Source: Burkholderiales bacterium
GTDB taxonomy: Bacteria; Pseudomonadota; Gammaproteobacteria; Burkholderiales; JACQAP01
Length of the DNA stretch: 64,000 nt
Assembly (NCBI GenBank): GCA_035275265.1
Contig: DATENC010000025.1
Coordinates: 10,230-74,229 of the forward strand
Direction: 5' to 3'
The position numbers and the translations under genes are program-made. The notes beneath the pieces were generated by a model. The model worked only from the letters and a program-made list of their open reading frames with translations. It was not told the DNA's origin and did not search any database. Numbering within the stretch: position 1 is the stretch's first letter; each line of letters begins with the position of its first letter. Below, one piece after another: positions 1 to 64,000 of this stretch.

Positions 1-16
1 TCTACCTATCTATTGT

Positions 17-859
17 TTGAATGGCAGTACAAATCGACGAAACCTTGAACCCGTTGTTCTACCCGACATCCGCACAGGTTTGACAACACATATGCAAAGA
101 CAAATGTCGATGGAATTCAGGCTATTGCTGATCCTGACTGCGACCATTGCTCCGGCAGTTTCTGTAGTTCGGATGGACCCGCAAACACGTTTCCACGACT
201 ACTGCAACTCGCTCACGTGCTGGTGGGGAGCAATACGTCATCTACCCGTGGATATTGTTTGGGTCGAAAACTCCGGATATCCGACTGCCGATATCACCGG
301 TCTCATCGGATCCCTAGGCGCAAACGATAGAATTGTCGTATTGCAGGTAGCTACAGACGCCGAACTCGTGAAGAAGAACGGCAAGGGGGCGGGAGAAGCA
401 CTAATGCTGGATTCCGTGGCCAGGCTCTTTCCGTTGGAAGGCTACTCACACATTGGAAAATGCACAGGCCGCCTTTGGATGCGAAACGCAAGTCGATTGA
501 TTGCAGAATATGCCGACAGCAATACCGATGTCTGGTTTGCAATTCGATCGGATTTCCACTTCGTGGATACCCGCTTTTTTCTGTGCTCGAGGCGATTTTT
601 TGTTTCTCATTTTCTGGGGATGGCTTCCGAAACAAACGATGACGCGGGATTGTACGTGGAGCACATAGCTGCCAAGCGAATACTGAGCGCAATTGCGCAG
701 GGGGAAAATTTCGGCTTCTTTCCGGATCTGCCCAGATATCAGGGGACCGGCGCAACAGATGGTAAGCGGCATGACGGCGTGATGGGGGCTGTCCGATATT
801 TCGTCAAGAATTCTTTGCACCAATTCGCAAGACAATTTGCAAAGTGGATCTATTTGTAG
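17..859 (+). CDS. hypothetical protein, first gene of the plus-strand EPS operon
   Basis: 280-aa ORF with clearly lower GC than its neighbours. The ORF track opens on TTG; in-frame ATGs at 92/104/110 (MQRQMSMEFRLLLILTATI) are more plausible starts. No motif I can name. Confidence 0.45.
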   Translation: MNGSTNRRNLEPVVLPDIRTGLTTHMQRQMSMEFRLLLILTATIAPAVSVVRMDPQTRFHDYCNSLTCWWGAIRHLPVDIVWVENSGYPTADITGLIGSLGANDRIVVLQVATDAELVKKNGKGAGEALMLDSVARLFPLEGYSHIGKCTGRLWMRNASRLIAEYADSNTDVWFAIRSDFHFVDTRFFLCSRRFFVSHFLGMASETNDDAGLYVEHIAAKRILSAIAQGENFGFFPDLPRYQGTGATDGKRHDGVMGAVRYFVKNSLHQFARQFAKWIYL

Positions 860-903
860 GACGCAGGAGATACTGCCCGCCCGATTAGCAGTGGACAAGG
901 ATC

Positions 904-2280
904 GTGAATTTATCGAACCCATGCATTTCCGCTGCAAGCTCAAGCGAGACATTGACCGACGCATGCCGTCTCGTCACTCGCGACCTGTTTGTCTCGCTTT
1001 TTGAAGCGTTCGAGATTGCAGGCGTTGAGCATGTCATCGTCGGACAGACCGCCGGCTTTCCGGAGCATGTTCTGTCGGACGTCGATATTGTCGTTCGCCC
1101 CGGCGATTTGCGGCGGGTGCGGGACATTGTCTGGCAGTGGCACGACGGAGCGCGACTGTCGCAGATTCTGCAGCACGAGATTGGAGCAATCTACTTTGTG
1201 CTCAGCGCGCGCTGTGGCGATCATTTTGTGCATTTTCATCCGGATGTTTCGGCCGACTATCGGCGTGGGGCGCGTTGCTGGTTGACTGCCGATTATCTGT
1301 TGGCCGGGAGGGTACGGGACCCGGCTGGATTTTGGGTGCCGGCTCCATCCTCCGCCTTTGCTTATTACCTGGTAAAGCGGATAGACAAGTTGTCGCTGGG
1401 CGACGCTCATATGCGATACCTGCATGGCGTCTTCATGAAGGCGCCCCAGGCGTGCGAGGAAATTGGGCGGTGCCTATTGGGCGACGCCGCTTGGAACACG
1501 TTCTGGACGTTCCTGCTGCAAGACCTTTCAGTCCCGCTTGCCACACTCAGGGATTTGCAACGGGCTTTGGTGATGCGCGCGCCGCGTGAACCTTTGAACC
1601 GGGCACTTTGGGCGCGGTGGCTTGAGTTCCGGCGCAAACTGCGGCGGGTCTTTCGTCCCACGGGTCTGGTGGTGGCGGTGCTTGGACCGGATGGTGCGGG
1701 CAAAAGCACGATCATAGAAGGCATGCGCGAGGAGTTGTCACAGGCGTTCCGCCGAACCGACTACTTCCACCTTCGACCCCGACTGCTGCGCAGCGGCGGT
1801 ACCGGTAGCGCACCGGTCACCGATCCGCACGGTTTGCCGCCGCGCGGCAAACCGGCTTCGATAGCCAAGCTCGGAATGGTCGTGGCGGATGCATGGCTGG
1901 GGCACGCACTGAGCGTTTTTCCGCTCAAATGCCGCTCCAGCCTCGTGATCTTCGATCGCTACGCGCACGACATGTTGGCCGATCCGCTACGCTACCGATT
2001 GTCCACGCCGCGCTGGCTCAACGCCGTGCTGCTGTGGCCGGTACCTTTGCCGGACCTCTACCTGATTCTCGACGCTCCCGTGACCGTGCTTCTGGGACGC
2101 AAGGCGGAAGTTTCAGCCGCCGCGTGTGCCGCACAACTGGACGGCTACCGGGACCTGCTGCGGCAATTGCCACACGCGGTAAGAATCGACACGGCACAGC
2201 TGGCGAAAGCTTCGATCGCAGACGCTTGCGAAGCGGTGCTCGCGCGAATGCGCGAACGGCTCGCCAATCCGGCGATCTGA
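904..2280 (+). CDS. two-domain protein: N-terminal nucleotidyltransferase-like region plus C-terminal P-loop (dTMP-kinase-like) kinase domain
   Basis: Walker A VAVLGPDGAGKST, then VIFDRYAHD as in thymidylate-kinase-like P-loop kinases. The N-terminal half carries SDVDIVVRPGD, as in uncharacterised nucleotidyltransferase domains. GTG start. Confidence 0.6.
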   Translation: MNLSNPCISAASSSETLTDACRLVTRDLFVSLFEAFEIAGVEHVIVGQTAGFPEHVLSDVDIVVRPGDLRRVRDIVWQWHDGARLSQILQHEIGAIYFVLSARCGDHFVHFHPDVSADYRRGARCWLTADYLLAGRVRDPAGFWVPAPSSAFAYYLVKRIDKLSLGDAHMRYLHGVFMKAPQACEEIGRCLLGDAAWNTFWTFLLQDLSVPLATLRDLQRALVMRAPREPLNRALWARWLEFRRKLRRVFRPTGLVVAVLGPDGAGKSTIIEGMREELSQAFRRTDYFHLRPRLLRSGGTGSAPVTDPHGLPPRGKPASIAKLGMVVADAWLGHALSVFPLKCRSSLVIFDRYAHDMLADPLRYRLSTPRWLNAVLLWPVPLPDLYLILDAPVTVLLGRKAEVSAAACAAQLDGYRDLLRQLPHAVRIDTAQLAKASIADACEAVLARMRERLANPAI

Positions 2281-2284
2281 AAAA

Positions 2285-3514
2285 ATGCGGCTACTTCTGT
2301 CTGCGTACGCATGCGAACCCGAGCGGGGATCGGAACCTGGCGTCGGTTGGAATTGGGCAATCGAGCTCAGAGCCTCGGGACACGATGTCTGGGTCCTGAC
2401 CCGCGCCAACAATCAGGAATGTATAGAGCAGGCACTCAAGTCGCTTGATCAAACCCGTCGGCCGAACTTTCTCTATTTCGACTTGCCACATTGGGTGCGC
2501 TGGTGGAAGCGCGGGGGACGCGGAGTGCGTCTTTATTACTACCTTTGGCAAATCGGGGCGTTGCAGGTGGCGCGCCGTGCCCACGCAATCCATCGATTCG
2601 AAGCCGTGCAACACTTGACTTTCGGCGTATTCCGGCAACCCAGCTTGATGGGGCGCTTGGGCATTCCTTTTGTCCTGGGTCCGGTCGGCGGCGGTGAACA
2701 GACACCCGCGGGCTTACGTGGCGTTTTTCCGTTCAGGCAGCGCATGCTAGAGCGTCTGCGTGACATGGCCAATGAAGTAATGCTGCACGACCCTCTGGTG
2801 GTGGATGCCTATTCGCGCGCGACAACCATCCTCGCCAAGACACCTGATACGCTGGCACGAATTCCGAAGGCTGCGCGGGGCCGGGCTCGCTGCTTTCTCG
2901 AAGTGGGCATTGCGCCCGGCATGATCGCGGCCGGCCCGCTGGAACCGTGGGCAGGCGGGACGTTCAGATTGCTGTATGTCGGGAGATTCATTCACTTGAA
3001 AGGCATCGCCCTAGGTATTCGCGCGCTTGCCAGACTGCGCCGGGAAGGCTGGGCGGTCACGCTCACCATGGTGGGCAGCGGACCAGAGGCATCGCTGTGG
3101 AAAGATCAGGCAGGTTCGCTCGGCGTTGCGGAGCATGTACAGTGGTTCGGCTGGACGCCGCAAAGTCAACTCCCGGCGATCTTTCGGGCGCACCATGCTC
3201 TCCTGTTCCCCAGCTTGCACGATTCGAGCGGCAACGCGGTGCTGGAGGCCATGGCTCAGGGACTACCGATAGTTTGTCTCGATATCGGCGGACCTCCGGC
3301 GGTCGCCGGTCCCGAAGCGGCCGTGATTGTTGCCACGGTTTCACGCAGCGAGGCAGATGTCGTAAACGCGCTTGCGGCCATGGTTGCGGAAATGATTGCC
3401 TCGCCGACGCTTCATGCTGCCAAGTCGGCCGCTGCGCTGGCGCGCGCACGCGGCATGACGTGGCAAACCGTCGTTGGGCGACTCTGGCAACCCGAATCCC
3501 AAAAGAGCAACTGA
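2285..3514 (+). CDS. glycosyltransferase, GT-B fold (family 4 / group 1)
   Basis: N-terminal ACEPERGSEPGVGW and C-terminal FPSLHDSSGNAVLEAMAQGLPIV (E-x7-E region), typical of group 1 glycosyltransferases. Confidence 0.8.
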   Translation: MRLLLSAYACEPERGSEPGVGWNWAIELRASGHDVWVLTRANNQECIEQALKSLDQTRRPNFLYFDLPHWVRWWKRGGRGVRLYYYLWQIGALQVARRAHAIHRFEAVQHLTFGVFRQPSLMGRLGIPFVLGPVGGGEQTPAGLRGVFPFRQRMLERLRDMANEVMLHDPLVVDAYSRATTILAKTPDTLARIPKAARGRARCFLEVGIAPGMIAAGPLEPWAGGTFRLLYVGRFIHLKGIALGIRALARLRREGWAVTLTMVGSGPEASLWKDQAGSLGVAEHVQWFGWTPQSQLPAIFRAHHALLFPSLHDSSGNAVLEAMAQGLPIVCLDIGGPPAVAGPEAAVIVATVSRSEADVVNALAAMVAEMIASPTLHAAKSAAALARARGMTWQTVVGRLWQPESQKSN

Positions 3515-3515
3515 C

Positions 3516-3956
3516 GTGTCAGCCCAGCCTCCATTTCCGTCCAATCCGATTGCCAGCCGCGTGTTACTTTGGCTGGCACGACATCGCCTGCGCAAACTGC
3601 TGCGGCTGGCAAACATAATTCTCGGCTGTGATTTTTATGCGGAAGTGCCGCACGCCATTCACTTGCCCCACCCCAATGGAGTGGTGGTGCATTCGCGCGC
3701 GCGCATTGGCCGTGGAGTGACCATCATGCATCAGGTGACGCTGGGCGAGAAATCGCTTTCCATCGAAGGTGGGTTTCCGACAATAGGCGACGAGGTTTTC
3801 ATCGGGGCCGGCGCCAAGGTACTGGGCAACGTAAGCATTGGCCATGGCGCAGTTGTCGGCGCGAACGCGGTCGTGACCAGGAACGTGCCGCCCGGCCGCA
3901 CCGTGGTGGGTTTTAATCGATTGCTAGAGCCCCCCGTTTCTTCCGGAGACAATTGA
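3516..3956 (+). CDS. hexapeptide-repeat O-acetyltransferase (CysE/WcaB-like)
   Basis: Left-handed beta-helix repeats IGRGVTIMHQVTLG and IGDEVFIGAGAKVLGNVSIGHGAVVGANAVV. The ORF track start at 3474 overlaps the upstream GT by 41 nt; I prefer the in-frame GTG at 3516, just after that gene's stop. Confidence 0.75.
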   Translation: MSAQPPFPSNPIASRVLLWLARHRLRKLLRLANIILGCDFYAEVPHAIHLPHPNGVVVHSRARIGRGVTIMHQVTLGEKSLSIEGGFPTIGDEVFIGAGAKVLGNVSIGHGAVVGANAVVTRNVPPGRTVVGFNRLLEPPVSSGDN

Positions 3957-5275
3957 TGGACGGCTCGCCGATCGCGGCGTCAAATCGCGCGACGGTTATG
4001 CGCAATTCGGGAACGATCGACTTCACCGATGGCTGCCTGGTGGTGGCAATTGCCATCGCCATGTTTTGGGCGGTTGATCCATTCGGGTTGCACCTTTGGC
4101 GCCCGTCCGCGACGCGGCATATTCCCATTCTGACCGCCGTCGGGGCGGTATTTCTTGGCGCCGCAGGCCGCCTCCTCAATCGTCCTGAGGCCCTGCAGGA
4201 ACTGGTATGTGCTTTTCGCACCTATCTCGCACTGTCAGTGCTCGCGGTTTTCGTCATCGTGGGCAGCCTGTATGCCCGATTCGCACTCGGCAATGGGAAT
4301 ACTTTCATAACGATCGGGGTCTTCCTGCTGCTGGGCGGACCCATCAATTTGTGGATCGTCGGCACGTCGAATGCTCCGTTGGCTATGGTCCGAAGTATTA
4401 CCGTCGTCTTCTTCGGGATTTCGTTTCTGGGGGTGGCCGCGGCCGCAGTCCAGCCCATAGGTCTGGTCTACCATTCGATGGAACATATCGTTCTCGCGTC
4501 AATGGCCTTTCCCCTGCTTTTCGGGAAAAAGATCTGGTTTCGTGCCATCGGCGTGGTGCTAGTCGTCCTCGGCACCGTCGCGCCCAACAAGCTCACCGGA
4601 TACATCGTCATGCTGATGATTTTCGGGTGGGTGTATTTGGATGAATTGATGATCTGGACGGCAAAGGATCGTGACAGGGTTCGGGCAGGCCTGCGAACCT
4701 GTCTTGGCATCATGGCGGCCTTGCTTGTCACGCCAGCTCTGTTTGTCGTGTACCAATCCACCAAATCGCACTTGGCCGACGGCAATACGGTTTTCCGGAC
4801 GCACAACTATGAGATGGCCTTCAACCGCTTTCTCGATTCCTGGATCTGGGGACGCGGGTTCGCCGCCCCCTCGGTCGACTATTTCGATGTATTCGTCGTA
4901 AACGTCAGCACCCAGTATCTACCCACGCATTCCGATCCGCTGGATATCCTGGCTAATGGCGGCCTGATTGCCGCGGTGCCATTCGTGCTGGGACTGTTAT
5001 CCATGATCCTGGCCGGATGGAAAGCCCTGGATACCAGCCGAAAGCCGGGCAGCCCGCATCAACGGGACTTGAGGCCCCAGTTGGCCATGTACTTTCTCAT
5101 TGTGGTTACCGGCCTGTCGGTCATGGCATTCAACCCTGTGCTGAATCAGGCAAGTCTGGCCTACACCTACTGGACTGCGTCGGCGGCCATGTACTCGCTG
5201 GTCGCTGCCATGAAAACCGACATGGCTTCCGTTACGCCATTCTCCGAAGCGCTTCGTGGGCGAGCAAAGCCGTGA
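3953..5275 (+). CDS. polytopic membrane protein, O-antigen ligase / Wzy-like polymerase
   Basis: 440 aa with about ten hydrophobic segments and a larger loop near the C-terminal third. ATGA overlap with the acetyltransferase; EPS operon context. Confidence 0.65.
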   Translation: MMDGSPIAASNRATVMRNSGTIDFTDGCLVVAIAIAMFWAVDPFGLHLWRPSATRHIPILTAVGAVFLGAAGRLLNRPEALQELVCAFRTYLALSVLAVFVIVGSLYARFALGNGNTFITIGVFLLLGGPINLWIVGTSNAPLAMVRSITVVFFGISFLGVAAAAVQPIGLVYHSMEHIVLASMAFPLLFGKKIWFRAIGVVLVVLGTVAPNKLTGYIVMLMIFGWVYLDELMIWTAKDRDRVRAGLRTCLGIMAALLVTPALFVVYQSTKSHLADGNTVFRTHNYEMAFNRFLDSWIWGRGFAAPSVDYFDVFVVNVSTQYLPTHSDPLDILANGGLIAAVPFVLGLLSMILAGWKALDTSRKPGSPHQRDLRPQLAMYFLIVVTGLSVMAFNPVLNQASLAYTYWTASAAMYSLVAAMKTDMASVTPFSEALRGRAKP

Positions 5276-5409
5276 GGAATGCGGGCATTGCCGCGGAGCT
5301 CTGGTCCGTAACACACCAGCAAGCGTGCGCATCGGGATAGGGGAATGAAGAGACCTCTTGCCGTGAACGGCGCTTGCTGCTTTTCACTGCGGCCAGAATG
5401 TAGAGAATC

Positions 5410-6408
5410 TTGGATAACATCAAAATTTATCTAGATTCTCCGCCTGCGGGACTCCGCCCGTCCGCCCCCGCATCCATGCCAGGCGTGAGTCGCCACCTGA
5501 TGACTTTTCATTCGGGATATCCGTATTCGCTGGCCGCCGAACGCCTTGCGCGTCAAGCCAGGACGACCGGCTGGTTCAAGAATGTCGACGTTTTTCACCC
5601 GGGCTCGCCGCACGCCGCGATGCAAGCGTTCGTCGCGAATCACGGCGAATTTGTCCGCCGCAATCCGCGCGGCTACGGTTGTTGGCGCTGGAAGCCGCTG
5701 CTGGTCCAGGCCATGCTGGCATCGCTGCCCGAAGGGGATCACCTCTACTATATGGACGCGGGCTGCGAGTTGTCCGTTATCGGTTCCGCTCGCTTTGCAG
5801 CACTCGATCACGAACTGGCTTGCCGCGGCATTTTGTGTTTCGAGATCGCCTTTCCGGAACTGGGCTGGTGCAAGCGTGAGGCAGTCGATGCCATTTTCGG
5901 CAACTGGGACGATGTCGCAACGAGGTCCCGGCAGATCCAATCCACATGGTTCGGCCTGCGCAACATCGCTTCGATGCGCGAGAGAATCGTGGAATGGGTT
6001 GCATGGGCGACGCAGGGAGATTTGATAACCGATTCCTGCGATTCAGAATATCAGCATCCGCTCTTCCAAGACCACCGGCATGACCAAGCCTTGTGGAGTC
6101 TGATGCTCAAGAAGCACGGAATCCAGCCGATGCCGCAGGAGGATTGCTTCGAGAGATGGCTGTATGTCCGGGATTCGTGGGTACTTCTGGCCCCCGTCCA
6201 CGGCCTGCGCTCACGAGGCAATCGCTCGCGAATTGAAGGCATCGTTGCTGCTTCCAGCGAGAAGGGATGCCTGAGGAATCTGTCGACGCCATCGATGCCG
6301 TTCAGAGGGCGCCTTGCATTCTCGCGTATTGGCATGCTGGCTGTCGGCATTTTCGGCCGGCTGCGCGCCAATTTGCGAGCCGCGACAGCCCGGACACCTC
6401 TGCGCTGA
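5410..6408 (+). CDS. hypothetical protein (possible nucleotide-sugar enzyme)
   Basis: 332-aa ORF opening on TTG, with ATG alternatives at 5476/5500. It has an acidic YYMDAGCEL motif but I do not recognise the family. Confidence 0.45.
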   Translation: MDNIKIYLDSPPAGLRPSAPASMPGVSRHLMTFHSGYPYSLAAERLARQARTTGWFKNVDVFHPGSPHAAMQAFVANHGEFVRRNPRGYGCWRWKPLLVQAMLASLPEGDHLYYMDAGCELSVIGSARFAALDHELACRGILCFEIAFPELGWCKREAVDAIFGNWDDVATRSRQIQSTWFGLRNIASMRERIVEWVAWATQGDLITDSCDSEYQHPLFQDHRHDQALWSLMLKKHGIQPMPQEDCFERWLYVRDSWVLLAPVHGLRSRGNRSRIEGIVAASSEKGCLRNLSTPSMPFRGRLAFSRIGMLAVGIFGRLRANLRAATARTPLR

Positions 6409-6410
6409 CG

Positions 6411-7259
6411 ATGTCGAAACCTTCCATGAACCCGCCCGTTTCCATTTCTCTGATCACCTGCTCATTCCAGCAAGGACCCTTTATCGACGCAACCATTCGC
6501 TCGGTACTCGATCAGGACTATCCCGGCCTGGAATACATCGTCATCGACGGCGGATCTTCCGACAGCAGCGTCGACACCATCCGCAGGCATGGTTATCGGC
6601 TGGCCTATTGGGTCTCCGAACCCGATCACGGTCAGTCGGATGCCCTCATCAAGGGTTTTGCCCGCGCGCGCGGCGACATCCAGGGCTGGTTGTGCTCGGA
6701 TGACCTGCTGTTGCCAGGCGCTCTTCACGCTGTCGCGACTTTCTTCGCCGGCCATCCGGGGGTGGACGCCGTCTACGGCGACGCCTTGTGGATTGACGCA
6801 ATCGGCAATTGCCTGCGGCCCAAAAAGGAACCGGGGTTTCACCGCCTTGCGTTCCTGTTCGATCACAACTACATTCCGCAGCCTTCAATGTTCTGGCGTC
6901 GGAGTCTGTACGAAAAAGTAGGCGGCCTTGATCCCAATTTTCACCTAGCGATGGATGCCGACCTTTGGGAGCGCTTTTCCCGCGTTACAAAGATCGGCCA
7001 CATCCCTCGCTATCTGTCGTGCATGCGCTACTACCCGGAGCAGAAGACGCGCGCGCTCAGGCCCCAGGGTCGCGTTGAAGACGCGCTTCTGCGCGAGCGC
7101 TCCGCGCTGACGCGCTGGCCCATGCTGCCAATATGGCGCGCGCTGGCACGTTGCCAGCGAATCGCGACCAAGGCGCTTGCAGGCGGCTACGGCGCCACCG
7201 CGTCGGATGAAGTCACGAATTCATTGGCGAGGTACCGAATCCTCGCCGATCAGCACTGA
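6411..7259 (+). CDS. glycosyltransferase family 2 (GT-A)
   Basis: ISLITCSFQQGPFIDATIRSVLDQDYPGLEYIVIDGGSSD ... CSDD signature. ATG 6411 (MSKPSMNPP) is chosen because the longer ORF (from 6267) overlaps the previous gene. Confidence 0.8.
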   Translation: MSKPSMNPPVSISLITCSFQQGPFIDATIRSVLDQDYPGLEYIVIDGGSSDSSVDTIRRHGYRLAYWVSEPDHGQSDALIKGFARARGDIQGWLCSDDLLLPGALHAVATFFAGHPGVDAVYGDALWIDAIGNCLRPKKEPGFHRLAFLFDHNYIPQPSMFWRRSLYEKVGGLDPNFHLAMDADLWERFSRVTKIGHIPRYLSCMRYYPEQKTRALRPQGRVEDALLRERSALTRWPMLPIWRALARCQRIATKALAGGYGATASDEVTNSLARYRILADQH

Positions 7260-8429
7260 ATGAACGCTGTCGAAGATTGGAAAGAATTTGCCAACTCGCT
7301 TGGCCGTGATGCGGCAATAGAGGGTATCGGTAGCAACTGGTCGCTCATTTTTGCCCGGCGCGACAGGACCATCGCACTGCCGGCTTCCAAATTGCCAAAT
7401 TCGGCCAGCATTCGCTTTTTTGTGCGTACCCCAAAGAAGCGGCGGTGGGCTTGGTTCGTCCTGTTATGCCATTGGTTTGCGCACGGATTGTTGCCGCAAG
7501 TGCAGCTTTCCGCCAGGCAGCATGGCGAACTGCGACGCTTTCTGAGCGCCCTTGATACTGAGCATGGACCGCCGACAAGCGATATTCTGGCCATTCAGTT
7601 CGGGTCTAGCGGCCCACTGCAAAAAGTCACTGTGCTGGCAAACGCATCCGACGGGAGTCGGCTGGTGGCCAAGTTTGCGCTGCGCGAAAGCGCCGATGAC
7701 ACGATCGCCAGGGAAGCGGGCTGGCTTGGGCGGCTTGCCGGCTGCCCAAGTATGGCAGCACATATCCCTGTCGTGGTTGATATTGGCAAGACATGGACGG
7801 GTCGCCCGTACTTCGTCATGCGTGCCTTGACGGGAAAACCCGCGCGAGGAAAATTTGAAAGGAACCATGTCGACCTGCTGCGCAGCATTTTCGCCGTGGA
7901 CTGTCGCGTCATGGCATGGCAGGAGTCCGCATTGGTTCAGGACATTGAAACTCGACTTACCATGCTTGCGAAGTCGGATGCGAACGGTTTGCAGACATTG
8001 AGCGCCGGGTGGTCCGCCGCCTGCCGTGCCCTGACCGGCAAGCACGTACCGCTGTGTCTGAGCCATGGCGACTTCGCTTCATGGAACTTGTTGTGCACAG
8101 CCCGGGGGCTGGTCGCGCTGGATTGGGAATACGCCCGGTCGCACTGGAACCCCCTGGGTGACTTCTTTCATTTCCATTTGATTTACCCTGCGCTCGATGG
8201 AAGCTTGCGCAAAGGGCGCATCCGACGCGACCTGCTGCTTTCGAATGCCTCGGACCATGCCGCGGATATCTTTGCTCTCGACCGCGCATTCACATCGTCG
8301 ATCGCTACACCGTTGCTTCTCGTCTACCTGGTCGACACGGTGTCTTTCTATGCCGCAGTTTCGGGAAGCATCGAGCGGCAGCATCCGGTGGTCGATTCCT
8401 ACCTTCAGTGGATATCGGAGCTGACATGA
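7260..8429 (+). CDS. aminoglycoside-phosphotransferase-fold (protein-kinase-like) kinase
   Basis: Catalytic-loop motif CLSHGDFASWNLL, then ALDWEYA. It starts immediately after the GT2 stop codon. Confidence 0.65.
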   Translation: MNAVEDWKEFANSLGRDAAIEGIGSNWSLIFARRDRTIALPASKLPNSASIRFFVRTPKKRRWAWFVLLCHWFAHGLLPQVQLSARQHGELRRFLSALDTEHGPPTSDILAIQFGSSGPLQKVTVLANASDGSRLVAKFALRESADDTIAREAGWLGRLAGCPSMAAHIPVVVDIGKTWTGRPYFVMRALTGKPARGKFERNHVDLLRSIFAVDCRVMAWQESALVQDIETRLTMLAKSDANGLQTLSAGWSAACRALTGKHVPLCLSHGDFASWNLLCTARGLVALDWEYARSHWNPLGDFFHFHLIYPALDGSLRKGRIRRDLLLSNASDHAADIFALDRAFTSSIATPLLLVYLVDTVSFYAAVSGSIERQHPVVDSYLQWISELT

Positions 8430-10108
8430 AGATCATCGATGCGAGGAGGCGGCTTCTTGCAACCTCGAAGCATGCCGTGCCGCTCGGCGCAATCGCCTGG
8501 CTGTTCGTCGGCAGCGCATCGGCGGCGAACCTGGTTGTAAATCCGGCGAACACCAACGCTAACGACCGCGGAGAAGGCAGTGAATCTCAGCCCCTGCTTA
8601 CGATAGGTGCGGCAATGAAGCGCCTTAGACCAGGCGACCATGTTTTCATCGCCGAAGGCGTTTACCGGGAACCTGTGTTATTCCCGAGCCGGTCCTGGGA
8701 TGGTTCTCGGGAAACCGTGATCGAAGGCGATCCGAATGGGCACACATTGATCAAGGGGTCGGTCGTCATGACGGCCTGGCGATCCGAGGGTGGGGGTCGT
8801 TTCGTTGCACCGATCGGCTATGAGCCCGAGCAGGTCTTCGTGGATGGCGAACCGCTCCGACAAATCGGTGGCACGGTATTCGGCGGTTTCCCAGACCTCC
8901 CAACCCATCCCCTGGCACCGCTTTTCGCAGGGGCTCCAGGCGGCATCTGGCCGGGGCGCATAGCGGGCGGCCGTGCGTCGATGCCCGTCAACAGCTTCCA
9001 CTACGACAAATTGCAGGGCGATTTAATGATTCGCACGGCTGCGGACAGCCTCGACGGTCGCCGGGTAGAGGTTGGCGCCTTGCAACGCCTGGTGTCCGCA
9101 TCGGGCGTGGCGCGGGTCGTTCTCAAGAATCTTAGCTTCGAACACTCCAATACGACAGCAACGACCCGGGGTGGCGCGGTTCAGATGGAAGGCAAGAACA
9201 TCCGCATTGAAAATATCAAGATTCGGCGCACCGATGGCACATGCCTGGGGCTGAATGGCACAAATCATGAGATCAAGACCAGCAGTTTCAGCGAGTGTGG
9301 GCAGCTTGGAATGGGAGGAAGGGGCTCCGGGTGGGAAATTGCCGACGTGACAGTCAGCCGTAACAATACCCGCGGCTTCAACAAGTGGTGGGAGGCAGGC
9401 GGTGCCAAGTTCGTGGGCGAAGGTGGCCTGACGAATTCAACGATCTCGCGCTTCAAGGCCATAGAAAACTTCGGTGACGGGCTTTGGTTTGACTACAGGA
9501 ATCGCGATAACAGGATTACGAATTCGCTTTTCGCCTTCAACGCCGGCTTTGGACTGCATCTCGAGGTCTGCGAGTCTTTCCTGGTGGACCACAACGTTGC
9601 GTTAGGCAATCGCCAACGCGGCATCTACCTGAGGCAAACGTCGCTCAGCACCATCGCCTTTAACCTCGTGGCCAGCAATGGTCTGGACGGGGTGGCAATA
9701 ATCGCCGAAGGGCCCGGCGATTCAACCGGCAATAACTGGGTAGTGGGCAATGTCATGGCGTGGAACCAGGTTGGCCTGACCCTGCCCGAACCCTTGGGCG
9801 ACAACCGATCTGACGGCAACGCGTACGTGGGAGACGCCGCGGCGACCAGCGTGCGCATCGGGTGGGCAAAAGCCGTGTCCAGGGCGGACTGGACCGAAAA
9901 GGGCCTGGATAGCAACAGCGAGTGGCTGGATCTGTCCAAGGCTCTGCGGCCCGGGACTGACGCAGCCCAGTTACGCGATGAACTGCCCGGCTGGTACCGT
10001 ACGATGCGCAGCAGCCTGCGCGCCCTGCCCGCGCCGTTGATGCATTCCCTGAAAAACCGTGCATCTGCGCTGCAGAATCGCACAGATTCACGACCGGGCC
10101 CACCGTAA
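8426..10108 (+). CDS. secreted right-handed parallel beta-helix protein (polysaccharide lyase / epimerase / hydrolase-like)
   Basis: Signal peptide (AIAWLFVGSASAANL). Repeated beta-helix turns (NAGFGLHLE, NRQRGIYL, SNGLDGVAI, NNTRGFN). ATG 8426 makes an ATGA overlap with the kinase-like gene. Confidence 0.7.
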   Translation: MKIIDARRRLLATSKHAVPLGAIAWLFVGSASAANLVVNPANTNANDRGEGSESQPLLTIGAAMKRLRPGDHVFIAEGVYREPVLFPSRSWDGSRETVIEGDPNGHTLIKGSVVMTAWRSEGGGRFVAPIGYEPEQVFVDGEPLRQIGGTVFGGFPDLPTHPLAPLFAGAPGGIWPGRIAGGRASMPVNSFHYDKLQGDLMIRTAADSLDGRRVEVGALQRLVSASGVARVVLKNLSFEHSNTTATTRGGAVQMEGKNIRIENIKIRRTDGTCLGLNGTNHEIKTSSFSECGQLGMGGRGSGWEIADVTVSRNNTRGFNKWWEAGGAKFVGEGGLTNSTISRFKAIENFGDGLWFDYRNRDNRITNSLFAFNAGFGLHLEVCESFLVDHNVALGNRQRGIYLRQTSLSTIAFNLVASNGLDGVAIIAEGPGDSTGNNWVVGNVMAWNQVGLTLPEPLGDNRSDGNAYVGDAAATSVRIGWAKAVSRADWTEKGLDSNSEWLDLSKALRPGTDAAQLRDELPGWYRTMRSSLRALPAPLMHSLKNRASALQNRTDSRPGPP

Positions 10109-10115
10109 CCGTCAG

Positions 10116-10148
10116 GTCTCGCGACGACCCCTGCACGCCCAGCGAGAC
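10116..10148. terminator. weak hairpin between the convergent EPS operons
   Basis: GTCTCGC (10116-10122) pairs with GCGAGAC (10142-10148) across a 19-nt loop. There is no clear U-tract. Confidence 0.3.
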
Positions 10149-10182
10149 GGCCACGGCGCTAACAGCCAGGCCATGACTCGCG

Positions 10183-11265
10183 CTACGCCCGATAATTCAC
10201 CATGGATCGATACATGTCGGCATATTGCGCCGCCGTCGCCTTCCAATTCAGTAACGAGCGTCCCAATCCCGATACGGGCGGCGAAACCTCGCCTGTCACG
10301 GCCTTGATTGCGCCCGCGACTCCAACGCGATTGGCATCAAAAAAGAATCCCAACCCATGCCTTTCCAGATCGGGATAGATGTTCGATTGGCGGCTCGCCA
10401 GCACGAACACACCCGAGGCAATTGCATCTCGCAAGGGACGGGGCGGACCGTCGAATCTCGAAGGATAAATCAGTGCCCGCGCATTCTGCATGAGGTCGAA
10501 CTTGGTCTGGTCGGATGTCTCCCCGGCGTATGCGATCCGGTCAGCACATGCCATTGTGGCAATGCGTGACCTGAGCCACTGGTCGCTGCCGTTCCAGGAG
10601 CGTCCGGCAATTACCAGTCTGAGACCGCTTGGATTGTTCTTGCAGTAGATCTCGAAGCCCTCCAGAAGCAGGTCCAGGCCCTTTTGGAAGACGTCAAGCC
10701 GTCCGAAGAAAAGTACGTAGTCCTTTGCCGCGTTCAAGTTGGGCAGCTCACCGCTGTCTTGCCCTTCCAGGGAAGCGCTATCGCGGCTCTCCAGGTCAAG
10801 TCCGAGCGGGATCTCGAAAATATCACCGCGAAATCCAAGATCAAGAATCGATTCCGTCTCCGAAGATCCGAAGGAATGAACAGCGTTCGCCCGCCGAAGG
10901 AATCGTGCACCGCCAAGCATCAGGAAAACCCGCTTCTTGCGGCGGCTGCGCTCGAGGGCATGACGCTGCAGGTTTGAAAGCGGGGAGATTACGTAGGGAA
11001 TACCATCTGCCGTCGCCGAGTGCGCAGCGAGCAAATATTCCGGAAAGAAGAATCCGACGAAATGAATGACGTCGATTTCTCCGTGCGAGTGCTTGAGGCC
11101 ATTCAGCAGCCCCAACCGTGCGCCGATGCCTCCATTCGATGAAGAGTACTTTACGGTCAGGACATCGATGGGGGTCGACTCCAACTCCTGTCTCAATCTT
11201 GCGAAGTCGAGAGCATAGCCGTCGGTGCCGTCAATGTGTGGATACACAAGGGCGACCGTCACCAT
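10183..11265 (-). CDS. glycosyltransferase, GT-B fold (family 4)
   Basis: 360 aa. C-terminal region ALIYPSRFDGPPRPLRDAIASGVFVL and overall GT4 layout. Last gene of the minus-strand EPS operon. Confidence 0.75.
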   Translation of the reverse strand: MVTVALVYPHIDGTDGYALDFARLRQELESTPIDVLTVKYSSSNGGIGARLGLLNGLKHSHGEIDVIHFVGFFFPEYLLAAHSATADGIPYVISPLSNLQRHALERSRRKKRVFLMLGGARFLRRANAVHSFGSSETESILDLGFRGDIFEIPLGLDLESRDSASLEGQDSGELPNLNAAKDYVLFFGRLDVFQKGLDLLLEGFEIYCKNNPSGLRLVIAGRSWNGSDQWLRSRIATMACADRIAYAGETSDQTKFDLMQNARALIYPSRFDGPPRPLRDAIASGVFVLASRQSNIYPDLERHGLGFFFDANRVGVAGAIKAVTGEVSPPVSGLGRSLLNWKATAAQYADMYRSMVNYRA

Positions 11266-11273
11266 TTCCGTCC

Positions 11274-12164
11274 TTACGCCGTATTTACTACAGCGCCAAC
11301 GACCACGGCCCCGGTGCTTGTGAGGCGGTTGGAAAACGATTTTGTTGCGGCGACCGGCGTATGGTGAAGGCGCGCAATCAGGAAGGCACCGCCCGCGCGG
11401 GCGGCAATGGTTTGTGCATCCGCATGCGGTACGCCTGCGGGAGTATCCAGAATAATTACGTCGTATTCCTGGGCCAGATCGTCAAGTAGTTGGGGGAACA
11501 GAGGCCGCCCGAGCAGTTCCTGCGGATTGGGCGCAATCGGTCCGGCTGGCAGAATCGAAAGATTCAGCAACGGAACTATGCGCTCTATTACGTTCGCCTC
11601 CGCCCGGCCGGCCAGCAGGGTGGACAATCCAGCCCGGTTTTCGAGGTCGAAAAGCAGATGCTGGCAGGGGTGTCGCATGTCGGCGTCGATCAGTAACGTG
11701 CGCTCTCCGAGCTGGGAAAAAACCACTGCGAGATTCGCGGCGAAATAGCTGCGCCCTTCCGCGCGATGCGGGCTCACGATCGCGAGATGCTTCAAGCCAA
11801 TATCCAGATTGAACCATCTGAGCATCAACTGACTGCGCACGGCACGAAACGCCTCGACCTTATGTTCGAACGGCGCATACGCAGCGACCAGGTCACCGCT
11901 CAAACTGCTTGTTCCGGGCACCAGAAAAGGAAACTCGAACTGTTGTGCGAGAACTCGATCGATGTCCGCCCGGGTAGTCAGGCCGAGCTTGACGGCCGCA
12001 TCGCCGAAGCGAATTCCTTTTTCGCGCTGCAATTGCATCACGCGTTCCGCCTCCTTGCTCGTGAGCTTGCCGGCATCGACCAGCAATGCACCGATGTGAG
12101 CATTGGTTCGCGCCGGCCGTGCCGGACCAGAATAAACGTTGATCTTTTCGCCGGGGATACTCAT
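11274..12164 (-). CDS. chain-length-determinant tyrosine autokinase, EpsG type
   Basis: N-terminal GALLVDAGKLTSKEAERVMQLQREKGIRFGDAAVKLGL, characteristic of EpsG-type BY-kinases. Also a ParA/MinD-like ATPase core (IVSPHRAEGRSYFAANLA, LLIDADMRHP, VIILDTP). Confidence 0.8.
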   Translation of the reverse strand: MSIPGEKINVYSGPARPARTNAHIGALLVDAGKLTSKEAERVMQLQREKGIRFGDAAVKLGLTTRADIDRVLAQQFEFPFLVPGTSSLSGDLVAAYAPFEHKVEAFRAVRSQLMLRWFNLDIGLKHLAIVSPHRAEGRSYFAANLAVVFSQLGERTLLIDADMRHPCQHLLFDLENRAGLSTLLAGRAEANVIERIVPLLNLSILPAGPIAPNPQELLGRPLFPQLLDDLAQEYDVIILDTPAGVPHADAQTIAARAGGAFLIARLHHTPVAATKSFSNRLTSTGAVVVGAVVNTA

Positions 12165-12171
12165 GATTTCT

Positions 12172-13623
12172 TCATCCTAGCGTCGGTTCCTGCAATGATT
12201 TCAGCAGGCGTCCCCGCCTCACTTCTTTTCTGTTCTTGCGGTCTACGTGTTTGGACAAGCTTCGTGTGTCTTCCAGCACGCCCCACACCGGGATGCCGAT
12301 GGCTTCGACGAGATCATCGGCGCCGCGCACCCTCCGGTCTGCTATCTCCCTTACCAGAGCAAATGCCGTACCCAGCACGAATCCGGCGGCGATCGACAGA
12401 GCCAACATGAACAATAACCTGGGGGGGGACGCCGGCGAAGTAGGCGGTATTGCCGGATTGAGGATCACTACATTGCTCTGATCCAGACGGCTCTCGAGAC
12501 TGGTCTCCGTACGCCGCTGCGAAGCCGATTGATACGATCGCTGCGCGTTGTCGACCTCTTTCATCAGCACCTCGAGTTCATCCCGGTGGCGGTTCAATCC
12601 GATGAGCCGCGACTTCTGGGCGGCTACGGCGTCGCGCAACTCGCGTTCCCTGCTCTGGCTGATCCGCAAGTTGTTGTTGATTACGGAGGTGGCGGTTTTG
12701 ACTTCATCGTTCAGCTTCTTGCGTAAAGTATTCACTTCGGACTGCACTCGCTGGAATTCCGGGTGGTTCGTCCCCATCGTGCTGGGCGCCTGACTCAACC
12801 TCGCCTCGGCGGCGCTCAGCCGCGCCTTTAACTCTTGAATGACCGGGCTTGCCAGCACCTCGGGCAGCGAATCGACGCTCCGATTCCTGGAAGTGAATTC
12901 CTCCAGTTGCCTGAACCGGGAGACATTCTCATAGACTTGAGCTTCGACCTGAACCAGTTGCGTCGAGAGTTCAGCGAGTTTTGCCGCTTCGATGTCCAGT
13001 CTCTGATCCGTGGAGGTTATGCCTTTTTCCTTCTGATACCTGGACAGGCGGGATTGCGCATCTTCGAACTGGTCCCGCAATTGACCGACTTGCTCGTTGA
13101 ACCAGACCGCCGAATCCCGGGCTGGTTCCACCTTCATTTCCAGATTGGTCTGGATATATGCGCGGGCAAAAGCATTGACTGTGCGCGCCGCGAGTTGAGG
13201 GTCAACATCGGTGTAAACCACCTCCATGATTCTGCTTTCTCGTGACGGCTTTATGTCGAGCTTCCGGAGCAATCGCCCGGCAAGCCAATCCTCTATCAAT
13301 CCCGGGTTGCCGGTCTGCTGAAAGCGTTGCCTTTCGGTCGCACTGTCCGCCAGTTTCAACGCCTTGACGACCTTCAGTGCAACGGCGTGACTGTGGATGA
13401 TGTCGACTTGTGTCGCCATATAGCTTGGCATTGCCTCCGCGGGAAGAACGGCGCCGGTTATGGGATCGACGCCCTTGATATTGATTACAAGCGACGTATT
13501 AGCGGAATACTTGCGCGGCAGCGTCAAATTCAATGCCACGGCGGCAACGACTGTTACCAGCGTGGTGATCAGAATCAACCTGTGTCTCGCCCTGAGAATC
13601 CGGAACAACTGTTGCAAGGTCAT
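12172..13623 (-). CDS. polysaccharide chain-length determinant (Wzz/EpsF type)
   Basis: N-terminal TM helix, long coiled-coil periplasmic region and a C-terminal TM helix. Sits between the exporter and the kinase. ATG 13623 (MTLQQLFRIL) is preferred over the longer ORF that overlaps the upstream gene. Confidence 0.75.
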   Translation of the reverse strand: MTLQQLFRILRARHRLILITTLVTVVAAVALNLTLPRKYSANTSLVINIKGVDPITGAVLPAEAMPSYMATQVDIIHSHAVALKVVKALKLADSATERQRFQQTGNPGLIEDWLAGRLLRKLDIKPSRESRIMEVVYTDVDPQLAARTVNAFARAYIQTNLEMKVEPARDSAVWFNEQVGQLRDQFEDAQSRLSRYQKEKGITSTDQRLDIEAAKLAELSTQLVQVEAQVYENVSRFRQLEEFTSRNRSVDSLPEVLASPVIQELKARLSAAEARLSQAPSTMGTNHPEFQRVQSEVNTLRKKLNDEVKTATSVINNNLRISQSRERELRDAVAAQKSRLIGLNRHRDELEVLMKEVDNAQRSYQSASQRRTETSLESRLDQSNVVILNPAIPPTSPASPPRLLFMLALSIAAGFVLGTAFALVREIADRRVRGADDLVEAIGIPVWGVLEDTRSLSKHVDRKNRKEVRRGRLLKSLQEPTLG

Positions 13624-13636
13624 GGATGCTATCCGA

Positions 13637-14434
13637 TCAGAAGAGGCTTTCCTTGATGTAAATAACATCGTCTTGAAGGATGAAATCACCCATGCCGGCG
13701 CTGATGTTCTTCATCGGCCCGTTCAGGACACGGCGATTGATGCGCAATCCTTTCTCACTCGCGCGAGGGGTAAGTCCGCCCGCCAGGGATACCGCTTGCA
13801 GCACTGTCATTCTGCGCTCCAGCCGGTACCCGCCCGGTCGCTGGACCTCGCCGTATACGTAGAACATCGGTGCTCGAGGGACAAATACGGTGTCGCCGTT
13901 GGCGACTTCTAGATTTCTGGGTCCGGCCGGAGCGTCGAACAGACCCAGTAAATCGACCTCAACACGCTGTTCGCCACTCTCAGCGGACCGGATTACCGTC
14001 ACGGAATCCGCTCCCCCGTTTGCGATTCCTCCTGCGACAGCAAGCATATCGGTCAGGCGCATTGACGGTTCTTCGATGGCATATCGCCCGGGACGATTCA
14101 CCTGCCCCAACACCGAAACCTGCCGACTGCGAAACTGAGTGACGACGACTGTGACTTGGGCGCGGGGAACGAAGTTGCCGGATTTTAAAAGTCCCGCGAT
14201 TCTTATCTCCGCTTGCGCAGGGGTCAGGCCGCCGATTTCAACCGGCCCGAGCAATGGGAAAGCGACTGAACCGAGTTCAGAAATCCGGGTTTCGGTAGCC
14301 ATGTCCGGGTTCTGGAATACGGTGATTCTGACTGCGTCGCCCGGTCCCATGAGATAACCCTTGGCGGCGGCAAAGCAAGGGGCATTGAGGATGAAAACAA
14401 TCACGAAAATTATCGGGGGCAATAGTAGTTTCAT
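13637..14434 (-). CDS. polysaccharide export protein (Wza/EpsE family)
   Basis: Signal peptide, then YLMGPGDAVRITVFQNPD and SLAGGLTPRAS, typical of Poly_export/SLBB proteins. Confidence 0.8.
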   Translation of the reverse strand: MKLLLPPIIFVIVFILNAPCFAAAKGYLMGPGDAVRITVFQNPDMATETRISELGSVAFPLLGPVEIGGLTPAQAEIRIAGLLKSGNFVPRAQVTVVVTQFRSRQVSVLGQVNRPGRYAIEEPSMRLTDMLAVAGGIANGGADSVTVIRSAESGEQRVEVDLLGLFDAPAGPRNLEVANGDTVFVPRAPMFYVYGEVQRPGGYRLERRMTVLQAVSLAGGLTPRASEKGLRINRRVLNGPMKNISAGMGDFILQDDVIYIKESLF

Positions 14435-14745
14435 TTATTTGCGCACAGTAAATTGGGTGGGTAACATTGTCACGATCGTCTGTTACTTCTGTAAATCCGA
14501 CTTGCTTTTGCAAATCGAATTCTCATCTCCCGAAGCAACGGCAGAAGCTAGTGGTTGCGAAGCAATCTTCTCAGCGAGGGCTCCCGATGGGTCGTAAAAT
14601 CCACCCGCGTATTCGATGTTTGCCTTCCGGCGCAGGTTCTTTAGCAGGCTTTTTCATGCCCGACACCAATAACTTCGGACGACAGGCATTGCCTGCACGA
14701 TGTCGATTGGCTAACCTCGTTCACAAGTATCCCTCGACGATCCCT

Positions 14746-16131
14746 TCAGTAGGCATTGCGGTCTTTGAATACGATCGTGACCGTCCTGAACATGATCCAG
14801 AAGTCCATGGCAACTGACCAGTTGCGCATGTAATCCAGGTCGTATGCCACCCGCGACTGCATTTTTTCCACGGTTTCCGTTTCGCCGCGATAACCGTTGA
14901 TCTGTGCCCAGCCGGTAATACCCGGCTTCACCTTGTGGCGAATCATGTACCGCTTGATCACCTTGCGGTATTGCTCGTTTAGGGCGACGGGATGCGGCCT
15001 CGGGCCGACAATGCTCATTGTTCCCTGTATGACATTCAAGAATTGGGGCAGTTCATCCAGAGAGGTGCGGCGCAGAAAAGCTCCGAGGGGCGTGACTCTG
15101 CTGTCATGTCGCTTTGCCTGCCTGAACACCGAATCTCCGTCTTCGGCCACGGTCATGGACCGGAACTTGTAAACCATTATTTCCGCACCGTCGAGGCCGT
15201 ATCGCCGCTGCTTGAATATTGCCGGTCCGCGGGAAGTGGCCTTGACACTTAGCGCGATCACCAGCATCAAGGGCCAGATGAGCAACAGCACAAGGCTCGC
15301 GAAGAAGATGTCTGTCAGACGCTTGAGGATGCTGTTGAAGCCTAAGAATGGAGAATCACAGATTGCAACGACCGGAATACCCTCGAGCTCATCGAATCTG
15401 GCCTGAATCAGATCGAAGACAAAAATATCGGGCACAAAATAGATGGAGGCAGTGGTGTCACCCAACTCGTCCAACATCTTCATGATGCGCGGTCTAGCAA
15501 TCATTTGCAGAGTTATATAGATCATGCTTACGGAGTGCTCGCGGATCCATGCCGGCATGTCCGCGATCCTGCCAAGCAGAGGACCGCCGCCGCTTTCCAG
15601 CCGTGTTGGATGTCGGTCGTCGAAAAAGCCCACAAACTCTATACCGAGGTAAGGATCATTCTCAACTTTCTGCGCCAATTTGAATCCCAGCGCATTCGCA
15701 CCCACCACAACCATGGAAGCAGCTCTGGCATTTCCGCCCATCATCTTCTCTACGAGATAGCGGAAAGCAATATGCACGACGACCAAGGCAAACGGAGTAA
15801 CGAGAAACCAGGTGACCATCACCTTTCGCGAAAAATGTGCGGAGAGTTTTGTCGCAAATCCGAGGAACAATACGATCCCGACTATAGTGAGCCAGTGGAG
15901 CAAAACCTTTTTGCCCGCCGGTGTCGGCCGCAGACCGCGCCATGATCGAAACACGTCGACATCGTCGAATAACTGTGTGGCGATCAGGAAAACGAGGATT
16001 GCGAGTGCCACGTAGTGGCCCGCGAAGACCTCGCCGAATACGTATATGGACACGATAAATGTCGCGACAATGGTCGCCGGACTCAGCAGGCTTTTTATGA
16101 GCGTAACTGAGGGCAATTCACCCGTTACCAT
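14746..16131 (-). CDS. undecaprenyl-phosphate sugar phosphotransferase (priming glycosyltransferase, WcaJ/EpsB-like)
   Basis: C-terminal bacterial sugar transferase domain (KRLTDIFFASLVLLLIWPL ... GPRPHPV ... KPGITGWAQINGYRG). ATG 16131 is preceded by AAAGGAG. The longer ORF to 16380 looks noncoding. Confidence 0.85.
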   Translation of the reverse strand: MVTGELPSVTLIKSLLSPATIVATFIVSIYVFGEVFAGHYVALAILVFLIATQLFDDVDVFRSWRGLRPTPAGKKVLLHWLTIVGIVLFLGFATKLSAHFSRKVMVTWFLVTPFALVVVHIAFRYLVEKMMGGNARAASMVVVGANALGFKLAQKVENDPYLGIEFVGFFDDRHPTRLESGGGPLLGRIADMPAWIREHSVSMIYITLQMIARPRIMKMLDELGDTTASIYFVPDIFVFDLIQARFDELEGIPVVAICDSPFLGFNSILKRLTDIFFASLVLLLIWPLMLVIALSVKATSRGPAIFKQRRYGLDGAEIMVYKFRSMTVAEDGDSVFRQAKRHDSRVTPLGAFLRRTSLDELPQFLNVIQGTMSIVGPRPHPVALNEQYRKVIKRYMIRHKVKPGITGWAQINGYRGETETVEKMQSRVAYDLDYMRNWSVAMDFWIMFRTVTIVFKDRNAY

Positions 16132-16629
16132 GAAACTTTCACTCCTTTGGGAATTGCATCCTGTTGATAAGCTGCCCGGCGAAGCGATTCCCGAACCCGG
16201 CGCGAGGTGGGCGCCAGCGTTCTCCCGCGCAAAGAACCGGACACGGTTTGCGTCCAACGCGGTGACAAGCACCACTTTCGTGGTGACCGCTTCGACCTGC
16301 CTTGCATTCCGCCCGGGGGCGATTGCCGCCGGATCGATCAGGTTGCGTCGGACAGGCGAGTGACGCAACCCTGCCGACAATAACGGCGAGGCCAGACAGA
16401 TGCGTCAGCTTGTTTTCATCTCCGGGTCAGCGCTCTAGGGAACGGACCGGCCTTGGCAGTTCTGTTAACTACCCGATCTCACGCTAGCCAAAGCCAATTG
16501 GAAAATCAAATCTATCAAAGTGTTAGGTTTTGATAATGTCTTTGCCAATCAAATTCTTGGAAGCGCCCATGGCCGCATCGGGCCGAAAAAAATTTCCGAC
16601 AGCGGCAAGCTATTGCGTCCGGCCGGCCG

Positions 16630-16795
16630 CTAGCGAATACGCAGGGCGGGGATTTCCTGAAACTCGGCGCGCAGGAACTCGGTGAATGCCCTTTGCCGAT
16701 ACGTGCCGGGCGGACAGGTAAGCCGCGTTGATCTCTGCCGGCGGCGGCGCGTATTCGGTCAGGATCGCCTTCGTCTTTGCCAATTCGCGGGCTCG
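16630..16795 (-). pseudogene. C-terminal remnant of a LysR-type regulator (frameshifted)
   Basis: Minus-strand reading gives ...INAAYLSARHVSAK and, after a 1-nt frame change, AFTEFLRAEFQEIPALRIR-stop. This resembles LysR C-termini. No N-terminal part is present. Confidence 0.35.
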
Positions 16796-17200
16796 CCAGA
16801 CCAACGATAACGCGCTGGCCGAATGCAAGAACGGCGCGGTCATCCGCAAGTTCACGGGCTACAGCCACATCCCACAATAAAGACGCGACGGCCATCAATC
16901 GCTTCTACACCGACGCGCTCAATCCCTATCTTTACTTCCAACGGCCCTGTTACTTCGCCGTCAACAGAGGACGCAATAGGAAAGATGCGAAAAACCTATC
17001 CCCACGACCAGACCATGACGCCCTGGGAGCGACTGGAATCCAGCCCTATTTGCCAGACTCACCTGAAACCCGGCATCACTGACTTGTCACTCGAACAACA
17101 AGCCAATGCCATGAGCGATAATGACGCTGCAAAGCAAGTACAGAAGGCTCGAAACCTACTGCTCCAGTCCCGAGCGCAACAGTGCAGCCTCATCTTGCGA
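16787..17200 (+). pseudogene. remnant of an rve (DDE integrase-core) transposase C-terminus
   Basis: ARQTNDNALAECKNGAVIRKFTGYSHIPQ-stop, then INRFYTDALNPYLYFQRPCYF. A frameshift then leads to MRKTYPHDQTMTPWERL...HLKPGITDLSLEQQANAMSDNDAAKQ. The N-terminal catalytic part is missing. Confidence 0.55.
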
Positions 17201-17297
17201 TTGGAAAATACGCGCGCAGCCGGCCTAAACTGCCCTTTACTTCGGGCGATCGGCTGGAGACGCTTACCGCCCTTTACATCTGCCGAGTTACGTAGGG

Positions 17298-18278
17298 TTG
17301 AAACTACTCATCAAGAAGACAGATAACGACGGTCGTCTTGCCCTCATTCCAGACTTTCTGACGACCTCCTGGACCATCGAGGTCGCGGACAGCAGCAACC
17401 GCGAAGAGTTGGCGCGCAAGATTTTGGATGCGGACGCGATGGTCTCGATGAACTGGTCGACGGACATGCCCCCGGCGCCGAGACTGCGGCTTCTTCATCT
17501 TCCCGGGGCGGGCACGGACGACATCGCGTTCGAATCGGTGCCCGAACAAGCGGCGGTGTGCAACGTCTACGAGCACGAAATCGGCATAGCCGAATACATT
17601 CTCTCGGCAATGCTTCAATGGGTAATCGGAATCCCGCGACTGGATGCGGCTCTGCGCCGCGGCCTATGGTACGGCTCTGCCCTGTCGGGACCGCGCCACG
17701 ATGAATTGCATGGCAAGACTGTGGGAATCATTGGCTATGGCCGTATCGGTCGTGAAGTCGCCCGCCGCGCATGCGCCTTTGGCATGAAGGTGCTGGCCTG
17801 CAGCCGCACTCCCCGAAGCGGCGACGAGTTCGTAAAGCGTGTGGAGGGGATGGATCGCATGCCTGGACTGCTACATGAGTCTGACTTCGTAGTCTTGGCA
17901 TTGCCGCTGGAACCATCAACGGCCGGGCTGTTCGGTACGCAGCAACTGGCAAAGATGAAACCCAGCGCGGTGATCATCAACGTGGCGCGCGGCGCTTTGA
18001 TTGACGAACGCGCACTGTTCGAAGCATGCAAGGAAAAGCGTATCGGCGGTGCCGTGATCGACACCTGGTTCAAATACCCCGCCCAAGCCGGTGCAGTTGC
18101 TGAGCCTTCGAGTCTGCCCTTCCGCGAACTCGAGAATATCATCATGACTCCGCACGCATCGGGATGGACGGAGGGATTGCGGCCACGCCGCAGTAAAATG
18201 ATCGCCGCAAATCTCGATCGGCTGGCCCGCGGCGAACCTTTGGTAAACGTCGTCAAGCAACCTGTCGCTGGCCGATGA
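17298..18278 (+). CDS. D-isomer-specific 2-hydroxyacid dehydrogenase (NAD-binding)
   Basis: GKTVGIIGYGRIGREVARRACAFGMKVL Rossmann motif, plus the INVARG and TPHASG catalytic region. TTG start as in the ORF track, so the start is uncertain. Confidence 0.8.
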   Translation: MKLLIKKTDNDGRLALIPDFLTTSWTIEVADSSNREELARKILDADAMVSMNWSTDMPPAPRLRLLHLPGAGTDDIAFESVPEQAAVCNVYEHEIGIAEYILSAMLQWVIGIPRLDAALRRGLWYGSALSGPRHDELHGKTVGIIGYGRIGREVARRACAFGMKVLACSRTPRSGDEFVKRVEGMDRMPGLLHESDFVVLALPLEPSTAGLFGTQQLAKMKPSAVIINVARGALIDERALFEACKEKRIGGAVIDTWFKYPAQAGAVAEPSSLPFRELENIIMTPHASGWTEGLRPRRSKMIAANLDRLARGEPLVNVVKQPVAGR

Positions 18279-18311
18279 GCCACAAGCGAGTTTCATTCGA
18301 GGAAAAAGAGC

Positions 18312-19100
18312 ATGGACAACTGGGCCGCCGAACAGGCTGCCAGAATCATTTGGAACACCTGGCAGGCCAATGACCGCATCGATGGCCTTCCCACAGATTG
18401 CCGGCCGACAACCCGGCGGGAAGGTTACAAAGTTCAGTCGGAAGTGGCCCGTCTGTCAGGTCACGCGTCGTTCGGATGGAAGATTGCGGCGACCAGTCGA
18501 GCTGGACAGAAACACATTGGCGTGGACGGGCCGCTGGCTGGCCGGCTGTTCGAGAACCGTGCGTTCCAGTCGGACGCCACAGTACCGATGATCAATAATC
18601 TGATGAAGGTCGCGGAGGCCGAATTCGCATTCCGAATGGCGCGCAATCTGCCGCCGCGCACGACCGCGTACTTGATGGAGGAAGTGCTTGACGCCGTGGC
18701 ATCCATGCATCCGGCTATCGAAATTCCTGATTCCCGCTATCATGAATTTTCCAAGGTTGGGGCCGCACAACTCATTGCCGACAATGCCTGTGCCAACTAC
18801 TTCGTACTAGGGCCGGCCACCAGCGCCGAGTGGCGTCGTCATGACCTGGCTGAACACCCCGTCTCGGCGTGGGTAAACGGTAAGCTCGCACGCGATGGAA
18901 AAGGCGCCAACGTACTTGGCGATCCGCGTCTGGCCCTGACTTGGCTCGTCAATGAACTTTCGGCAGTCGGCGAACCGTTACGAGCCGGACTTGTAGTAAC
19001 CACGGGCACTTGCGTCGTACCGGTGGACATCTCACGTGGCGACCACGTGGTTGCGGATTTTGGCCTTTTCGGGCGCATTGAGGCGCGATTCACTTCCTAG
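18312..19100 (+). CDS. 2-keto-4-pentenoate hydratase-like (FAH-fold hydratase/decarboxylase)
   Basis: FGWKIAATSRAGQKHIGVDGPLAGRLF and a C-terminal GLVVTTGTC motif, typical of the MhpD/HpcG family. Confidence 0.75.
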   Translation: MDNWAAEQAARIIWNTWQANDRIDGLPTDCRPTTRREGYKVQSEVARLSGHASFGWKIAATSRAGQKHIGVDGPLAGRLFENRAFQSDATVPMINNLMKVAEAEFAFRMARNLPPRTTAYLMEEVLDAVASMHPAIEIPDSRYHEFSKVGAAQLIADNACANYFVLGPATSAEWRRHDLAEHPVSAWVNGKLARDGKGANVLGDPRLALTWLVNELSAVGEPLRAGLVVTTGTCVVPVDISRGDHVVADFGLFGRIEARFTS

Positions 19101-19298
19101 CCGCTGGGCCGAACTTTCCCATGAAATCAATGGTCAGGCGTGGCGCCGAGATAGTTTCCGTGCGATAGTAGGCGCTGTCCCGGACCTGGCAATTAGCCCC
19201 TCTTGGTAAACCGAGCCTTCGCCGCTCGGCGTGGGCAAGAAAGCCAGACCTGACAAGCGGCCCAAACCAATACGGCTACAAAGAGGAAATGAGTCCGT

Positions 19299-20744
19299 AT
19301 GCAGCTTTACTACCCGCGCTCGTTTCTGAAGTTGATTCTGGCCGGTTTTTCGCTCGCCGTTCTTCCGCTTATTTTCGCACTCATCAACAACGCCTTCTCG
19401 ATCAACCAGCTCGCCAACCACACGCAACGGGTGGTTTATCAAGCGGTACAGGCCACCCAGAACAGCCGATTCCTGATCGAGCAGATCACCAACATGGAGC
19501 GCAGCGTCCGGCAGTTCGCAATCATCGGCGAGCCATCGCTGCTTCAAGGCTACGGACTGGCCCATGAGCGCTTCGTGGATACCGCCCGCAGGATGGCGAC
19601 GCTGCCGCTGGATTCTCGGCAGAAATTAGCGCTGGAGGCCCTGCGCGCACGAGAATCTGCTTTGTTCGATCGAATCGGACAGTCGGGAGCAAAGGCGAAC
19701 GTAATTGGGTCCGCGGTAGCGGAGCTTGCCACCCTGTCCGACGCGGCACGCGCGCTCGACGACCAAGGCAACTTGCTGGTGGACCGCGAAGTCGACACCA
19801 TGCAGAAAATGGCCGGCGAAGTGCAGCGCTTCATTTACTGGCAGTTGCTGGCATTGGTGCCGATCGCACTATTGCTGGTCGTTGCCGCGACGCTTCTGAT
19901 TTCCAAGCCGATCGCCCAGCTCGAATCGGCGATCCAGAACCTTGGGGAGGGCAGATTCGAAGAGCGCATCACCGTCAGCGGCCCGGCCGACCTGGAATCC
20001 CTGGGACATCAGCTCGACTGGCTGCGTCTGCGTTTGCTCGATCTGGAAGAACAGAAATCGCGTTTTCTGCGCCATGTGTCGCACGAATTGAAGACTCCCC
20101 TGACTGCGCTGCGGGAAGGCGTGGAACTTCTGTCCGATGAGGTGACCGGGAAAATGACCGCCGGCCAGTTCGAAATCGCGCGCATCCTCAGACAGAACAC
20201 GTTGAGGCTGCAGAAGCTGATCGAGGACTTGTTAAACTATCACAGCGTCCAGTTTCACACGTCGGCACTGACGTTCTCGCAATTCGACCTGAAAGTTATG
20301 GTGACGCGGGTTGCGCAACAGCATTCGTTGACGATGCGCAGCAAGAATTTGAGCCTGAACCTGTCCGCCTCAGACCTCCAGATTGAAGCCGACGAAAACA
20401 AGATAGAGGTGATCATAGACAATCTGCTGTCCAATGCCATTAAGTTCTCCCCCGCCGGCGGCACCATCCGCGTGCAGCTTCGCCGGCGTGGCTCAGATGC
20501 TGTCATCGACTTCATGGATGAAGGTCCGGGCATTTCTCCCGAAGAACGCGGGCGCGTGTTCGAGCCGTTCTACCTGGGCAACACCGTGTACACCGGTCCG
20601 GTGAAAGGTACGGGGCTCGGGCTGGCGATCGTCCGCGAATATGCGACCGCGCACCAGGGCAGCGCAGAAATCATCGACGATGGCAATCCCGGCGCACACC
20701 TGCGAGTGGTTCTGCCGACCCGGCAGATGGAGGCAGCAGCATGA
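19299..20744 (+). CDS. sensor histidine kinase (two TM, HAMP, HisKA, HATPase), GlrK/QseE-like
   Basis: H-box FLRHVSHELKTPLTAL, N-box DNLLSNAIKF, G-boxes DEGPGI and GTGLGLAIV. Gene order is kinase, lipoprotein, sigma54 regulator. Confidence 0.85.
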   Translation: MQLYYPRSFLKLILAGFSLAVLPLIFALINNAFSINQLANHTQRVVYQAVQATQNSRFLIEQITNMERSVRQFAIIGEPSLLQGYGLAHERFVDTARRMATLPLDSRQKLALEALRARESALFDRIGQSGAKANVIGSAVAELATLSDAARALDDQGNLLVDREVDTMQKMAGEVQRFIYWQLLALVPIALLLVVAATLLISKPIAQLESAIQNLGEGRFEERITVSGPADLESLGHQLDWLRLRLLDLEEQKSRFLRHVSHELKTPLTALREGVELLSDEVTGKMTAGQFEIARILRQNTLRLQKLIEDLLNYHSVQFHTSALTFSQFDLKVMVTRVAQQHSLTMRSKNLSLNLSASDLQIEADENKIEVIIDNLLSNAIKFSPAGGTIRVQLRRRGSDAVIDFMDEGPGISPEERGRVFEPFYLGNTVYTGPVKGTGLGLAIVREYATAHQGSAEIIDDGNPGAHLRVVLPTRQMEAAA

Positions 20745-21325
20745 TTAGGCCGCATGTGGCGTCAGTCATTGTACTGGCCACCCTTCTCGGCGGCTGCATG
20801 GCAGCCACCGAACCGAACACGCGTCGCGACCCGTGGTACCAGGCCGCGGTCGAACCCTTACAAGGCGATGATACCCGCGCACTGCACTTCTACGATAACG
20901 CGCTCAAGCTCAAGGGAGCCGAACTTGCACGCAAACTCGAATCGACCCGCCAGGAATTCGAGAAAGACAAGTCCGGACTCAACCGGATGCAGCTAGCCAT
21001 GCTACTGTCGATGCCGGGCACCGGGTTTCGCGATGACCCGGCGGCATTGACCCTTGTTCAGCCTTTCTTGAATGACAAGGCCCACGAAAATTCTGTGCTG
21101 CGTCCTCTGGCCTTGATGCTTCATTCACAACTTTCCGAACTCAAACGGCTAGACGAGCAGCGTTCCGAACTCAAACGGCTTGAAGAAGCGCTTCAACAGC
21201 AAACGGCAAAGACCAGGGAAGAACAGCGCCGTGCGGATGCCCTGCAACAGAAACTGGAAGCCATTCTGGAAATGGAAATGAAAATGATCGAGCGTGAGCA
21301 AGCGGCGCCACCGAAGAGGCCATGA
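20741..21325 (+). CDS. lipoprotein with coiled-coil C-terminus, QseG-like position
   Basis: Lipobox VLATLLGGC. ATGA overlaps with both flanking genes. Heptad-like C-terminus with a duplicated SELKRL segment. Confidence 0.6.
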   Translation: MIRPHVASVIVLATLLGGCMAATEPNTRRDPWYQAAVEPLQGDDTRALHFYDNALKLKGAELARKLESTRQEFEKDKSGLNRMQLAMLLSMPGTGFRDDPAALTLVQPFLNDKAHENSVLRPLALMLHSQLSELKRLDEQRSELKRLEEALQQQTAKTREEQRRADALQQKLEAILEMEMKMIEREQAAPPKRP

Positions 21326-22674
21326 TCATGTCAAAGGCGCGAGTTCTCATCGTCGACGACGACCCCGATTTACTCCGGCTCTTGACATTGCGTCTGGAGG
21401 GCTCGGGTTACGCAGTGGAGAGCGCTGACAGTGCGGAGCGCGCGTTGGCAAGGTTGTCTGCGTCCACCCCGCAACTGGTGATAACCGATCTGCGCATGAG
21501 CGGAATGGACGGCATGGCGCTGTTCGAAAACATTCACAAGAGCAACCCGGCGTTACCAGTGATCATCCTCACGGCGCATGGCACCATTCCGGATGCGGTT
21601 GCTGCAACCCAGCGCGGCGTGTTCGGGTATCTCACCAAGCCTTTCGACAGCAAGGACCTGCTGGTGCAAGTCGAAAGGGCCATCACCCTCAGCGGTAGCC
21701 ACGCAGAGAAGACGGCGGGCAACGCCGACTGGCGCATCGAAATCATAACGCGTAGCCCGGCGATGGAAAGTATTCTGGGTAAGGCCAAGCTGGTGGCGGC
21801 CAGCGACGCTAGCGTGCTGATCCGCGGAGACAGCGGCACCGGCAAGGAACTGCTGGCGCGGGCGGTACACCGGGCGAGTCCGCGCGTGGAAAAGCCGTTT
21901 GTTGCGGTCAACTGTGGCGCCATTCCCGAACAATTGCTGGAGTCCGAGTTGTTCGGCCACATGAAAGGCTCGTTCACAGGCGCCGCTCGAGATTACAAGG
22001 GGCTGTTCCAGTCAGCGGAAGGAGGTACGGTTTTCCTCGATGAGATCGGCGACATGCCGTTGCCGCTGCAGGTAAAGCTGCTGCGTGTGCTACAGGAAAA
22101 AGAGATCCGGGCAATCGGATCCACTCAAACGATTCCCGTGGACGTGCGCATCATCTCCGCGACTCATCGCAACCTCGAGGATGCAATCAAGATCGGGGCG
22201 TTCCGCGAAGACCTTTATTACCGGCTCAATGTCGTATCGTTCGCTCTGCCCTCGCTCGTCGACCGGCGCGAAGACATCCCAGTTCTCGGTGCGTATTTCC
22301 TCGCGCACCTTGCCGACAAATACAAGAAACCCCTCAACGGATTTGCCTCCGAGGCGATGGAAATTCTGGTGAAATCGGCGTGGCCCGGAAACGTGCGCGA
22401 ACTGTACAACGTCGTTGAACAGGCGGTCGCGTTGTCGACCACGCCAATCATTCCGCCCGCGCTCGTGGAAAATGCAATCCGCGGCCAAACTGCCGAACTG
22501 TCGTCCTTCGAGGCGGCACGAAGTGAGTTCGAGCGCGAATACCTCGCCAAACTACTCAAAATCACCGGTGGCAACGTCACCCAAGCAGCGCGACTTGCCA
22601 AACGCAATCGCACCGAGTTCTACAAATTGTTGCAGCGGCACCACCTGGATCCCAAATTGTTCAAAGCGCTTTAG
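21322..22674 (+). CDS. sigma54-dependent response regulator (REC + AAA+ + Fis HTH), GlrR/QseF-like
   Basis: REC domain (VLIVDDDPD...DLRMSGMDG), Walker A GDSGTGKE, intact sigma54-contact loop GSFTGA, C-terminal HTH GGNVTQAARLAKRNRTEFYKLL. Confidence 0.9.
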   Translation: MIMSKARVLIVDDDPDLLRLLTLRLEGSGYAVESADSAERALARLSASTPQLVITDLRMSGMDGMALFENIHKSNPALPVIILTAHGTIPDAVAATQRGVFGYLTKPFDSKDLLVQVERAITLSGSHAEKTAGNADWRIEIITRSPAMESILGKAKLVAASDASVLIRGDSGTGKELLARAVHRASPRVEKPFVAVNCGAIPEQLLESELFGHMKGSFTGAARDYKGLFQSAEGGTVFLDEIGDMPLPLQVKLLRVLQEKEIRAIGSTQTIPVDVRIISATHRNLEDAIKIGAFREDLYYRLNVVSFALPSLVDRREDIPVLGAYFLAHLADKYKKPLNGFASEAMEILVKSAWPGNVRELYNVVEQAVALSTTPIIPPALVENAIRGQTAELSSFEAARSEFEREYLAKLLKITGGNVTQAARLAKRNRTEFYKLLQRHHLDPKLFKAL

Positions 22675-22834
22675 CCGATATTGTCATCTCGCCCCGGGAC
22701 GACATGAATTTTCCGCTCTTTTCTTAAGCGGTTAGGCTGCGATCGGGCGGCATCGTCGCTGACTGGCGACAACCACACCCGTTGCCAAGTCGTTGGCGCA
22801 GCATAACTATCTGCCACGATTACGTAAATGTGTT

Positions 22835-22851
22835 CTGGCACGAAGGCTGCT
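22835..22851 (+). promoter_or_regulatory. sigma54 (-24/-12) promoter
   Basis: cTGGCACgaaggCTGCt has the canonical GG-N10-GC spacing. It lies 160 nt after the regulator's stop and about 105 nt before the ATG at 22957. Confidence 0.6.
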
Positions 22852-22956
22852 TTTTAAGTCTACTGAAAGCGGCTGCGGATGGCGGCTCCAAGAGGAACCG
22901 AGCCCGCCGCGCACGGAAGCGAAACAATCAATTACAAGATCTCAAACTAGAAGAAA

Positions 22957-23505
22957 ATGGACCAGCAAAGTCGCCTGCTACCCCTCCTGACTATCGCTGC
23001 TGCGGCATCGGTTGTAGCGTTCAGCGGCATCGGAATCGCGGCAATAACGGGGCACCTCTCGATCGCGCGATCGAGCCTCAATCCCTTCTCCGCGTTCGGC
23101 GGCGCAGTTGTGATAGCGGATTCCGGCTCGAGCCGGGTGGTTTCCGGCATTACCCACGCAGGGTTGACCCGTAGCACCGGGGAAATCACGGCGCATAGCA
23201 AGCCGTTGAATTTCCGCCCCGGTGCACGCCTTCCCGCGCGCAAGCCGTCCTGTCCAAACTGCGGGGTGGTGGATTCCATCAAACCGCAACAGACAAGCGG
23301 TGGCGACAGCAAACTTGCCGCGGCGCTCGGCACGACAGGCAGGGCCTATCAGATCGACAACGACAAACTCAGTGCCTTCAGCTTTGTCGTTGTTGTGCGC
23401 ATGGAAAACGGCACCCTGCGCACCATCCACGAGAATCAACGTCCACCGTTCAGCATCGGCGAGCGAGTCCAACTGGTCAACGGTACGGTCATTCCACTGG
23501 GTTGA
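22957..23505 (+). CDS. membrane-anchored protein with CxxC motif and C-terminal beta-rich domain, unknown function
   Basis: 182 aa. N-terminal TM helix LLPLLTIAAAASVVAFSGIGIAAI. CPNCGVVDSIKP motif and a YQ...FVVVVRMENGTLRTI...GERVQLVNG tail, as in small envelope proteins of Betaproteobacteria. Flanked by the sigma54 promoter and a terminator. Confidence 0.55.
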   Translation: MDQQSRLLPLLTIAAAASVVAFSGIGIAAITGHLSIARSSLNPFSAFGGAVVIADSGSSRVVSGITHAGLTRSTGEITAHSKPLNFRPGARLPARKPSCPNCGVVDSIKPQQTSGGDSKLAAALGTTGRAYQIDNDKLSAFSFVVVVRMENGTLRTIHENQRPPFSIGERVQLVNGTVIPLG

Positions 23506-23617
23506 ACTTACAAAGCAACGAGTTCGATGCGTGGGTTGTAATCCTTAACGACATCGTGGAGACTTAATAGAGTATTCGCTCGAACAACTAAATCCCTCAA
23601 TGCGCTTTTGCTTTTTC

Positions 23618-23650
23618 GACGCCCGATTTCCTCCCTTGTCGGGCGTTTTC
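23618..23650 (+). terminator. rho-independent terminator
   Basis: GACGCCCGA-tttcctcccttg-TCGGGCGT followed by TTTC/TTGTC. Confidence 0.6.
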
Positions 23651-23963
23651 TTGTCTGCGCTCTTCTCGCGGGTGGCCGTGGCATTCGAGAAAGTGTCTTC
23701 CTCAGCGGCTGCTCAGGATGCCGGCCTCACCGCTGCGGAAAATAGGCTATGCGAAACAAACTGGTGCCGGGGCTTGGCAATCCCGCGTTTTCCCAGCAGG
23801 ATTGGCAAACCGACGAACCTCAGAAAGGTAGCCAACTTGGTCCGTGAAGTCGCGCGGCGGAAACAGTCAATCATGAAGGCCCATTCACCCTCCGGTCCCA
23901 AACACTTTGACTACGCTTGTCAACAACAGACCGCAGACGCCGATGACCGGAACCGGTGAAGTC

Positions 23964-24203
23964 ATGAAGAAACCGATGTTGCTGCTGATAGCCACCATGT
24001 TGTCCGCATGCGCAGCCCAGCAGAAAGAGCCCAATGTGAATTTGGGCGGCTACCCACCCGAATTCCGTGCTGGATATCTCGACGGTTGCGAAAGTGCCAA
24101 GCAGGCCGGCCAGAAGAAAGACATGCAGCGCTTCAAGCGTGACCCCCAATACGCCACCGGCTGGCAAGACGGTTTCGACATCTGCAGCAAGCACAAGAAC
24201 TAA
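23964..24203 (+). CDS. small lipoprotein
   Basis: MKKPMLLLIATMLSAC lipobox. Mature part has paired Cys (GYLDGCES ... GFDICSK). ATG 23964 is preferred over the longer ORF from 23907. Confidence 0.6.
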   Translation: MKKPMLLLIATMLSACAAQQKEPNVNLGGYPPEFRAGYLDGCESAKQAGQKKDMQRFKRDPQYATGWQDGFDICSKHKN

Positions 24204-24371
24204 CCGGCCGCTCCCGCCCGCCGGTTCCCACCTGTCGCGTATGACTCATCAGCCTGCGGCCGATGCGCACGGCTGTGTATACTCGTGCCGTATCGAATGC
24301 GTGACCGCCCGACCGGCTGGTTGGGTCCAGGGTTGCACTGCCCGTTCAGCATACTTCTCCAGGAGACCGCG

Positions 24372-25562
24372 ATGAACGCTCCCCTTACCCGCCCGTCTTT
24401 TCGCTGGGAGGATCCCCTGTTTTTCGACGAGCAGCTCAGTGACGAGGAGCGCATGGTGCGCGACTCGGCGCGCGCCTACTGCGATGAAAAATTGATGCCG
24501 CGCGTTGTGAAGGCAAATCGTCATGAAGAATTTGACCGCGCCGTACTGTCCGAAATGGGCGGCATGGGATTCTTTGGCCCAACCATTGAAGGCTACGGCT
24601 GCGCCGGCCTAAATCACGTTTGCTATGGCCTTATCACCCGCGAATTGGAACGGGTGGACAGCGGCTACCGTTCTTCGATGAGCGTGCAGTCGTCGTTGGT
24701 GATGTACCCGATATATGCCTATGGCACAGAGGCACAGCGACAGAAGTATCTGCCGGGCTTGGCGAAGGGCGACCTGGTCGGCGCCTTCGGCCTGACCGAG
24801 CCAGACCATGGCTCCGACGCTGGCAGCATGATTACCCGAGCGAAAAAAACCGGGGGCGGGTATTTGCTGAATGGCGCGAAGATGTGGATCACCCACTCAC
24901 CCGTCGCCGACGTGATGGTCGTCTGGGCCAAGGACGATCGCGACGTTATCCGCGGCTTCATTCTCGAACGCGGGATGAAGGGGCTGAGCGCTCCGAAAAT
25001 AGAGGGCAAATTCAGCCTGCGGGTTTCGGTTACCGGAGAAATCGTCATGGACGACGTCTTCGTTCCTGACGAGAATCTGCTTCCCAACGTCGAGGGGCTG
25101 AAGGGCCCGTTCGGCTGCCTTAACAAGGCGCGTTATGGCATTTCCTGGGGTGCGCTAGGGGCAGCCGAATTCTGTTGGCACGCGGCTCGCAACTACGTGA
25201 TGGAACGCAAGCAGTTCGGCCGTCCGTTGGGGGCGAATCAGTTGATCCAACTGAAACTTGCCAACATGCAGACCGAAATTGCGCTCGGGCTGCAAACGGT
25301 TCTGCGCGTCGGACGTCTGATGGATGAGGGACGCGCGGCACCGGAGATGATCTCCCTGATTAAACGCAACTCGGCGGGAAAAGCGCTCGACATCGCTCGG
25401 CTGGCGCGCGACATGCACGGCGGCAACGGTGTCTCGGACGAATACCATGTCATACGCCACGCCATGAACCTCGAGGCGGTGAACACTTACGAGGGCACGC
25501 ATGACATTCACGCTTTGATTCTCGGCCGGGCACAAACTGGCATCCAGGCCTTCACCGGATAA
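24372..25562 (+). CDS. gcdH: glutaryl-CoA dehydrogenase
   Basis: [28 protein letters not shown]..., [10 protein letters not shown], and full acyl-CoA dehydrogenase length and layout typical of GcdH. ATG 24372 ([10 protein letters not shown]). Confidence 0.85.
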
Positions 25563-25726
25563 TCCACCCACCGCTCTCCGCTCCCCTCAGGGGAGGAACT
25601 CCGACGCGGCGTTGGCTTAGCCATCCGCGGGAGTTTGGCGCGCTGCCCACGGACGGGTGATTCCATCACTAACGCGTCCGCGCGCCCGGGGGATGAGGTG
25701 TGGAGAGGACCGGGGAGAGGCAGGTA

Positions 25727-26485
25727 TCAGACGCAGCGGCCGCCGTCCACCTCGAGACAAGCGCCGGTGATGAACTCCGCCTCGTCCGAGGCGAGGTAGA
25801 GGCAGGCATTGGCGATGTCCAGCGGCTTGCTGAGACGTCCGAGGGGAATGGTGGCAACGAATTTCGCGCGCATCTCCGGCGTGTCGACTCCCATGAACTC
25901 GGCCAACAGCGGCGTATCGCCCGCAACCGGATTGACCACGTTCACGCGGATCCTGTCCGGCGCGAGTTCAACCGCCATCGAGCGGCTGGCGACGATTGCG
26001 GCGCCCTTGCTGCTGTTGTACCAAACCAACCCCGGCCGCGGGCGCACGCCGGCGGTTGATGCCACGGTAATGAAAACGCCGCCGCCTCTCTTTTCGCGAA
26101 AGTAAGGCACGATGTTGCGCACACTGTGGAAGAGGCTCTTCACGTTCACCGCATAAACGCGGTCGAACTGGTCTTCGGAAACATTGAGCAGGGGTTGGTT
26201 GCGGTGGGTGGTACCCGCGTTGTTGACCACGATGTTCAATCCGGAAAATGTGTCGAGCACGAACTTCAGCATCGCTTTCCAGTCCGCATCCTTCGACACG
26301 TCGCCTCTGAAGAACACCGCCTTGCCGCCACTGGCATTGATTTCCCTGGTCACGCGCTCGCCGCCCTGACTGTTGATGTCGTTCACCGCAATTTTGCAGC
26401 CCTCCTCCGCAAACCGCTTGGCGATGCCTTCGCCGAAACCCGAGCCCGCTCCGGTGACGATTGCAATTTTGTCCTTAAGCCTCAT
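25727..26485 (-). CDS. short-chain dehydrogenase/reductase (SDR)
   Basis: MRLKDKIAIVTGAGSGFGEGIAKRF (TGxxxGxG) and the NNAG motif. Trimmed to ATG 26485. Confidence 0.85.
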   Translation of the reverse strand: MRLKDKIAIVTGAGSGFGEGIAKRFAEEGCKIAVNDINSQGGERVTREINASGGKAVFFRGDVSKDADWKAMLKFVLDTFSGLNIVVNNAGTTHRNQPLLNVSEDQFDRVYAVNVKSLFHSVRNIVPYFREKRGGGVFITVASTAGVRPRPGLVWYNSSKGAAIVASRSMAVELAPDRIRVNVVNPVAGDTPLLAEFMGVDTPEMRAKFVATIPLGRLSKPLDIANACLYLASDEAEFITGACLEVDGGRCV

Positions 26486-26576
26486 CTGCCTCTTCCTTTC
26501 GAAATAAGCTGCGAAACCCCGCAAAAAAGATGGGAGCCTCAAAGGCCCCCATCGCTGACTCGTCCGCTCCGGCGAG

Positions 26577-27605
26577 TCAGGTCCGCGTGTCGGCCACGCA
26601 CACCTGCTGATTGCCGTCGGCCGCCGGTTCCTCGCCTTTCCTGGCACCAACGGCGTTGAGTTCCACGCCGTGACGCACTGCGGTCATTTCCGCGAGAATG
26701 GATACTGCGATTTCGGGCGGAGTCTTGCTGCCGATGCTCAATCCAATCGGCCCGTGGAGGCGTTCAAGCTCTCCGCGCGAAAGGTCGAACATCGTTAGTC
26801 GCTCGCGGCGCTTTTGCGAATTCAGACGTGAGCCCAGCGCGCCGACATAGAAGGCCGGGGACTTGAGTGCCTCCATCAGAGCCAGATCATCCAGTTTCGG
26901 ATCGTGCGTCACCGCCACTACTGCGCTGTGGGAATCCGGCCCCATCGCCAGGACCACATCATCGGGCATGCCGCGCTCCAGGACTGAGCCCTCGACGTTC
27001 CAGGTATCGGCATACTCCTGGCGGGGATCGCACACCGTGACGCTGTAGTCGAGCGCCTGCGCCATCTGCGCCAGATAGTGCGACAACTGACCAGCCCCGA
27101 TTATCAGAAGCCGCCAGCGCGGCCCATGCACAGTCGTCAATCTCTTGCGGTCGAAGCTGAGCGGGACATTGGCGCGACTCGCCGGCCGCAGTGCGACTTT
27201 GCCGGTATCGAGATCCAGGGTTCGCGCCACCAATTCGTGGCGATCGACGCGCGCCAGCAGTTCGACGACGCTTTCGCTGTCCCTGATTGGCTCGAGCACC
27301 AGTTCCAGCTTGCCGCCGCAGGGCAATCCATAGCGCGTTGCCTCGTCCTTGCTGATTCCGTAGGTGGCGATTTCCGGCTTCTGCACCGCAAGCGACTTAT
27401 TGCGAATTCTGAAAATCAGATCGTCCTCCACGCAACCGCCCGAAACCGAACCCGCCACCAGGCCGTCACCACGGACCGCGAGCATCGCTCCAGCCGGTCG
27501 CGGTGAAGAACCCCAGGTTTCCACAATGGTGGCAAGGATCACGCGATGGCCCTCGCCCAGCCAAGCGACGCTGCTTCGCAGAACCTGCAAGTCCACACTG
27601 TCCAT
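26577..27605 (-). CDS. XdhC/CoxI-family molybdenum-cofactor insertion chaperone
   Basis: N-terminal ATIVETWGSSPRPAGAMLAV and a C-terminal Rossmann-like LLIIGAGQLSHYLAQMA, as in XdhC proteins. Downstream of the Mo-hydroxylase genes. Confidence 0.8.
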   Translation of the reverse strand: MDSVDLQVLRSSVAWLGEGHRVILATIVETWGSSPRPAGAMLAVRGDGLVAGSVSGGCVEDDLIFRIRNKSLAVQKPEIATYGISKDEATRYGLPCGGKLELVLEPIRDSESVVELLARVDRHELVARTLDLDTGKVALRPASRANVPLSFDRKRLTTVHGPRWRLLIIGAGQLSHYLAQMAQALDYSVTVCDPRQEYADTWNVEGSVLERGMPDDVVLAMGPDSHSAVVAVTHDPKLDDLALMEALKSPAFYVGALGSRLNSQKRRERLTMFDLSRGELERLHGPIGLSIGSKTPPEIAVSILAEMTAVRHGVELNAVGARKGEEPAADGNQQVCVADTRT

Positions 27606-27763
27606 GGTTACCTCTAGTGCTACCGTTCTGCTCGAACGGGAATAACGATTCTAACCAGCCAGCCCCGCGATTGCCAAATAAAACCCCCCAACGCAGAACG
27701 TTGGGGGGTCACGGAACGTGCTTTCCAATGCCCAGTCTTGTTGCCGGGCGTATGACCTTGCTG

Positions 27764-29968
27764 TTACGCGGAGCCGCCGATGTTTTCCGGGGTGAACGGC
27801 AGGGTACGGCAACGTTTGCCGCAAGCGGCAAAGATCGCATTGCCGATGGCCGGCTGAATCACCGCAGTGCCTGGCTCGCCCAAACCGCCTGGCGTGCTAT
27901 CGCTCTTGATAAAGTGAATATCCAGGACCTTCGGATTTTCGTTGATCCGCGCAACGCGATACATGTCGAAGTTGGTCTGCTCGACACCACCGTTCTTGAC
28001 GGTGATCTCGCCCCACATGCACGCCGATTGGCCGAAGTTGATCGTCGACTGCATCTGGGCCAGCGCCTGATCCGGGTGAATCAGGGTACCGGCGTCGACC
28101 ACGGCGGTGACTTTATCGACCGTCACGTCGTAGGCTGAGGATACGGTCACTTCCGCGACCATCGCAATCACGGTGTTATAGCCTTCCATCACCGCGACTC
28201 CCATGCCTTTGCCAGCGCCGACCTTCTTGCCCCAGCCGGATTTGGCCCGAACTTCTTCCAGGACGCGTTTCATCCGGGCACCAACCGGCACGCCTGCGGA
28301 CAGGCCAGACCATTGATGCTTGGTCGAGCCCATGTCGAGCATGTCGATACGGTACTGGATCGGGTCCTTCCCTGCGGCTTGGGCCATCTCGTCGATGAAG
28401 CACTCGAGGGCCACTGCGTTCAGGTTGTGTGACACCGCACGCCAATAACCCGGGGTCACGCCAGTGTCGTGCATCTGGTAGGTGAACTTCAGGTTGGGCG
28501 TGGTATACGGGTAGTTGTCGATACCCTCAACCGCGAACGGGTCGATACCATCCTTCACGATGCTCGGGAACAACCGTGCGGAAATCGACGGGCTGGTGGA
28601 ATGGAAACGCATGGCAACCGGCTTGCCACCCGAGTCCAGACCGGCCGTCAGCGTATACAGGCCCGCCGGGCGGTAGGAATCGTGCGTCATGTCGTCTTCA
28701 CGGCTCCACAGCATCTTCACCGGCGCACCGACTGCCTTGGAGATCTCCGCTGCGTCGATGGCATAGTCCACTTCCACGCGACGACCGAAGCCGCCGCCCA
28801 GGAAGGTCGTATGTACTTCGACCTGCTCGGGCTTCAGGCCCGTTGCACCCGCGACTACGTGCGGGATCAGTTGCTGGAACTGTGTTGGGGTAATGATCAC
28901 CGCCTTGTCGGCGCGCACATCAGCCGTGGTGTTCTGCGGCTCCATGGGCGAGTGCGACAGGAACGGCAGCTGGTAAGTGGACTCGACGGTTTTCACCGCC
29001 TGGCCCATGCCCGCAGCTACATCGCCCTGCTCACGGAACACCGCGCCCGGCTGTTGTGACGCCTGACGCAGGCCTTCCCAGATCTTCTTCTGGTCGTTGT
29101 CGCCGTTCGGACCGGCATCCCACTGGACCAAAAGCAGATCCTTGCCCTTCTTGGCCTGCCAGTACGAAGTCGCCACCACTGCGACACCGCGGCTGTATTG
29201 CACCACCGCCTTGACTCCGGGCAGCGACTTGGCGCGCGAATCGTCGTAGCTGGCGACCTTGCCGCCGATCATCGGTGCCATCGCGACCGCGGCGTAGAGC
29301 ATGCCGGGCACGCGGGTATCGATACCGAATTGCGCGGTACCGTTCACTTTGGCAACCGTATCGAGGCGTTTCTGCTTCATGTTGCCGACAACCTTGAACT
29401 GGCTCGATGGCTTGAGCGGAACGTCCTTCGGCACTTCCATCGTCGCCGCCTTGGCAGCGAGTTGGCCGTAGGTGGCTTTCTTGCCGCCGGGGCCGGTAAC
29501 CATGCCGTTGGCCGCCTTCAGTTGCGAAGCGTCAACGCCCCACTCGCTGGCTGCAGCAGCAACCAACATCATGCGGGCAGAAGCTCCAGCCTTGCGCAGC
29601 TTCTCCCAGGCGTCACGCACCGCCGTCGAACCGCCAGTGAGCTGACCGCCCAGCAGGGCATTGATGTAAACCTCAGCAGGCGGAGCAAACTCCACCTTGA
29701 CCTTGTTGATATCGACTTCGAGTTCTTCGGTTACCAGCATCGTCATCGACGTGTAGACGTCCTGGCCCATTTCGGACCGGGCGCACATGATGGTGACGTT
29801 GTTGTCTGTACCGATCTTGATCCAGGCATTAGGCGAACTGGTTTCCGCGGCCGCTTGCGCGATGCGCGGTCGGGTGGGCAGATAGAAACCGAGCGCCAGT
29901 CCTCCGGCGACGGTGCCGCTGACCTTCAGGAAGTCACGACGCGTTTCGTTTTTGATGATGTTTTCCAT
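27764..29968 (-). CDS. molybdopterin-binding subunit of an aldehyde oxidase/xanthine dehydrogenase-family hydroxylase (IorB-like)
   Basis: Tat signal RRDFLKVSGTVAGGLALG. 734 aa with the IorB-type layout, paired with a 2Fe-2S small subunit. Confidence 0.85.
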   Translation of the reverse strand: MENIIKNETRRDFLKVSGTVAGGLALGFYLPTRPRIAQAAAETSSPNAWIKIGTDNNVTIMCARSEMGQDVYTSMTMLVTEELEVDINKVKVEFAPPAEVYINALLGGQLTGGSTAVRDAWEKLRKAGASARMMLVAAAASEWGVDASQLKAANGMVTGPGGKKATYGQLAAKAATMEVPKDVPLKPSSQFKVVGNMKQKRLDTVAKVNGTAQFGIDTRVPGMLYAAVAMAPMIGGKVASYDDSRAKSLPGVKAVVQYSRGVAVVATSYWQAKKGKDLLLVQWDAGPNGDNDQKKIWEGLRQASQQPGAVFREQGDVAAGMGQAVKTVESTYQLPFLSHSPMEPQNTTADVRADKAVIITPTQFQQLIPHVVAGATGLKPEQVEVHTTFLGGGFGRRVEVDYAIDAAEISKAVGAPVKMLWSREDDMTHDSYRPAGLYTLTAGLDSGGKPVAMRFHSTSPSISARLFPSIVKDGIDPFAVEGIDNYPYTTPNLKFTYQMHDTGVTPGYWRAVSHNLNAVALECFIDEMAQAAGKDPIQYRIDMLDMGSTKHQWSGLSAGVPVGARMKRVLEEVRAKSGWGKKVGAGKGMGVAVMEGYNTVIAMVAEVTVSSAYDVTVDKVTAVVDAGTLIHPDQALAQMQSTINFGQSACMWGEITVKNGGVEQTNFDMYRVARINENPKVLDIHFIKSDSTPGGLGEPGTAVIQPAIGNAIFAACGKRCRTLPFTPENIGGSA

Positions 29969-29979
29969 GTGTCACCTCC

Positions 29980-30429
29980 TTATGCCATCTTCGCAGCTTC
30001 TTTGATCGCTGCGCGAATCCGCGGATACGTGCCACAGCGGCAAATGTTGCCGGACATGAAGGCATCGATATCATCATCGGTGGGTTTCTTGTTGGCTGCG
30101 AGCAGCGCGGCCGCCGACATCATCTGGCCAGGCTGGCAGTAGCCGCACTGCGGGACATCCAGTGCAACCCATGCCTTCTGAACCTTGTGGTTTCCGCCCA
30201 GTCCTTCGATCGTGGTGACTTTCTGACCGGCAACGGATCCGACCGGCGTTTGACAGGAGCGAACTGCCATTCCGTTCAGATGCACCGTACAGGCTCCGCA
30301 GAGCGCCTTGCCGCAACCAAACTTGGTGCCCGTAAGGCCCAAGGTATCGCGGAGCACCCACAGCAGAGGGGTATCCGGCGGGACGTCTACGTCCGATGGT
30401 TTTCCATTAACGTTGAACGAGATCTTCAT
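29980..30429 (-). CDS. [2Fe-2S]-binding small subunit (IorA-like)
   Basis: [12 protein letters not shown] and CGYCQPG ... CRCGTY cysteine clusters. Trimmed to [10 protein letters not shown]. Confidence 0.85.
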
Positions 30430-30884
30430 TGCAAAACTCCCCCTTTGAGCAGTAGTGAGGAATGAAATTGAAATACGTAACAACTCTGGTTACCCGGGCA
30501 CGATACGCGAATAGAAACGGCCTTTCAACTCATTACCGCGCATTGTTCGCGTGGCGCAAAGGCATCGCAGCCCAGATTGTCGATGGCCTTCAAAGCCACG
30601 CCCGGCGCGCCTTTGCGGGCGACGACTTTATTGCGGAAATTCAGCGTATTCGGGACAGGTGTTCAGGTCGCAGCAGAACTGCGATGTTGCGTTGCAATAA
30701 TCACCTCATGTAAATCTGACATCGGGCAACCGGATTCAGTCACCGGATTCCGGCACCACTGACTTGCGCCGGTGCCGCACGATTCCCTCGTCAAACCTCC
30801 GCGCGATACGCGCAAACGATCAGTTCCACCTAGCGTTTGGCATTGCCTCGTCGAAACGGAAGTTGAAAGGTGCGACGCGCATAG

Positions 30885-32102
<1,218 letters not shown>

Positions 32103-32210
32103 GTCTTTATCCCTGAATTTGTGCGTGCGGCAATTGAGTGGGAGGAAGTTGCATTGATGCTGTCCCGGCCAACGATGGCTGGGAAGGCATTTTGGCGTCC
32201 AGCAAAATGG

Positions 32211-33650
32211 TCAGCCGCTTTTCGATGGCAGCCGTACCTGGACCGATTTGAATTCGAGGAACTCTTCCAGTCCGTACTTGCCGAGTTCGCGCCCGCGGCC
32301 CGATTGCTTGAAACCGCCGAACGGTGCGTTGATATTGAACGGACCGCCGTTTATATCGATCTGCCCGGCACGCAGACGCTTCGCCACACGCTGCGCACGT
32401 GCACCATCCAACGACCAAACTGCTGCAGCCAAGCCGTACACCGTGCCATTGGCGATCTGAACCGCTTCGTCTTCATTGCCGTAGGGGATGATGGAGAGCA
32501 CCGGTCCGAAAATCTCTTCCTGCGCAATCGTGGCGCGTGGCTGCACGCGTCCGAACACGGTCGGCTTGACATAGCAGCCCTTGCTCAGTCCCTCTGGCAT
32601 GTCCGCACCGCCGGCAAGCAGTTCCGCGCCTTCTTCGATTCCCTTGCGGATATAGGAGCGCACCCGTTCCTGCTGCGCCTTCGACACCACGGGCCCCAGT
32701 TTGGCCTCTGCGCCAAACGGGTCGCCGACATTGAACGTCGCGGCGATTTCGACAGCCAACCGCGCCGCTTCGTCATACCGCGACGCCGGCACCAGCATGC
32801 GTGTGAGAGCATTGCAGGTCTGGCCGGAATTGAGGAAGCAGGAATTGAGCACGCTCTTCACCGCGACGCTGAAATCGGCGTCATCGAGCAACACCGCGGC
32901 CGACTTGCCGCCCAGTTCCAACGCGACGCGCTTGACCGTGCCGGCGCCGAGTTCCGAAACGCGCTTCCCGGCGCGAGTGGACCCGGTAAAGGAAATCATG
33001 TCGACTTCGGGATTCTTCGCCAAAGCTTCGCCGACCAATGCTCCGGTCCCCGTCACCAGATTGAACACGCCAGCCGGCAGGCCGACGTTGTGAATGATGT
33101 CGGCAAGAATGTAGGCGTTAAGCGGCGCGACCTCGGACGGCTTGAGAATAACGGTACAGCCGGCAGCCAGTGCCGGCGCCACTTTTGCGGCGATCTGGTG
33201 CAATGGGTAGTTCCATGGTGTGATACAGGCCACCACGCCTACCGCTTCACGGGACACGCGCGAATTGCCGATTTCCTCTTCGAAGGCAAATGCCGGCGTT
33301 AGCCCGGCGTAAAGCCCGAAACTCGCCTGCGGCAGATACGCCTGTATTCGCGCAGCCATTTTGAGAGGCATGCCGACTTCTGTGGTGATGGCGCGGGCGA
33401 TCTCGTCTGCGCGTGCCACCAGTTGTTCGTGGATCTTCTTCAGCCATGCCGCGCGTTCGGTGGGTTTCGTTGCCGACCAAGCCGGGAACGCCTTGCGAGC
33501 TGCAGCCACTGCACGTTCGGCGTCTGCCGCGGTACCGGCAGGGATTCGGCCTATCACTTCTTCGGTCGAAGGGGAGACCACGGCTATCGTCTGGTTAGAC
33601 GACGAGGTGGTCCATTGACCATCGATGTAAATCTTATCCGTGTTTTGCAT
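32211..33650 (-). CDS. NAD(P)-dependent aldehyde dehydrogenase
   Basis: Catalytic motifs ELGGKSA and [10 protein letters not shown]. Trimmed to [13 protein letters not shown] (the longer ORF reaches 33941). Confidence 0.85.
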
Positions 33651-33831
33651 GATTGCAATTCTCGAAGCCGCCTTGTGAAAGCGCGCCGGTATCGGCGTGG
33701 GCATTTCAGGCGACGGACTATTTAAGGGATGGAGGCCGCAAACGCAATTGTACGAAGTATGACACTGTCGGAAAGCTCTGCATAAGTCCCGCATGCGGGA
33801 CCGAGTCGATTCGGGCCCTAGCCGCGCTTTT

Positions 33832-34284
33832 TCAAGCCGGGCTCGCGACGGCGTCGGTCGGTGCCGTGTGCTCGAATGTCTTGATGGCTTTGCGCAGAAA
33901 GTCCGGCAGTGCCGCCGATTTGCGGGTTGCCGGGTCGGCATTTACATAGACCACCCTGCCGCCGACCAGCAGTTGGTCCGCGCGATAGATCTCGATCTGG
34001 AATTCGAAACTCGATCGCCCCAGCCGCACAACCCGCACGCACACGTCGATCTCGTCGTCGTAGCCGGCCGACGCGTGATATTCCACCTCGGCCTTTTTTA
34101 CGTAGAGATCGGTTCCGTGCTGTGCCAGTCCCTCGGGATAGGGATACCCCAGCGCGCGGTAATACTCCGTGATCGCCACGTCGAAGTACATCAGGTAGTG
34201 GCCGTTGAACACGATGCCCTGCTTGTCCACCTCGGCCCAGCGTACCCGCATGCGGTGCGCGAATCTGAAGTCCGTTCTTGCCAT
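33832..34284 (-). CDS. acyl-CoA thioesterase (4HBT/YbgC-like hotdog fold)
   Basis: [30 protein letters not shown], typical of YbgC/FcoT-type thioesterases. Confidence 0.75.
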
Positions 34285-34309
34285 TGTTGTTTGTTTGCGC
34301 GACCGGTTG

Positions 34310-35095
34310 CTAGTCGAAGCGATACGCATCCATCGCGAAGACGCCGAATGTGTGGCTGCGGTGAATGCGCTTGCCGGCCATCCCTGCCGAACCCGCTCCG
34401 GCGGGCACGAACAGTGGCAGGAAATGTTCTTCGGTCGGATGGTTGCGCGCGGCGTGCGGCCCCAGACTGCGATAGCGAACCAGATCCTCGGATTTCCCGC
34501 TCTCGATGGTCTGCGCCAGCCATTCCTGGAATCCCGTCACCCACTGCGGCGGATCTGTTCCTTCGGGGTAGCGTCCGAACTCGCCCAGATTGTGCGTAAC
34601 ACCGCCGGAACCCAGGATCAACACACCTTCGTCGCGCAGGCCGCGCAGCGCTTCTCCCAGCTTGAAGTGATGCGCCGGGCCCAACGCAGTCTGTACCGTG
34701 AGTTGTGTCACCGGAACGTCGGCATCCGGATACATGAGCATCAGCGGCACCCAGGCTCCATGGTCCAGACCGCGAGTGGGATGCACGCGCGCCACGATCC
34801 CGTTCTCGCCGAGCAATGTCTTCGCCCGTGCCGCCAGCTCGGGCGCACCGGGGGCGGAATAGTGGATTCGATAGAGCTCATCGGGAAAACCGCGGAAATC
34901 GTAAATCGTTTCCGGTCGTGCAGCCGCGCTTACCGAGGCGTCGCTGCTTTCCCAGTGCGCAGACACGGTGAGAATCGCCTTGGGCTTGCCGAGAGTCCTG
35001 CCCAGTCCGGAGAGGAACTCGCGGGCCGGGCCCGGCTGGATCGCGAGCAGCGGCGCACCGTGAGAAACGAAAATCGTGGGGAAACGCTCAGCCAT
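34310..35095 (-). CDS. class III extradiol dioxygenase (LigB/YgiD, 4,5-DOPA dioxygenase-like)
   Basis: IFVSHGAPLLAI ... SAHW ... ILGSGGVTHN motifs. Confidence 0.75.
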   Translation of the reverse strand: MAERFPTIFVSHGAPLLAIQPGPAREFLSGLGRTLGKPKAILTVSAHWESSDASVSAAARPETIYDFRGFPDELYRIHYSAPGAPELAARAKTLLGENGIVARVHPTRGLDHGAWVPLMLMYPDADVPVTQLTVQTALGPAHHFKLGEALRGLRDEGVLILGSGGVTHNLGEFGRYPEGTDPPQWVTGFQEWLAQTIESGKSEDLVRYRSLGPHAARNHPTEEHFLPLFVPAGAGSAGMAGKRIHRSHTFGVFAMDAYRFD

Positions 35096-35549
35096 AGCGG
35101 CGCCCGACCCATTCCGCCACCAGAACCGGTTTCTCCTGACCCTCGCATTGCATCGCCACGTCCCAGATCATCTGCACGCCGCCTTCTATGCGTTGAAACT
35201 CTTTCAGTTTGAGCCGGGCGCGCAGCCGCGATCCCGATTTCACCGGCGCGGTGAAGCGTAGGCGGTTGCAGCCGTAGTTCACACCCATTTTGGAACTACC
35301 GAACTCCAGCGAATTATTGAGGAAGTGGCTCAACAACGACAGGGTCAGGAAACCGTGCGCAATGGTGGTACCGAACGGCGACTCGCGACGCGCGCGCTCT
35401 ACGTCGACGTGGATCCACTGATGGTCGCCGGTGGCGTCGGCAAACTGATCGATGCGTTCCTGTGTGATCTCGAGCCAGTCGCTCACCACGACCTCCTGCC
35501 CGACCTTTGCCTCCAACTCCTCCAGCTTTCCGAATACCACTCGCGCCAT
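35088..35549 (-). CDS. MaoC-like (R)-specific enoyl-CoA hydratase / dehydratase
   Basis: Hotdog-fold motif DQFADATGDHQWIHVDVERA...FGTTIAHG. Confidence 0.75.
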   Translation of the reverse strand: MARVVFGKLEELEAKVGQEVVVSDWLEITQERIDQFADATGDHQWIHVDVERARRESPFGTTIAHGFLTLSLLSHFLNNSLEFGSSKMGVNYGCNRLRFTAPVKSGSRLRARLKLKEFQRIEGGVQMIWDVAMQCEGQEKPVLVAEWVGRRYG

Positions 35550-35662
35550 GCTGATCGTCTCCTCGTTGCGTCACCCGCAGATTACCGGATTCGTTGCGCA
35601 TACGCATTGCGCCGAAACCCCGCGCCCCGGAGAATGACAGCACCAGCTAGAGGGGGAGGCAA

Positions 35663-36580
35663 ATGGATATCGGCATCGTGGGTCTCGGGCGCATGGGCGC
35701 CAATATGGCGCGGCGGCTGGCGCGCAAAGGCGTGCGGGTGGCGGCGCACGATGTCAGCCCGGTGGCACGCAGCGCGGTCGAACAAGAACACGGCATCACT
35801 GCGCATTCCGAAACGAACAACGTGATCGCAGCTCTGCCGGCACCTCGGGTCGTGTGGCTGATGCTGCCCGCCGGGGAAGTCACTGGGAAAGCACTGGAAC
35901 AAGTCGCTCCCCTGCTCTCTAAAGGCGATGTACTGGTGGACGGCGGCAATGCCCACTACAAGGATTCGCAGCGGCGTGCGGGGTGGTTAGCCGAGCGCAG
36001 CATCGGCTTCGTCGATGCGGGAGTCTCCGGCGGCGTCTGGGGACTCGACAACGGCTACGCGTTGATGCTGGGTGGTGCCAAGGAAGCCTGCGCACGCGTC
36101 GAGCCATTCGCACGCCTGCTGGCGCCCGCACCCGACCGCGGCTGGATGCGCTGCGGCCCGGCGGGCTCGGGGCACTATGTAAAGATGATCCACAACGGCA
36201 TCGAGTACGGAATGATGCAGGCCTACGCCGAAGGCCTGTCGCTTCTCAAGGCCAAATCCGAATTCGGCCTGGATCTCGCCGCGATCACGGAGATGTGGCG
36301 TCATGGCAGCGTGGTTCGCTCCTGGTTGCTCGATCTGGTTGCCGACTTTCTCAAAAATGATCGTTCGTTGGAAACGATCAAGCCGCTGGTTGCCGATTCC
36401 GGTGAGGGCCGCTGGACTGCGATCGAAGCGGTGGAACTGGGTATTCCCGCACCGGTAATGAGCCTGGCGCTGATGGTGCGATTTGCCAGCCGAGGACACG
36501 ACGATTACGCCGCGAAACTGCTGGCGATGATGCGCGCCGGTTTCGGCGGCCATCCCGTGCATTCGGCGGATAAGAAATGA
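35663..36580 (+). CDS. 6-phosphogluconate dehydrogenase-like (short, decarboxylating type)
   Basis: MDIGIVGLGRMGANMARRL Rossmann motif, GSGHYVKMIHNGIEYG, about 300 aa. Confidence 0.8.
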   Translation: MDIGIVGLGRMGANMARRLARKGVRVAAHDVSPVARSAVEQEHGITAHSETNNVIAALPAPRVVWLMLPAGEVTGKALEQVAPLLSKGDVLVDGGNAHYKDSQRRAGWLAERSIGFVDAGVSGGVWGLDNGYALMLGGAKEACARVEPFARLLAPAPDRGWMRCGPAGSGHYVKMIHNGIEYGMMQAYAEGLSLLKAKSEFGLDLAAITEMWRHGSVVRSWLLDLVADFLKNDRSLETIKPLVADSGEGRWTAIEAVELGIPAPVMSLALMVRFASRGHDDYAAKLLAMMRAGFGGHPVHSADKK

Positions 36581-37080
36581 TCATTGTATTGATGGGCGTA
36601 TCGGGCGCCGGCAAGACCACGGTCGGAGAACGGCTTTCCGAGCGGCTCGGCTGGCCGCTTTTGGACGCAGATGCATTTCACCCGCCGGCCAATATCGAAA
36701 AGATGCGTTCCGGAATTCCTCTCACTGATGAGGACCGTTGGCCGTGGCTCGACCGGCTCAACGGCCTGCTCAAAGAGAACGATTCGAATGGTGCGAGTGC
36801 GTTGCTGGCCTGCTCTGCGCTCAAGCAGAAGTATCGCGACCGTCTCGCGGTTGGCTGCAGCAACCTGCGCTGGGTGTACCTCAAAGGCAGCTTCGAATTG
36901 ATCGAGGCGAGGCTGAAGGCCCGGAAGGGACATTACATGAAGGCGGGACTCCTCGAGTCGCAGTTTGCCGCGCTCGAAGAACCCGTTGACGCAATTACTG
37001 CCGACATCGGTGCCGCTCCTGAAGCGATCGCAGACGCGGTGGAGGCCGCGCTCACGTCCGCTGCGGGATCTCATCGGTGA
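36577..37080 (+). CDS. gntK: gluconokinase
   Basis: MIIVLMGVSGAGKTTVGERLSERLGWPLLDADAFHPPANIEKM...LTDEDRWPWL. ATGA overlap with the upstream gene. Confidence 0.85.
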   Translation: MIIVLMGVSGAGKTTVGERLSERLGWPLLDADAFHPPANIEKMRSGIPLTDEDRWPWLDRLNGLLKENDSNGASALLACSALKQKYRDRLAVGCSNLRWVYLKGSFELIEARLKARKGHYMKAGLLESQFAALEEPVDAITADIGAAPEAIADAVEAALTSAAGSHR

Positions 37081-37616
37081 GTACAATCCATCAATGCGTC
37101 GCGTTTGCCTTGTTGTTCTGCCCGACGGCACTGGCAACCGCGTGGGAAGCCGATGCGCCGGCACCCAAAATTGCCGCAGTCATGGATTTCGAGTTGATCG
37201 ACGACATGCGCGACTACGAACGCCCCGAGGTCAAGGACGCCCAGGACCGGAGGATCGGCCTCATCAGCGATGCGCTGCGCCAAGAATTACTTCAGCGCGG
37301 GATGTACCGACTAGCGGACAATGCCGCGGCCGCAAAACTCATCTCTAACCTGAGGGCGCAACAGGATCTGCGCGATTGCAACGGCTGCGAGATCGACATC
37401 GGCAGGGCGCTCGGTGCCGAAGTCATCATCATCGGCTGGGTGCAGAAGGTCAGCAACCTGATCCTCAACATCAACATCCAAGTCAGGGAAGTAAGCTCCG
37501 GCAGGATGCTATACGTGAAATCGGTGGATCTGCGCAGCAACTCGGACAACTCATGGCTGCGCGGTATCCGCTATATGGTGGACAGCATCGAAGAGAAGAA
37601 GCAGCACCTGCGCTGA
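37077..37616 (+). CDS. secreted protein of unknown function (LpoB/CsgG-like small periplasmic fold?)
   Basis: Signal peptide, then AAVMDFELIDD ... GAEVIIIGWVQKVSNLILNINIQVREVSSGRML pattern. GTGA overlap with gntK. Confidence 0.5.
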   Translation: MSTIHQCVAFALLFCPTALATAWEADAPAPKIAAVMDFELIDDMRDYERPEVKDAQDRRIGLISDALRQELLQRGMYRLADNAAAAKLISNLRAQQDLRDCNGCEIDIGRALGAEVIIIGWVQKVSNLILNINIQVREVSSGRMLYVKSVDLRSNSDNSWLRGIRYMVDSIEEKKQHLR

Positions 37617-37641
37617 CAGACGGAACAGGTTGCTGTTCGTG

Positions 37642-38406
37642 TCAGCCTTTGAAGCGCGCAGCGACCGCCGCGCTTTCGCGGACGAGCAAGAACTGATCCG
37701 AGGTTACGGCGACGAACAACGCGCCAAGCTCGAGCCAGCGCTTGGCGTCCGCTTCGGCAAAGGCGAGTATCCCCGGCGCCTTGCCCGCCTTGCGAATGCG
37801 CTTGATCGCATCGGCCATCGCCGCCTGCACCTCGGGATGTCCCGGGTTGCCCAGATGGCCGAAGTCGGCAGCGAGGTCCTGCGGTCCGATGAAAATGCCG
37901 TCGATGCCGTCGACGGCCGCCGTTTTCTCGATCTCCGCCAGGGCCGCCCGCGTCTCCACCTGCACGATCAGGCAGATCTCGCTGTCGGCGTGGGCAAAAT
38001 AATCCTTTACCCTTCCGAAGCGGTTGGCGCGGGAATTGGTCGAAACGCCGCGCACGCCCCTCGGCGGGTAACGCACCGCAGCCACCGCGCGCTTTGCCTC
38101 TTCAGCGTTCTGTACGTAGGGAATTACGAACGACTGCACGCCGATGTCGAGCAGACGTTTAAGCACGACCGTATCGTTCCAGTACGGCCGCACCAGCGCG
38201 GAAACCGGATACGCCGCTATCGCGTGCAACTGGTGGTGCACTTGCGGCAAGTCCGCGGGCGCGTGCTCGGTGTCCACCAACACCCAGTCGAAGCCGGCGC
38301 TGGCGCAGATTTCGGCCGATGCGTGGCTGGCGAGGCTCAGCCAGCAACCGACCTGCGGCCGACCATCGCGCAAGGCGCGCTTGAGCTGATTGATGTACAT
38401 GTCCAT
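37642..38406 (-). CDS. HpcH/HpaI-family 2-keto-3-deoxy-acid aldolase
   Basis: GCWLSLASHASAEICASAGFDWVLVDTEHAP, typical of HpaI/YfaU aldolases. Confidence 0.8.
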   Translation of the reverse strand: MDMYINQLKRALRDGRPQVGCWLSLASHASAEICASAGFDWVLVDTEHAPADLPQVHHQLHAIAAYPVSALVRPYWNDTVVLKRLLDIGVQSFVIPYVQNAEEAKRAVAAVRYPPRGVRGVSTNSRANRFGRVKDYFAHADSEICLIVQVETRAALAEIEKTAAVDGIDGIFIGPQDLAADFGHLGNPGHPEVQAAMADAIKRIRKAGKAPGILAFAEADAKRWLELGALFVAVTSDQFLLVRESAAVAARFKG

Positions 38407-38528
38407 GACTCTCTCCCCTGACTGTTTTCGTTTGCGAGGCGCGATTGTACCGTCTCCCTGTGGGGCGCCCGCCCTTTACAGGGATGCCCGGCGCACCCGA
38501 GAATGCCACCAACTCGGAGACAACAACA

Positions 38529-39449
38529 GTGACCACACATCTTTCGTTTGAAGGCGTGTACCCGATCCTCGCGACGCCCTTCGACGACAATGAAAATCCC
38601 GATCTCGAATCTTTCGATCGGCTGGTACGCTTCATGGGCGGTCTTGGCGTGGACGGCATCACCGTCCTGGGCGTATTGGGAGAGGCCAACCGCCTGCTCG
38701 ACAGCGAACGCGCCGAGCTGATCCGCACCGCGGTTGCGGCGGCGGGAGAAATGCCGGTGATCGTCGGCTCCAGCCACAGCGGCACACGTGCAGCGACGGA
38801 ACTCGCGCAGATGGCGGAGGCTCTCGGCGCCAAAGCCGTGATGGTTACGCCGCATGCCGAGCCCGTGCCGAACGATGATCGAATTTTCGAGTACTACCGG
38901 AGCATCGGGGAAGGCATAGATATTCCGATCGTGGCACAGGATCACCCGGCCTCAACACAGGTGCACATGACGGCAGCGCTGTTGCTGAGGATCATCAATG
39001 AAGTGCCGCAGATCGCCAGCATCAAAGAGGAAGCCGTGCCGACCGCACCGAAAATCCGCGCATTGGCCGCTGGAATGAAGCAACGCAAAGTGCCGATCCT
39101 GACCGGACTCGGGGCGCTTTACGGATTGTTCGATCTGCAGGCGGGTTCGGCCGGTTTCAACACCGGCTTTGCGTTTCCTGAGGTGCTTGTGGCAATGGTA
39201 AAAGCGGCCCGAGCAGCCAATTGGGCCAAGGTGCAGGAGATCTATACGCGCTTCCTGCCGCTGATCGTGTTCGAGCAGCAGCCAGGTGTAGCGATCAGGA
39301 AAGAAATCTTGCGGCTGAGGGGCGCACTTGCGACCGGGAAAGTTCGCCATCCGGGCGCGGGGCTGCAACCAGCAACCGCGGAACAATTGCGCCAACTGAT
39401 CGAAGCTTTGCTGCCTGGTCAGGATCTTACTCGACCCGTCATCCTCTGA
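38529..39449 (+). CDS. dihydrodipicolinate synthase/N-acetylneuraminate lyase family protein
   Basis: FEGVYPILATPFDDNENPD ... GITVLGVLGEANRL. The GTG at 38529 is preceded by GGAGA; the ORF track ATG at 38445 is an alternative. Confidence 0.75.
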   Translation: MTTHLSFEGVYPILATPFDDNENPDLESFDRLVRFMGGLGVDGITVLGVLGEANRLLDSERAELIRTAVAAAGEMPVIVGSSHSGTRAATELAQMAEALGAKAVMVTPHAEPVPNDDRIFEYYRSIGEGIDIPIVAQDHPASTQVHMTAALLLRIINEVPQIASIKEEAVPTAPKIRALAAGMKQRKVPILTGLGALYGLFDLQAGSAGFNTGFAFPEVLVAMVKAARAANWAKVQEIYTRFLPLIVFEQQPGVAIRKEILRLRGALATGKVRHPGAGLQPATAEQLRQLIEALLPGQDLTRPVIL

Positions 39450-39460
39450 CCACTGACGAG

Positions 39461-40321
39461 TTACTCCGTGACTTTGGTGGCGAGCCCGCGACGAACTGCG
39501 AGCAGGGACTCGAACTTGAGGTCCTTGGTATCCAAGACTTCCGCCTTCAGATTGCCTTCTTCGCGGGGCACGAAGTAAAAACGGAAGTTCGGATTCTCGC
39601 TGATAGAGAAGTCCACGTCGGCACTGAGGACCTGCTTTCCGGCATAGGTGACGTTGATGGTCCTGACGAAGTACGCCGGCACGAAGAGGCGCGTCATCTG
39701 GTCCATCGCCAGGCCTGAATGGTTCGGGTGGCTGATCATCAGTTGCGCCATGTTCGGCTCACCGAACACCACGGACTGATCCAGATGAAATTTCATGCGA
39801 CCCAGCCGCACCAGCGCGGCTTCGGGATCCTTGCCCGCGGGCGCCGAACAGCCTCCCGCCGCCTTGACGAACTTCGCCGAGCCGTACAGTTCGCCGTCGC
39901 TCAACTCGGCAATCGCCCGCACCGGCGTGTACTCCTCGATACGGATGCGGGTCTCGATTTCCGCAAGACCGCTGTCCGGCGTGAAATGGAAAATCGCGGC
40001 GATGGGCGATGGGTTCCTGTCGACGATCAGATAAACCGTACGGACGTAACGCGAGGCGGCCTGCGGCATCCGGGTGCGAATCGCGATCGGCACAGTGGCC
40101 GCGTCCTGCGCCCGGTAAGGCGCGTCCAGCCAAATCACCTCGTCGGCGTCGGCGCTGATCGCGCGGGAGCCGAAGAAGCTCTCGCGCACCTTCAACCAAA
40201 TTTCGGTATCGGGCACCGCCTCTGCGGCCGGCGCCTCGGGCACTGGCAACGCGCAGACCAGACCCAGCAACAGCGGCCCGCACCATTTGTGCATCCCGCG
40301 CGGAACTTTGGCCAACCTCAT
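39461..40321 (-). CDS. fused SoxY-like/SoxZ-like periplasmic carrier protein
   Basis: Signal peptide. SoxY-like half ends in KAAGGCSAP (carrier-cysteine motif). SoxZ-like half MKFHL...MAQLMISHPNHSGLAMDQ...YFV. ATGA overlap with the upstream small ORF. Confidence 0.7.
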   Translation of the reverse strand: MRLAKVPRGMHKWCGPLLLGLVCALPVPEAPAAEAVPDTEIWLKVRESFFGSRAISADADEVIWLDAPYRAQDAATVPIAIRTRMPQAASRYVRTVYLIVDRNPSPIAAIFHFTPDSGLAEIETRIRIEEYTPVRAIAELSDGELYGSAKFVKAAGGCSAPAGKDPEAALVRLGRMKFHLDQSVVFGEPNMAQLMISHPNHSGLAMDQMTRLFVPAYFVRTINVTYAGKQVLSADVDFSISENPNFRFYFVPREEGNLKAEVLDTKDLKFESLLAVRRGLATKVTE

Positions 40322-40689
40322 TCCTCCTTGCGCAAGAAGCAACCTTTCTGCGCCTTTGCTTCGATGGTCCGGAATTTCTTGGCCATGTCCTGCGACACCT
40401 GCGCATCGCGCAACTGCGCGCCTCGCTCCCCGGCGATCGGAACCGCGTTCGCCGCCGTCGACAGCTCCACGTACTCGCCGTAGCGGACTTGCGCCGCGAT
40501 ACGGTCGATCGTACAGGAACATTTGTACAGCATTTCGTGGCGGCTGCCGGGATGGTTGCGCATGCATTCCTGCACGTACTCCACGCGATCCACCGTCGGA
40601 AAATCGTTCCGGGCCGCATTGGCAGTGGGTGCTGTCGCGGCGAACGCGAGGAAGCCCAGAAAGTTGGCAAATCGCATTTTCATTGTCAT
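40318..40689 (-). CDS. small secreted Cys-containing protein, unknown function
   Basis: 123 aa. Signal peptide MTMKMRFANFLGFLAFAATAPTANA. Four Cys (CMRNH, CSC, GCF). ATGA overlaps on both sides. Confidence 0.55.
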   Translation of the reverse strand: MTMKMRFANFLGFLAFAATAPTANAARNDFPTVDRVEYVQECMRNHPGSRHEMLYKCSCTIDRIAAQVRYGEYVELSTAANAVPIAGERGAQLRDAQVSQDMAKKFRTIEAKAQKGCFLRKEE

Positions 40690-41537
40690 TCCCGGCTGCC
40701 GTTGAAGGGTGCGTTCAGGGCCTTGTCGCGGAAGTTTTGCGGATCCGGATTTCCCGGCTCCGCCTCCACCCACGCGTCCGTTAATCGCAGCAAGTCGGGC
40801 CAATTTTGCGCCGCCTCCAGCGACGTGGCACGCATGAAATACGGTTGCTCCGACTGCGACCGCTCCCAGAAAGACTTTGCGTCGCCAAGCGGCGCCACAG
40901 GTTGGTAGCGGGACAGGTCGAGCACGCGCTCGCTGAACCATTCGACCGGCATCGAGAAGAAGTAAGCCCCCCTTACTGGAAGCCGGAACGAGAGAATGCC
41001 AACCAGCCTGCCGTCCTCGTCGAACAGTCCCCCGCCGCTGGCGCCACCGGAAAAGGCCGCACTGCTTCGTATCACCTGACCACCGTCGAGCGAGTGCAAA
41101 CCGAGCACGTCGCCAATCGAGACCTGGATTCCGGTCGCTCCGCCGTAACCGATCGCCGTGACCGGCTGCCCGACGTGCAGACCCGCGCTGGTGGCAAGCG
41201 GCGCCGCCCTGGCATCCAGCCCGGGAACCCATAGCAGGCAAAGGTCATGGTCGATATCGGCGAACTGGGCGCGCGCATTCCATCGCAATCCGCCTTTGAC
41301 GACGTAAATCGACTTCGCTTCCCTCGTGACGTGACAATTGGTGACAACACGATCCGGCGCAATCACCACGGCGGTGCCAAACGCATACCCGCCGGTGGTC
41401 TTGTTAGCTTCAACCCGCGCCAGGCTTGGCGCCAACTTCAATAGCTGCGCACGGCCCGGGTCCGCCCACGCACTGGCGCAGGCGAGCAGGAATATCGCCA
41501 GCGTCGCCAGGTTCAGAACCGAAGGCAGCGTCCTCAC
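40686..41537 (-). CDS. periplasmic trypsin-like serine protease with a C-terminal extension
   Basis: His/Asp/Ser triad context (VVTNCHV, DHDLCLL, GGASGGGLF) and a signal peptide if the GTG at 41537 is used (RTLPSVLNLATLAIFLLACASAWA). The longer ORF to 41828 overlaps xoxJ. Confidence 0.7.
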   Translation of the reverse strand: MRTLPSVLNLATLAIFLLACASAWADPGRAQLLKLAPSLARVEANKTTGGYAFGTAVVIAPDRVVTNCHVTREAKSIYVVKGGLRWNARAQFADIDHDLCLLWVPGLDARAAPLATSAGLHVGQPVTAIGYGGATGIQVSIGDVLGLHSLDGGQVIRSSAAFSGGASGGGLFDEDGRLVGILSFRLPVRGAYFFSMPVEWFSERVLDLSRYQPVAPLGDAKSFWERSQSEQPYFMRATSLEAAQNWPDLLRLTDAWVEAEPGNPDPQNFRDKALNAPFNGSRE

Positions 41538-41602
41538 CTCAATATGTTGCCGGGCTTTCCGCCCGATCGCAGCGCAATTGCGTGCGGCCTCGTGAACACG
41601 CC

Positions 41603-42499
41603 TCACAGGTCCTGAAGCGGAATTCGGTAGCTCTGCAGGATTTCGCGAATCTGCGGCAACTTCGATTCGATCAGTCCATCGATGCGCTGCTTCCACTTGG
41701 TTTCCCCGTGGCGCACCCCCATCGCTACCTGGTAGTCGAACTTCACCCCCGGTTCGGATGGCATGGGCACCACCACCACTTCGTGATCCTTGACCCGCGT
41801 TGCCGCGAAACCGGCGATCGGACCCCACACGACCGCCGCGTCCACCTTACCCTGCACCAGGTCCTTTTCGACGATCTCGCCGGGATAGTAATCGGGCCGC
41901 GCATTCATCATCCGGTACGGTACGCCACTATCGACCAGGTCATGCTTCTTCAGCCACTGAGTCCCGGGAGAACGGTCGAACAAGCCGATCTTGAGCCGCC
42001 GCAACTGCTCCTTCGGCAGCGCCAGGAAATCGGCAACGCTCTTGACCGCGTCCAATCCGCGGCCCTTGACGTACACCAGCGCGTAGGTAGAGCGGTAATA
42101 GGGCCGGGTGGTGGCGACCTGCTCGAATCCGACCGGCACTCCCATCATGATGTCGCAGCGGTAATCCTCTCCCGGCAGCTTATACCGCAGCGTATTGCGC
42201 ACGAAATTCAGCCGCTGCGCCTGAAAGTAGGTCTCGACCGGCAGGCCCATTTCACGCCCGAACAGCTCGGCGAGCTTGTTCTCGTAGCCTTCGCCCTTCT
42301 CGTTGGAAAAAGGCAGATTGTTGGGATCGGCACACACCTTGAGCACTTTGCGATCAGCCTCGTCTGCTTCATCGGCTATCGCGTCCGCCCCGAACATGAT
42401 GAGTACGCACGCAATCAGCATCGCAAGCGCGCTTGCCCGCTGGTCTTTCAAAGTTCGGGAAGTTTGCAACACACGGTTATGACTGCTGGAGGGCTTCAA
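41603..42499 (-). CDS. xoxJ: MoxJ/XoxJ-like periplasmic solute-binding protein
   Basis: LKVCADPNNLPFSNEKGEGYENKLAELF motif of MxaJ/XoxJ-type binding proteins. TTG 42499 overlaps the xoxG stop; ATG 42421 is an alternative start. Confidence 0.75.
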   Translation of the reverse strand: MKPSSSHNRVLQTSRTLKDQRASALAMLIACVLIMFGADAIADEADEADRKVLKVCADPNNLPFSNEKGEGYENKLAELFGREMGLPVETYFQAQRLNFVRNTLRYKLPGEDYRCDIMMGVPVGFEQVATTRPYYRSTYALVYVKGRGLDAVKSVADFLALPKEQLRRLKIGLFDRSPGTQWLKKHDLVDSGVPYRMMNARPDYYPGEIVEKDLVQGKVDAAVVWGPIAGFAATRVKDHEVVVVPMPSEPGVKFDYQVAMGVRHGETKWKQRIDGLIESKLPQIREILQSYRIPLQDL

Positions 42500-42912
42500 G
42501 GTTTCAGTTCCTCGACCTTGGCACGCGTGATGGCGCCGTCGGATCGGCCCTTGAGGTAGGCATAGAGGTTGTCCATGTTGTCCATGACGATCTTGCTGGT
42601 CTTGAAGGCGACCATCCCTTTCTCGAGCCTGCCCTCGGCGACGGTCTTGACGAACTCCTCCTTGCTCAGCACCTTCAGGCTGCTAATCAGCGAAGGGCCG
42701 ACCATGCCCTCCTGGTTGGCGCCGTGACAGCGGTCGCAGGCCGCAGCGCGCCACGCTCGGAATCCCTTCATCGTGGCCGAATCCACTTTGTAACCATCCA
42801 CTACGGTGTACAGCTTGCTGCCGGAAGCGGGTTCATCTGCCCCTGACTGGAACGTTGCAATCGCCAGAAACACGAAGACCAGACTTCTTGTTGTCGACAT
42901 TGCGGTGCTCAT
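42496..42912 (-). CDS. xoxG: c-type cytochrome (XoxG-like electron acceptor)
   Basis: Signal peptide plus a single haem motif CDRCH. Immediately downstream of xoxF. Confidence 0.75.
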   Translation of the reverse strand: MSTAMSTTRSLVFVFLAIATFQSGADEPASGSKLYTVVDGYKVDSATMKGFRAWRAAACDRCHGANQEGMVGPSLISSLKVLSKEEFVKTVAEGRLEKGMVAFKTSKIVMDNMDNLYAYLKGRSDGAITRAKVEELKP

Positions 42913-42939
42913 GATGTGTGAATCCCCGGGTTGATAAAG

Positions 42940-42974
42940 AAATGGCATCCCGTAAACGCACCGGGATGCCATTT
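42940..42974 (-). promoter_or_regulatory. 13-bp perfect stem-loop between xoxF and xoxG
   Basis: AAATGGCATCCCG-9 nt-CGGGATGCCATTT, 25 nt downstream of the xoxF stop. On the minus strand it is followed by CTTTATC. Confidence 0.55.
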
Positions 42975-42999
42975 CGCATACGAACTATTTTTTGGCTTG

Positions 43000-44796
43000 T
43001 CAGTTTCCGAGAGCAAACACCGTAAGCGATCCGCCCAGTTCGGTGTACTGGTTCAGTTCCTTGTAACCGCCTACCGCACCCAGGCCGTCGGTGTCTTTCT
43101 CCAGGCCGGCTGCCATGCCGATGCCGGCCCAGCCGCCGATGCCCGAGAACACCCCGACATACTGCTTGCCCTTGTGCTCGTAGGTGAATACGTTGCCGAT
43201 GATCCCGGAAGGGGTCTTGAACTTCCACAGTTCCTTGCCCTTCGTGTCCACCGCCTTGAGGTAGCCTTCCAGGGTTCCGTAGAAGACCACATCACCGGCC
43301 GTAGCAAGCGCGCCACTCCACACCGAGAATTTCTCCGGCTTCGACCAGACAATCTTGCCGGTGCCGGCATCCCAAGCAATGAAGTTGCCCATATGTTTGT
43401 CGCCTGGCGGCGGATACATGGAAAGCGTCGCCCCCACGTACGGTTGCCCCGCCGTATACTCGACTGCAAAGGGCTCGTAATCCATGCACACATGATTAGT
43501 AGGCACGTAAAAGAGCTTGGTCTTTGGCGAAAACGCCGCAGGCTGCTGGTCCTTGGTCCCCAATGCTGCCGGACATACGCCCTTGGTGTTCACGTCCGGG
43601 CCGTTTTGCGCCGTCGAGTACTTGGCAACCACCTGCGGACGGCCGGTCTTCATGTCCACGTGGGTTGCCCAATTCACCGACGGGTCATACTTCTGTGCTA
43701 CCAGCAGCGCGCCATTGGTGCGGTCGAGCGTATAGCCGAAACCATTGCGGTCGAAATGCACCAGTGCCTTGGTCATCTTGCCCTTGACCGGAATATCGGC
43801 GAGGATCATTTCGTTGATGCCGTCGAAATCCCACTCGTCGAACGGCGTCATTTGATAGACCCATTTCACCTTGCCGGTATCCACGTCACGCGCCCAGATG
43901 GACATGCTCCACTTGTTGTCGCCGGGACGCTGCGACGGGTTCCAGGTGCTCGGGTTGCCGGTGCCGTAGTACATCAGGTTGAGCGCCTTGTCGTAGCTGT
44001 ACCAGCCCCAGGTGGTGCCGCCGCCGATCTTCCACAGATCTTCCTTCCAGGTCTGCAGCGAGGAATCCTCTCCGACAGGCTGCACCTTGCCGTCCTTCCA
44101 AGCGGTGGTGGTCGTGGGATCGATCAGCATTTCGTCGTCGGGTCCCGTGCTGTAACCTTTCCAGACCAGTTCGCCGGTGTTGATGTTGTAGGCGGCAACA
44201 TAACCGCGCACGCCCCATTCGCCACCGCTGATGCCGGTGATCACCTTATCCTTGAATACATGCGGCGCATTGGTATTGACCGCACCCACGCTGGGATCTC
44301 CGTTCGCTACCGACCACAAGATCTTGCCGGATTTGGCATCGAAAGCGACCAGTTGGCTGTCCGCCTGCTGCAGGAACAGCTTGCCTTCCGCGTAGGCGAG
44401 GCCACGATTAACCGTGTCACAGCACATCTGCGGAATGACCGCCGGATCCTGCTTGGGGGTGTATTTCCACTTGATCATGTTGGTATTCAGATCGATCGCG
44501 AAGACCTTGTTCGGAAATGGCGAATGCAGATACATCATGTCGCCGATAACAAGCGGGGAGCCTTCATGACCGCGCAATACGCCTGTTGAAAAAGTCCAGG
44601 CGACCTGAAGTTTGTTGACGTTGCCGGCGTTGACCTGGCTGAGCTTGCTGTAGCGCTGGTTGTACATGTCGCCAGCCTGCATAGCCCAGTTCTTTGGATT
44701 TGCAATGAGTTTTTCAACGTCCGAGTTGGCTTGTGCCACGCCTGCTGTGGCGGACAAGACCAACGGCAAAACCAGATAACGTAAAGTCACTCTCAT
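43000..44796 (-). CDS. xoxF: PQQ-dependent methanol/ethanol dehydrogenase, XoxF (lanthanide) type
   Basis: 598 aa with a signal peptide, the vicinal CC (PQMCCDTVN), W-rich propeller repeats and DEWDFDG (Asp two residues after the catalytic Asp). Strong AGGAGGAGG RBS. Confidence 0.9.
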
Positions 44797-44892
44797 GCCT
44801 CCTCCTGCTTATAGTGTTTTGAAGTTGACCACAGAGTAGTTCGCTCGCCTCACGGTGCCTGCGCATCACCTCTTCACCGCAACGGCATACAC

Positions 44893-44923
44893 ATTTCCGG
44901 CACATGCATTTCCGGACGGAAAT
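44893..44923. promoter_or_regulatory. candidate operator: three ATTTCCGG-type half-sites upstream of xoxF
   Basis: ATTTCCGG (44893-44900), ATTTCCGG (44908-44915) and inverted CGGAAAT (44917-44923). The last two form ATTTCCG-GA-CGGAAAT. About 100-125 nt upstream of the xoxF ATG. Confidence 0.3.
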
Positions 44924-45121
44924 CTCACCGAACGTGTATCTCTATACAAGCACAGTGCTTTTACAGGGTCAACAGATTTCCAGAATGAAAATCGTATGCT
45001 CTGGACGGTGACATGAATGCGACCTTCGAAGGGTGTTTCAGTTCTGGACAACTGTTGCAGGTTGAATCAGAGTCGTCGCCGCGCGTCGCTGTTTTTGGCG
45101 ATGACCTAAGGCGAAAGCACG

Positions 45122-47161
45122 TCAACCGTGCAAGTCATCTCTGCGCTTGCGCGCGCTACCGCGCCGGTCAGGATCAGGCGCGGCGAAGGAGGAATGCTTG
45201 AGTTTTCGGTAGAGCGTGGTGCGGCTCACGTTGAGTTGGCGCGCAGCCGCAGAGATGTTGCCGTTGCAGTTGCGGATGGTTTCCTGGATTGCCTGCAGTT
45301 CAATCTGCTCCAGACTGTCCGCATACATCGAGGACATGACCGCTTGCGCAGCAACCGGTTCGCGAGCCGGTGCCGCAGGTGCAGGCGCCAGTTCTTCGAG
45401 AAAGTCCTCAGGTAGATGGCTGCGTTCGAGTTTCTCGCCCGCGTCCATCATCGCCAGCGCGGCTCGGATAACCGAATGCATCTGCCGCAGATTTCCCGGC
45501 CAGGGGTGATGCGCGAAAATGTCCATGACCACAGGCGAGATCTCGATACGGCGCGCGGCAACGCACTCCTTCGCGGCCAGCGCCGTCGCCAACTCGAGCA
45601 GGTCCTTCCGTTCCCGCAACGGCGGCAGGAACAGCGTGAGACCATTGAGACGGTAATAAAGGTCCTCGCGAAAGCCGCCCGCCCGCACCAGGTCGTGCAG
45701 CTTGTGGTGTGTCGCGCAGATGACCGCCAGATCGACGTTCACCGGCTTGCCATCGAGCGGCGTTATCGCGCGCTCCTGCAGGACACGCAGCAACCGCGCC
45801 TGCAGGTTCAGCGGCATGTCCCCGATCTCGTCCAGGAAAAGCGTTCCGCCGTCCGCCTGCTGGATCTTGCTGATCGTTGACTTGTGTCTGGCGCCGAACG
45901 CGCCCTCCTCGTATCCGAACAATTCTGCCTCGAGCGGGCCCTCCGAAATGGCCGCGCAATTCAGTGCCACAAACTCGCCCCCTGCACGCGTGCCGCTGTT
46001 GTGGATTGCGCGCGCCAGCCATTCCTTGCCGACGCCGGTTTCACCCTCGATCAGGATCGGAATGTCGCGGCCGAGCGTGCGGCGCGCCTTTTCGATGTTG
46101 AACAGCGTCACCGGATCGGATGCGCCGAGCGTATCGAGCGTCAGTTCGTCCAGCGCACGCTGGCCGTCGAATCCCATCTGCCGCTTTTCCGTTGAAGAGG
46201 CCACCGGCTTCCCATGACCCGTTTTCGCGACTACTGTGGGCTGCGCCAATCGCAGGTATACCGGCATGCCGTTGTGGCGCAGACGCACTTGTATCCCTGG
46301 CGGCGAGACCGATCCAAGCTTGCGCAGTACCTGCTCGAAAGAAGCGTCGAACAGTTCCTCGAACACTCCGCGGAAGGCACCCGGACGCAGGTCAAGCTTT
46401 CCGCAGGTTGCCGGTGTTGCCGCCAGGTAAGCGCCATCGGGCGAAAAAGCCACCTGCACATCGAACGGGCTGCCGAGATAGTTGAGTTCCGGGTGAACAT
46501 TGAAAACCACATCGCGGCAGAAGCGGTGCTGGAACATCTGCCTCTCGATCACCCGCACCGCCATCTGTACCAGCGCGATGGTGTGGCGCTGGTGGCCGCG
46601 GTAGTCGCAGGTGATGTCGAGCACGCCGGCCACATCGCCGCTCGGATCGAGCACCGGAGTGGCGGAACATGCCAGGAAATGATTCTGCCGGATAAAGTGG
46701 TGCCCGGCGTAGATCACCACCGGTTCGCGTTCGACGATCGCGGTACCGATGGCGTTGGTGCCCTTCTGCTCCTCGGCCCACGAAACACCAGGCTTGAGCG
46801 CAACGTGCTGGGCCCTGGGAATGAAATCCGGATCACCCAACGAATGCAGGATGAGGCCGTCCCCGCTGCAGAGGAGCACTACGCTTCCCGAGCCGGTGAG
46901 CTGGTGATGGAGATTTTCCATTACGGGGGCCGCAAGATTGATCAGGCTCCCGTACTGGCTCATAGTCACCCGAAGATCCGTCTCATCGATCCGCCCGACT
47001 TCGCGGATGCGATCGTTAGCTACGCCGAAGGCAACGCTGCGTTGCCACGATCGCTTGATGAAATCCGGGACGACGCCCTCCGGAACAGACCCCTTCTCGA
47101 GGAATTGTCCGTAGGCACGGCGGATTGCCGTAACGTCGGTGTTGATCTGGTTGTGATTCAC
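45122..47161 (-). CDS. AcoR-like enhancer-binding-protein-family regulator (GAF + AAA+ + Fis HTH) with degenerate GAFTGA
   Basis: Walker A GETGVGKE, Walker B LFLDEIGDM, C-terminal HTH NGNISAAARQLNVSRTTLYRKL. The sigma54-contact loop reads GAFGAR instead of GAFTGA. Confidence 0.85.
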   Translation of the reverse strand: MNHNQINTDVTAIRRAYGQFLEKGSVPEGVVPDFIKRSWQRSVAFGVANDRIREVGRIDETDLRVTMSQYGSLINLAAPVMENLHHQLTGSGSVVLLCSGDGLILHSLGDPDFIPRAQHVALKPGVSWAEEQKGTNAIGTAIVEREPVVIYAGHHFIRQNHFLACSATPVLDPSGDVAGVLDITCDYRGHQRHTIALVQMAVRVIERQMFQHRFCRDVVFNVHPELNYLGSPFDVQVAFSPDGAYLAATPATCGKLDLRPGAFRGVFEELFDASFEQVLRKLGSVSPPGIQVRLRHNGMPVYLRLAQPTVVAKTGHGKPVASSTEKRQMGFDGQRALDELTLDTLGASDPVTLFNIEKARRTLGRDIPILIEGETGVGKEWLARAIHNSGTRAGGEFVALNCAAISEGPLEAELFGYEEGAFGARHKSTISKIQQADGGTLFLDEIGDMPLNLQARLLRVLQERAITPLDGKPVNVDLAVICATHHKLHDLVRAGGFREDLYYRLNGLTLFLPPLRERKDLLELATALAAKECVAARRIEISPVVMDIFAHHPWPGNLRQMHSVIRAALAMMDAGEKLERSHLPEDFLEELAPAPAAPAREPVAAQAVMSSMYADSLEQIELQAIQETIRNCNGNISAAARQLNVSRTTLYRKLKHSSFAAPDPDRRGSARKRRDDLHG

Positions 47162-47620
47162 GCCGACCTCCTCCTTGTCCGGACTTGTCTTGGGATGCAG
47201 TGGGACAAGAGCATTTGTGCCCGGGGATCATGACGGACCCCATTTTGACTACTCACGGATTCGTGAATTCAGGAAACCGAAGGAAACCGGTGTTCCAGCG
47301 GGCGTTTTCCCGCAGTCAAGCACAGACCCCAGGCAGGGTCAACGTGCCAATCCATTCGGCACGCAAGGGGAAATATTCATTTTGCGATGCACGATTTCTT
47401 CACAACGCTGGATCGGACTGCTCGCTCGCCTCCATCGCGCTCGCTGCCTGCTCGCAAGCGAATGAATTACTTGAACTAGTCTTGGAAAATGTAGTCCCTT
47501 GGCAGCCTTCCGTCGGTGTCACGCTTTCTTGCTGGCAGGCCCGTATCAGGGAGAGTTCATTGCGCTGCGCAATATCGGATTTCAACCCAAACCCATCACG
47601 TAGTCACGTCCGTCACGGCT

Positions 47621-47971
47621 TCACCGTCTGCGCTCGATGCGTACGCCAACGTCGCGGGCGTTGGGGACAACATCGATCTTGGAAATCTCGACCTGCACCC
47701 ACTGTGCTTCGAATCTCGACAACATCAATTCCGCCAGTGTGTCCGCCAGCGGCTCGAGCAGGTGGAAGCGGTGCGAAGCGAACACTTCCCGGACCGCGCC
47801 CACCACTGCCGCATAGTCGATGGTGTCGGCAAGCTGGTCGGTCTTGCACGCGCGAATCCCGTGACGGCCGATGTCTATGTTGACTTGCAAGGTTCTCGGC
47901 TGGCGGCGCTCATGCTCAAAGGCGCCGATGAGCGTTTCGAGCTTTATGTCGCGGACGAAGATGATATCCAT
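47621..47971 (-). CDS. folB: dihydroneopterin aldolase-family protein
   Basis: MDIIFVRDIKLETLIGAFEHERRQPRTLQVNIDI...DTIDYAAV, typical of FolB. Trimmed from the longer ORF (to 48157). Confidence 0.75.
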   Translation of the reverse strand: MDIIFVRDIKLETLIGAFEHERRQPRTLQVNIDIGRHGIRACKTDQLADTIDYAAVVGAVREVFASHRFHLLEPLADTLAELMLSRFEAQWVQVEISKIDVVPNARDVGVRIERRR

Positions 47972-48041
47972 GGACCGGTCGGAGACTGGCGTGGTTCCGG
48001 GCGAATTCCTGTCTGCCCGCACGGATGGCCTCACCACAGCC

Positions 48042-48419
48042 TCAGTCATACTTGATGTACTTGAAACGCTGGTCGTCGTTAGGGGTTCCCTCCAGAGCAC
48101 CGCCATCCTTGGCCGGCTGCCACTGGACCACTTCCTCGATTTTTTTCGCCAGCGCAATATCCTTGTCGGTGATGCCTTTTGCCGAATGGGTGACGAGCTT
48201 CACGATCACGAACGCGTACGAGACGGTGAGGTCGGGATGGTGCCAGGCCGCTTCCGCGAGATGGCCAACCGTGTTCACCACCATGAGTGTGCCTTTCCAG
48301 CCGCCAGTCTTGAACTTCCTTCTGATCCAGCCGTCCTCGTAATACCAGTGCGGCAGTTCCGCGGAGAGGCGTTGTTTCACCTCGTCCTCGCTGTAGGCTT
48401 TTTCCGTTGGCTCCGCCAT
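48042..48419 (-). CDS. pterin-4a-carbinolamine dehydratase
   Basis: VGHLAEAAWHHPDLTVSYAFVIVKLVTHS motif of the PCD/DCoH family. Confidence 0.8.
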   Translation of the reverse strand: MAEPTEKAYSEDEVKQRLSAELPHWYYEDGWIRRKFKTGGWKGTLMVVNTVGHLAEAAWHHPDLTVSYAFVIVKLVTHSAKGITDKDIALAKKIEEVVQWQPAKDGGALEGTPNDDQRFKYIKYD

Positions 48420-48677
48420 GTCATCTCCCTGCGTGCGCAGACACGATCATTCTCTCCGGTGCATTCTATCCAACTATCGCAGAGGCGCCAGCGTGTTCCG
48501 TTCCGCACCGAACACGGCTAACATCAGTGTCATGCACTCCGGTCGCGCGGGCGTTCCAATATTGGACAGATGCAGTGGACAGTTGCCTGCGCACGACCAA
48601 CCGGACGTTCCTCGACCCCATGAATCCTTTCACCATCCGCAACCGCCAACAACGCAGCGGGCGTAGCATTCATTTGT

Positions 48678-49229
48678 ATGGCTAAAGTCAAAGCGCCACG
48701 CATCGCGTGGGTACTTACCGGTTCCGGTCACTACCTGAAGGAGTGCATGGAGATCATCCGTCAACTTCGCGGGGTAAACCTGTTTCTCAGCGAAGCCGCG
48801 GACGAAGTGCTCAAGATGTACGGTTACGATCTCGCCAAGCTCAGGCAGAACATGAAAGTCTTCCGCGACAGCACCGCTAGTTCGGTGCCGGTGACATTTC
48901 TGTATGGCGGCGACTATCACACCGTGGTGATCGGCCCCGCGAGTTCCAACACCGTGGCCAAATGCGTCACCGGGATCTCCGATACGCTTGCGACCAACAT
49001 CTATGCGCAAGCCGGCAAATGCCGCATCCCCTCTATCGTGTTCGCGTGCGATACGGCGCCCGCGCTCGTTTCGGAGGCTCCTGGCGGCGACGTCTGGGTC
49101 TATCCGCGCCTGATCGACCTGGAGAACGTCGGCAAGCTCGCGAAGTTCGACTACACCACGGTGGTGATTTCGGTCGAGGAACTGCAGGTGGCGCTCGACC
49201 AGAGACTTGCCGAAGTCGCGCATGGATGA
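48678..49229 (+). CDS. flavoprotein (archaeoflavoprotein AfpA / Dfp-like)
   Basis: RIAWVLTGSGHYLKECMEII... and GPASSNTVAKC, typical of the flavoprotein family found in H4MPT gene clusters. Confidence 0.75.
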   Translation: MAKVKAPRIAWVLTGSGHYLKECMEIIRQLRGVNLFLSEAADEVLKMYGYDLAKLRQNMKVFRDSTASSVPVTFLYGGDYHTVVIGPASSNTVAKCVTGISDTLATNIYAQAGKCRIPSIVFACDTAPALVSEAPGGDVWVYPRLIDLENVGKLAKFDYTTVVISVEELQVALDQRLAEVAHG

Positions 49230-50619
49230 GCACATCGTCTTCCTGACCGGCCGGCTCGCCGAGCGGAGCCTCAATCGCGTGATCGAGTCGATGCAGCCGG
49301 CGCCCTTCAGGCACACCGTCCACGTCCTGTCGATTCAAGTGGCCGGACTGATGACCTCGGAAATGATCCGGCGCAGGCTGCCGGATGCGCTCGGCGCCAG
49401 CCGGGTAATCGTGCCGGGACGTTGCCGCGGCGACCTCGAACCCTTGAGCGTGCATTTCGGCGTGACGTTCCAGCGCGGGCCCGACGACCTCAAGGACCTT
49501 CCGCGTTTCTTCGGCCGCGAAGCAAGGCCGCTGGATCTGTCGAAGCACGACGTGCGCATCTTCGCCGAAATCGTGGACGCCCCGAACATGAGCGTCGAAG
49601 CGATCATCGAACAGGCCAGCGCCTATCGCGATTCCGGCGCGGACGTGATCGATCTTGGCTGCCTGCCGCAGACTCCGTTCCCGCATCTGGAGGAATCCAT
49701 CGCCGCGCTGCACGCCGCCGGTTATCAGGTAAGCGTGGATTCGATGGACGAGGACGAGCTTCTCCGCGGCGGACGCGCGGGCGCTGATTTCCTGCTTTCG
49801 CTGAAGAACGAGTCGCTTTGGATCGCCGACGAGGTCGCCTCGACGCCGGTGCTGATCCCGTCGAAGGCCGGAAATCTGCGCTCGCTTCTGCGCGCGATCG
49901 AAGCGATGGACAAGAGGGGGCGCGCCTATCTCGCCGACCCGATTCTCGACCCGATCCACTTCGGCTTCACCGAATCGCTGATGCGTTACCGCGAACTGCG
50001 CCGCCGGCTGCCGGAACTGCAGATCATGATGGGCACTGGCAACCTGACCGAACTGACCGATGCGGATACGCTGGGCATGCAAGCGATCTTGATGGGCATA
50101 GTTTCCGAGTTGCGCATCACCAACATTCTCACGACCCAGGTGAGCGCGCATGCATCGGGTGTGGTGCACGAGGCAGACGCCGCGCGGCGCATGATGTATG
50201 CCGCGCGAGAAGCCGACGATCTGCCGCGAGCCTTCGGCGAAGCGCTACTGGCATTGCGCTCGCTGGACCCCTTTCCGTACAGCGCCGAAGAGATCGCCGC
50301 CACCGCTGCCGCAATCAAGGACCCCAGCTTTCGTATCCAGATCAGTCCGGAGGGGCTGCACGTCTACAACCGCGATGGACTGCGCACCGCCACCGATCCG
50401 TTCAAGCTGTTCCCGCATCTCGGCCTCGAGGCCGATGGTTCGCATGCCTTCTATATCGGAGTGGAACTGTCGCGGGCGCAGATCGCCTGGCAGTTGGGAA
50501 AACGCTACGTACAGGATCAGGAACTCGAATGGGGTGCGGCGCAGCTACGCCGCAGCGACGGTTCCGAAGCGCAATGCGCGCCGGCGCCAGACGGCGAGAA
50601 AGCCAAGGCCGCATCGTGA
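49222..50619 (+). CDS. dihydropteroate-synthase-like protein (H4MPT biosynthesis-associated)
   Basis: Pterin-binding TIM-barrel region (GADVIDLGCLP ... VSVDSMD ... ILDPI). ATG 49222 overlaps the flavoprotein gene's end by 8 nt. Confidence 0.7.
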   Translation: MDEHIVFLTGRLAERSLNRVIESMQPAPFRHTVHVLSIQVAGLMTSEMIRRRLPDALGASRVIVPGRCRGDLEPLSVHFGVTFQRGPDDLKDLPRFFGREARPLDLSKHDVRIFAEIVDAPNMSVEAIIEQASAYRDSGADVIDLGCLPQTPFPHLEESIAALHAAGYQVSVDSMDEDELLRGGRAGADFLLSLKNESLWIADEVASTPVLIPSKAGNLRSLLRAIEAMDKRGRAYLADPILDPIHFGFTESLMRYRELRRRLPELQIMMGTGNLTELTDADTLGMQAILMGIVSELRITNILTTQVSAHASGVVHEADAARRMMYAAREADDLPRAFGEALLALRSLDPFPYSAEEIAATAAAIKDPSFRIQISPEGLHVYNRDGLRTATDPFKLFPHLGLEADGSHAFYIGVELSRAQIAWQLGKRYVQDQELEWGAAQLRRSDGSEAQCAPAPDGEKAKAAS

Positions 50620-51188
50620 TCCTGGAAACCATCATTACCACCCGCGACGAATTGGGCCGCGATCACATCGCGCCGATGGGAATCCGCGAAAAGGACGAAT
50701 TCATCGTGTTGAGCCCCTTCCGGCCATCGGCAACGCTGGAGCACGTCCTGCGCGAGAAATGCGCGGTAGTGAACTATACCGACGACGTGCGCATCTTCGC
50801 CGGTTGCCTGACCGGACGCTATGACTGGCAGACCGTTCCGGTAGTGCATCTTCCTTGCCGTCGCCTGGCAGGGGCACTCGCGCACGCGGAGGTGAAACTG
50901 GAGCGCGTGGAGGACGACGCGACCCGTCCGCGCCTGTATTGCCGTGAACTCGCCCGCGAAACCCATGGTGCGTTTCGCGGCTTCAACCGCGCACAGGCGG
51001 CGGTAGTCGAGGCCGCGATACTGGTAAGCCGGCTCAACATGCTGCCGCAGGAGAAGATCGACACGGAGATGGCCTACCTCAGAATCGCGGTCGAGAAAAC
51101 CGCGGGGCCGCGTGAACTCGAAGCCTGGGGCTGGCTCACCGCCCGGATCGAGGAGTTCCGCGTACGCGACAAGGAACGGTCGGCATGA
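50616..51188 (+). CDS. DUF447-like protein (H4MPT cluster-associated)
   Basis: ILETIITTRDELGRDHIAPMGI, as in DUF447 flavin-reductase-like proteins. GTGA overlap upstream and ATGA overlap downstream. Confidence 0.65.
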   Translation: MILETIITTRDELGRDHIAPMGIREKDEFIVLSPFRPSATLEHVLREKCAVVNYTDDVRIFAGCLTGRYDWQTVPVVHLPCRRLAGALAHAEVKLERVEDDATRPRLYCRELARETHGAFRGFNRAQAAVVEAAILVSRLNMLPQEKIDTEMAYLRIAVEKTAGPRELEAWGWLTARIEEFRVRDKERSA

Positions 51189-51886
51189 CGGCGATGCTCG
51201 CAAGCGTGCGCACCCTCGACGAGGCGCTGTTCGCGCTCGAAGCCGGCGCCGATTTCATCGACCTCAAGGAACCATCGCAAGGTGCACTCGGCGCACTCGA
51301 TCATGCGGCAGTGCGAGTGTGCGTGAATGCAATCGGCGGACGCCGGCCAGTCAGCGCTACGATCGGTGACATCGTTTCCATGCAACCGCGTGAGATGGCC
51401 ACCGCGGTGGAGCGCATGGGCGCAACCGGCGTGGACTACATCAAGATCGGTTTCTTTGTCCATCCTCGAACTTTCGACTGTGCTGCGGCGTTGAAAACGC
51501 TGGCGTGCAGGACGCGACTTGTCGCCGTAATGTTTGCGGACGAAACCTACGATCTCGCGCTTGTTGACGCTCTCGCCAACGCGGGCTTTGCCGGCGCGAT
51601 GCTGGACACCGCACACAAGACTGGCAAGACGCTGCGCGACTGCCGCAATGAAGAAGAGTTCCGGGAGTTTGTGAATCGAGCCAGAGCCCATGGACTTCTT
51701 TCCGGCCTGGCTGGCTCACTGCGCAAGGAAGATATCGAGCCACTCCTCAAGATCGAGCCAGACTATCTCGGGTTCCGTGGTGCGCTGTGCTCACGATCCA
51801 AACGGAACCAGAATCTCGATGCGGAAGCTTTCGCCAGGATTCGAAGCGCTATTCCAGATTTGGAATGTATTGGCATCACTCAATAA
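51185..51886 (+). CDS. MfnB-like (5-formylfuran-3-yl)methyl phosphate synthase (DUF556)
   Basis: MLASVRTLDEALFALEAGADFIDLKEPSQGALGAL and a KIGF motif, as in MfnB-family aldolase-fold proteins. Confidence 0.7.
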   Translation: MTAMLASVRTLDEALFALEAGADFIDLKEPSQGALGALDHAAVRVCVNAIGGRRPVSATIGDIVSMQPREMATAVERMGATGVDYIKIGFFVHPRTFDCAAALKTLACRTRLVAVMFADETYDLALVDALANAGFAGAMLDTAHKTGKTLRDCRNEEEFREFVNRARAHGLLSGLAGSLRKEDIEPLLKIEPDYLGFRGALCSRSKRNQNLDAEAFARIRSAIPDLECIGITQ

Positions 51887-51910
51887 GGCACCTTAGACCG
51901 ATCCTGTTTT

Positions 51911-52174
51911 TCATCGCGCGTCCCCTGCTTCATCTTCGATTCGGTTGACGACTTTTATTCCGCGGCTGCCTAGCTCCGCAGCTAGGCGGATCACAAACCT
52001 TCGGTCTGCCTGCTTGAGCAATGCGTGTGACTCGGCCGGCGTCCGATACGTCACCGTCCGATGGAGCGTGCGAACAGCAAGTGTTGTACGGTCATGTAGG
52101 CTTTTGAATCCAACAAATGCCACGTAGAACACCAAAGGCACCACGATGAACCCGATAATCGCTTGGCCTATCAA
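51911..52174 (-). CDS. cassette ORF: small protein with an N-terminal TM helix
   Basis: 87-aa ORF (TTG start in the ORF track). IIGFIVVPLVFYVAFVGF hydrophobic segment. The stop lies 12 nt before a GTCTAAG (R''-like) heptamer. Confidence 0.4.
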   Translation of the reverse strand: MIGQAIIGFIVVPLVFYVAFVGFKSLHDRTTLAVRTLHRTVTYRTPAESHALLKQADRRFVIRLAAELGSRGIKVVNRIEDEAGDAR

Positions 52175-52248
52175 GAATGGAATTGATATCGCTAAAGCGG
52201 ACGCCGCACAAAGAAGGCCAACTTTCCATCCTCCGCGGGAATAGGGGG

Positions 52249-52458
52249 CTAGCGTAACTCAGTTATCTCAGCCAATGGAACGCGCTCCCAATACGTGCGG
52301 AAGGGAAAGAGATAACGCCACAAATAGAAGGCCCGGTCAGTAATTGCCGCCGCGAAATCGACCGAGCGGTGGAACGTGCCGTTGACGTCCGTGAAAATCA
52401 CCGACTCGCCCACATCGAGCGGTAGCTGGGTAAAGGGACGGCCGTGATACATGCTCAT
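52249..52458 (-). CDS. cassette ORF: small soluble protein, unknown function
   Basis: ATG 52458 lies 3 nt after the GTTGGCC core (GTTGGCC-ttc-ATG). About 69 aa. Confidence 0.45.
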   Translation of the reverse strand: MSMYHGRPFTQLPLDVGESVIFTDVNGTFHRSVDFAAAITDRAFYLWRYLFPFRTYWERVPLAEITELR

Positions 52459-52461
52459 GAA

Positions 52462-52551
52462 GGCCAACGTTCTCAGTAACCGGCGCGTGCGGCCGGGTAC
52501 ATGCAAGGCACAGCACCCGCGCGCGCCTCCGCATTGACTGAGAAGTTAGAC
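52462..52551 (-). repeat. attC-like site (90 bp)
   Basis: Minus strand reads GTCTAAC ... GTTGGCC. Inner arms TTCTCAGT/ACTGAGAA pair perfectly, with a 1-nt spacer asymmetry. Confidence 0.6.
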
Positions 52552-52577
52552 AGCATTTGAGCCATCGGTAAAGGCTA

Positions 52578-53081
52578 TTAGACTCCGAGACGACGCCACA
52601 CGGTGTGGGCTCCCAGTACAGGCAGTACCAGCACCGAGATCCACGCGACGATGAACGCAATCGGCCGCCAAGCATCCGGCAGAAGGCCACCGTGGGACTC
52701 GCCGAGCAGGAGCGCAATGATGAAGGCCACCACACCAACGACACACAGCAGCCCCAGGTACGCGAGAACCGTCAGGAACCACCTCATGCCCGCTGACTGC
52801 ACCCTCATTGGATAAGCGCGAAGGATTCTGGCGCCGAGGTTGAAGATGCCCCAGAAGTAGAAAAACTGCGCGACGGAGCCGAAAAAGTAGGCGCCGTCGG
52901 CGGTTCCAGTCGTCCTGGCTGCTACCAGCATTGTGAGCAACGCAGGCCAGAACGCCGCAACAGCGATTCCACGCAGGAAAAAACCCGGGCCGCGCGCAAC
53001 ATAGTCGTACAACATGACGCCGATGACACCGCCGGCAATGGCTATCGGCACCACGATGAGTCCTACCTTGACGGCTTTCAC
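52578..53081 (-). CDS. cassette ORF: polytopic membrane protein, unknown function
   Basis: 167 aa with about five hydrophobic helices. GTG start, 80 nt after the GTTAGAC core. Confidence 0.6.
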   Translation of the reverse strand: MKAVKVGLIVVPIAIAGGVIGVMLYDYVARGPGFFLRGIAVAAFWPALLTMLVAARTTGTADGAYFFGSVAQFFYFWGIFNLGARILRAYPMRVQSAGMRWFLTVLAYLGLLCVVGVVAFIIALLLGESHGGLLPDAWRPIAFIVAWISVLVLPVLGAHTVWRRLGV

Positions 53082-53154
53082 GAGTGTGCCGGCCTGCGAT
53101 CCGGGAAGGTTTTGGACTCCTCGTATTGACCGTTACGCGCCATATTCATGTGCT

Positions 53155-53211
53155 GTCTAACGTCGTGGTGAACGGCGGGCCCTGCCCATCCGTTCCACCC
53201 AAGGGTTAGGC
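53155..53211 (-). repeat. attC-like site (57 bp)
   Basis: Minus strand reads GCCTAAC ... GTTAGAC. Inner arms GGTGAACGG/CCGTTCCACC pair with one bulged base. Confidence 0.65.
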
Positions 53212-53242
53212 GCTCTGCGGACATCGCGGATTGCTCTTTCAT

Positions 53243-54076
53243 CTAAATACTGATCTCACCGTCAATGACATCTACGACATCGCCGCCGACCCAGACGTCT
53301 TCGGCGTCCTTGCGCAGATGGACGCGACCGGCGCGCTGAAGCGCAGTGCCTTGAGCTGCGACATACGAAGGTTCCGCGAGTCGTGCACCAATGAGCCATT
53401 GGGCGAGGCTTGCGTTGAGGCTGCCGGTGACCGGGTCTTCGTACCAACCGTCGCCTATGAACGCCCGCACCTCGAACGCCGCGCCTTGGCCCGGTTCATG
53501 AGGACCCACCACCCCTAGCTTGAGCGGGTCGAGCGTGACCCAGTCGGGTTTAAGCGAAAGCACCTGACGGGCGGAACGCAGCATTACCGCGCACCAACCC
53601 GGGCCGTTGTCTACCCACTGATGGTGGACTATGTCAGAGGGCTCAAGAGCGAGGGCGCGGGCGATCTTCGCTTGGATCTCAGGCTCAAGTGCGCCAGTGC
53701 GCCGTAAGGGCGGTGCGGCGAATTCAAGGCGCGGACCGTCACAACGCACACGAACGAGGCCGACGCCGCACTCCTGCACGACGACAGTCTGCTTGCGCGG
53801 TTTGCCACCCTTGGCTAGCCAGGAGTGGCATGAGCCCAGCGTGGGGTGGCCTGCAAAAGGAAGTTCGCCGCTGGGCGTAAAGATGCGCACGCGATAGTCC
53901 GCGCCCGGATTCGTCGGCGACAGAAGAAACGTTGTTTCCGATAGATTGGTCCAGCGCGCGAGCGCCGCCATCCGCGCGTCGCTCAGTCCCTCGGCAGCGT
54001 GCACCACGGCGAGTGGGTTCCCGCCCAGTGGATCAGCCGAGAATACATTAACCTGCGTAAAACGAAATGTGCGCAT
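53243..54076 (-). CDS. cassette ORF: PhzF-family isomerase-like protein
   Basis: MRTFRFTQVNVFSADPLGGNPLAVV...LSETTFLL motif of the PhzF family. The ATG lies 11 nt after the GTTAGGC core. Confidence 0.85.
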   Translation of the reverse strand: MRTFRFTQVNVFSADPLGGNPLAVVHAAEGLSDARMAALARWTNLSETTFLLSPTNPGADYRVRIFTPSGELPFAGHPTLGSCHSWLAKGGKPRKQTVVVQECGVGLVRVRCDGPRLEFAAPPLRRTGALEPEIQAKIARALALEPSDIVHHQWVDNGPGWCAVMLRSARQVLSLKPDWVTLDPLKLGVVGPHEPGQGAAFEVRAFIGDGWYEDPVTGSLNASLAQWLIGARLAEPSYVAAQGTALQRAGRVHLRKDAEDVWVGGDVVDVIDGEISI

Positions 54077-54087
54077 ACCGGGGTGGC

Positions 54088-54168
54088 GCCTAACGTCCCG
54101 GTTCTGGCGCAAAGTGCGTGAAGTGCAGCGCCATATGAAATTTGTCGCTCACGAACCGGCTGTTAGGC
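54088..54168 (-). repeat. attC-like site (81 bp)
   Basis: Minus strand reads GCCTAAC ... GTTAGGC. Arms GCCTAAC-gtc-CCGGTTC / GAACCGG-ct-GTTAGGC, plus an inner TGGCGC/GCGCCA stem. Confidence 0.7.
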
Positions 54169-54169
54169 G

Positions 54170-54511
54170 TCATGCCGACGCGCGCGCGCTAAGGCGCGCA
54201 TTGCAATGCGGACAGAACTCTGGACTCAATGCGATCCCGTCTCCCTCCGCAACAAAGGCCTCGCACACTGGGCATCGGTAGCGGTTTTTTATCGTCCTCA
54301 CAATCCGATAAGCTGAGAAGAACGCCATGGCACCAAGAGGAAGAGCGATCGCCCAAAACAAAGCTGGCGCTTGCACCTGTAGATCACCCAAGAACGGAAG
54401 GGCAACAAAGACCGGCAAGATACCGATAGCCCAGAGCAAGCTGTGCCTCCAAACCGCAGAACGCCGTTGTTGAAACTCGACGACAGAGGCGGATGGGTGG
54501 GCGTTAAGCAT
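54170..54511 (-). CDS. cassette ORF: two-TM protein with a C-terminal zinc ribbon
   Basis: 113 aa with two hydrophobic helices, then CPVC...CPHC. GTTAGAC-gtc-ATG at the start; the stop is 1 nt before GCCTAAC. Confidence 0.6.
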   Translation of the reverse strand: MLNAHPSASVVEFQQRRSAVWRHSLLWAIGILPVFVALPFLGDLQVQAPALFWAIALPLGAMAFFSAYRIVRTIKNRYRCPVCEAFVAEGDGIALSPEFCPHCNARLSARASA

Positions 54512-54514
54512 GAC

Positions 54515-54577
54515 GTCTAACGTTCTTAATCAGCTGCGGGCCGCTTTTGGCCGGTTGGCTGCATTGAGGGGTTAAGC
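54515..54577 (-). repeat. attC-like site (63 bp)
   Basis: Minus strand reads GCTTAAC ... GTTAGAC. Arms CTTAATCAGC/GCTGCATTGAG pair with one mismatch and one bulge; central GGCC/GGCC stem. Confidence 0.65.
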
Positions 54578-54818
54578 GCGATTCGTGTAGACCGCGCGTC
54601 ACGGGTCAAGCCATCAGCTTGCCACAGAAAGCTGCGAGGGCAACTACTTCTACCTCAGCTTTCAGCCACCTCTCGGGCTGTCGAAAGACACATACTACCT
54701 TCGGAGCACATCCGGGATCGAAAAATCCCATTCCAAGTGGTGTGCATGAATGATCTTGTTGGTCAGTCCCGAAGATATAGAGATTCGTCCGGTTGCCAAC
54801 TACTTTGGGAGTACTTCC

Positions 54819-55430
54819 TCAGCCACGTATCGGCACACCCACCAGTGTGCAGGATGCCAGAATCTCCCCTGCTATCTTCTGGTCGCTCATACCTAACACG
54901 CGAACATGAAAACGCCCGGGTGAAGTGAATTCCCGAAAAGCGGGATCTACCCAGCCCCGGCGTACCATGTCCTCGATAGGCGGCTGAGTTTGGGAAATCG
55001 CGAAGGATTTGACCAAGAGCAATGCGGTGACATTCAGCTTGTCCGCGAGCCAGGCAGCGAGGCTGTCGGAAGTGACGTTCCAGTTTTCGGGTATCAGGGG
55101 ATCAGCGACGACCATCTTGTAAGGCATCCAGACCGGGACTTGGGTTTTCCTCAGCACCTTGCGAATTCCTTCGATACTGTCCGCGGCAACGAGCCCTGGG
55201 TGCATCGCCGCGAGCAACCGACCGTACTGCTCCATTGCCCGCAGCGCCTTCCGGTGCGCAACGCGATCGTCGAAGTTCTCGCATTTCTGCGCAACGCGCA
55301 CTTCATCAGCCCACGGCCCGCCGCCAGGAACCAGCACGGCCTTGCCCGCACCGGCGGTCGCGATGACTTCGAGCCAGCGCGGCAGGTCTTCGGAGTGGGC
55401 GAGGCTGCCACCAAGTTTGACGACCCACAT
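54819..55430 (-). CDS. amino-acid-kinase-fold (Asp/Glu/uridylate kinase family) protein, C1-cluster associated (possibly MfnE-like)
   Basis: MWVVKLGGSLAHSEDL...AVLVPGGGPWAD motif. Trimmed from the longer ORF (to 55718). Confidence 0.7.
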   Translation of the reverse strand: MWVVKLGGSLAHSEDLPRWLEVIATAGAGKAVLVPGGGPWADEVRVAQKCENFDDRVAHRKALRAMEQYGRLLAAMHPGLVAADSIEGIRKVLRKTQVPVWMPYKMVVADPLIPENWNVTSDSLAAWLADKLNVTALLLVKSFAISQTQPPIEDMVRRGWVDPAFREFTSPGRFHVRVLGMSDQKIAGEILASCTLVGVPIRG

Positions 55431-55432
55431 GC

Positions 55433-56485
55433 TTATCTCCGCTTGCGCAAGCGAGCCTGCGCAAGAATGGCGACTGCCACCGCTGGCGCGCAACTCGACG
55501 CCCCCGATGCGACGTCCGCTGCGGTGTCCACAAGGCCGTCGAAATCCCGGTAGCGCCGGCCGAGTTGGGCGGCAAGTTTTTTGACGAGGAATCTGCCGAC
55601 ACCTGCACCCACGAGCAGCGCACGCTCGGCTATTTCCGCGTGCGAAAGAACGCCGTCGCACGCCTGCCCAATTTTCCAGAGCTGCAGGTCGGCGAGATGG
55701 CGTGCGCACTGCCGCCATGCGGAAAGCGGCGCGGATTCGAGATCGCGCCCAATCATTCGCGCCAGCCGCCGTGCGCTGTCACGCACCGTCTTGCCGCTGT
55801 TGTCCGCGGCGGGAAGTTGGTCCGCACCTTCGGGCAGTTCTCCGGTCAAGCGATAGACGTCGGCAGTGGTCGCGAAGTATTCCGCCATCGGTGCGATCCA
55901 GTTTCCTTCGAACGGAATGCGCTCGGCGAGGGCCATGACCGGCGTGCGCACGATACCGGTATATACGAGCTCCTCGTAGGCGAGGCGCTCGAAGTCGCTG
56001 TGCCCGCGAACAGCGAGCTTGCCGTTGCGGATCGCCACGATGTCGGTGGTGGTGCTGCCGATATCCACGAACAGCGCATCCGGCACCCGGCTTGCCACCA
56101 GTTGAGCGCTAGCCGCCCAATTGGCAGAGGCAACCGCGTCAGGACTCTTTGCTGCACGCTGCGGCGTGAGGAAGCCGCTCAACCCTGCATAGACCAGCGT
56201 CCGGCTGGTAGGTACGCGCTTGCCGAAGCGAGTCAGAATGCCTCTCACCCCTTGCGCCCGGTTCCTGAAAAAATCAGTCAGTTCTCCGGTCATAGTGACC
56301 GCATGCCTTGGGGCGTCGGGTTGCTCTTCGAGTACGTTCTTGACCGCGCGGTCGAGATGCTCCAAGCCCAGCCACAGCGGGCATGGCAACTGGCGCACCC
56401 ACAGGACCTTTCCAGTGCGGTCGACCGCGGCAGCCTTCAGGTGCGCGCCGCCCAGGTCCCATCCGAGAACGATATCAGAGGGCAT
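55433..56485 (-). CDS. hydantoinase/oxoprolinase-like ASKHA-fold protein, H4MPT-linked C1 pathway associated
   Basis: VLGWDLGGAHLKAA and DIGSTTTDIV phosphate-binding motifs. Position in the C1 cluster. Confidence 0.7.
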   Translation of the reverse strand: MPSDIVLGWDLGGAHLKAAAVDRTGKVLWVRQLPCPLWLGLEHLDRAVKNVLEEQPDAPRHAVTMTGELTDFFRNRAQGVRGILTRFGKRVPTSRTLVYAGLSGFLTPQRAAKSPDAVASANWAASAQLVASRVPDALFVDIGSTTTDIVAIRNGKLAVRGHSDFERLAYEELVYTGIVRTPVMALAERIPFEGNWIAPMAEYFATTADVYRLTGELPEGADQLPAADNSGKTVRDSARRLARMIGRDLESAPLSAWRQCARHLADLQLWKIGQACDGVLSHAEIAERALLVGAGVGRFLVKKLAAQLGRRYRDFDGLVDTAADVASGASSCAPAVAVAILAQARLRKRR

Positions 56486-57473
56486 GGGCAACCTCGACTT
56501 CGATTGCACGCGATTCGTGCTTTGAATCGTTCGACATTCCAATCGAGTTTGGCAGCCCGAGCACGAGTTTGGCGGGATTCAGCCCGATCGCGCGGTGCAG
56601 CCCGGCATAAGAAGTAGTGAGTCGCGGATTGACTTCGATCACCACCGGACCGTCAGGGGTCTCGATAAAATCCACGCCACAGTATCCCCACAGGCCGGGC
56701 AACGCGCGCGCGACCCGCGACGCGAGTTCGGCGTAACACCCCTCACGATCCGGCACCGCGTTGACACTCACCCCGTCGAACCGGAACGAGCCGCCCGCGA
56801 TCCGGACTTTCTGCCGATTGCAGGCGAGAAGCCGTGCGCGACCGTCACAGCAAAGCATAGACAGGCTTCTCGCCTCACCGTGTACAAAGGGCTGGAGTAT
56901 CCGATTCGGATCCGGATGGGCTTGCAGCCACTCGCGCAGTTCGGCACGATCGTAGAAAAGCCGCGTGTCCTGACACCCTGCCCCATCGTCGGGCTTCACT
57001 ACGCTCTCGTTTACTTCCGGTGGAACGCTGTTCTCGTCGGCAAAAACTGGAATCACGGGAATTCCGCCACGCCCAAGCACATCCGCCGTCGCACGCTTGC
57101 TCGCCGCGATCTCAACTGCGTCGGGGCGGCAACCGAGCAGCATGCGGCCGCAGTCGATCGCTTCCCGCGTGATGCGGGCGAGAATACGATCCTGCTCCGG
57201 CGCGATCGGCCACACCGCATCGACCTCACTTGCCACACGGCGGAACACCGGCCAGAATTCCTCCGACGTGCGCACCGTATGCATGGATGCCGGAAGGTCC
57301 CCGGCCAGCCTTGCATCTCGAAGGGCTGTAACTTCCATGCCGGGAATCGCCGTGAGATCATCCACCAGCGCGCGAAGCATCATCTCGCCTTCTGGCGCAA
57401 GCACCGCAACCTGCGGATCGTCCAGCATTCCGCCGCCGGTTATGTGCTCATAGACGAAAATCCGCATGTTCAA
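56475..57473 (-). CDS. ATP-grasp ligase (C1-cofactor biosynthesis, MfnD-like?)
   Basis: 332 aa with an ATP-grasp layout (VVKPDDGAGCQD ... GYCGVDFIETPDGPVVIEVNPR). Confidence 0.7.
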   Translation of the reverse strand: MNMRIFVYEHITGGGMLDDPQVAVLAPEGEMMLRALVDDLTAIPGMEVTALRDARLAGDLPASMHTVRTSEEFWPVFRRVASEVDAVWPIAPEQDRILARITREAIDCGRMLLGCRPDAVEIAASKRATADVLGRGGIPVIPVFADENSVPPEVNESVVKPDDGAGCQDTRLFYDRAELREWLQAHPDPNRILQPFVHGEARSLSMLCCDGRARLLACNRQKVRIAGGSFRFDGVSVNAVPDREGCYAELASRVARALPGLWGYCGVDFIETPDGPVVIEVNPRLTTSYAGLHRAIGLNPAKLVLGLPNSIGMSNDSKHESRAIEVEVAHAL

Positions 57474-57595
57474 GGCGAAACGCGCTCAATGCGAAGCCAC
57501 AAAGGGACGCAAGGAAAAGCCAACTCAGACAAGGGTCGAACCATGACCACTGCTATTGGTCCGCCAGTATCAAAATTGCTCCCGGAAACCCGATC

Positions 57596-58345
57596 TTGTC
57601 CGTGCCCTCTGTCGCCAATTTGCAAGTGATCCCGGTTGTAGACCTAAAGGGTGGAATGGTAGTCCATGCCCGTGAGGGTCGGCGCGCCGAGTATCGGCCC
57701 GTGCGGTCGTGCCTATGCGAAGGCGCAAACGCAGAAACGGTCGTGGATGCGCTGCTGCGGCTCCAGGCCTTTCGCGCGCTCTATATCGCCGATCTGGATG
57801 CTATCCAGCGCCTCGGCAGCAATCTCGATACCCTCCAGCGAATCCGCCGCCGGTTCCCGCATCTCGATCTCTGGGTGGACTCGGGAATTGCCGACGAACG
57901 CGGGCTCGATGCGTGGCTTCGCGACAACATCGGCCGGCCGGTAATCGGGAGCGAAACCCTTCTCGATGTCGAATTCATGTCGCTCGCCAGGGAACGCTGC
58001 GGAAATTTGTCCCCGATCCTTTCATTGGACTTCGTCGCCGAGGAGTTCAAGGGTCCGGCAGCGTTGCTCGCCGATCCGGCACGCTATTGGCCGGACCGTG
58101 TTCTCGCCATGAACCTCCGACGGGTCGGGAGCGATGCCGGACCGGACCTTACGCTGATAGCGAATTTGGTCGCAAAGTCGCCAGCATGCGAAGTGTACGC
58201 AGCGGGTGGCGTTAGGTCGGTCGAAGATCTCCAACGAGTGGCCGCAACAGGCGCCGCCGGTGCGTTGATCGCGACCGCGCTTCACGACGGCCGCCTCGGC
58301 CCCGCCGAGCTTTCGCAGTTCATGAGACCGATTCAGGAGCGTTGA
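57596..58345 (+). CDS. HisA/HisF-family TIM-barrel protein (H4MPT cluster-associated)
   Basis: VIPVVDLKGGMVVHA ... LYIADLDAI ... GGVRSVEDL. Confidence 0.7.
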   Translation: MSVPSVANLQVIPVVDLKGGMVVHAREGRRAEYRPVRSCLCEGANAETVVDALLRLQAFRALYIADLDAIQRLGSNLDTLQRIRRRFPHLDLWVDSGIADERGLDAWLRDNIGRPVIGSETLLDVEFMSLARERCGNLSPILSLDFVAEEFKGPAALLADPARYWPDRVLAMNLRRVGSDAGPDLTLIANLVAKSPACEVYAAGGVRSVEDLQRVAATGAAGALIATALHDGRLGPAELSQFMRPIQER

Positions 58346-58377
58346 CGCAAGACAACTCGCTGCAAAATGAAAGAAAA

Positions 58378-58403
58378 GCCCGCTCCGAGAAGACGGAGCG
58401 GGC
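58378..58403. terminator. bidirectional rho-independent terminator
   Basis: GCCCGCTCCG-agaaga-CGGAGCGGGC. On the minus strand it is followed by TTTTCTTTCATTTT (serving fae) and on the plus strand by CTGATTTGATTT. Confidence 0.75.
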
Positions 58404-58426
58404 CTGATTTGATTTCCTGCAATAAA

Positions 58427-58939
58427 TTACTTGTGGGCCTGGAAAGGGTGGTCCACGGATCCTTTCTTGGCTACCACGTCCTTGGCCTTTGGCTCGCCGT
58501 TGATCGCGCGCGCAATTGATTCCTTGGTGGCCTTGTAGTTGTAGTCCTGGATCTTCTTGTCGTCCGCCGCCTGCCAGTGGATGAACACACCGACGCAGAT
58601 GAACAGGTCGTCCGCTTCGGCCATCGGAATGACGCCTTCGGCGACGCTGTCCGCGACTGCCATTGCAACAGCGCGCTGCGCGGGACCGAACATCTGCACT
58701 GCCTGCTTGGCGCCTTTGATCGTGACCTTGTTGAACATCACGGTATTCGGCTTGGTTATGAGGTTCGGCGCCACCACCGCGAGCAGCGAGGTGAATCCAT
58801 CCTTGTTGTTTGTCAACGCGTTGCAGAATGCCGTTTCCACCGCGCTGCCGCGCGGCCCGATCAGCAAGTCGATGTGGGCAACTTCATTGCCCTCCCCGAC
58901 CAGCGACTCGCCCACACATACATGATTTATCTTCGCCAT
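58427..58939 (-). CDS. fae: formaldehyde-activating enzyme
   Basis: [32 protein letters not shown]...[12 protein letters not shown]...MFNKVTI, near-identical in pattern to known Fae. 170 aa. Confidence 0.95.
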
Positions 58940-59011
58940 CTTGGTCCTCCTTCTCAGGTTTTTTGATGTTGATCGCTTAACACGGGCCGAAACCCGCCAC
59001 TTGTTGCGAGC

Positions 59012-59923
59012 TCATTCGCCGGCAGCGACTTCCGCGCTGCACTCCTGGAAACGCCTCTCCAGCGAATCCTCCAGATCCATCGCCACCAGGGTTGCCACCG
59101 TCAAGTCGGCGCTGGTGCCCGGGTTGATGGACTTTGCCTTAAGCTGGCGGTCGAACTCCTCCAGCGCCGGCATTTCCTGCGCCGGGTCGCTCGCACGCCC
59201 TAACGCTTGTACTAGCAAACCTGCCTCACGGCTCACCCCCGCCGCGATTTCCGCGCCGTGCTTGCGTGCGACGTGACTGTCGGGAAATCGCGAAAGGAAC
59301 TCCAGATACACAACCACCGCAGCCAACTCGTGACTGTCCCACTTTTCCCGCGACCTGCGCACCGAAGGAATGCCGGTATCGAAGACATCCCGGTAAACCG
59401 TCACGTATTGGCGGGCGACGCTATCGCGTTCGCGCGCTTCGCGCATGGCCTCGAGCAGGGTCACGCCGGGCGTCGCGGCGACGTCGTGGCATTCCACCTG
59501 CCCCAATCCGCCAGGTTCCGCGAGGCGTATGGCCTGGTACGCCAGCACGGCATCGTTCACGTCGAGCGTTGCGAGTACCGCTTGCAGCCGCGCACGCAAT
59601 CCGCTCTTGCCCGACGCCTCCACTACCGCATGTACAAGTGGCGCGCACAGCAGGACGATCCCGAGGTTGGTGTTGAACGGGACGATCTCGCGAGTGGCCT
59701 CGATCGCACGCAGAATGCGCCGGCCCACGCTTGCACCGGGCACGGCGATCACACCGGCCATTGCATCGGCGCTCGCGATGAAATCCCGGGCGCTCATCCC
59801 GTGCCCGGGCGAAGCGATGCTCACGTTGCCTGGCTTGAATGCCCGAATCTCAGTCAGGCACGCATTGCGGACAGCCGCAACAACCTCAATCGGATCAAGC
59901 GCAAATGTTTCCATTGCGCTCAT
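59012..59923 (-). CDS. triphosphoribosyl-dephospho-CoA synthase-like protein (CitG/MdcB family)
   Basis: KPGNVS... and NTNLGIVLL motifs of the CitG family. C1-cluster context. Confidence 0.8.
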   Translation of the reverse strand: MSAMETFALDPIEVVAAVRNACLTEIRAFKPGNVSIASPGHGMSARDFIASADAMAGVIAVPGASVGRRILRAIEATREIVPFNTNLGIVLLCAPLVHAVVEASGKSGLRARLQAVLATLDVNDAVLAYQAIRLAEPGGLGQVECHDVAATPGVTLLEAMREARERDSVARQYVTVYRDVFDTGIPSVRRSREKWDSHELAAVVVYLEFLSRFPDSHVARKHGAEIAAGVSREAGLLVQALGRASDPAQEMPALEEFDRQLKAKSINPGTSADLTVATLVAMDLEDSLERRFQECSAEVAAGE

Positions 59924-60885
59924 GCCACCGAGTGCAGCACCGGACGTTGCAGGTAACGATCGAGAAAATCATCTGCCAGCCGCTGTGCGATATTGATCCC
60001 GCTGACCGACTGCAATCCTTTCCATGCCGGGATGCCGTTGACTTCCACGACATACAAGCGTCCCTCGCGATCGCGGATCAGGTCCACGCCCGCGTAATCC
60101 ATTTCCAGCTCGGCAGCCGCGTGCTCAGCGAGAGAGCGCAGATCTTCGCGTTCGGCAAGGTCGGCAGGCACGCAAGTCGCGCCCTGCGACACATTGGTGA
60201 TCCAGTCCTTGCCGTGCCGGGTCATCGCCGCCACCGCCGTCCCGTCGATCACGAACACGCGCCAGTCGTGCCAGCCGGCGGCATCCGGCTCGATATAGCG
60301 CTGCAGGTAGTACACGCCGTCGTACTCCGCTGCCGGTGGCAAGCCGGCAAAAGAACTGACCCGTTTGAGTCCCGCACCCTGCGAACCGAACAAAGGCTTG
60401 ACGACGATTTCCCGACCCCCTGCGTTCTCCCTGGCGGCAATTTCACGCGCCTCGACTTCGGATTCGGTCACCCATGTGGCCGGAGTCGCGATGCCAGCGC
60501 GCGCCAGCACGAAGCTGGTCATGGACTTGTCCACCGTGCGCTCTATCGCCCGACCGTCGTTGTAGACCGGAACGCCGAGCAGCTTGAGCGCGTGCAAGAA
60601 GTCGAGACGCAGCACCACCTGTTCAAGCGTACCTCCCGCCACGCCGCGCACGAATACGCCATCAGGAAGCCGGCCCTCGAAACCCGGAATGACGACGCCG
60701 GGATTGACCGGATCGCGGACCTGCCGGTCGAGTTCGAAGCGGCAATCGCACAGCGATGCGAAGCTCACTTCCGCGCTGCGCGACTCAAACGCTTCGCGCA
60801 GCCGTGCGCCGTGCCAACCCGGATCATTGGTGAATATCACCACCCGGCACTTGTCGTCTCTTGCTCCTGTATTCACTTTCGTCAA
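59920..60885 (-). CDS. RimK-type ATP-grasp ligase (H4MPT:alpha-L-glutamate ligase-like)
   Basis: VVKPLFGSQGAGL ... GVDLIRDREGRLYVVEVNGIPAW. ATGA overlap with the downstream gene. Confidence 0.8.
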   Translation of the reverse strand: MTKVNTGARDDKCRVVIFTNDPGWHGARLREAFESRSAEVSFASLCDCRFELDRQVRDPVNPGVVIPGFEGRLPDGVFVRGVAGGTLEQVVLRLDFLHALKLLGVPVYNDGRAIERTVDKSMTSFVLARAGIATPATWVTESEVEAREIAARENAGGREIVVKPLFGSQGAGLKRVSSFAGLPPAAEYDGVYYLQRYIEPDAAGWHDWRVFVIDGTAVAAMTRHGKDWITNVSQGATCVPADLAEREDLRSLAEHAAAELEMDYAGVDLIRDREGRLYVVEVNGIPAWKGLQSVSGINIAQRLADDFLDRYLQRPVLHSVA

Positions 60886-60909
60886 ACGCTCGCCTTTCCA
60901 AGTACCTCT

Positions 60910-61923
60910 TTAGCCACCGAACGACAGTTCCAGAAGCTTCTCGTCTCGGGCACCGGCACTGAAAGTCCTGCCGCTCGTAAGTGCGGTTACCGATACCGCA
61001 GCCGGCGCAAACAGATTCGGATCGATGCGATAGAAGTCGTACTCCGCATCCTTGAATACCCAAGCGAACGGCTTTCCGTAATCCTTCGAAGCACTGGACG
61101 GCAGGTTCACGGCCAAGCGTTCGGCCTCGCGATCGTCGCAATCCACGAACAACTGCACCTGCCCGCCGAAAAGAATCGCATCGTTGGTGCGCCCCATCGC
61201 GGTGACAAAGTCCGCCGACGGCGGCGGCAGCGGCGCGGCACCGGCGCCGTCCACAACATGGTGCAGGGGAAAGCCGAACGTATGCGCCTTGTGCAGGGCC
61301 ACTTCCAGCACGCGCGCAACGATCTGCGTTGCGCCGGCGAGGCTGCGCGTCGGTGTCAGGATCAGCGTCACCTGTTCTGCGGCAACACCGCAGTGACGCG
61401 CGATCTTGTCGGTGAACTCCACCGGCGGCTTCTTGTCCACTTCGAGAACCAGGCAGACCGATTCGGCTAGATCACGGTAAGCCAGCTCTTGGAACAACGG
61501 CTCGCGCGCCGCTGCTGCCCGTCCTGGGCCGGACCCAAGTGCCTGGAATGCGCCCTTACCCTCGCCGTGCGACAGACTCCAGCCGGCGTACTGGCTTCCG
61601 AGGCAGGCGAGCACCGGACTGGAACTGTATACCGAAAGCTGCCATGGCCATCGCCCCGACCCTGATGTTTGCAGCGATACGCGCCCTAATCCAGCCATGC
61701 AAATCTCGGCAATGCGCCTGCCAGCCTCCAGACCTCCGGGATATCCGATGCCACCATCCACAACGACACAGCCGTTGGCTAGCCGTTCGATTCCGATCCG
61801 CAGGCTGGACGCATCGCCGATCAGCGCAGCTATCAGCGGCGCAGCAAGTGCGTTGACGCTCGGCCATTTGGCGGCTATCGTCTGCTGTATTGGATCGGCG
61901 GCGACGGTTCGCGGTTCGTTCAT
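60910..61923 (-). CDS. mch: methenyl-tetrahydromethanopterin cyclohydrolase
   Basis: [38 protein letters not shown]...[16 protein letters not shown] matches the Mch pattern. ATG 61923 overlaps the upstream gene's stop (ATGA). Confidence 0.9.
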
Positions 61924-63050
61924 GCCGCTCGCTCCAGAAGCGATTCTTCCATCCGGCTGCGACGCGCGAGCACCAGTTCGCGCGCGCCCGCGCTGGTAGC
62001 CGCCGCCGCATGCACGCTGCACACCGGCGCACCCATCGGTATAACGCTGCCGCTTTCAGGAAGATCGGTGCACCATTCTGGCCACTCGATCCTTACCGGC
62101 ACGCGCAGCGCGACCGCCGCGTAGACGATTGCGTGCGCGCGCGCAATATTCACCACTGGAATGTCCGGCAGTTCGCCGCGGCAGGCGCGCAGGTGCAGCG
62201 CGAGCATGCCGCCGCCGATGTCTACGTCGTACAGATCGATGGTCGCGGTCGGCCGCGGATTTATTTCGAGCACGGAAGGAGTTTCACCGGCGAGAATGAA
62301 ATCGAGACCGTTCAGCCCGACGAGGCCGAAAACCTGTACCAGGTCATCGAGCAGGCCGGCTATTCGCCGTTGTGTTTGCCGCGGTAGCGGCGGTTGGCTC
62401 ACGGCGCCGCCATAACAATAAGGCGCGCCGTGCGGTACGCCCGCAGTCCATTGTTCGTTGAAGCCGACCACCCGCGCATGGTGCCCGTCCGCCGCGAATA
62501 GTACGGAAAGCGTACGGCCCGGCTGGAATCTCTGGAAGTACCGCTGCGCATTTGCGCGATGCTGCTGGCGTGCCTTCCGGACATGCCTGCCCCCTGCACC
62601 GCCGTTGCGTTTCACCAGCCACCCTGCAACGTCTGCAGGCGGTTCGAGTCTGATATCCGGATGGGCGATGCCGAGCCTATCGAGTAGCGGGAAAAATCGC
62701 GCAGGATCCTTGAGCGCCGCAACGGTATCCGGCGGGTTGCCGAACAATGTCCGGCCGTTGCTCAGACGCTTGAGCAGCCTGGTGCGTCCTTCGAATCCCG
62801 AGCCATAGACCAGACCTGAGCAAGTTTCGGGAGGACAGAGTTCCTGCGCGGCAGCAATTAGTTGCCGCGAGTCGAACTTGCCGTTGGGGGCGGCGACACG
62901 CCGGCTTGCGACCGCAACTGCGCGCACGTCCAGATCGTTGAACAAGTCGAGCACCACTGCCCGCACTCCGGCTCGCGCCGCCGACTGCGCCAAGGCCCGT
63001 CCGGAGGCCGAGACCAGCAGCAGCGGCAAATTCTCAGGCAACGCCCGCAT
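61920..63050 (-). CDS. ATP-grasp protein (C1-cluster associated)
   Basis: 376 aa with an ATP-grasp C-terminal core ([26 protein letters not shown]). Confidence 0.7.
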
Positions 63051-63942
63051 GCTTGCGCGCCTCCGTAAATGCGTCCCGCATGTCCAGGTACATGGGCTTC
63101 TCCGCCTTGAGCATCATCTCGAGCAATCCGCGCTGCGTCTGGTACTTGATGTTGCCGACGGCAAGCGCGCCGATGCCTACCGCCTTCCCAGATCCAGCCG
63201 TCAGAGGCACGCCGTCGTCCATCGGCCCAACGCCCTCGATCCCGGAAGGCGGAACCGCGTTCACGTCTGAAACCACCAGCAGGCGCGACGCGGCGGCGAG
63301 CAGCACCTCGCTGACGACGCGATGGCCCGCCCGTGCAGTGGCGAGCACGATATCGGCCCGCTTGATCATCGCGAGCTTCGCCGTTTTCGTGTCTGCCTTA
63401 ACCGGCTCGACATGGGTACCGTAGCGCCTGTTGCAATCCTGTGCGGTAAGGCGCGCCCGCGAAGATTTGTCGCGGCCGACAATGCCAACCTTTGCGCCGG
63501 CCTGCGACGCGAGCACCGCGGCCGTTGCGCCGACCGGCCCACTGCCGCCGAAGATCATCACCGTCTTTCCGTTCAGATCTGTTGCGTGCACCTTTTTCAG
63601 GTGCTTCTCTACCGCCGCCACCGTCGCCGCCGCGGTGGTGAACGCCCCGCTGGGATCAGCGAACACCGATACCTCGAACGGCGGCACCATCGCCTTCCTT
63701 GCGGCGTCGAGCATGTCCGCGGCAAGGCCGTTATCGCGGCCGCCGATGAAAATTCCCGTGCGCTTCGCGCCTTTGGGGCCGCGCGAAAAAATGGTGTCCT
63801 GCGTCAGCGCGGCTACCTGCTCCAGTTCGACATGCGTGTACGGCACCACGCCGTCATAACCGGCGTCGTACGCCATATTGATGTCGAACGGACTCGCCTG
63901 CGCTGTAGGCGTGAACAAGTGCAGGATGTACGGTTTTTCCAT
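63034..63942 (-). CDS. mtdB: NAD(P)-dependent methylene-tetrahydromethanopterin dehydrogenase (MtdB type)
   Basis: MEKPYILHLFTPTAQASPFDINMAYDAGYD ... IFIGGRD ... GGSGPVG. Trimmed to ATG 63942. Confidence 0.8.
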   Translation of the reverse strand: MEKPYILHLFTPTAQASPFDINMAYDAGYDGVVPYTHVELEQVAALTQDTIFSRGPKGAKRTGIFIGGRDNGLAADMLDAARKAMVPPFEVSVFADPSGAFTTAAATVAAVEKHLKKVHATDLNGKTVMIFGGSGPVGATAAVLASQAGAKVGIVGRDKSSRARLTAQDCNRRYGTHVEPVKADTKTAKLAMIKRADIVLATARAGHRVVSEVLLAAASRLLVVSDVNAVPPSGIEGVGPMDDGVPLTAGSGKAVGIGALAVGNIKYQTQRGLLEMMLKAEKPMYLDMRDAFTEARKHAGVA

Positions 63943-64000
63943 TTCTATTTCTACTCCAAGAGAAACTCTTACCACCGCGGACGCGTAGGAAAAGAAAAAA

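Follow-up and report, generated by a model that had tools for sequence, protein, structure and literature searches.

A conserved sigma-54 promoter very probably links a GlrK/QseG/GlrR-like module to an adjacent gene for a membrane-anchored SlyB relative in uncultured Burkholderiales

Introduction

The QseEGF system has been studied almost only in Enterobacteriaceae, and the signal that it senses is still poorly defined. Its direct targets in these bacteria are glmY, together with glmZ in some species, and rpoE. SlyB (structure 7ojf), a lipoprotein of the outer membrane that is induced by PhoPQ, contains a glycine-zipper 2TM domain (PF05433) and builds lipid nanodomains with its glycine-zipper hairpin. 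Small membrane proteins that are induced by a two-component system can also act back on its kinase, as is the case for MgrB, which binds PhoQ, and CpxP, which binds CpxA.

With regard to the described system, GlrK (QseE), QseG and GlrR (QseF) of E. coli control the sigma-54 promoters of glmY and glmZ in Enterobacteriaceae (PMC3045617, PMC6075780), where QseEGF is described as conserved (PMC6075780). The GlrR site has the consensus TGTC-N10-GACA (PMC3045617). GlrR/QseF is also reported to activate rpoE from the sigma-54 promoter P2 (cited in PMC6075780).

Here, we describe a related module from a betaproteobacterial host, an uncultured soil Burkholderiales bacterium, on a 64-kb stretch of DNA (the window). 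This relative of the envelope-sensing GlrK/QseG/GlrR system very probably uses a conserved sigma-54 promoter to switch on the next gene, the product of which is related to SlyB and anchored in the membrane.

Results

Organization of the locus

The features of the locus are listed in Table 1. The sensor kinase exhibits two membrane segments and the HAMP, HisKA and HATPase_c domains of Pfam. It is 33% identical to E. coli GlrK over its full length (473 aligned residues, E 1e-68), has the identical domain order and, as the cognate kinase, is encoded in the same operon as the regulator, being the first gene of a conserved kinase-lipoprotein-regulator trio. The position of the lipoprotein gene between the other two is kept in all related loci. 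Unlike in the E. coli system, the lipoprotein is not recognisably a QseG: no similarity to E. coli QseG was detectable, and no Pfam or NCBIfam family was matched.

The regulator comprises a receiver domain, an AAA+ domain (Sigma54_activat) with the motif GSFTGA and an HTH_8 domain, and ends with a TAG stop codon at 22672-22674. Its identity to E. coli GlrR is 58% along the full length, and the recognition helix RNRTEFYKLL is identical in both proteins. The NCBIfam GlrR model is its best match by 200 bits, with a score of 634.5 bits that lies below the equivalog cut-off of 763 bits. No other GAFTGA-type protein, as expected for sigma-54 activators, is encoded in the window, and no RpoN box was found within these 64 kb. 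As this is the visible part of the genome, other activators may be encoded elsewhere.

Table 1 Features of the locus, with positions in the window.
Feature	Position	Strand	Basis
Sensor histidine kinase, GlrK/QseE-like	19299..20744	+	Pfam; identity to E. coli GlrK; conserved trio
Predicted lipoprotein, 194 aa	20741..21325	+	lipobox LLGGC; coiled-coil-like C-terminus; qseG position
Sigma-54-dependent response regulator, GlrR/QseF-like	21322..22674	+	Pfam; NCBIfam; identity to GlrR
Distal activator-site candidate TCTCGCCCCGGGACGACA	22687..22704	.	TCTC...GACA; centre about -166 from predicted start
Proximal activator site (predicted) CGTCGCTGACTGGCGACA, GlrR-type palindrome	22754..22771	.	centre about -99.5 from predicted start
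IHF-like island cAA-N5-TG-ttT	22804..22817	-	conserved -32 to -19 from T of TGGCAC
Predicted sigma-54 promoter, -24/-12 element TGGCACGAAGGCTGC	22836..22850	+	weight matrix; conserved in 35/35 loci
Predicted 5' leader, 95 nt	22862..22956	+	start placed 12 nt past GC element
182-aa ORF, SlyB-related, without lipobox or glycine zipper	22957..23505	+	homologues; profile searches
3'UTR with decayed C-terminal end of PA2779-family gene	23506..23617	+	comparison with loci L007, L037 and L026
Intrinsic terminator: 10-bp stem, 10-nt loop UUCCUCCCUU, U-tract	23618..23652	+	fold; conservation

The order kinase, lipoprotein, sigma-54 response regulator is that of QseEGF in E. coli, and in both cases the target, predicted here, stands immediately beside the operon. 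The predicted target is protein-coding and lies 3' of the regulator, whereas E. coli has the gene for the GlmY sRNA, 5' of the kinase, as the target; no Rfam family, GlmY and GlmZ included, was matched in the window at gathering thresholds. The loci used for comparison come only from uncultured soil and sediment bacteria. Kinase, lipoprotein, regulator and ORF are kept in this order at every sufficiently long related locus. Adjacency by itself is not independent evidence, however, as all related loci share an extended synteny that runs from the upstream genes through to an acyl-CoA dehydrogenase gene.

A conserved sigma-54 promoter

The sequence-only reading had placed a -24/-12 element about 160 nt after the regulator gene, and TGGCACgaaggCTGC is indeed found at 22836-22850, starting 161 nt past the regulator stop codon. 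The GG (22837-38) and the GC (22849-50) are spaced by exactly 10 nt, and TGGCACGAAGGCTGCT (22836-22851) exhibits a single mismatch to the core of TGGCAC-N5-TTGCW. The motif alone is no better than chance in the window: with up to two mismatches, TGGCAC-N5-TTGC occurs 93 times, compared with 82 +/- 8 expected, and eight sites have one mismatch. When both strands were scanned with a sigma-54 weight matrix that we had built, a check proposed by the sequence-only reading, 22836 obtained the top score of the window (15.3), and the runner-up (14.8, at 25176) was located within the coding sequence of the acyl-CoA dehydrogenase.

Phylogenetic footprinting was carried out on 35 regulator-to-ORF intergenic regions from related loci. 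The pattern [TCG]GGCA[CT]-N6-TGC is present in all 35 of them, whereas its background rate in these loci predicts about 0.02 matches per region. The element is intergenic and co-oriented with the ORF, 64 to 199 nt from the ATG depending on the locus, and is retained even at loci where the identity of the ORF falls to 34-37% and the flanks are unalignable. Three islands are conserved at fixed spacing: tgtcgcc-N4-gGcgac, cAA-N5-TG-ttT and tTTGGCACg-N3-g-TGCTt. It is this conservation in 35 related loci, rather than the motif, that makes the promoter convincing.

The match could also be non-functional, in which case transcripts of the regulator operon would read through into the ORF, or a sigma-70-type promoter that escaped recognition would drive it. 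The chance frequency of the motif in the window would be compatible with this, as would the result that no convincing terminator was found between the regulator gene and the ORF. It would not explain why the element is found in 35 out of 35 loci at a fixed distance to an upstream palindrome amid diverging DNA. Moreover, no sigma-70-like promoter was found in 22400-24300. We regard a non-functional element as extremely improbable.

Palindromes upstream of the promoter

A palindrome of the form TGTCGY-N6-RCGACA, the centre of which lies 73 nt upstream of the -24/-12 element, is kept in the 35 related loci. At this proximal position, 31 of them exhibit TGTC-N10-GACA with at most one mismatch and with its centre at -72 to -75 relative to the T of TGGCAC, and the remaining four retain GTCG...CGAC. 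The proximal site is nearly identical to site 2 of E. coli glmY, TGTCGCTTTCTGGCGACA, and is the only occurrence of GTCGY-N6-RCGAC in the 64-kb window (shuffle mean 0.4). The distal site is less conserved: 17 of the 35 loci exhibit it with at most one mismatch at offsets of -139 to -141 relative to the same T, 13 of these perfectly, and it is the outer half-sites that are retained while the centre is variable. In the window, both palindromes have one mismatch each to TGTC-N10-GACA, whereas they are perfect in many relatives, at fixed offsets.

The sequence-only reading had noticed an inverted repeat, TGTC-N15-GACA, upstream of the promoter and had judged its spacing to differ from that of the GlrR site. 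Both half-sites are present (22682-85 and 22701-04), but the repeat is a mis-registered, degenerate copy of the distal site, the spacing of which is that of GlrR, TGTC-N10-GACA; the best-conserved site, at 22754-22771, had been overlooked. We also considered the distal palindrome as a terminator of the regulator operon. Its RNA folds at the level of shuffled sequences (z -0.5 to -1.2), a proper U-tract is absent and, in locus L026, only the outer half-sites are retained, so it is better explained as a protein site.

The island cAA-N5-TG-ttT resembles an IHF site. On the minus strand, 23 of the 35 loci exhibit at most two mismatches to WATCAANNNNTTR; the match is weak in the window, which, like its closest relatives, retains only TAA-N5-TG. 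More than one copy of TGTC-N10-GACA and, in most relatives, an IHF-like motif between the sites and the promoter are likewise features of GlrR control in E. coli. The number of sites differs, with two here (about -99 and -166) and three at E. coli glmY (about -125, -188 and -221).

We infer that these palindromes are bound by the adjacent regulator. Activation of the promoter by another enhancer-binding protein, encoded elsewhere, with the palindromes not being sites of the adjacent regulator, appears very unlikely. The regulator does score below the NCBIfam cut-off for GlrR, and only 64 kb of the genome are visible. However, the conserved palindrome equals the GlrR site as defined by experiment, GlrR and the adjacent regulator do not differ in their recognition helix, and the promoter is next to the regulator gene at every locus. 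The footprints in 35 loci and the near-identical DNA-binding helix support the earlier proposal that the ORF is the target of the adjacent regulator. This wiring is specific to the subfamily of the ORF, as four relatives of its product that bear a glycine zipper, from four other genomes, have other neighbours, with no such system adjoining and neither element upstream. Control by sigma-54 and GlrR as a general trait of the wider protein family was rejected on these grounds.

The leader and the product of the 182-aa ORF

The predicted leader of about 95 nt and the single 182-aa ORF described in the sequence-only reading were both recovered, the transcript start being predicted at about 22862. 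A riboswitch or an sRNA in the leader was rejected: its structure is not significant (z 0.10), it has no Rfam match, and neither its sequence nor its length, which is between 64 and 199 nt depending on the locus, is conserved between clades. The ATG at 22957 is backed by the conserved N-terminus of 22 homologues.

As had been noticed from the sequence, the product comprises an N-terminal membrane helix, a CPNCG motif (residues 99-103) and a beta-rich C-terminus. The helix carries G24-x3-A28-x3-G32 and is followed by HxGLTR...FRxGAR, by CxxCGVVDSI and by a five-strand beta domain. The AlphaFold model contains a helix at residues 7-30 and five C-terminal strands (pLDDT about 84-88), with about two thirds of the model at low confidence. 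The N-terminus contains no cysteine, and a hydrophobic helix of about 25 residues stands in place of the lipobox. This helix most likely anchors the protein in the inner membrane, with the remainder in the periplasm. A zinc-ribbon reading of CPNCG was rejected, as there is a single CxxC and the Pfam match is far under threshold.

The product is identical to the protein VJT81_13640, and the 195 homologues of the ORF all come from uncultured Burkholderiales or metagenomes. The product matches no Pfam or NCBIfam family, PF05433 included. A search with the profile of the ORF family gave 865 representatives, and in the distant members PF05433 follows the CxxCG strand and precedes the strands of the C-terminus (E 1e-17 to 1e-11 for zipper-bearing proteins). 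In the alignment, the position of the zipper corresponds to a variable loop of about 30 residues in the ORF product. A joint family profile aligned with E. coli SlyB in hhalign with a probability of 92% (E 6.5e-7). The structure of SlyB, 7ojf_A, ranked third in both Foldseek searches without being significant, and the fold searches returned nothing below E 0.07. When the sequences of solved structures were searched with the family profile, the only matches were to ankyrin repeats, which are spurious. The homology and structure searches suggested earlier thus place the protein in a SlyB-related family by profile, and its function as a SlyB relative is proposed from remote homology.

The split beta domain is homologous to that of SlyB, with one strand before the position of the zipper and four after it. 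Induction by an envelope-sensing two-component system would be a further likeness, as judged here from the sequence. The ORF product differs from SlyB in having an N-terminal membrane helix instead of the lipobox, in the absence of the glycine-zipper hairpin, and in the added CxxC pair and the conserved HxGLTR segment. Control also differs, as it would be exerted by a sigma-54 activator here and is exerted by PhoP for SlyB.

Rather than being an envelope effector, the product could be an accessory feedback regulator that binds the sensor kinase. The ORF strictly adjoins the system and is probably under its control. The product is predicted to cross the membrane once, by a helix that is very conserved, and to expose two invariant cysteines to the periplasm; the glycine zipper behind the known activity of SlyB is lost. 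The helix and the CxxCG motif also occur, however, in relatives that bear a zipper and have no link to such a system, and they are therefore family traits rather than adaptations to the kinase. We consider a feedback role rather unlikely.

The 3' end of the unit

The rho-independent terminator that had been proposed downstream of the ORF was confirmed as a hairpin, GACGCCCGAT-TTCCTCCCTT-GTCGGGCGTT (23618-23647), followed by TTTTCTT. With its flanks, 61 nt in all, the hairpin has a folding energy of -21.6 kcal/mol (z = -4.25 compared with shuffled sequences); a simple terminator scan had missed it because its loop exceeds 8 nt. In the window, the 3'UTR that precedes it contains the decayed remnants of two genes, of the PA2779 and PA2778 families, which are intact there in some relatives: loci L007, L037 and L026 carry at this position an intact 145-aa PA2779-family gene (NF033919, 113 bits).

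The hairpin is found 3' of the ORF, once and on the same strand, in 31 of 38 genome loci as well as in the window, and 68 of 74 metagenome matches to it are at this locus. The other six are in unrelated sequence, the same one in five cases, with no U-tract after the match. As it occurs once per locus and at a single site in the window, the hairpin is not a dispersed repeat. Its stem and its 10-nt loop, which resembles an anti-Shine-Dalgarno sequence, are kept even between clades with no more than 34-50% protein identity. Pairing in the helix amounts to 99%, one A-U/G-C pair is compensatory and one-sided changes are G-U-compatible, and CCTCCCT in the loop is invariant among 29 distinct sequences. 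A box of about 14 nt just 5' of the hairpin, UUGCGUGUUUAACG, is conserved as well.

One explanation is that the hairpin is just an intrinsic terminator, efficient enough to keep the unit insulated from the genes that follow, and has no regulatory role as RNA. The anatomy, a GC-rich 10-bp stem with a U-tract, fits this explanation, as do the lack of an Rfam match, of a conserved promoter of its own and of a conserved target within the locus. The copy in the window has an interrupted U-tract, and the GCGTGTTT box 5' of it is degenerated. Over its 38 columns, the hairpin has 20 invariant positions, compared with 21 and 24 in the best 38-nt windows of the ORF and of the regulator gene, so its conservation equals but does not exceed that of the best coding stretches, while going well beyond that of the neighbouring non-coding DNA. 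On the other hand, termination does not constrain the sequence of a loop, and yet CCTCCCT is invariant, whereas the terminators of the acyl-CoA dehydrogenase gene, with loops of 3-4 nt, differ completely between the same clades. A loop of 10 nt is atypically long, the upstream box is conserved too, and the hairpin has survived several independent deletions of the flanking PA2779 and PA2778 genes. A role restricted to termination seems to us a little better than an even bet. As the terminator is far more conserved than termination needs, the unit may still have an RNA output.

Several other readings of the 3' end were rejected. A second helix directly 5' of the terminator (AAUGCGC/GCGUGUU) is unsupported across clades, only 69% of its cells being paired. 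A -10-like sequence, CAAT(G)CGC, mostly lacks the A at position 2 and has no consistent -35, which argues against a promoter for the 3' element; it is absent from several clades and corresponds to the ATG region of the peptidase gene in the loci that bear one. Conservation as the N-terminus of the PA2778-family peptidase (..ARFPPLSGVFF..) does not hold in general, as the ATG and the downstream frame are not kept and the majority of the loci that keep the hairpin have no such gene. Pairing of the loop with ribosome-binding sites of the locus was also rejected: for the kinase site, the energy of -9.0 kcal/mol is within the random range (5th percentile -9.6) and the pairing is unconserved.

With regard to known sRNAs, CpxQ derives from the 3'UTR of the cpxP mRNA (PMC9438474). 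Both cases would share an envelope-stress two-component system, a monocistronic mRNA, a periplasm-facing protein and a conserved 3' end by the terminator (PMC9438474), and the conserved block here, of about 45-60 nt, is similar in size to CpxQ. In contrast to CpxQ, the candidate seed, predicted from sequence conservation, sits in the terminator loop. A second comparison is with S17 of B. pertussis and the Burkholderia bdhR1 'toxic sRNA' (RF02278), which are betaproteobacterial C/U-rich anti-RBS sRNAs (PMC11722255). These are from the same class of bacteria and have a C/U-rich single-stranded anti-RBS motif and a strong terminator with a long U-run, like the hairpin. S17 differs in being an independent intergenic gene at another locus, with its own sigma-70-type promoter. 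Neither RF02278 nor any other family was matched with Infernal in 22600-24000 at E up to 1, or in three related loci at E up to 0.1.

We tentatively propose as a possibility that the 3' end, made up of the UUGCGUGUUUAACG box, the hairpin, in which the loop UUCCUCCCUU is invariant, and the U-tail, may be released as a new anti-Shine-Dalgarno sRNA, which would make the mRNA a dual-output transcript like that of cpxP and CpxQ.

Discussion

Based on these results, the promoter at 22836 is likely to be the dedicated output of a betaproteobacterial three-gene module of kinase, lipoprotein and GlrR-type regulator. The kinase, probably acting together with the lipoprotein encoded between it and the regulator, would phosphorylate the regulator. 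Dimers of the latter would bind the two palindromes of the TGTC-N10-GACA type, the one at 22754-22771 being strongly conserved and the one at 22687-22704 more weakly. IHF would probably bend the DNA between the palindromes and the promoter, and the regulator would then remodel, through its AAA+ domain, the sigma-54 RNA polymerase at TGGCAC-N5-CTGC. Transcription would start near 22862 and give a transcript composed of the 95-nt leader and one ORF, ending at the hairpin, which may also be freed as a small RNA, given its invariant anti-Shine-Dalgarno-like loop. In the periplasm, the product may form a CxxC-stapled, SlyB-like small beta-barrel for envelope maintenance. It cannot work exactly like SlyB, as the glycine-zipper hairpin is lost.

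The sequence-only reading had contrasted this envelope protein with glmY, the sRNA known as the target in E. coli. The target does differ, but an output other than an sRNA is not unprecedented, as activation of rpoE by GlrR/QseF is reported (PMC6075780). On that account, rpoE P2 offers a close parallel, with GlrR/QseF driving a protein-coding gene of cell-envelope homeostasis from similar upstream sites. The difference is that rpoE encodes a sigma factor located elsewhere on the E. coli chromosome, whereas the predicted target here is an adjacent membrane protein.

In this module, a close relative of GlrR retains the recognition helix, the binding-site sequence and a promoter of the sigma-54/IHF type, and its output would be a zipper-less relative of SlyB. 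This supports the cell envelope as the core business of GlrK/QseG/GlrR, and would present the same pair of regulator and site re-targeted to a different gene. As E. coli GlrR should recognise the sites, the proposal is directly testable in E. coli. The 3' hairpin is, in addition, a candidate sRNA, which would be new for betaproteobacteria and connected with an envelope-stress circuit. If this were the case, GlrR-type systems would use a riboregulator as an output both in Enterobacteriaceae, with GlmY, and here, with an RNA of unrelated sequence, origin and mechanism.

Organization of the region and identity of the regulator

The promoter, 182-aa ORF and terminator described in the sequence-only reading match the sequence on re-reading, and the features of the region are listed in the table below. 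The gene order kinase, lipoprotein, regulator and ORF is the same in every sufficiently long related locus. The identical protein to the ORF product on record is a hypothetical protein from a metagenome-assembled 'Burkholderiales bacterium'.

Features of the regulator region, ORF and downstream sequence (window positions)
Feature	Position	Remarks
Sensor kinase	19299-20744	Co-oriented, overlapping with next gene
Predicted lipoprotein, 194 aa	20741-21325	Lipobox LLGGC; co-oriented, overlapping
Sigma-54-dependent response regulator	21322-22674	Co-oriented, overlapping
Distal activator site (candidate)	22687-22704	TCTCGCCCCGGGACGACA; degenerate half-site in window
Proximal activator site (predicted)	22754-22771	CGTCGCTGACTGGCGACA; TGTC-N10-GACA-type palindrome
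Promoter element	22836-22850	TGGCACGAAGGCTGC; regulator stop codon 161 nt upstream
ORF, 182 aa	22957-23505	282-nt gap after regulator gene
PA2779-family (DUF6627) decayed remnant	about 23506-23600	Compared with related locus L007:6568-7995
PA2778-family C39 peptidase (TPR repeats) decayed remnant	23600-23959	Compared with L007:6568-7995
Strong hairpin + U-tract	23618-23652	Downstream of the ORF
Small conserved lipoprotein gene	23967-24203 (listed ORF begins 23907)	MKKPMLLLIATMLSAC...; no family assignment

[quoted passage not shown] End to end, the regulator shares 58% identity with E. coli GlrR. As the sequence RNRTEFYKLL in its helix-turn-helix is identical to that of E. coli GlrR, the same DNA specificity is expected. 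GlrR is also the best NCBIfam model, by about 200 bits, with a score (634.5 bits) below the equivalog cut-off of 763, and we regard strict orthology to GlrR as likely though unproven. For the kinase, identity to GlrK is 33% along the entire protein. No similarity of the lipoprotein to QseG is detectable, the correspondence being limited to position, size and lipobox; it may be a QseG analogue or an unrecognisably diverged QseG. This lipoprotein belongs to no family and evolves fast, with 31-78% identity between loci, compared with 70-97% for the regulator.

A conserved, probable sigma-54 promoter

The near-consensus -24/-12 element reported behind the regulator gene is present. Taken alone, such a motif is little proof: the window contains 93 matches to the consensus with at most two mismatches, for 82 +/- 8 expected, and at eight sites only one base deviates. 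In the weight-matrix scan for RpoN promoters that had been proposed, performed on both strands of the window with a matrix modelled on published sigma-54 promoter compilations, the site at 22836 ranks first (score 15.3), and the second-ranked site (14.8) falls inside coding sequence.

The decisive evidence is comparative. Scanning 185,579 species genomes for the ORF family yielded 38 loci, all from uncultured Burkholderiales or Betaproteobacteria. The pattern [TCG]GGCA[CT]-N6-TGC was found in all 35 of the 35 regulator-to-ORF intergenic regions, where about 0.02 per region would be expected from its frequency elsewhere in the same loci. It is kept even in a clade whose ORF product is 34-37% identical and whose remaining spacer is unalignable.

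Putative activator sites

When 19 diverse spacers were aligned by anchoring on the promoter, three conserved islands with fixed spacing were observed, one of them being the promoter itself. The other two, counted from the T of TGGCAC, are tgtcgcc-N4-gGcgac (-82 to -65) and cAA-N5-TG-ttT (-32 to -19). The first is a palindrome of the TGTC-N10-GACA form, which is the experimentally determined GlrR consensus at the glmY and glmZ promoters of E. coli and Yersinia (PMC3045617). With at most one mismatch, this proximal palindrome is centred at -72 to -75 in 31 of 35 loci, and the remaining four retain GTCG...CGAC. The extended form GTCGY-N6-RCGAC occurs once in the 64 kb (shuffle mean 0.4). Site 2 of E. 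coli K-12 glmY, TGTCGCTTTCTGGCGACA, differs from the window site only in the first base and the central spacer.

A distal copy of the palindrome lies about 67 nt farther upstream (offset -139 to -141) in 17 loci and is often perfect in relatives, e.g. TGTCGTCCCGGGACGACA. The TGTC-N15-GACA repeat previously suggested as an activator site combines a fortuitous TGTC with this degenerate distal half-site, five bases to its right. Once the site is read in the correct register, as TGTC-N10-GACA, the spacing that had seemed unlike that of GlrR sites disappears. Because the distal element lies just after the regulator stop codon, a terminator was considered and rejected, as its RNA fold is no better than that of shuffled sequence and it has no U-tract. 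Only the outer half-sites survive in one clade, and the element appears to behave like a dimer-binding site.

The middle island matches, on the minus strand, the IHF consensus WATCARNNNNTTR (PMC3045617). No more than two bases deviate from it in 23 of 35 loci; the window and the loci closest to it have a weak motif. With the element present in all 35 regions and the sites of GlrR type, the proposal that the ORF is the target of the adjacent regulator through a sigma-54 promoter is essentially right, and we consider it likely that a GlrR-type, sigma-54-dependent promoter drives the ORF.

The ORF product is related to SlyB

The ORF product matches no Pfam or NCBIfam family, and its 195 homologues in a 90%-clustered collection are nearly all unnamed. 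In their alignment, the N-terminal hydrophobic helix (G24-x3-A28-x3-G32) stands out for its conservation. The HxGLTR...FRxGAR segment is conserved too, C99-x-x-C102-G is invariant with VVDSI behind it, and beyond a variable loop the C-terminus is again conserved (FVVxVRMENGTxRTIxE...PxFxIGERVxLVNG). When 1.84 billion representatives were searched with a profile, 865 proteins were retrieved at E up to 1e-3. Distant members have the same N-terminal helix, CxxCG strand and C-terminal strands, with a glycine-zipper 2TM domain (PF05433) between the CxxCG strand and the C-terminal strands. The joint-family profile matches E. coli SlyB (92% probability, E 6.5e-7) over exactly the CxxCG and C-terminal strand elements. 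These shared elements and the profile match indicate a SlyB relative in which an N-terminal membrane anchor replaces the lipobox and the zipper has been lost. The lipobox and the zipper are defining features of SlyB, both are missing, and the ORF product is not to be filed as SlyB.

In two AlphaFold runs, a beta domain of five strands was predicted with confidence (pLDDT about 84-88), together with an N-terminal helix of 24 residues; the remainder is of low confidence. Foldseek returned nothing significant for the models of either run; SlyB (7ojf_A) ranked third in both, among small OB-like barrels. The membrane helix (residues 7-34; 22957-23060), with its G-x3-A-x3-G pattern, ranks with the best-conserved stretches of the protein, as it does in zipper-bearing relatives, which suggests helix-helix association rather than a passive anchor.

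We infer a periplasm-facing envelope function for the ORF product; that it instead feeds back on the kinase is a less likely alternative. A zipper-bearing relative in Pseudoduganella aquatica (L041:2403-7622) lies within an envelope-related cluster encoding AsmA, BON, OmpA-like, other glycine-zipper and DUF883 proteins, which fits an envelope role of the wider family. Four zipper-bearing relatives, from three cultured species and one metagenome contig, have no adjacent two-component system of this type, and neither promoter nor palindrome was found upstream of them. The GlrR-type wiring thus appears limited to the zipper-less subfamily.

A conserved hairpin downstream of the ORF

The terminator sequence is nearly the same across loci, AACGCCCGAT-TTCCTCCCTT-ATCGGGCGTT followed by 7-9 T, and is present as one copy per locus on the ORF strand in 31 of the 38 genome loci and in the window, where it is slightly degenerate (GCTTTTT for GCGTGTTT, interrupted U-tract). 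Two loci end before its position, L011 lacks it despite having sequence there, and it is missing from the four loci of the most distant clade. A metagenome pattern scan gave 74 matches, 68 of them at this same locus; the other six fall in unrelated sequence, one and the same in five cases, and their hairpin has no U-tract behind it.

Pairing of the helix reaches 99% across 29 distinct sequences. One A-U/G-C exchange is compensatory and several changes on one side retain G-U pairing, which speaks for selection at the RNA level; CCTCCCT within the loop is invariant. The terminators after the acyl-CoA dehydrogenase gene of the same loci, used as a control, differ completely between clades and have loops of 3-4 nt. 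With 20 of 38 columns invariant, the hairpin is on a par with, and not above, the best-conserved 38-nt stretches in the ORF (21) and the regulator gene (24).

In some loci, two extra genes separate the ORF from the next conserved gene. The one ahead of the hairpin belongs to the PA2779 family (NF033919, 113 bits), and the one behind it encodes a C39 cysteine peptidase of the PA2778 family (NF033920, 332 bits). The peptidase ORF would begin upstream of the hairpin, which would then encode ..ARFPPLSGVFF.. of the signal peptide. In intact loci, the hairpin lies within the first 18 codons of the peptidase ORF, an odd arrangement. Most loci have lost both genes and kept the hairpin, and there the peptidase reading frame and ATG are not maintained; coding constraint is therefore no explanation for its conservation. 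In the window, a 119-aa ORF at 23600-23959 joins the peptidase N-terminus to a middle segment, AVAFEKV.

No Rfam family matches the hairpin in the window or three related loci. Infernal gave a weak match of 23538-23651 to the alphaproteobacterial sRNA ar14 (21.6 bits, gathering 58.8, E 0.16), probably driven by the C/U-rich loop; this sub-threshold score is no evidence of membership. A box, UUGCGUGUUUAACG, just upstream of the hairpin is largely conserved. The module that Hfq usually binds consists of a U-rich stretch, a hairpin and a long U-tail. CpxQ, an sRNA cut from the cpxP 3'UTR, was recognised by the hallmark of conserved 3' ends of stress-induced mRNAs (PMC9438474), and C/U-rich sRNAs pairing with ribosome-binding sites, S17 and bdhR1, are known in Betaproteobacteria (PMC11722255). 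Given this hallmark, these precedents and the likeness to an Hfq module, the hairpin is a tentative candidate for part of a 3'UTR-derived sRNA; we lean modestly towards a plain terminator under odd constraint. In a related locus, L007:9941-9997, beyond the acyl-CoA dehydrogenase gene, gives a sub-threshold match to the Glutamine-II riboswitch aptamer (30.8 bits, gathering 33, E 7e-4); neither this nor any other Rfam family reaches threshold in the window.

The small lipoprotein gene, whose product has a duplicated G(Y/W)xDG(C/F) motif, comes after the ORF in almost every locus. In L031, L033, L035 and L036, which form the most distant clade, a hairpin-free gap of 23-65 nt separates it from the ORF, and the two genes look like an operon. 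This suggests an ancestral two-gene operon of ORF and small lipoprotein under the sigma-54 promoter.

Comparison with the E. coli GlrR system

E. coli QseF/GlrR switches on the sigma-54 promoters of glmY and rpoE; IHF is required at glmY and QseG by the kinase (PMC6075780; PMC3045617). Published descriptions have the QseEGF-type system conserved in Enterobacteriaceae and place glmY immediately upstream of its operon (PMC6075780; PMC3045617). The regulator-site pair and the promoter architecture are common to E. coli and the window. In contrast to glmY, the probable target in the window is protein-coding and lies downstream of the regulator, and the Rfam scan of the window found no GlmY. Relative to the predicted start, the two sites in the window have their centres at about -99.5 and -166.5, whereas E. 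coli glmY has three, centred about -125, -188 and -221. The unit is a variant of a known regulatory system and does not represent a new kind. The finding itself is real, and its first interpretation is essentially right, with the activator site corrected.

The unit extends a poorly understood envelope-sensing system beyond Enterobacteriaceae, with the same regulator and site re-wired onto a different gene. As the DNA-recognition helix is the same, this wiring is testable in E. coli.

Follow-up and report, generated by a model that had tools for sequence, protein, structure and literature searches.

The operon for lanthanide-dependent methanol oxidation in this Burkholderiales genome raises the question of why three exported proteins, a serine protease, a small four-cysteine (4-Cys) protein and a fused SoxY–SoxZ carrier, are encoded directly behind the methanol dehydrogenase genes. 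In the stretch of DNA analysed (64,000 nucleotides, hereafter the window), the operon runs xoxF, cytochrome c, xoxJ-like gene, protease, 4-Cys protein and SoxYZ-like carrier, with all six genes on the minus strand, and belongs to a methylotrophy island that also contains fae, mch and mtdB-like genes. Because every operon gene has strong homologues (E values from 1e-60 to 1e-187) and the gene order is conserved, we regard these genes as genuine and not as chance open reading frames. The features discussed below are as follows.

37077..37616, plus strand: periplasmic DUF3280 protein with a CNGC (CxxC) motif (Pfam DUF3280, 2e-45)
39461..40321, minus strand: SoxY–SoxZ fusion carrier, 286 aa, Sec-type signal peptide (TIGR04557, Pfam SoxY and SoxZ)
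39839..39856, minus strand: GGCSAP carrier motif in the inter-domain loop, residues 156–161 (Cys158 codon at 39850-39848)
40318..40321, minus strand: ATGA overlap of the 4-Cys and SoxYZ genes, preceded by AGGAGG, read in the sequence
40318..40689, minus strand: small periplasmic 4-Cys protein, 123 aa, signal peptide ending in ANA, four helices
40686..40689, minus strand: ATGA overlap of the protease and 4-Cys genes, read in the sequence
40686..41606, minus strand: HtrA-like S1 serine protease without a PDZ domain (Pfam Trypsin_2, 6e-26, residues 54–181)
41603..42499, minus strand: xoxJ-like gene, periplasmic binding-protein fold, 298 aa, TTG start (TIGR03871)
42499-42496, minus strand: TTGA overlap of the cytochrome stop and the xoxJ start, read in the sequence
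42496..42912 (upper end approximate), minus strand: c-type cytochrome in the xoxG position (Pfam Cytochrome_CBB3, 1.4e-10)
43000..44796, minus strand: xoxF, lanthanide-type PQQ methanol dehydrogenase, 598 aa (TIGR03075, PDB XoxF matches)
45122..47161, minus strand: sigma-54-dependent activator with a GAF domain, AcoR/MimR-like (Pfam GAF, Sigma54_activat, HTH_8)

The head of the operon is readily assigned. The xoxF product scores 745.8 bits against TIGR03075 (cutoff 480), its closest solved relatives are the XoxF structures 6dam (964 bits) and 6oc5 (929 bits), and it carries the vicinal Cys pair (QMCCDT) and a WDFDG motif, with the lanthanide Asp that marks the XoxF type. The cytochrome, which has the haem motif CDRCH, starts at Met21 or Met25 of a 158-aa reading frame (the L001 orthologue is called at 134 aa) and reaches only 57 bits against TIGR03874, under the cutoff of 161.75. 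The xoxJ-like product scores 273.7 bits against TIGR03871 (cutoff 212). The sigma-54 activator gene lies directly upstream of xoxF on the same strand, the same regulator adjoins the cluster in L001, L003 and L005, and it is the probable regulator of the operon.

Several neighbouring genes of the operon are joined by start/stop overlaps. Both ATGA overlaps given in the preliminary description can be read directly in the sequence; the stoichiometric co-production deduced from them does not follow, as an overlap of this kind indicates translational coupling and not stoichiometry. The protease begins either at GTG 41537, giving 283 aa, or at GTG 41606, giving 306 aa and a GTGA overlap on the xoxJ stop; the database protein P0121, 100% identical to it, is called at 306 aa. 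In related loci a 4-nt overlap is possible at 21/29 protease/4-Cys junctions, 12/43 4-Cys/SoxYZ junctions and 56/75 cytochrome/xoxJ junctions. The trio region is very probably the tail of a single translationally coupled operon, and the trio itself a set of Sec-exported accessory proteins of the lanthanide methanol dehydrogenase.

The last gene had been read as a SoxY–SoxZ fusion from its letters alone, and both profile search and fold comparison bear this out. Its product scores 272.5 bits against TIGR04557 (cutoff 140), matches Pfam SoxY over residues 47–158 (1e-35) and SoxZ over residues 186–271 (8e-26), and its AF2 model (pLDDT 83.8) contains both folds, with TM scores of 0.82 to SoxY (2ox5_Y) and 0.89 to SoxZ (2oxh_A). 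The GGCSAP loop connects the SoxY-like and SoxZ-like domains, and model confidence falls to a pLDDT of about 66 over residues 151–170. Nearly all of the roughly 100 SoxYZ-like reading frames from related loci contain GGCSA(P), with Cys158 invariant in alignments A1 and A3. Against the models of true SoxY (69.7 bits, cutoff 125) and true SoxZ (55.4 bits, cutoff 76) the fusion stays below both cutoffs, and SoxAX, SoxB and SoxCD were absent among the window reading frames scanned.

The small protein has cysteines at positions 42, 57, 59 and 117 (C57-x-C59), all four conserved in at least 99% of sequences. It matched no Pfam or NCBIfam model; its 126 close homologues are without exception named hypothetical, and the family comprises 693 representatives of 50% clusters at E<=1e-3. 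The AF2 model (pLDDT 79) consists of four helices, for which Foldseek returned no PDB match below E=2; the sequence likewise had no PDB match.

For the protease, the catalytic residues are His69, Asp98 and Ser167 (numbering from 41537), conserved as a triad in at least 95% of 35 orthologues, and the nearest PDB relatives are DegQ, DegP and AlgW (E about 1e-8). The Trypsin_2 domain ends at residue 181, which upholds the C-terminal extension of about 100 aa described earlier. Orthologues of about 340 aa bear TPR repeats at this end, and the tail in the window protein is a remnant of that TPR module. In one natural protein, P0264, protease core and mature 4-Cys domain are fused without an internal signal peptide, in the context J-fusion-SoxYZ; it was found on one metagenome contig only.

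We then compared the locus with its relatives (160 related loci overall). SoxYZ relatives occur in at least 544 species genomes, of which the best 80 loci were kept, and a census from the side of the 4-Cys protein covered 80 metagenome loci. In the 47 SoxYZ-side loci with complete flanks, the 4-Cys protein is the most constant cluster member (46), followed by the metallohydrolases of the metallo-beta-lactamase fold (MBLs) MBL-b (40) and MBL-a (38), XoxF (34), U225 (33) and the protease (20). From the 4-Cys side, xoxJ lies upstream in 28/28 loci with enough upstream sequence, and the protease and/or U225 stands between xoxJ and the 4-Cys gene in 27/28. The arrangement xoxFGJ-U225-4Cys, with neither SoxYZ nor MBL, accounts for 6/25 metagenome loci, and the protease also occurs in a SoxYZ-less locus (L114). 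On the strength of this census, the 4-Cys protein belongs with the XoxF cluster no less than with SoxYZ.

The full modular cluster is xoxF-G-J-[HtrA-like protease with TPR]-[U225]-4Cys-[MBL TIGR04559]-SoxYZ-[MBL'-SoxYZ'], to which a DUF3280 CxxC protein may be added. Its hosts are Burkholderiales, Nevskiales and relatives, including Variovorax, Rhizobacter and Methylibium MAGs (e.g. L017, L057, L082). We are highly confident that the window holds a reduced form, 'flavour A' (protease-4Cys-SoxYZ), of this modular accessory set. The order PQQ-cyt-J-protease-4Cys-SoxYZ was found in two divergent SoxYZ clades, one comprising the window and L008-L010 and the other L061 and L075 (57–60% identity to the window), and also in the metagenome loci L100, L103, L116, L127 and L163. 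Gene order is kept over more than 100 loci even at protein identity down to about 45%, and the accessory gene content is highly variable from locus to locus. The expected co-conservation of the gene set with xoxFGJ in other genomes is therefore upheld by the locus census. Stand-alone MBL-SoxYZ-4Cys-MBL clusters with no PQQ dehydrogenase within 10 kb were found in Methyloversatilis-type loci (L052, L063, L068, L073).

Two linked proposals of the preliminary description fared differently. The absence of both relay metallohydrolases from the operon was confirmed, and a phmmer search of the whole 64-kb window with three MBL references (E<1e-5) detected no relatives; other parts of this genome could encode them, and likewise U225. 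In the full cluster, however, the protease and the small Cys protein lie upstream of the MBLs (J-protease-U225-4Cys-MBL-SoxYZ-MBL'), not in the metallohydrolase position. Substitution of the MBLs by this pair is rejected as stated, since across the 160 related loci they co-occur with MBLs; the 4-Cys protein stands alongside at least one MBL in 40/54 complete in-line loci, 22 of which have the protease as well. Loci with and without MBLs nevertheless differ in content, with the protease in 13/14 MBL-less against 22/40 MBL-containing loci (p=0.011) and U225 in 3/14 against 37/40 (p=1e-6), by Fisher tests uncorrected for phylogeny on a census in which some loci, such as L010 and L095, are near-duplicates. 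With the protease kept in 13 of the 14 MBL-less loci, it might stand in there for the MBLs as a swapped hydrolase.

The DUF3280 CxxC gene, 2 kb from the trio and overlooked in the earlier reading, is syntenic in relatives. CxxC-bearing homologues occur in 29 other related loci, often right after SoxYZ on the opposite strand. Of two distant members of the 4-Cys family, one is directly preceded by a DUF3280+DUF302 protein and the other preceded by a DUF302-only protein. The DUF3280 protein is a possible further member of the system.

What might the trio do? That the function of a sulfur-carrier-like module beside a PQQ/lanthanide dehydrogenase had not been tested agrees with the literature (PMC12997753, PMC11237559, PMC11582611). 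We tentatively propose, at somewhat below an even chance, that the trio is a periplasmic cysteine-based maintenance module for XoxF. In its model, the fused carrier presents the invariant Cys158 on a flexible inter-domain loop, the counterpart of the SoxY swinging arm. The four-helix 4-Cys protein, with its CxC and two further invariant cysteines, may serve as a thiol-disulfide exchange partner or adaptor, acting on the carrier Cys, on Cys pairs of maturing XoxF or XoxJ, or on both, by analogy with SoxS and SoxY. The PDZ-less protease, brought in by way of its helical tail or by the 4-Cys protein, would supply the sole hydrolytic step remaining in flavour A: removal of a damaged or unassembled client (XoxF, XoxJ or the carrier) or, alternatively, clearing of an adduct from the carrier loop, which in the full system would fall to the SoxH-like MBLs. 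XoxF and its PQQ/vicinal-disulfide site would in this way stay functional. A review has proposed disulfide formation or cofactor protection for SoxYZ/SoxH genes beside lanthanide alcohol dehydrogenases (PMC12997753). Counting for this proposal are the invariance or near-invariance of the four cysteines, Cys158 and the protease triad, the P0264 fusion and the nearby DUF3280 CxxC protein, together with the family and fold assignments, both locus censuses, the recurrence of the window's gene order, the retention of the protease in MBL-less loci, the translational coupling and the methylotrophy surroundings. Maturation proceeds without these genes in many XoxF and MxaF systems, among them that of M. 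extorquens, whose xoxFGJ is not known to have such a trio adjacent; the role of the trio would therefore be auxiliary or lineage-specific. Against the proposal, it offers no clear reason for paired MBL-SoxYZ cassettes and leaves the stand-alone loci without a PQQ dehydrogenase unexplained.

The curated names 'carrier' and 'relay system' imply another reading, a counterpart of the glutathione pathway (AdhI/FghA) that would work in the periplasm on protein-tethered substrate. Cys158 would capture the aldehyde made by the dehydrogenase, here formaldehyde, as a hemithioacetal; its oxidation to a thioester would give electrons to the cytochrome, and a hydrolase, the SoxH-like MBL in most relatives and the serine hydrolase in the MBL-less flavour, would free formate and regenerate the carrier. 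Speaking for it are the established carrier fold with its invariant Cys loop and the MBL-SoxYZ pairs, which are the arrangement met most often, and retention of the protease in MBL-less loci fits a hydrolase swap; in Rhodobacter-type clusters soxH is situated between adhI and xoxF (PMC5934484), and SoxYZ fusions have been argued to serve carbon, not sulfur, metabolism (PMC11237559). A Nevskia gene string (adhI-like, esterase, cyt, J, 4Cys, MBL, SoxYZ) also adjoins glutathione-type formaldehyde genes. We nonetheless consider such a relay unlikely. The XoxF active site is reached via a narrow funnel, so that a substrate tethered to an internal protein loop would hardly get to PQQ; enzymes of the HtrA type are proteases of protein quality control and, to our knowledge, not thioesterases; the organism already has a cytoplasmic H4MPT formaldehyde pathway; and the 4-Cys protein and protease of SoxYZ-less loci are left without a role. 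Homology to SoxY and SoxZ and the Cys-motif-rich neighbours would fit the handling of reactive sulfur, with Cys158 binding sulfane sulfur, sulfite or thiosulfate-type species as SoxY does, so that nucleophilic sulfur is kept from the electrophilic PQQ or detoxified, and with the 4-Cys and DUF3280 CxxC proteins as sulfur/thiol transfer partners. Rhodanese- and thioredoxin-like genes are part of more distant versions of the system, and inhibition of methanol growth by PQQ-sulfur adducts has been suggested for Hyphomicrobium (PMC12997753); a passage in PMC11237559 cites release of sulfate from SoxY by SoxH in Sulfurimonas. This reading is decidedly improbable, however, given that H. denitrificans pmpA/pmpB, which adjoin a SoxYZ-fusion/SoxH cluster, are unresponsive to thiosulfate (PMC11582611) and that the clades include organisms without thiosulfate oxidation (PMC11237559). 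The sub-cutoff scores against true SoxY and SoxZ and the missing SoxAX, SoxB and SoxCD also speak against it.

The proximity of protease and carrier could also mean that the protease, guided by the 4-Cys protein, cuts the fusion just after Cys158, which would yield a SoxY-type swinging arm with a free C-terminus and, as its partner, a separate SoxZ-like protein. The carrier Cys of true SoxY stands at the very C-terminus, while that of the fusion is internal and falls in the flexible, low-confidence loop; the protease-4Cys-SoxYZ order is tightly coupled, and the P0264 fusion is encoded directly upstream of SoxYZ. Because about half of the SoxYZ-containing loci lack a nearby protease, cleavage cannot be generally required, and with the loop GGCSAPAGKD conserved whether or not a protease is present, and a protease in the SoxYZ-less L114, we hold such processing to be very improbable. 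Finally, the trio might be co-transcribed with xoxFGJ through operon history only, its members having unrelated periplasmic targets, as the minimal RB-TnSeq phenotypes of SoxYZ and MBL genes in P. putida (PMC12997753) and the variable accessory content would allow. That gene order persists in more than 100 loci, that the 4-Cys gene follows xoxJ in every informative locus, that start/stop overlaps are conserved and that a protease::4-Cys fusion exists make this extremely unlikely.

The maintenance proposal and its rivals concern a locus that resembles several known systems. In the 'quinoprotein relay' cassette of NCBIfam, the SoxYZ-like carrier TIGR04557 is accompanied by the zinc metallohydrolases TIGR04558 and TIGR04559. 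This cassette, exemplified by P. putida PP_2677/PP_2678 beside pedH and by M. extorquens META1p1703-1705, shares with the window a SoxY–SoxZ fusion above the curated cutoff with an internal GGCSAP Cys loop, a neighbouring lanthanide-type PQQ alcohol dehydrogenase, c-type cytochrome and TIGR03871 protein, and the periplasmic location of all proteins. The window differs in having no metallohydrolase in the operon or anywhere else in its 64 kb, in chaining three genes by 4-nt overlaps, and in encoding an HtrA-like protease and a 4-Cys protein where the Pseudomonas and Methylobacterium versions have rhodanese- or thioredoxin-like genes. With the full Burkholderiales/Nevskia cluster it shares orthologous protease, 4-Cys and SoxYZ proteins (45–60% identity) in the same order behind the same xoxFGJ head; it lacks U225, both MBLs and the second SoxYZ, and its protease, with ~120 aa following the Ser motif against ~180 aa with TPR repeats, has a tail shorter by about 60 aa.

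Canonical SoxYZ, which carries sulfur in the thiosulfate-oxidising Sox system of Paracoccus pantotrophus (PDB 2ox5/2oxh; SoxB complex 4uwq), has the same two domain folds and a Cys after GG at the same relative position, whereas in the window carrier the subunits are fused, the Cys is internal and not in a C-terminal GGCGG-COOH, the signal peptide is of the Sec type and the SoxAX/SoxB/SoxCD partners are absent. The HtrA family (DegP, DegQ, DegS, AlgW, MarP) shares with the window protease the Trypsin_2 domain, the His-Asp-Ser triad and the periplasmic location; the window protease has a helical/TPR-type C-terminal module in place of PDZ, a conserved Cys pair flanking the catalytic His and Asp, dedication to one gene neighbourhood, and only weak similarity to the family (E about 1e-8, far under family cutoffs). 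In Paracoccus Sox, SoxS/SoxV maintain the thiol-redox state of SoxY, and the 4-Cys protein, the constant companion of the carrier, may be likened to such a dedicated thiol-disulfide partner by functional analogy only; it has no sequence or fold relationship to SoxS/SoxV, being a four-helix protein with CxC instead of a thioredoxin, and a membrane reductant supplier was not seen near the window operon. The trio is very probably a reduced form, itself recurrent, of a known but uncharacterised accessory set, and the protease and the 4-Cys protein are regular yet unnamed members of this widespread gene set.

The minus strand of the window carries a head-to-tail run of six genes at 39461-44796, in the arrangement claimed by the preliminary description. 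They encode a PQQ dehydrogenase, a cytochrome c, a XoxJ-like protein, a protease, a small protein with four cysteines (4-Cys) and a fused SoxY-SoxZ protein. The members that carry the analysis are:

43000-44796, minus strand: xoxF, 598-aa PQQ dehydrogenase
40686-41537, minus strand: protease, Trypsin_2 domain at residues 54-181 of 283
Minus strand: 4-Cys gene, 123 aa, four Cys
Minus strand: SoxYZ fusion, 286 aa, Pfam SoxY and SoxZ, TIGR04557

Both ATGA overlaps reported earlier can be read in the sequence, at 40689-40686 and 40321-40318, and a TTGA overlap at 42499-42496 joins the cytochrome stop to the TTG start of xoxJ. The protease may start at GTG 41606, which creates a GTGA overlap with the xoxJ stop, or at GTG 41537; a database protein 100% identical to it (P0121) is called at 306 aa, corresponding to the 41606 start, and its orthologues are mostly called at 289 aa. 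By eye, the protease, 4-Cys and SoxYZ proteins carry Sec-type signal peptides (AWA/DP, ANA/AR and APA/AE, respectively). Export of the carrier through the Tat pathway, as for SoxY, was ruled out, a twin-arginine-like motif being present in 1 of 120 homologues.

Family score, solved relatives and motifs identify the product of 43000-44796 as a XoxF lanthanide-dependent methanol dehydrogenase. The protein scores 745.8 bits against TIGR03075 (cutoff 480), and its closest solved relatives are the XoxF structures 6dam (964 bits) and 6oc5 (929 bits), compared with ~610-670 bits for MxaF-type chains and ~350 bits for ethanol dehydrogenases in the PDB. The sequence has the vicinal Cys pair as well as WDFDG with its extra Asp, and the second Asp of this motif is a known lanthanide ligand. 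The small CxxCH protein that follows matches Pfam Cytochrome_CBB3 and occupies the xoxG position, so that a XoxG function is probable, with a score of 57.1 bits against the XoxG-type model TIGR03874, under the cutoff of 161.75. The XoxJ-like protein passes TIGR03871, the model of XoxJ/PedG-type binding proteins (273.7 bits, cutoff 212).

Genes of one-carbon metabolism and a regulator adjoin the operon:

45122-47161, minus strand: sigma-54 activator with GAF domain, directly upstream of xoxF
47621-48157, minus strand: FolB-domain gene, H4MPT-linked island
55433-56542, minus strand: TIGR03123 H4MPT-linked C1 protein
58427-58939, minus strand: fae
59012-59923, minus strand: CitG-like gene
60910-62022, minus strand: mch
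63034-63975, minus strand: mtdB-like gene
Within 47621-63975, minus strand: Mfn/Mpt-like ligases
Also in the window: methanopterin- or methanofuran-type biosynthesis genes

The minus-strand region 47621-63975 is an island for H4MPT-linked formaldehyde oxidation and cofactor synthesis, and the presence of fae, mch, the mtdB-like gene, the TIGR03123 gene and others places the xox operon in a methylotrophy island. The same sigma-54/GAF regulator adjoins the cluster in relatives. Two tandem GG-N10-GC strings (ccGGaaatgcatgtGCc and ccGGaaatgtgtatGCc) were seen by eye in the 325 nt between the activator and xoxF (44797-45121, minus strand), for which we make no promoter claim; the sigma-54 consensus TGGCAC-N5-TTGCW with three mismatches allowed gave 291 matches against 295 expected. 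The promoter scan found no sigma-70 promoter-like sites, terminator-like sites were at chance level in the terminator scan, and Rfam gave no match across 36.5-47.5 kb. Elsewhere in the window, 1-16400 holds an exopolysaccharide or O-antigen type cluster unrelated to the trio (GT1 glycosyltransferase, Wzy_C ligase-like protein, beta-helix protein, Wzz/GNVR and Bac_transf priming transferase). The minus-strand region 26577-29968 encodes a molybdopterin-binding oxidoreductase subunit (MoCoBD_1/2) and an XdhC-type maturation factor, followed downstream by aldehyde dehydrogenase, acyl-CoA dehydrogenase, LigB-type dioxygenase and MaoC dehydratase genes, syntenic with the related locus L001.

The last gene encodes a genuine member of the SoxYZ-fusion family. 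The search with the family model that the preliminary description had proposed gave 272.5 bits against TIGR04557 (cutoff 140) and covered the whole model (1-226), with Pfam SoxY at residues 47-158 and SoxZ at residues 186-271 of one chain. An AlphaFold (AF2) model built with 47 homologues (pLDDT 83.8) matches Paracoccus SoxY (2ox5_Y, TM 0.82) and SoxZ (2oxh_A, TM 0.89, rmsd 1.5 Å), so the claimed fold holds for both halves. The scores against the canonical single-domain models are under cutoff (SoxY TIGR04488, 69.7 bits against 125; SoxZ TIGR04490, 55.4 bits against 76). The GGCSAP motif (residues 156-161) lies in the inter-domain loop and is near-invariant in ~100 related ORFs, with Cys158 invariant in both SoxYZ-like alignments, A1 and A3; model confidence falls to ~66 at this loop, which fits a flexible arm. 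The gene is in the same operon as that of the PQQ dehydrogenase XoxF.

The protease is an S1 trypsin-fold enzyme (Pfam Trypsin_2, 6.4e-26) with an intact His-Asp-Ser triad; His69, Asp98 and Ser167 are kept in at least 95% of 35 orthologues. The same level of conservation applies to two cysteines, C68 directly before the catalytic His and C100 two residues past the Asp. A disulfide between them might link the two catalytic segments. The nearest solved relatives are DegQ, DegP, AlgW and MarP-like enzymes (E ~1e-8). The HtrA/DegP model TIGR02037 gave 47.8 bits against a cutoff of 416, and no PDZ domain was found in Pfam. Most orthologues extend ~180 residues past the Ser motif and contain TPR repeats, so that the extension of the window protease is the stump of a TPR module.

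The 4-Cys protein had no match in Pfam, NCBIfam or the PDB by sequence profile or fold, and Foldseek of its model against the PDB returned nothing better than E=2. Nevertheless the family is large: a word-indexed search found 126 homologues, all labeled hypothetical, and an exhaustive profile search found 693 representatives of 50%-identity clusters at E<=1e-3, with 453 at E<=1e-10. The four cysteines are kept in at least 99% of the family sequences, and D29-x-PT, K56, D62, G87-E-R-G and R94 are also conserved. The AlphaFold model (pLDDT 79) consists of four helices, with C42 ending helix 1, C57-x-C59 starting helix 2 and C117 just past helix 4. In one database protein, P0264 (342 aa; L088:1247-2275), the protease core and the beginning of its tail are naturally fused in frame, through a joint of ~10 residues, to the mature 4-Cys domain, which begins exactly at the residue after the signal peptide of the window protein (55% identity over 94 aa). 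The contig order is xoxJ-like gene, fusion, SoxYZ-like gene. The fusion was found on one metagenome contig only, and the clean loss of the internal signal peptide argues against a sequencing frameshift.

To determine the composition of the system in other genomes, its neighborhoods were surveyed from two sides. Starting from SoxYZ, we scanned one genome per species by pattern and obtained relatives in at least 544 genomes; the 80 closest loci, at 53-85% identity and mainly from Burkholderiales, Rhodocyclaceae and Nevskia, were retrieved. All ORFs of the loci were translated and searched with the six window proteins and with two SoxH-like metallo-beta-lactamase-fold hydrolases (MBL and MBL'), an unnamed ~225-aa family (U225) and a longer protease, all four of these additional queries coming from loci L003 and L005. 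The MBL that immediately precedes SoxYZ belongs to TIGR04559 (327 bits in L003 and 367 bits in L005, cutoff 280), and the downstream MBL' is a paralogue under both MBL cutoffs (TIGR04558/TIGR04559). The consensus gene order is XoxF, cytochrome, J (the xoxJ-like gene), (protease), (U225), 4-Cys, MBL, SoxYZ, MBL', (second SoxYZ). In L017 and ~15 other loci, the gene after MBL' encodes a divergent second SoxYZ-like paralogue (L017:13407-14255; TIGR04557 236 bits, motif TSGGCSAPPN), so that the full system has two MBL-carrier pairs.

Presence of components in complete-flank loci among the closest loci of the SoxYZ-side census
4-Cys protein: 46/47
MBL' : 40/47
MBL (TIGR04559): 38/47
XoxF: 34/47
U225: 33/47
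Protease: 20/47

The 4-Cys side was surveyed in metagenome contigs, with the best 80 of at least 576 relatives kept. Among these loci, xoxJ lies upstream of 4-Cys in all 28 with enough upstream sequence, with the protease and/or U225 between the two in 27. Downstream, the 25 loci with enough sequence carry SoxYZ with MBL (12), SoxYZ without MBL (7) or neither (6). By eye, translations of some of the last group (L136 and L157, ~7400-11000) contain a YVTN-type beta-propeller, an MxaD-like SRPBCC protein, a MoxR-like ATPase and vWA-type genes after 4-Cys. Taken together, the two surveys distinguish three flavors of gene arrangement behind xoxFGJ:

Flavor A, the arrangement of the window: J, protease, 4-Cys, SoxYZ
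Flavor B: J, (protease), U225, 4-Cys, MBL, SoxYZ, MBL', (SoxYZ')
Flavor C: J, (protease), U225, 4-Cys only

Flavor A is present in the clade of the window (L008-L010, L094, L095 and L100) and in a second clade with SoxYZ proteins 57-60% identical to that of the window (L061, the complete 5.3-Mb chromosome OZ257154.1, and L075); it is also found in four metagenome loci outside the tree (L103, L116, L127 and L163). In the neighbor-joining tree, the window clade lies next to a locus that contains MBL. Cultivable organisms that carry the cluster include Rhizobacter sp. Root404, Variovorax, Methylibium, Methyloversatilis and Pelomicrobium sp. G1. The proteases of the two U225-less flavor-A clades extend only 112-121 residues past the Ser motif. 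Within the window itself, phmmer with three MBL references found no relay-type MBL at E<1e-5 in the 64 kb, so that the SoxYZ gene lacks the adjacent MBL that defines the three-gene 'quinoprotein relay system' (TIGR04557, TIGR04558 and TIGR04559).

Across 54 complete in-line loci, the protease is present in 13 and U225 in 3 of the 14 MBL-less loci; the corresponding numbers for the 40 MBL-containing loci are 22 and 37 (Fisher p of 0.011 for the protease and 1e-6 for U225, with shared ancestry ignored and some near-duplicates included). By these counts, U225 goes together with the MBLs, and what is kept on MBL loss is the protease. The suggestion that the protease and the 4-Cys protein replace the MBLs has to be rejected as stated: the 4-Cys gene stands alongside MBLs in 40 of the 54 loci, 22 of which also have the protease. 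What stays constant in the accessory set is the 4-Cys protein and not the hydrolases. This protein was also considered as an exclusive partner of SoxYZ, and this was ruled out: it follows xoxFGJ-U225 without SoxYZ, and two distant family members adjoin DUF302 or DUF3280+DUF302 proteins (the latter in L089) in place of the XoxF genes. In the Nevskia locus L005 (6507-8464), a Zn-ADH (ADH_N/ADH_zinc_N) and an esterase, which resemble glutathione-dependent formaldehyde dehydrogenase and S-formylglutathione hydrolase, are in the same string as the cytochrome, J, 4-Cys, MBL and SoxYZ; upstream of it lies another string with XoxF, the protease and U225.

Two further families belong to these neighborhoods. 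U225 is exported, has no Pfam or NCBIfam match and is encoded between the protease (or xoxJ) and 4-Cys (e.g. L003:9328-10023 and L005:2942-3610); the window has no U225. The other is represented in the window, 2 kb from the operon:

37077-37616, plus strand: DUF3280 periplasmic protein with CNGC motif

CxxC-bearing DUF3280 homologues are found in 29 other related loci, including both flavor-A clades, mostly directly after SoxYZ on the opposite strand. Together with the 4-Cys and SoxYZ proteins, the cluster thus encodes three exported proteins built on conserved cysteines.

Protein identities and folds, export signals, invariant catalytic and Cys residues, gene order and coupling, modular presence and absence, and one fusion are established. 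As an explanation, we tentatively favor, well short of confidence, a cysteine-based periplasmic module for the maintenance of XoxF. The SoxYZ-like protein would present Cys158 on its flexible loop; the 4-Cys protein would serve as an adaptor or thiol-disulfide partner for the carrier, for XoxF or XoxJ in the course of maturation, or for both; and the HtrA-like protease, docked via its tail or via the 4-Cys protein, would provide quality control or adduct clearance. This model was chosen because the 4-Cys and protease genes follow xoxJ even without SoxYZ, because HtrA relatives are client-directed quality-control proteases, and because three Cys-motif proteins cluster together. The main competing explanation, implied by the curated names, is a substrate relay in which an aldehyde is tethered as a hemithioacetal, oxidized and then freed by a hydrolase. 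It accounts for the pairing of MBL with SoxYZ, for the protease being kept on MBL loss and for the linkage to glutathione-type formaldehyde genes in Nevskia; however, an internal protein loop would meet a steric problem in reaching the buried PQQ site, and flavor C is left unexplained, and we regard this relay as rather unlikely.

An extended form of the covalent-carrier idea, which we consider improbable, is that the protease, 4-Cys and SoxYZ proteins form a self-sufficient periplasmic pathway: the carrier Cys would tether the aldehyde formed by the lanthanide dehydrogenase, this adduct would be oxidized with electrons passing to the cytochrome, and the protease-fold serine hydrolase would free the acid in place of the MBL-fold hydrolases. 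If true, glutathione-dependent formaldehyde oxidation would have a counterpart outside the cytoplasm in which the tether is a protein. The handling of sulfur species also appears improbable; Pfam or NCBIfam scans of ~50 window ORFs revealed none of the Sox partners SoxAX, SoxB and SoxCD. In contrast to canonical SoxY, with its C-terminal GGCGG arm, the carrier Cys here is internal, with 128 residues after it. Processing of the fusion by the protease that frees a SoxY-type arm is a very unlikely role. That the trio has no shared function at all we would find more surprising still.

Lanthanide-dependent alcohol dehydrogenases are widespread, and many are accompanied by SoxYZ-like 'carrier' proteins and SoxH-like hydrolases that were named by curators a decade ago. 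According to a 2026 review of the ped cluster, PP_2677 (SoxYZ-like) and PP_2678 (SoxH-like) are uncharacterized, are conserved with lanthanide alcohol dehydrogenases and have minimal RB-TnSeq phenotypes; its two hypotheses are that they act in disulfide formation or cofactor stabilization, or that they shield PQQ against sulfur nucleophiles (PMC12997753). SoxYZ fusions adjoin PQQ alcohol dehydrogenases, xoxF and soxH in a study of SoxY diversity and are argued there to serve carbon rather than sulfur metabolism (PMC11237559), and pmpA/pmpB beside an equivalent SoxYZ-fusion/SoxH cluster of Hyphomicrobium showed no regulation by thiosulfate (PMC11582611). Our literature search found no mention of the 4-Cys protein and no paper pairing xoxJ with 'serine protease'.

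The accessory set is thus larger and more modular than annotated, and its minimal three-gene form without metallohydrolases recurs in nature. This form is the simplest genetic handle on what the system does for XoxF, a tractable system rather than a new principle, and the result is a concrete set of proteins that need names and can be sought in proteomes from methanol cultures supplied with lanthanides. Already known is the SoxYZ-like carrier beside XoxF, a named but uncharacterized system of which the window holds a recurring MBL-free variant. What is new is that an abundant unnamed 4-Cys family is the most constant member of this system, that the system further includes a dedicated PDZ-less HtrA-like protease, the unnamed U225 family and a DUF3280 CxxC protein, and that the presence of U225 follows that of the MBLs, the protease being retained in their absence.

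Follow-up and report, generated by a model that had tools for sequence, protein, structure and literature searches.

An integron cassette array, very probably of the CALIN kind, between cofactor-biosynthesis genes in an uncultured soil betaproteobacterium

What occupies the stretch of 2.9 kb that separates two genes of cofactor biosynthesis in an uncultured soil betaproteobacterium, and by which route may it have arrived there? The window (the whole stretch of DNA that was analysed, 64 kb of a 280-kb contig) carries on one side of it an amino-acid-kinase-fold gene, the last gene of a co-oriented H4MPT-linked operon, and on the other an mfnB-like gene. A preliminary description had proposed an integrase-less attC array (CALIN-like) between them. 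Our analysis supports this proposal, and the results that had been listed in advance as contrary to it were not obtained. The stretch is very probably an integron cassette array without a nearby integrase (CALIN), consisting of four complete, attC-terminated cassettes and a fifth, decayed cassette without attC. The features are listed in window coordinates.

54819..55430, minus strand: flanking amino-acid-kinase-fold gene (PF00696), its C-terminal tail homologous to that of relatives
54578..54818, minus strand: body or leader of cassette 1, 241 nt, from the kinase stop to attC_A; 5' boundary undefined
54515..54577, minus strand: attC_A, 63 nt, R'' GCTTAAC, R' GTTAGAC
54170..54511, minus strand: cassette 2 gene, 113 aa (cassette 54094-54520)
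54088..54168, minus strand: attC_B, 81 nt, R'' GCCTAAC, R' GTTAGGC
53243..54076, minus strand: cassette 3 gene, PhzF-family isomerase, 277 aa (cassette 53161-54093; PF02567 8e-48, TIGR00654)
53155..53211, minus strand: attC_C, 57 nt, R'' GCCTAAC, R' GTTAGAC
52578..53081, minus strand: cassette 4 gene, 167-aa hydrophobic protein (cassette 52468-53160)
52462..52551, minus strand: attC_D, 90 nt, R'' GTCTAAC, R' GTTGGCC
51911..52458, minus strand: cassette 5 gene, frameshifted, ~182 aa (cassette 51887-52467, no attC)
51887..51910, minus strand: spacer from the cassette 5 stop to the mfnB-like stop, 24 nt, holding GTCTAAG and too short for an attC site
51185..51886, plus strand: flanking 4-HFC-P synthase (mfnB-like) gene (PF04476 1.6e-66), convergent with the array

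Architecture and polarity of the four attC sites

For a CALIN, two or more attC sites must lie on the same strand within 4 kb of each other, and intI must be lacking in their neighbourhood (PMC4889954; IntegronFinder 2, PMC9024848). In our case the minus strand carries all four sites, in a span of 2.1 kb. An intI gene, attI and Pc adjoining the array, which make up a complete integron, were not found in the window, and the conserved kinase gene lies upstream of the array where intI/attI would be expected.

Two covariance models were used. Model R1 was built from 14 attC sites adjoining intI1 on clinical plasmids and nothing else, and model R2 from clinical and environmental attC sites, none of them taken from the window; the R2 alignment has two reverse-oriented rows and two sites homologous to attC_C, and its E-values are rough. 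At E<=10 over the 64 kb, R1 returned two matches and no others, 54577-54515 and 53211-53155, which are on the minus strand and have exact ends, and the best four matches of its unfiltered search on 5.5 kb were the four palindromes that had been taken for attC. The best four matches of R2 in the whole window were again these sites, on the minus strand and with exact ends (E 3.5e-7 to 0.015), followed by a match of 10.7 bits. In the related genomes (81 kb), which served as a negative control, no covariance-model match below E 0.9 was obtained. The coordinates, boxes and lengths given for the four sites were confirmed, as was their consistent strand.

The R1 and R2 scores were 28.0 bits (E 8.8e-5, whole window) and 37.9 bits (E 2e-6, whole window) for attC_A, 9.7 bits (E 0.47 on 5.5 kb) and 21.2 bits (E 0.013, whole window) for attC_B, 24.2 bits (E 8.6e-4) and 41.3 bits for attC_C, and 11.6 bits (E 0.15 on 5.5 kb) and 20.9 bits (E 0.015, whole window) for attC_D. 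With R1 only attC_A and attC_C are significant and attC_B and attC_D score weakly; with R2 all four sites are significant over the 64 kb. The R2 score of attC_C is inflated because the training set of this model included the homologous sites of loci L098 and L099.

The core boxes are strict in attC_A, attC_B and attC_C, and the R' box of attC_D is off at one position. The unpaired spacers are 5/6 nt in attC_A, attC_B and attC_D and 5/5 nt in attC_C, the latter as in the attC sites of dfrA5 and estX. The L boxes, with bulged bases in brackets, are AAT[G]CAGC (L'') and GCTGATT (L') in attC_A, where they lie between the 5-nt and the 6-nt spacer; GTT[C]GTG[A]GCG and CGCCAGAAC in attC_B; GGT[G]GAACGG and CCGTTCACC in attC_C; and AGT[C]AAT[G]CGG and CCGGTTACT in attC_D. 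attC_A and attC_C have a single bulge, at L'' position 4, attC_B and attC_D have two, and the spacing 7-5-3-[bulge]... / ...3-6-7 is the same as in the attC sites of aadA, blaVIM-2, aac(6')-Ib, cmlA1 and dfrA12. Paired R/L-box cells made up 90.6%, compared with 14-40% when the partners were slid, and 7/9 L-box pairs have both sides changed among the four sites. Bare RYYYAAC..GTTRRRY pairs were not significantly enriched (4 per strand, 8 in total in the 64 kb, against 5.5 +/- 3.3 after shuffling). The full attC architecture, unlike this bare box count, is significantly beyond chance.

A common polarity matching the ORF strand had also been described, and it was borne out. Extrahelical bases on the R''/L'' arm determine the polarity of attC sites, alike for every site of an array. 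All the bulges are on the '' arm, and the minus-strand readings score higher: the R2 scores were 21-41 bits, compared with at most 14.8 bits for the reverse strand, and attC_A read on the plus strand reached only 5.6 bits with R1. The DNA fold of attC_B gave z values of -3.8 on the plus strand and -5.1 on the minus strand.

Within arrays, each cassette takes over the TTRRRY of the R' box before it, and the TTGGCC of the attC_D R' box accordingly belongs to cassette 5. Under the permutation rule, the R'' box of a cassette is compared with the R' box upstream of the same cassette; 6/7, 7/7 and 7/7 positions were complementary for cassettes 2-4, and 14 control junctions gave a mean of 6.7 (of 7) upstream versus 5.3 downstream. 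The rule does not hold for cassette 1, whose 5' boundary is undefined.

The cassettes, their ends and their occurrence elsewhere

The start codons lie 3, 11 and 3 nt past the GTT core in three cases and the ORFs stop 1, 31 and 26 nt ahead of the next RYYYAAC, which agrees with the offsets given earlier. The GC content was 0.588 in the array, 0.598 in the window and 0.61-0.62 in the flanks; the lower GC of the region is real but modest, and it is clear only in cassettes 1, 2 and 5 (0.53-0.565).

The only ORF in the cassette 1 body encodes 41 aa (54606-54731). No Pfam, NCBIfam or PADLOC match was found for this body, nor a homologue among the loci compared. A single promoter-like match in this region (54799-54772) was not above chance. 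The cassette 2 protein is hydrophobic in its N-terminal two-thirds, carries CxxC...CxxC motifs in its C-terminal part and belongs to a family of small proteins of ~100-115 aa, with homologues at 81% and 73%. In locus L105 this cassette stands behind a UPF0060 cassette with a different attC; the match to the window begins at 54525, 4 nt before the R' box, and a homologue of attC_B follows the same 113-aa gene. Cassette 3 was found in L098-L100 between other genes, with 80% DNA identity from the ATG through the attC_C homologue that follows the PhzF gene, ending at GTTAG. The cassette 4 protein has homologues at 72-84%. The 5' end of this cassette is common to L102 and L103, where it follows unrelated sequence and the homology begins exactly at GTTAGAC (53161). 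The cassette 4 gene also occurs without attC in L101, L109 and L110, and attC_D was not found beside it in any other context examined.

Five genes had been counted in the array. The last two ORFs, 52249-52458 (69 aa) and 51911-52174 (87 aa), represent pieces of a single gene whose frame is broken in the window by a 1-nt deletion (ACTGA-GTTAC). In L107 this gene is intact as a 187-aa ORF, 91.5% identical over 543 nt. It stands there behind an aquaporin (MIP) cassette, the attC of which scores 28.8 bits, and the homology begins at the G of the R' box. Cassettes 2, 3 and 5 were thus found again in unrelated metagenome contigs beside different cassettes, and the homology in the other contexts is broken at the GTT core, the place of the G|TT crossover, or no more than 4 nt from it. 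These breakpoints lend indirect support to a putative bottom-strand-specific recombination by IntI at G|TT. A single, usually promoterless ORF with attC in varied contexts, bounded at G|TT, is what characterizes a gene cassette, and this was found for cassettes 2, 3 and 5 and for the 5' end of cassette 4.

The further core sites that had been taken to mark the ends were not supported. GTTGGCC at 52222 lies inside the cassette 5 coding sequence and is conserved in L107, and therefore it is not a recombination site. GTTGGCA (54800), 18 nt from the kinase stop, and GTCTAAG (51898) were not matched by the models, and GTTGGCM occurs 24 times in the window. GTTGGCA is not complementary to the attC_A R'' box, nor is GTCTAAG to the TTGGCC at the cassette 5 5' end, and neither R1 nor R2 had a match in 51887..51910. 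The left boundary of the array is undefined. A simple insertion predicts clean ends, and these are missing here: cassette 5 has no attC, and no 5' junction can be defined for cassette 1.

Integrase, the junction in relatives and the origin of the array

The statement that no intI is present in the 64 kb held. A tblastn search of the window with IntI1 gave nothing at E<=10, and phmmer --max for IntI in its six frames gave a best E of 0.17. The bottom strand of the attC sites (the window plus strand) would fold as a hairpin in which the R box and the L box pair, the central spacer stays unpaired and the L box has 1-2 bulges on the R''/L'' arm. An IntI tyrosine recombinase would recognise such a hairpin and cleave G|TT of the R' box. 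With intI missing over at least 9 kb to one side of the array and 52 kb to the other, the cassettes are presumed to be static, and they could be moved only by IntI acting in trans, supplied by another part of the genome or by an incoming element. The cassette genes have no obvious promoters and lie directly downstream of the kinase-fold gene in the same orientation. A scan of the minus strand from the kinase stop to the first cassette gene found no terminator-like site. Expression, if any, would most likely come by read-through from the host C1 operon.

Locus L009, from a relative, carries a different cassette array at the same kinase / mfnB-like junction, and between the array and the kinase gene of L009 an IS30 element lies exactly at the position expected for the platform. 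No attC was found at the junction in the closer relatives L005 and L006 (82-83% identity). Altogether, attC sites were present at the junction in only 2/6 sampled relatives, and further relatives have other accessory genes there. The array ORFs of the window were found at this locus in none of the relatives examined; their presence there without flanking palindromes had been named as a result that could overturn the reading. Neither the window nor the L009 lineage showed an integrase gene or pseudogene at the locus.

How the array arose is less certain than what it is. A quite possible origin, which we favour only tentatively, is insertion at a secondary (attG-type) site, in which IntI acting in trans would have added cassettes serially to the tail-to-tail intergenic space after the kinase gene, with later loss of the terminal attC by deletion. 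This origin agrees with the lack of intI and of an intI pseudogene in the window, with the start of the array 18 nt past the stop of the host gene, with the unrelated second array of L009 and with the small size of the array, which resembles most CALINs believed to be formed in this way (bioRxiv 10.1101/2022.09.11.507474). With this orientation a resident promoter could also drive expression, which the same work demonstrated by experiment for cassettes inserted in the genome. However, the expected right junction, a complete attC followed by TT and the target, is absent, as cassette 5 ends 24 nt from the mfnB-like stop; so is the expected left junction, G + TTAAGC (the complement of the attC_A R''), and the relatives examined offer no empty site for comparison.

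The other origin, possible but rather doubtful, is that the array is the remnant of a complete sedentary chromosomal integron, which lost its integrase and attI by deletion or rearrangement and has been decaying since. The cassette 5 pseudogene, the missing terminal attC and the ragged ends point to decay, the IS30 of L009 sits at the expected platform position, and arrays at one locus in two lineages are compatible with an old integron locus inherited vertically; Xanthomonas provides an example of integrons at a conserved chromosomal site (bioRxiv 10.1101/2025.06.18.660453). Against it, intI has left no trace in any frame of the window, an intact conserved kinase gene occupies the intI/attI position, and the junction is free of attC in L005 and L006, the closer relatives. 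An intI pseudogene was also reported to be lacking near 95% of CALINs (PMC4889954), which weighs against a remnant.

The last explanation, that the palindromes are REP/BIME-like repeats, terminators or other hairpins with chance AAC/GTT ends, could draw on the bare box count, on the ordinary fold energy of attC_A (z = -0.73) and on the finding that Rfam has no family matching the four sites, but it is effectively refuted, since no second copy of any site exists in the 64 kb, the sites share just 40-53 identical positions in global pairwise alignment and are thus no dispersed family of many similar copies, the scan for terminator-like sites matched 0/4 of them, models built from genuine attC sites choose exactly these four in a strand-specific manner, and the same genes occur elsewhere with their homology broken at the GTT core.

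It is conceivable, though unlikely, that the tail-to-tail junction of the kinase-fold and mfnB-like genes is a recurrent cassette landing pad in this uncultured methylotrophic Burkholderiales clade. If it were, the arrays of the window and of L009, whose cassettes are entirely different, would have been assembled independently, and the junction would be either a hotspot resembling attG or a platform that has no integrase and where C1-operon read-through replaces Pc.

Comparison with known systems and meaning of the array

The array belongs to the CALINs, a common kind of element that was described before. The structure had been called unusual, which is unsupported because thousands of CALINs are present in complete genomes (PMC4889954; bioRxiv 10.1101/2022.09.11.507474). 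Like other CALINs, 83% of which have fewer than six attC sites (PMC4889954; PMC9024848), it is small, has no nearby intI pseudogene, and consists of cassettes of undefined function unrelated to clinical resistance cassettes. It is the same in kind, and particular in its position in the H4MPT/C1 cluster directly after a host operon, in its terminal cassette without attC and in the further array that a relative carries at this junction.

Loot et al. described attG-inserted cassettes and SALINs (bioRxiv 10.1101/2022.09.11.507474), which likewise place cassettes outside an integron platform and downstream of a resident transcription unit, a possible driver of promoterless genes. Our locus differs in being a multi-cassette array, not a single insertion, and in missing the clean G+TTRRRY and attC+TT junctions of a fresh attC x attG event. 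With class 1 arrays (aadB-aadA2; estX-psp-aadA2-cmlA1-aadA1-qacL; plasmids L085-L096) it shares the R box, the 5/6-nt unpaired spacers, the L box bulge at position 4, the permutation rule and the ORF-then-attC order in one orientation, but it has no intI1, attI1, Pc, 3'-conserved segment or resistance genes, and its attC sequences are unrelated outside the boxes. Sedentary chromosomal integrons at a conserved locus, such as those of Xanthomonas (bioRxiv 10.1101/2025.06.18.660453), also show one junction with differing cassette content in different lineages; here, in contrast, an integrase gene or pseudogene was seen in neither lineage, and attC sites in 2/6 sampled relatives.

The array leaves the present understanding of integrons unchanged. 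As had been anticipated, ORF-based annotation overlooks it, and the public gene calls omit the 113-aa gene and split the cassette 5 pseudogene. How cassettes arise is an unsolved question, and the PhzF and 167-aa genes, which also occur without attC in ordinary contexts, are candidate before/after pairs for cassette genesis. A junction that holds different arrays and accessory genes is a gene-flux hotspot, usable for the study of CALIN origin. Integron cassettes extend to uncultured soil methylotroph-like Betaproteobacteria, even within a core-metabolism gene island.

The attC sites and their cassettes

The region between the convergent mfnB-like and kinase-fold genes is a true cassette array, and it agrees in every testable respect with the CALIN of Cury et al. 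(PMC4889954), an attC cassette array without an integron integrase nearby, as the preliminary description had proposed.

Array sites and flanking genes:
51185-51886, plus strand: 4-HFC-P synthase (mfnB-like) gene, one flank of the array (PF04476)
52551-52462, minus strand: attC_D
53211-53155, minus strand: attC_C
54168-54088, minus strand: attC_B
54577-54515, minus strand: attC_A
54819-55430, minus strand: amino-acid-kinase-fold gene, other flank of the array (PF00696)

The kinase-fold gene ends an operon of co-oriented ATP-grasp and hydantoinase-A-like genes, around which Fae, MCH, Mpt_N and PQQ dehydrogenase genes are found. The window matches positions 10230-74229 of the 279,930-bp metagenome contig ena:ERZ27257057:k141_817326, one protein of which is attributed by one source to a Burkholderiales MAG. 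The nearest species representatives are betaproteobacterial MAGs (82-83% identity for the mfnB-like protein), and a 17.9-kb Logan contig shows 100% identity along its own full length. The cassettes are numbered here from the kinase side: the body before attC_A (1), a 113-aa gene (2), PhzF (3), a 167-aa gene (4) and a frameshifted gene (5).

A recheck of the sequence found the four palindromes, with their boxes and the spacing of the ORFs, just as first described. The bare box pattern alone is not significant: RYYYAAC...GTTRRRY pairs of 45-150 nt occur four times per strand, eight in total in the 64 kb, against 5.5 +/- 3.3 in dinucleotide shuffles, and three of the four per strand fall inside 1.5 kb at the array. 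The sole further pair in the window, 15469-15611 (143 nt, 6/7 complementary), was attributed to chance and was unsupported by either covariance model; a 19-nt direct repeat (D1) was also taken as chance. A pattern search with an inflexible L-box filter failed to pick up sites B and D. Rfam scans at gathering and at E<=10 gave no match, which is uninformative because Rfam holds no attC family.

For covariance modelling, 12 class 1 integrons of clinical and environmental plasmids supplied attC sites. The first model, R1, was trained on 14 different attC sites downstream of known cassette genes (aac(6')-29a, blaVIM-2, arr-3, aac(6')-Ib, aadB, aadA2, dfrA5, estX, psp, cmlA1, qacL, dfrA27, dfrA12 and gcuF), and its structure is the geometry seen in nearly all of them: R''(7), 5 nt, L'' carrying an extra base at position 4, L', 6 nt and R'(7), the spacer exceptions being dfrA5 and estX (5/5) and arr-3 (4/4). 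The MAFFT alignments A2 and A5 had misaligned right arms and were kept out of model building. At E<=10 over the whole window R1 gave just two matches, 54577-54515 (28.0 bits, E 8.8e-5) and 53211-53155 (24.2 bits, E 8.6e-4), both on the minus strand and with exactly the ends first reported. With filters off over 50500-56000, its best four matches were the four claimed sites, D and B scoring 11.6 and 9.7 bits; plus-strand readings scored 7.7 and 5.6 bits.

The second model, R2, was an R1-guided alignment of the clinical sites and environmental sites from L009, L098, L099, L105 and L107 (a relative and outside loci with cassette-gene homologs), with none from the window. In the whole window with filters off, R2, which includes two reverse-oriented rows and two rows homologous to site C, recovered the four sites at 41.3, 37.9, 21.2 and 20.9 bits (E 3.5e-7 to 0.015), all on the minus strand, followed by a runner-up at 10.7 bits; 81 kb of related genomes held no match below E 0.9. 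A check of the kind proposed in the preliminary description, made here with R1 and R2, came out in its favor. As aligned with R2, the R''/L'' arm has two bulged bases at sites B and D and a single one at A and C. The R/L-box cells were paired in 90.6% of cases against 14-40% with partners slid, in an alignment whose fitting to the model favours pairing. Among the four sites, both partners change in 7 of 9 L-box pairs. Structure is conserved across the sites and sequence is not.

Within a true array, each R' box contributes its TTRRRY to the next cassette, so that the R'' of a given cassette should complement the box upstream of that same cassette. At 14 control junctions this complementarity averaged 6.7/7 upstream versus 5.3/7 downstream; for cassettes 2-4 of the window, R'' matched the upstream box at 6, 7 and 7 of 7 positions.

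The absence of intI from the window was also borne out. The IntI1 query, 100% identical to annotated intI1 genes, gave no tblastn match at E<=10 in the window or in the relatives and homolog-bearing loci covered by the search, which did not extend to L102-L110. A phmmer --max search of the window's 615 stop-to-stop segments reached a best E of 0.17, and public Pfam calls over ~10 kb on each side include no recombinase and no transposase.

Cassette genes, array ends and expression

Several cassettes recur in other contexts with their boundaries. Cassette 3 (PhzF, 277 aa) shares 80% DNA identity with L098-L100 over a stretch that begins at the ATG, includes the 3' spacer and the attC (23 bits in L098) and ends at GTTAG; it is flanked there by a Ribonuc_L-PSP gene and by NUDIX or acetyltransferase genes. 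Cassette 2 recurs in the 1-kb contig L105 behind a UPF0060 cassette, with two further attC matches; the two share sequence from 54525 (4 nt ahead of the R' box) across attC_B as far as the contig reaches, and the R'' of the L105 copy (GTCTAAC) is the perfect complement of its own 5' TTAGAC. Cassette 4 shares its 5' boundary with L102 and L103, starting exactly at GTTAGAC. Cassette 5 is found again in L107, where an aquaporin (MIP) cassette with an attC of 28.8 bits precedes it, the homology extending 543 nt from the G of the R' box. A plasmid search with the whole array found distant PhzF genes only.

Other homologs lack the site. No attC lies beside the cassette 4 homolog in L101, L102, L103, L109 or L110; in L109 (398-1100) the 167-aa gene carries an N-terminal zinc-ribbon extension, and homology to the window ends 6 nt short of the attC_D R'' box. 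In L097 (389-1222) a PhzF homolog without attC lies in an operon. It is possible that these attC-less genes of L109 and L097 provide before-and-after pairs for cassette genesis.

In L098-L100 (5700-10000 of L098 and L099), the PhzF cassette lies within co-oriented small genes (Ribonuc_L-PSP, acetyltransferase, NUDIX and a 192-aa gene), whose content varies among the three loci. They show one clear attC only, with a weak second at L098:9547-9636, and this gene run, too, may be a decayed array. L102 (860-915) and L103 (230-285) have TTGTTATCC three times in direct repeat ahead of the GTTAGAC that opens the cassette 4 homolog, a layout resembling attI; beside the repeats in L102, the divergent ORF of 213 aa (L102:131-772, minus strand) has no Pfam match. 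A 54-aa ORF (53078-53242, minus strand) spans attC_C, and its end overlaps the annotated GTG start codon of the 167-aa gene as GTGA. The leader sequence of this region is conserved in L102 and L103, and the annotated start is uncertain.

Of the five short ORFs first listed, those of 69 and 87 aa are not separate genes: L107 has a single 187-aa ORF, and a 1-nt deletion in the window copy leaves them as pieces of one pseudogene. The core-only or degenerate sites proposed as array ends were not supported. GTTGGCC at 52222 was rejected as a site, since it lies within the coding sequence of cassette 5 and is conserved in L107. GTCTAAG (51898) and GTTGGCA (54800) have nothing beyond the motif in their favor, GTTGGCM being present at 24 places in the window. 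The cassette 5 stop lies just 24 nt from the mfnB-like stop, and the last cassette accordingly lacks an attC. At the other side, the 241 nt before attC_A have no homolog and no convincing gene, and the array lacks a defined 5' boundary; GTTAGGT at 54897 was rejected as the start of cassette 1, as it falls within the kinase gene, in its conserved C-terminal portion. The reported drop in GC is slight for the array overall (0.588 vs 0.598) and clear for cassettes 1, 2 and 5 (0.53-0.565).

PhzF, a family isomerase, is the sole cassette product with an NCBIfam assignment; beyond it, a SLATT match fell below threshold (17 bits vs a cut-off of 41). The 113-aa protein (54170-54511, minus strand), uncalled in both public records of the contig, belongs to a small-protein family of ~100-115 aa and has homologs at 81% and 73%. 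No family was found for the remaining cassette proteins, and PADLOC matched none of the cassette proteins. Promoter and terminator matches were at or below chance in number, including a single chance-level promoter-like match before the first cassette gene, and the scan placed no terminator-like site between this gene and the kinase gene. If the cassettes are expressed, read-through from the host operon would be the likely source.

A hypervariable gene junction

Relatives sharing the ORFs without the palindromes, a situation considered in the preliminary description, were not found: L006, L008, L009 and L010 keep the convergent mfnB-like/kinase pair with none of the window's cassette ORFs at the junction. 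The content of the gap is different in every relative compared.

Content of the gap in relatives:
L006:10700-15400: methyltransferase-like ORF and a large, fragmented ATPase-like ORF
L008:10700-12700: P450, fragmented
L009:700-2600, minus strand: IS30, then a cassette array
L010:10700-12600: P450, intact
L077:10700-11850: ATP-dependent-ligase-like gene

L009, whose mfnB-like protein shows 72% identity, has its own cassette array at the identical junction, oriented as in the window with respect to its flanking genes. Its order is IS30, a 175-aa gene, attC (1802-1707; 30.7 bits), DUF3024, attC (1328-1263; 29.2 bits) and DUF2784, and, like the window, it has no attC beside the mfnB-like gene, where 85 nt remain. 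None of the five relatives presents an empty site. The junction is a hypervariable hotspot of accessory DNA.

Secondary-site insertion, intI loss and rearrangement have been proposed as origins of CALINs. The ragged ends of this array match neither a recent attG insertion nor the loss of intI by a simple deletion. CALINs are common, as 279 were counted in 2,484 genomes (PMC4889954) and later 2,961 in 21,105 genomes (bioRxiv 10.1101/2022.09.11.507474). The array is a further example of an element type that has already been described.
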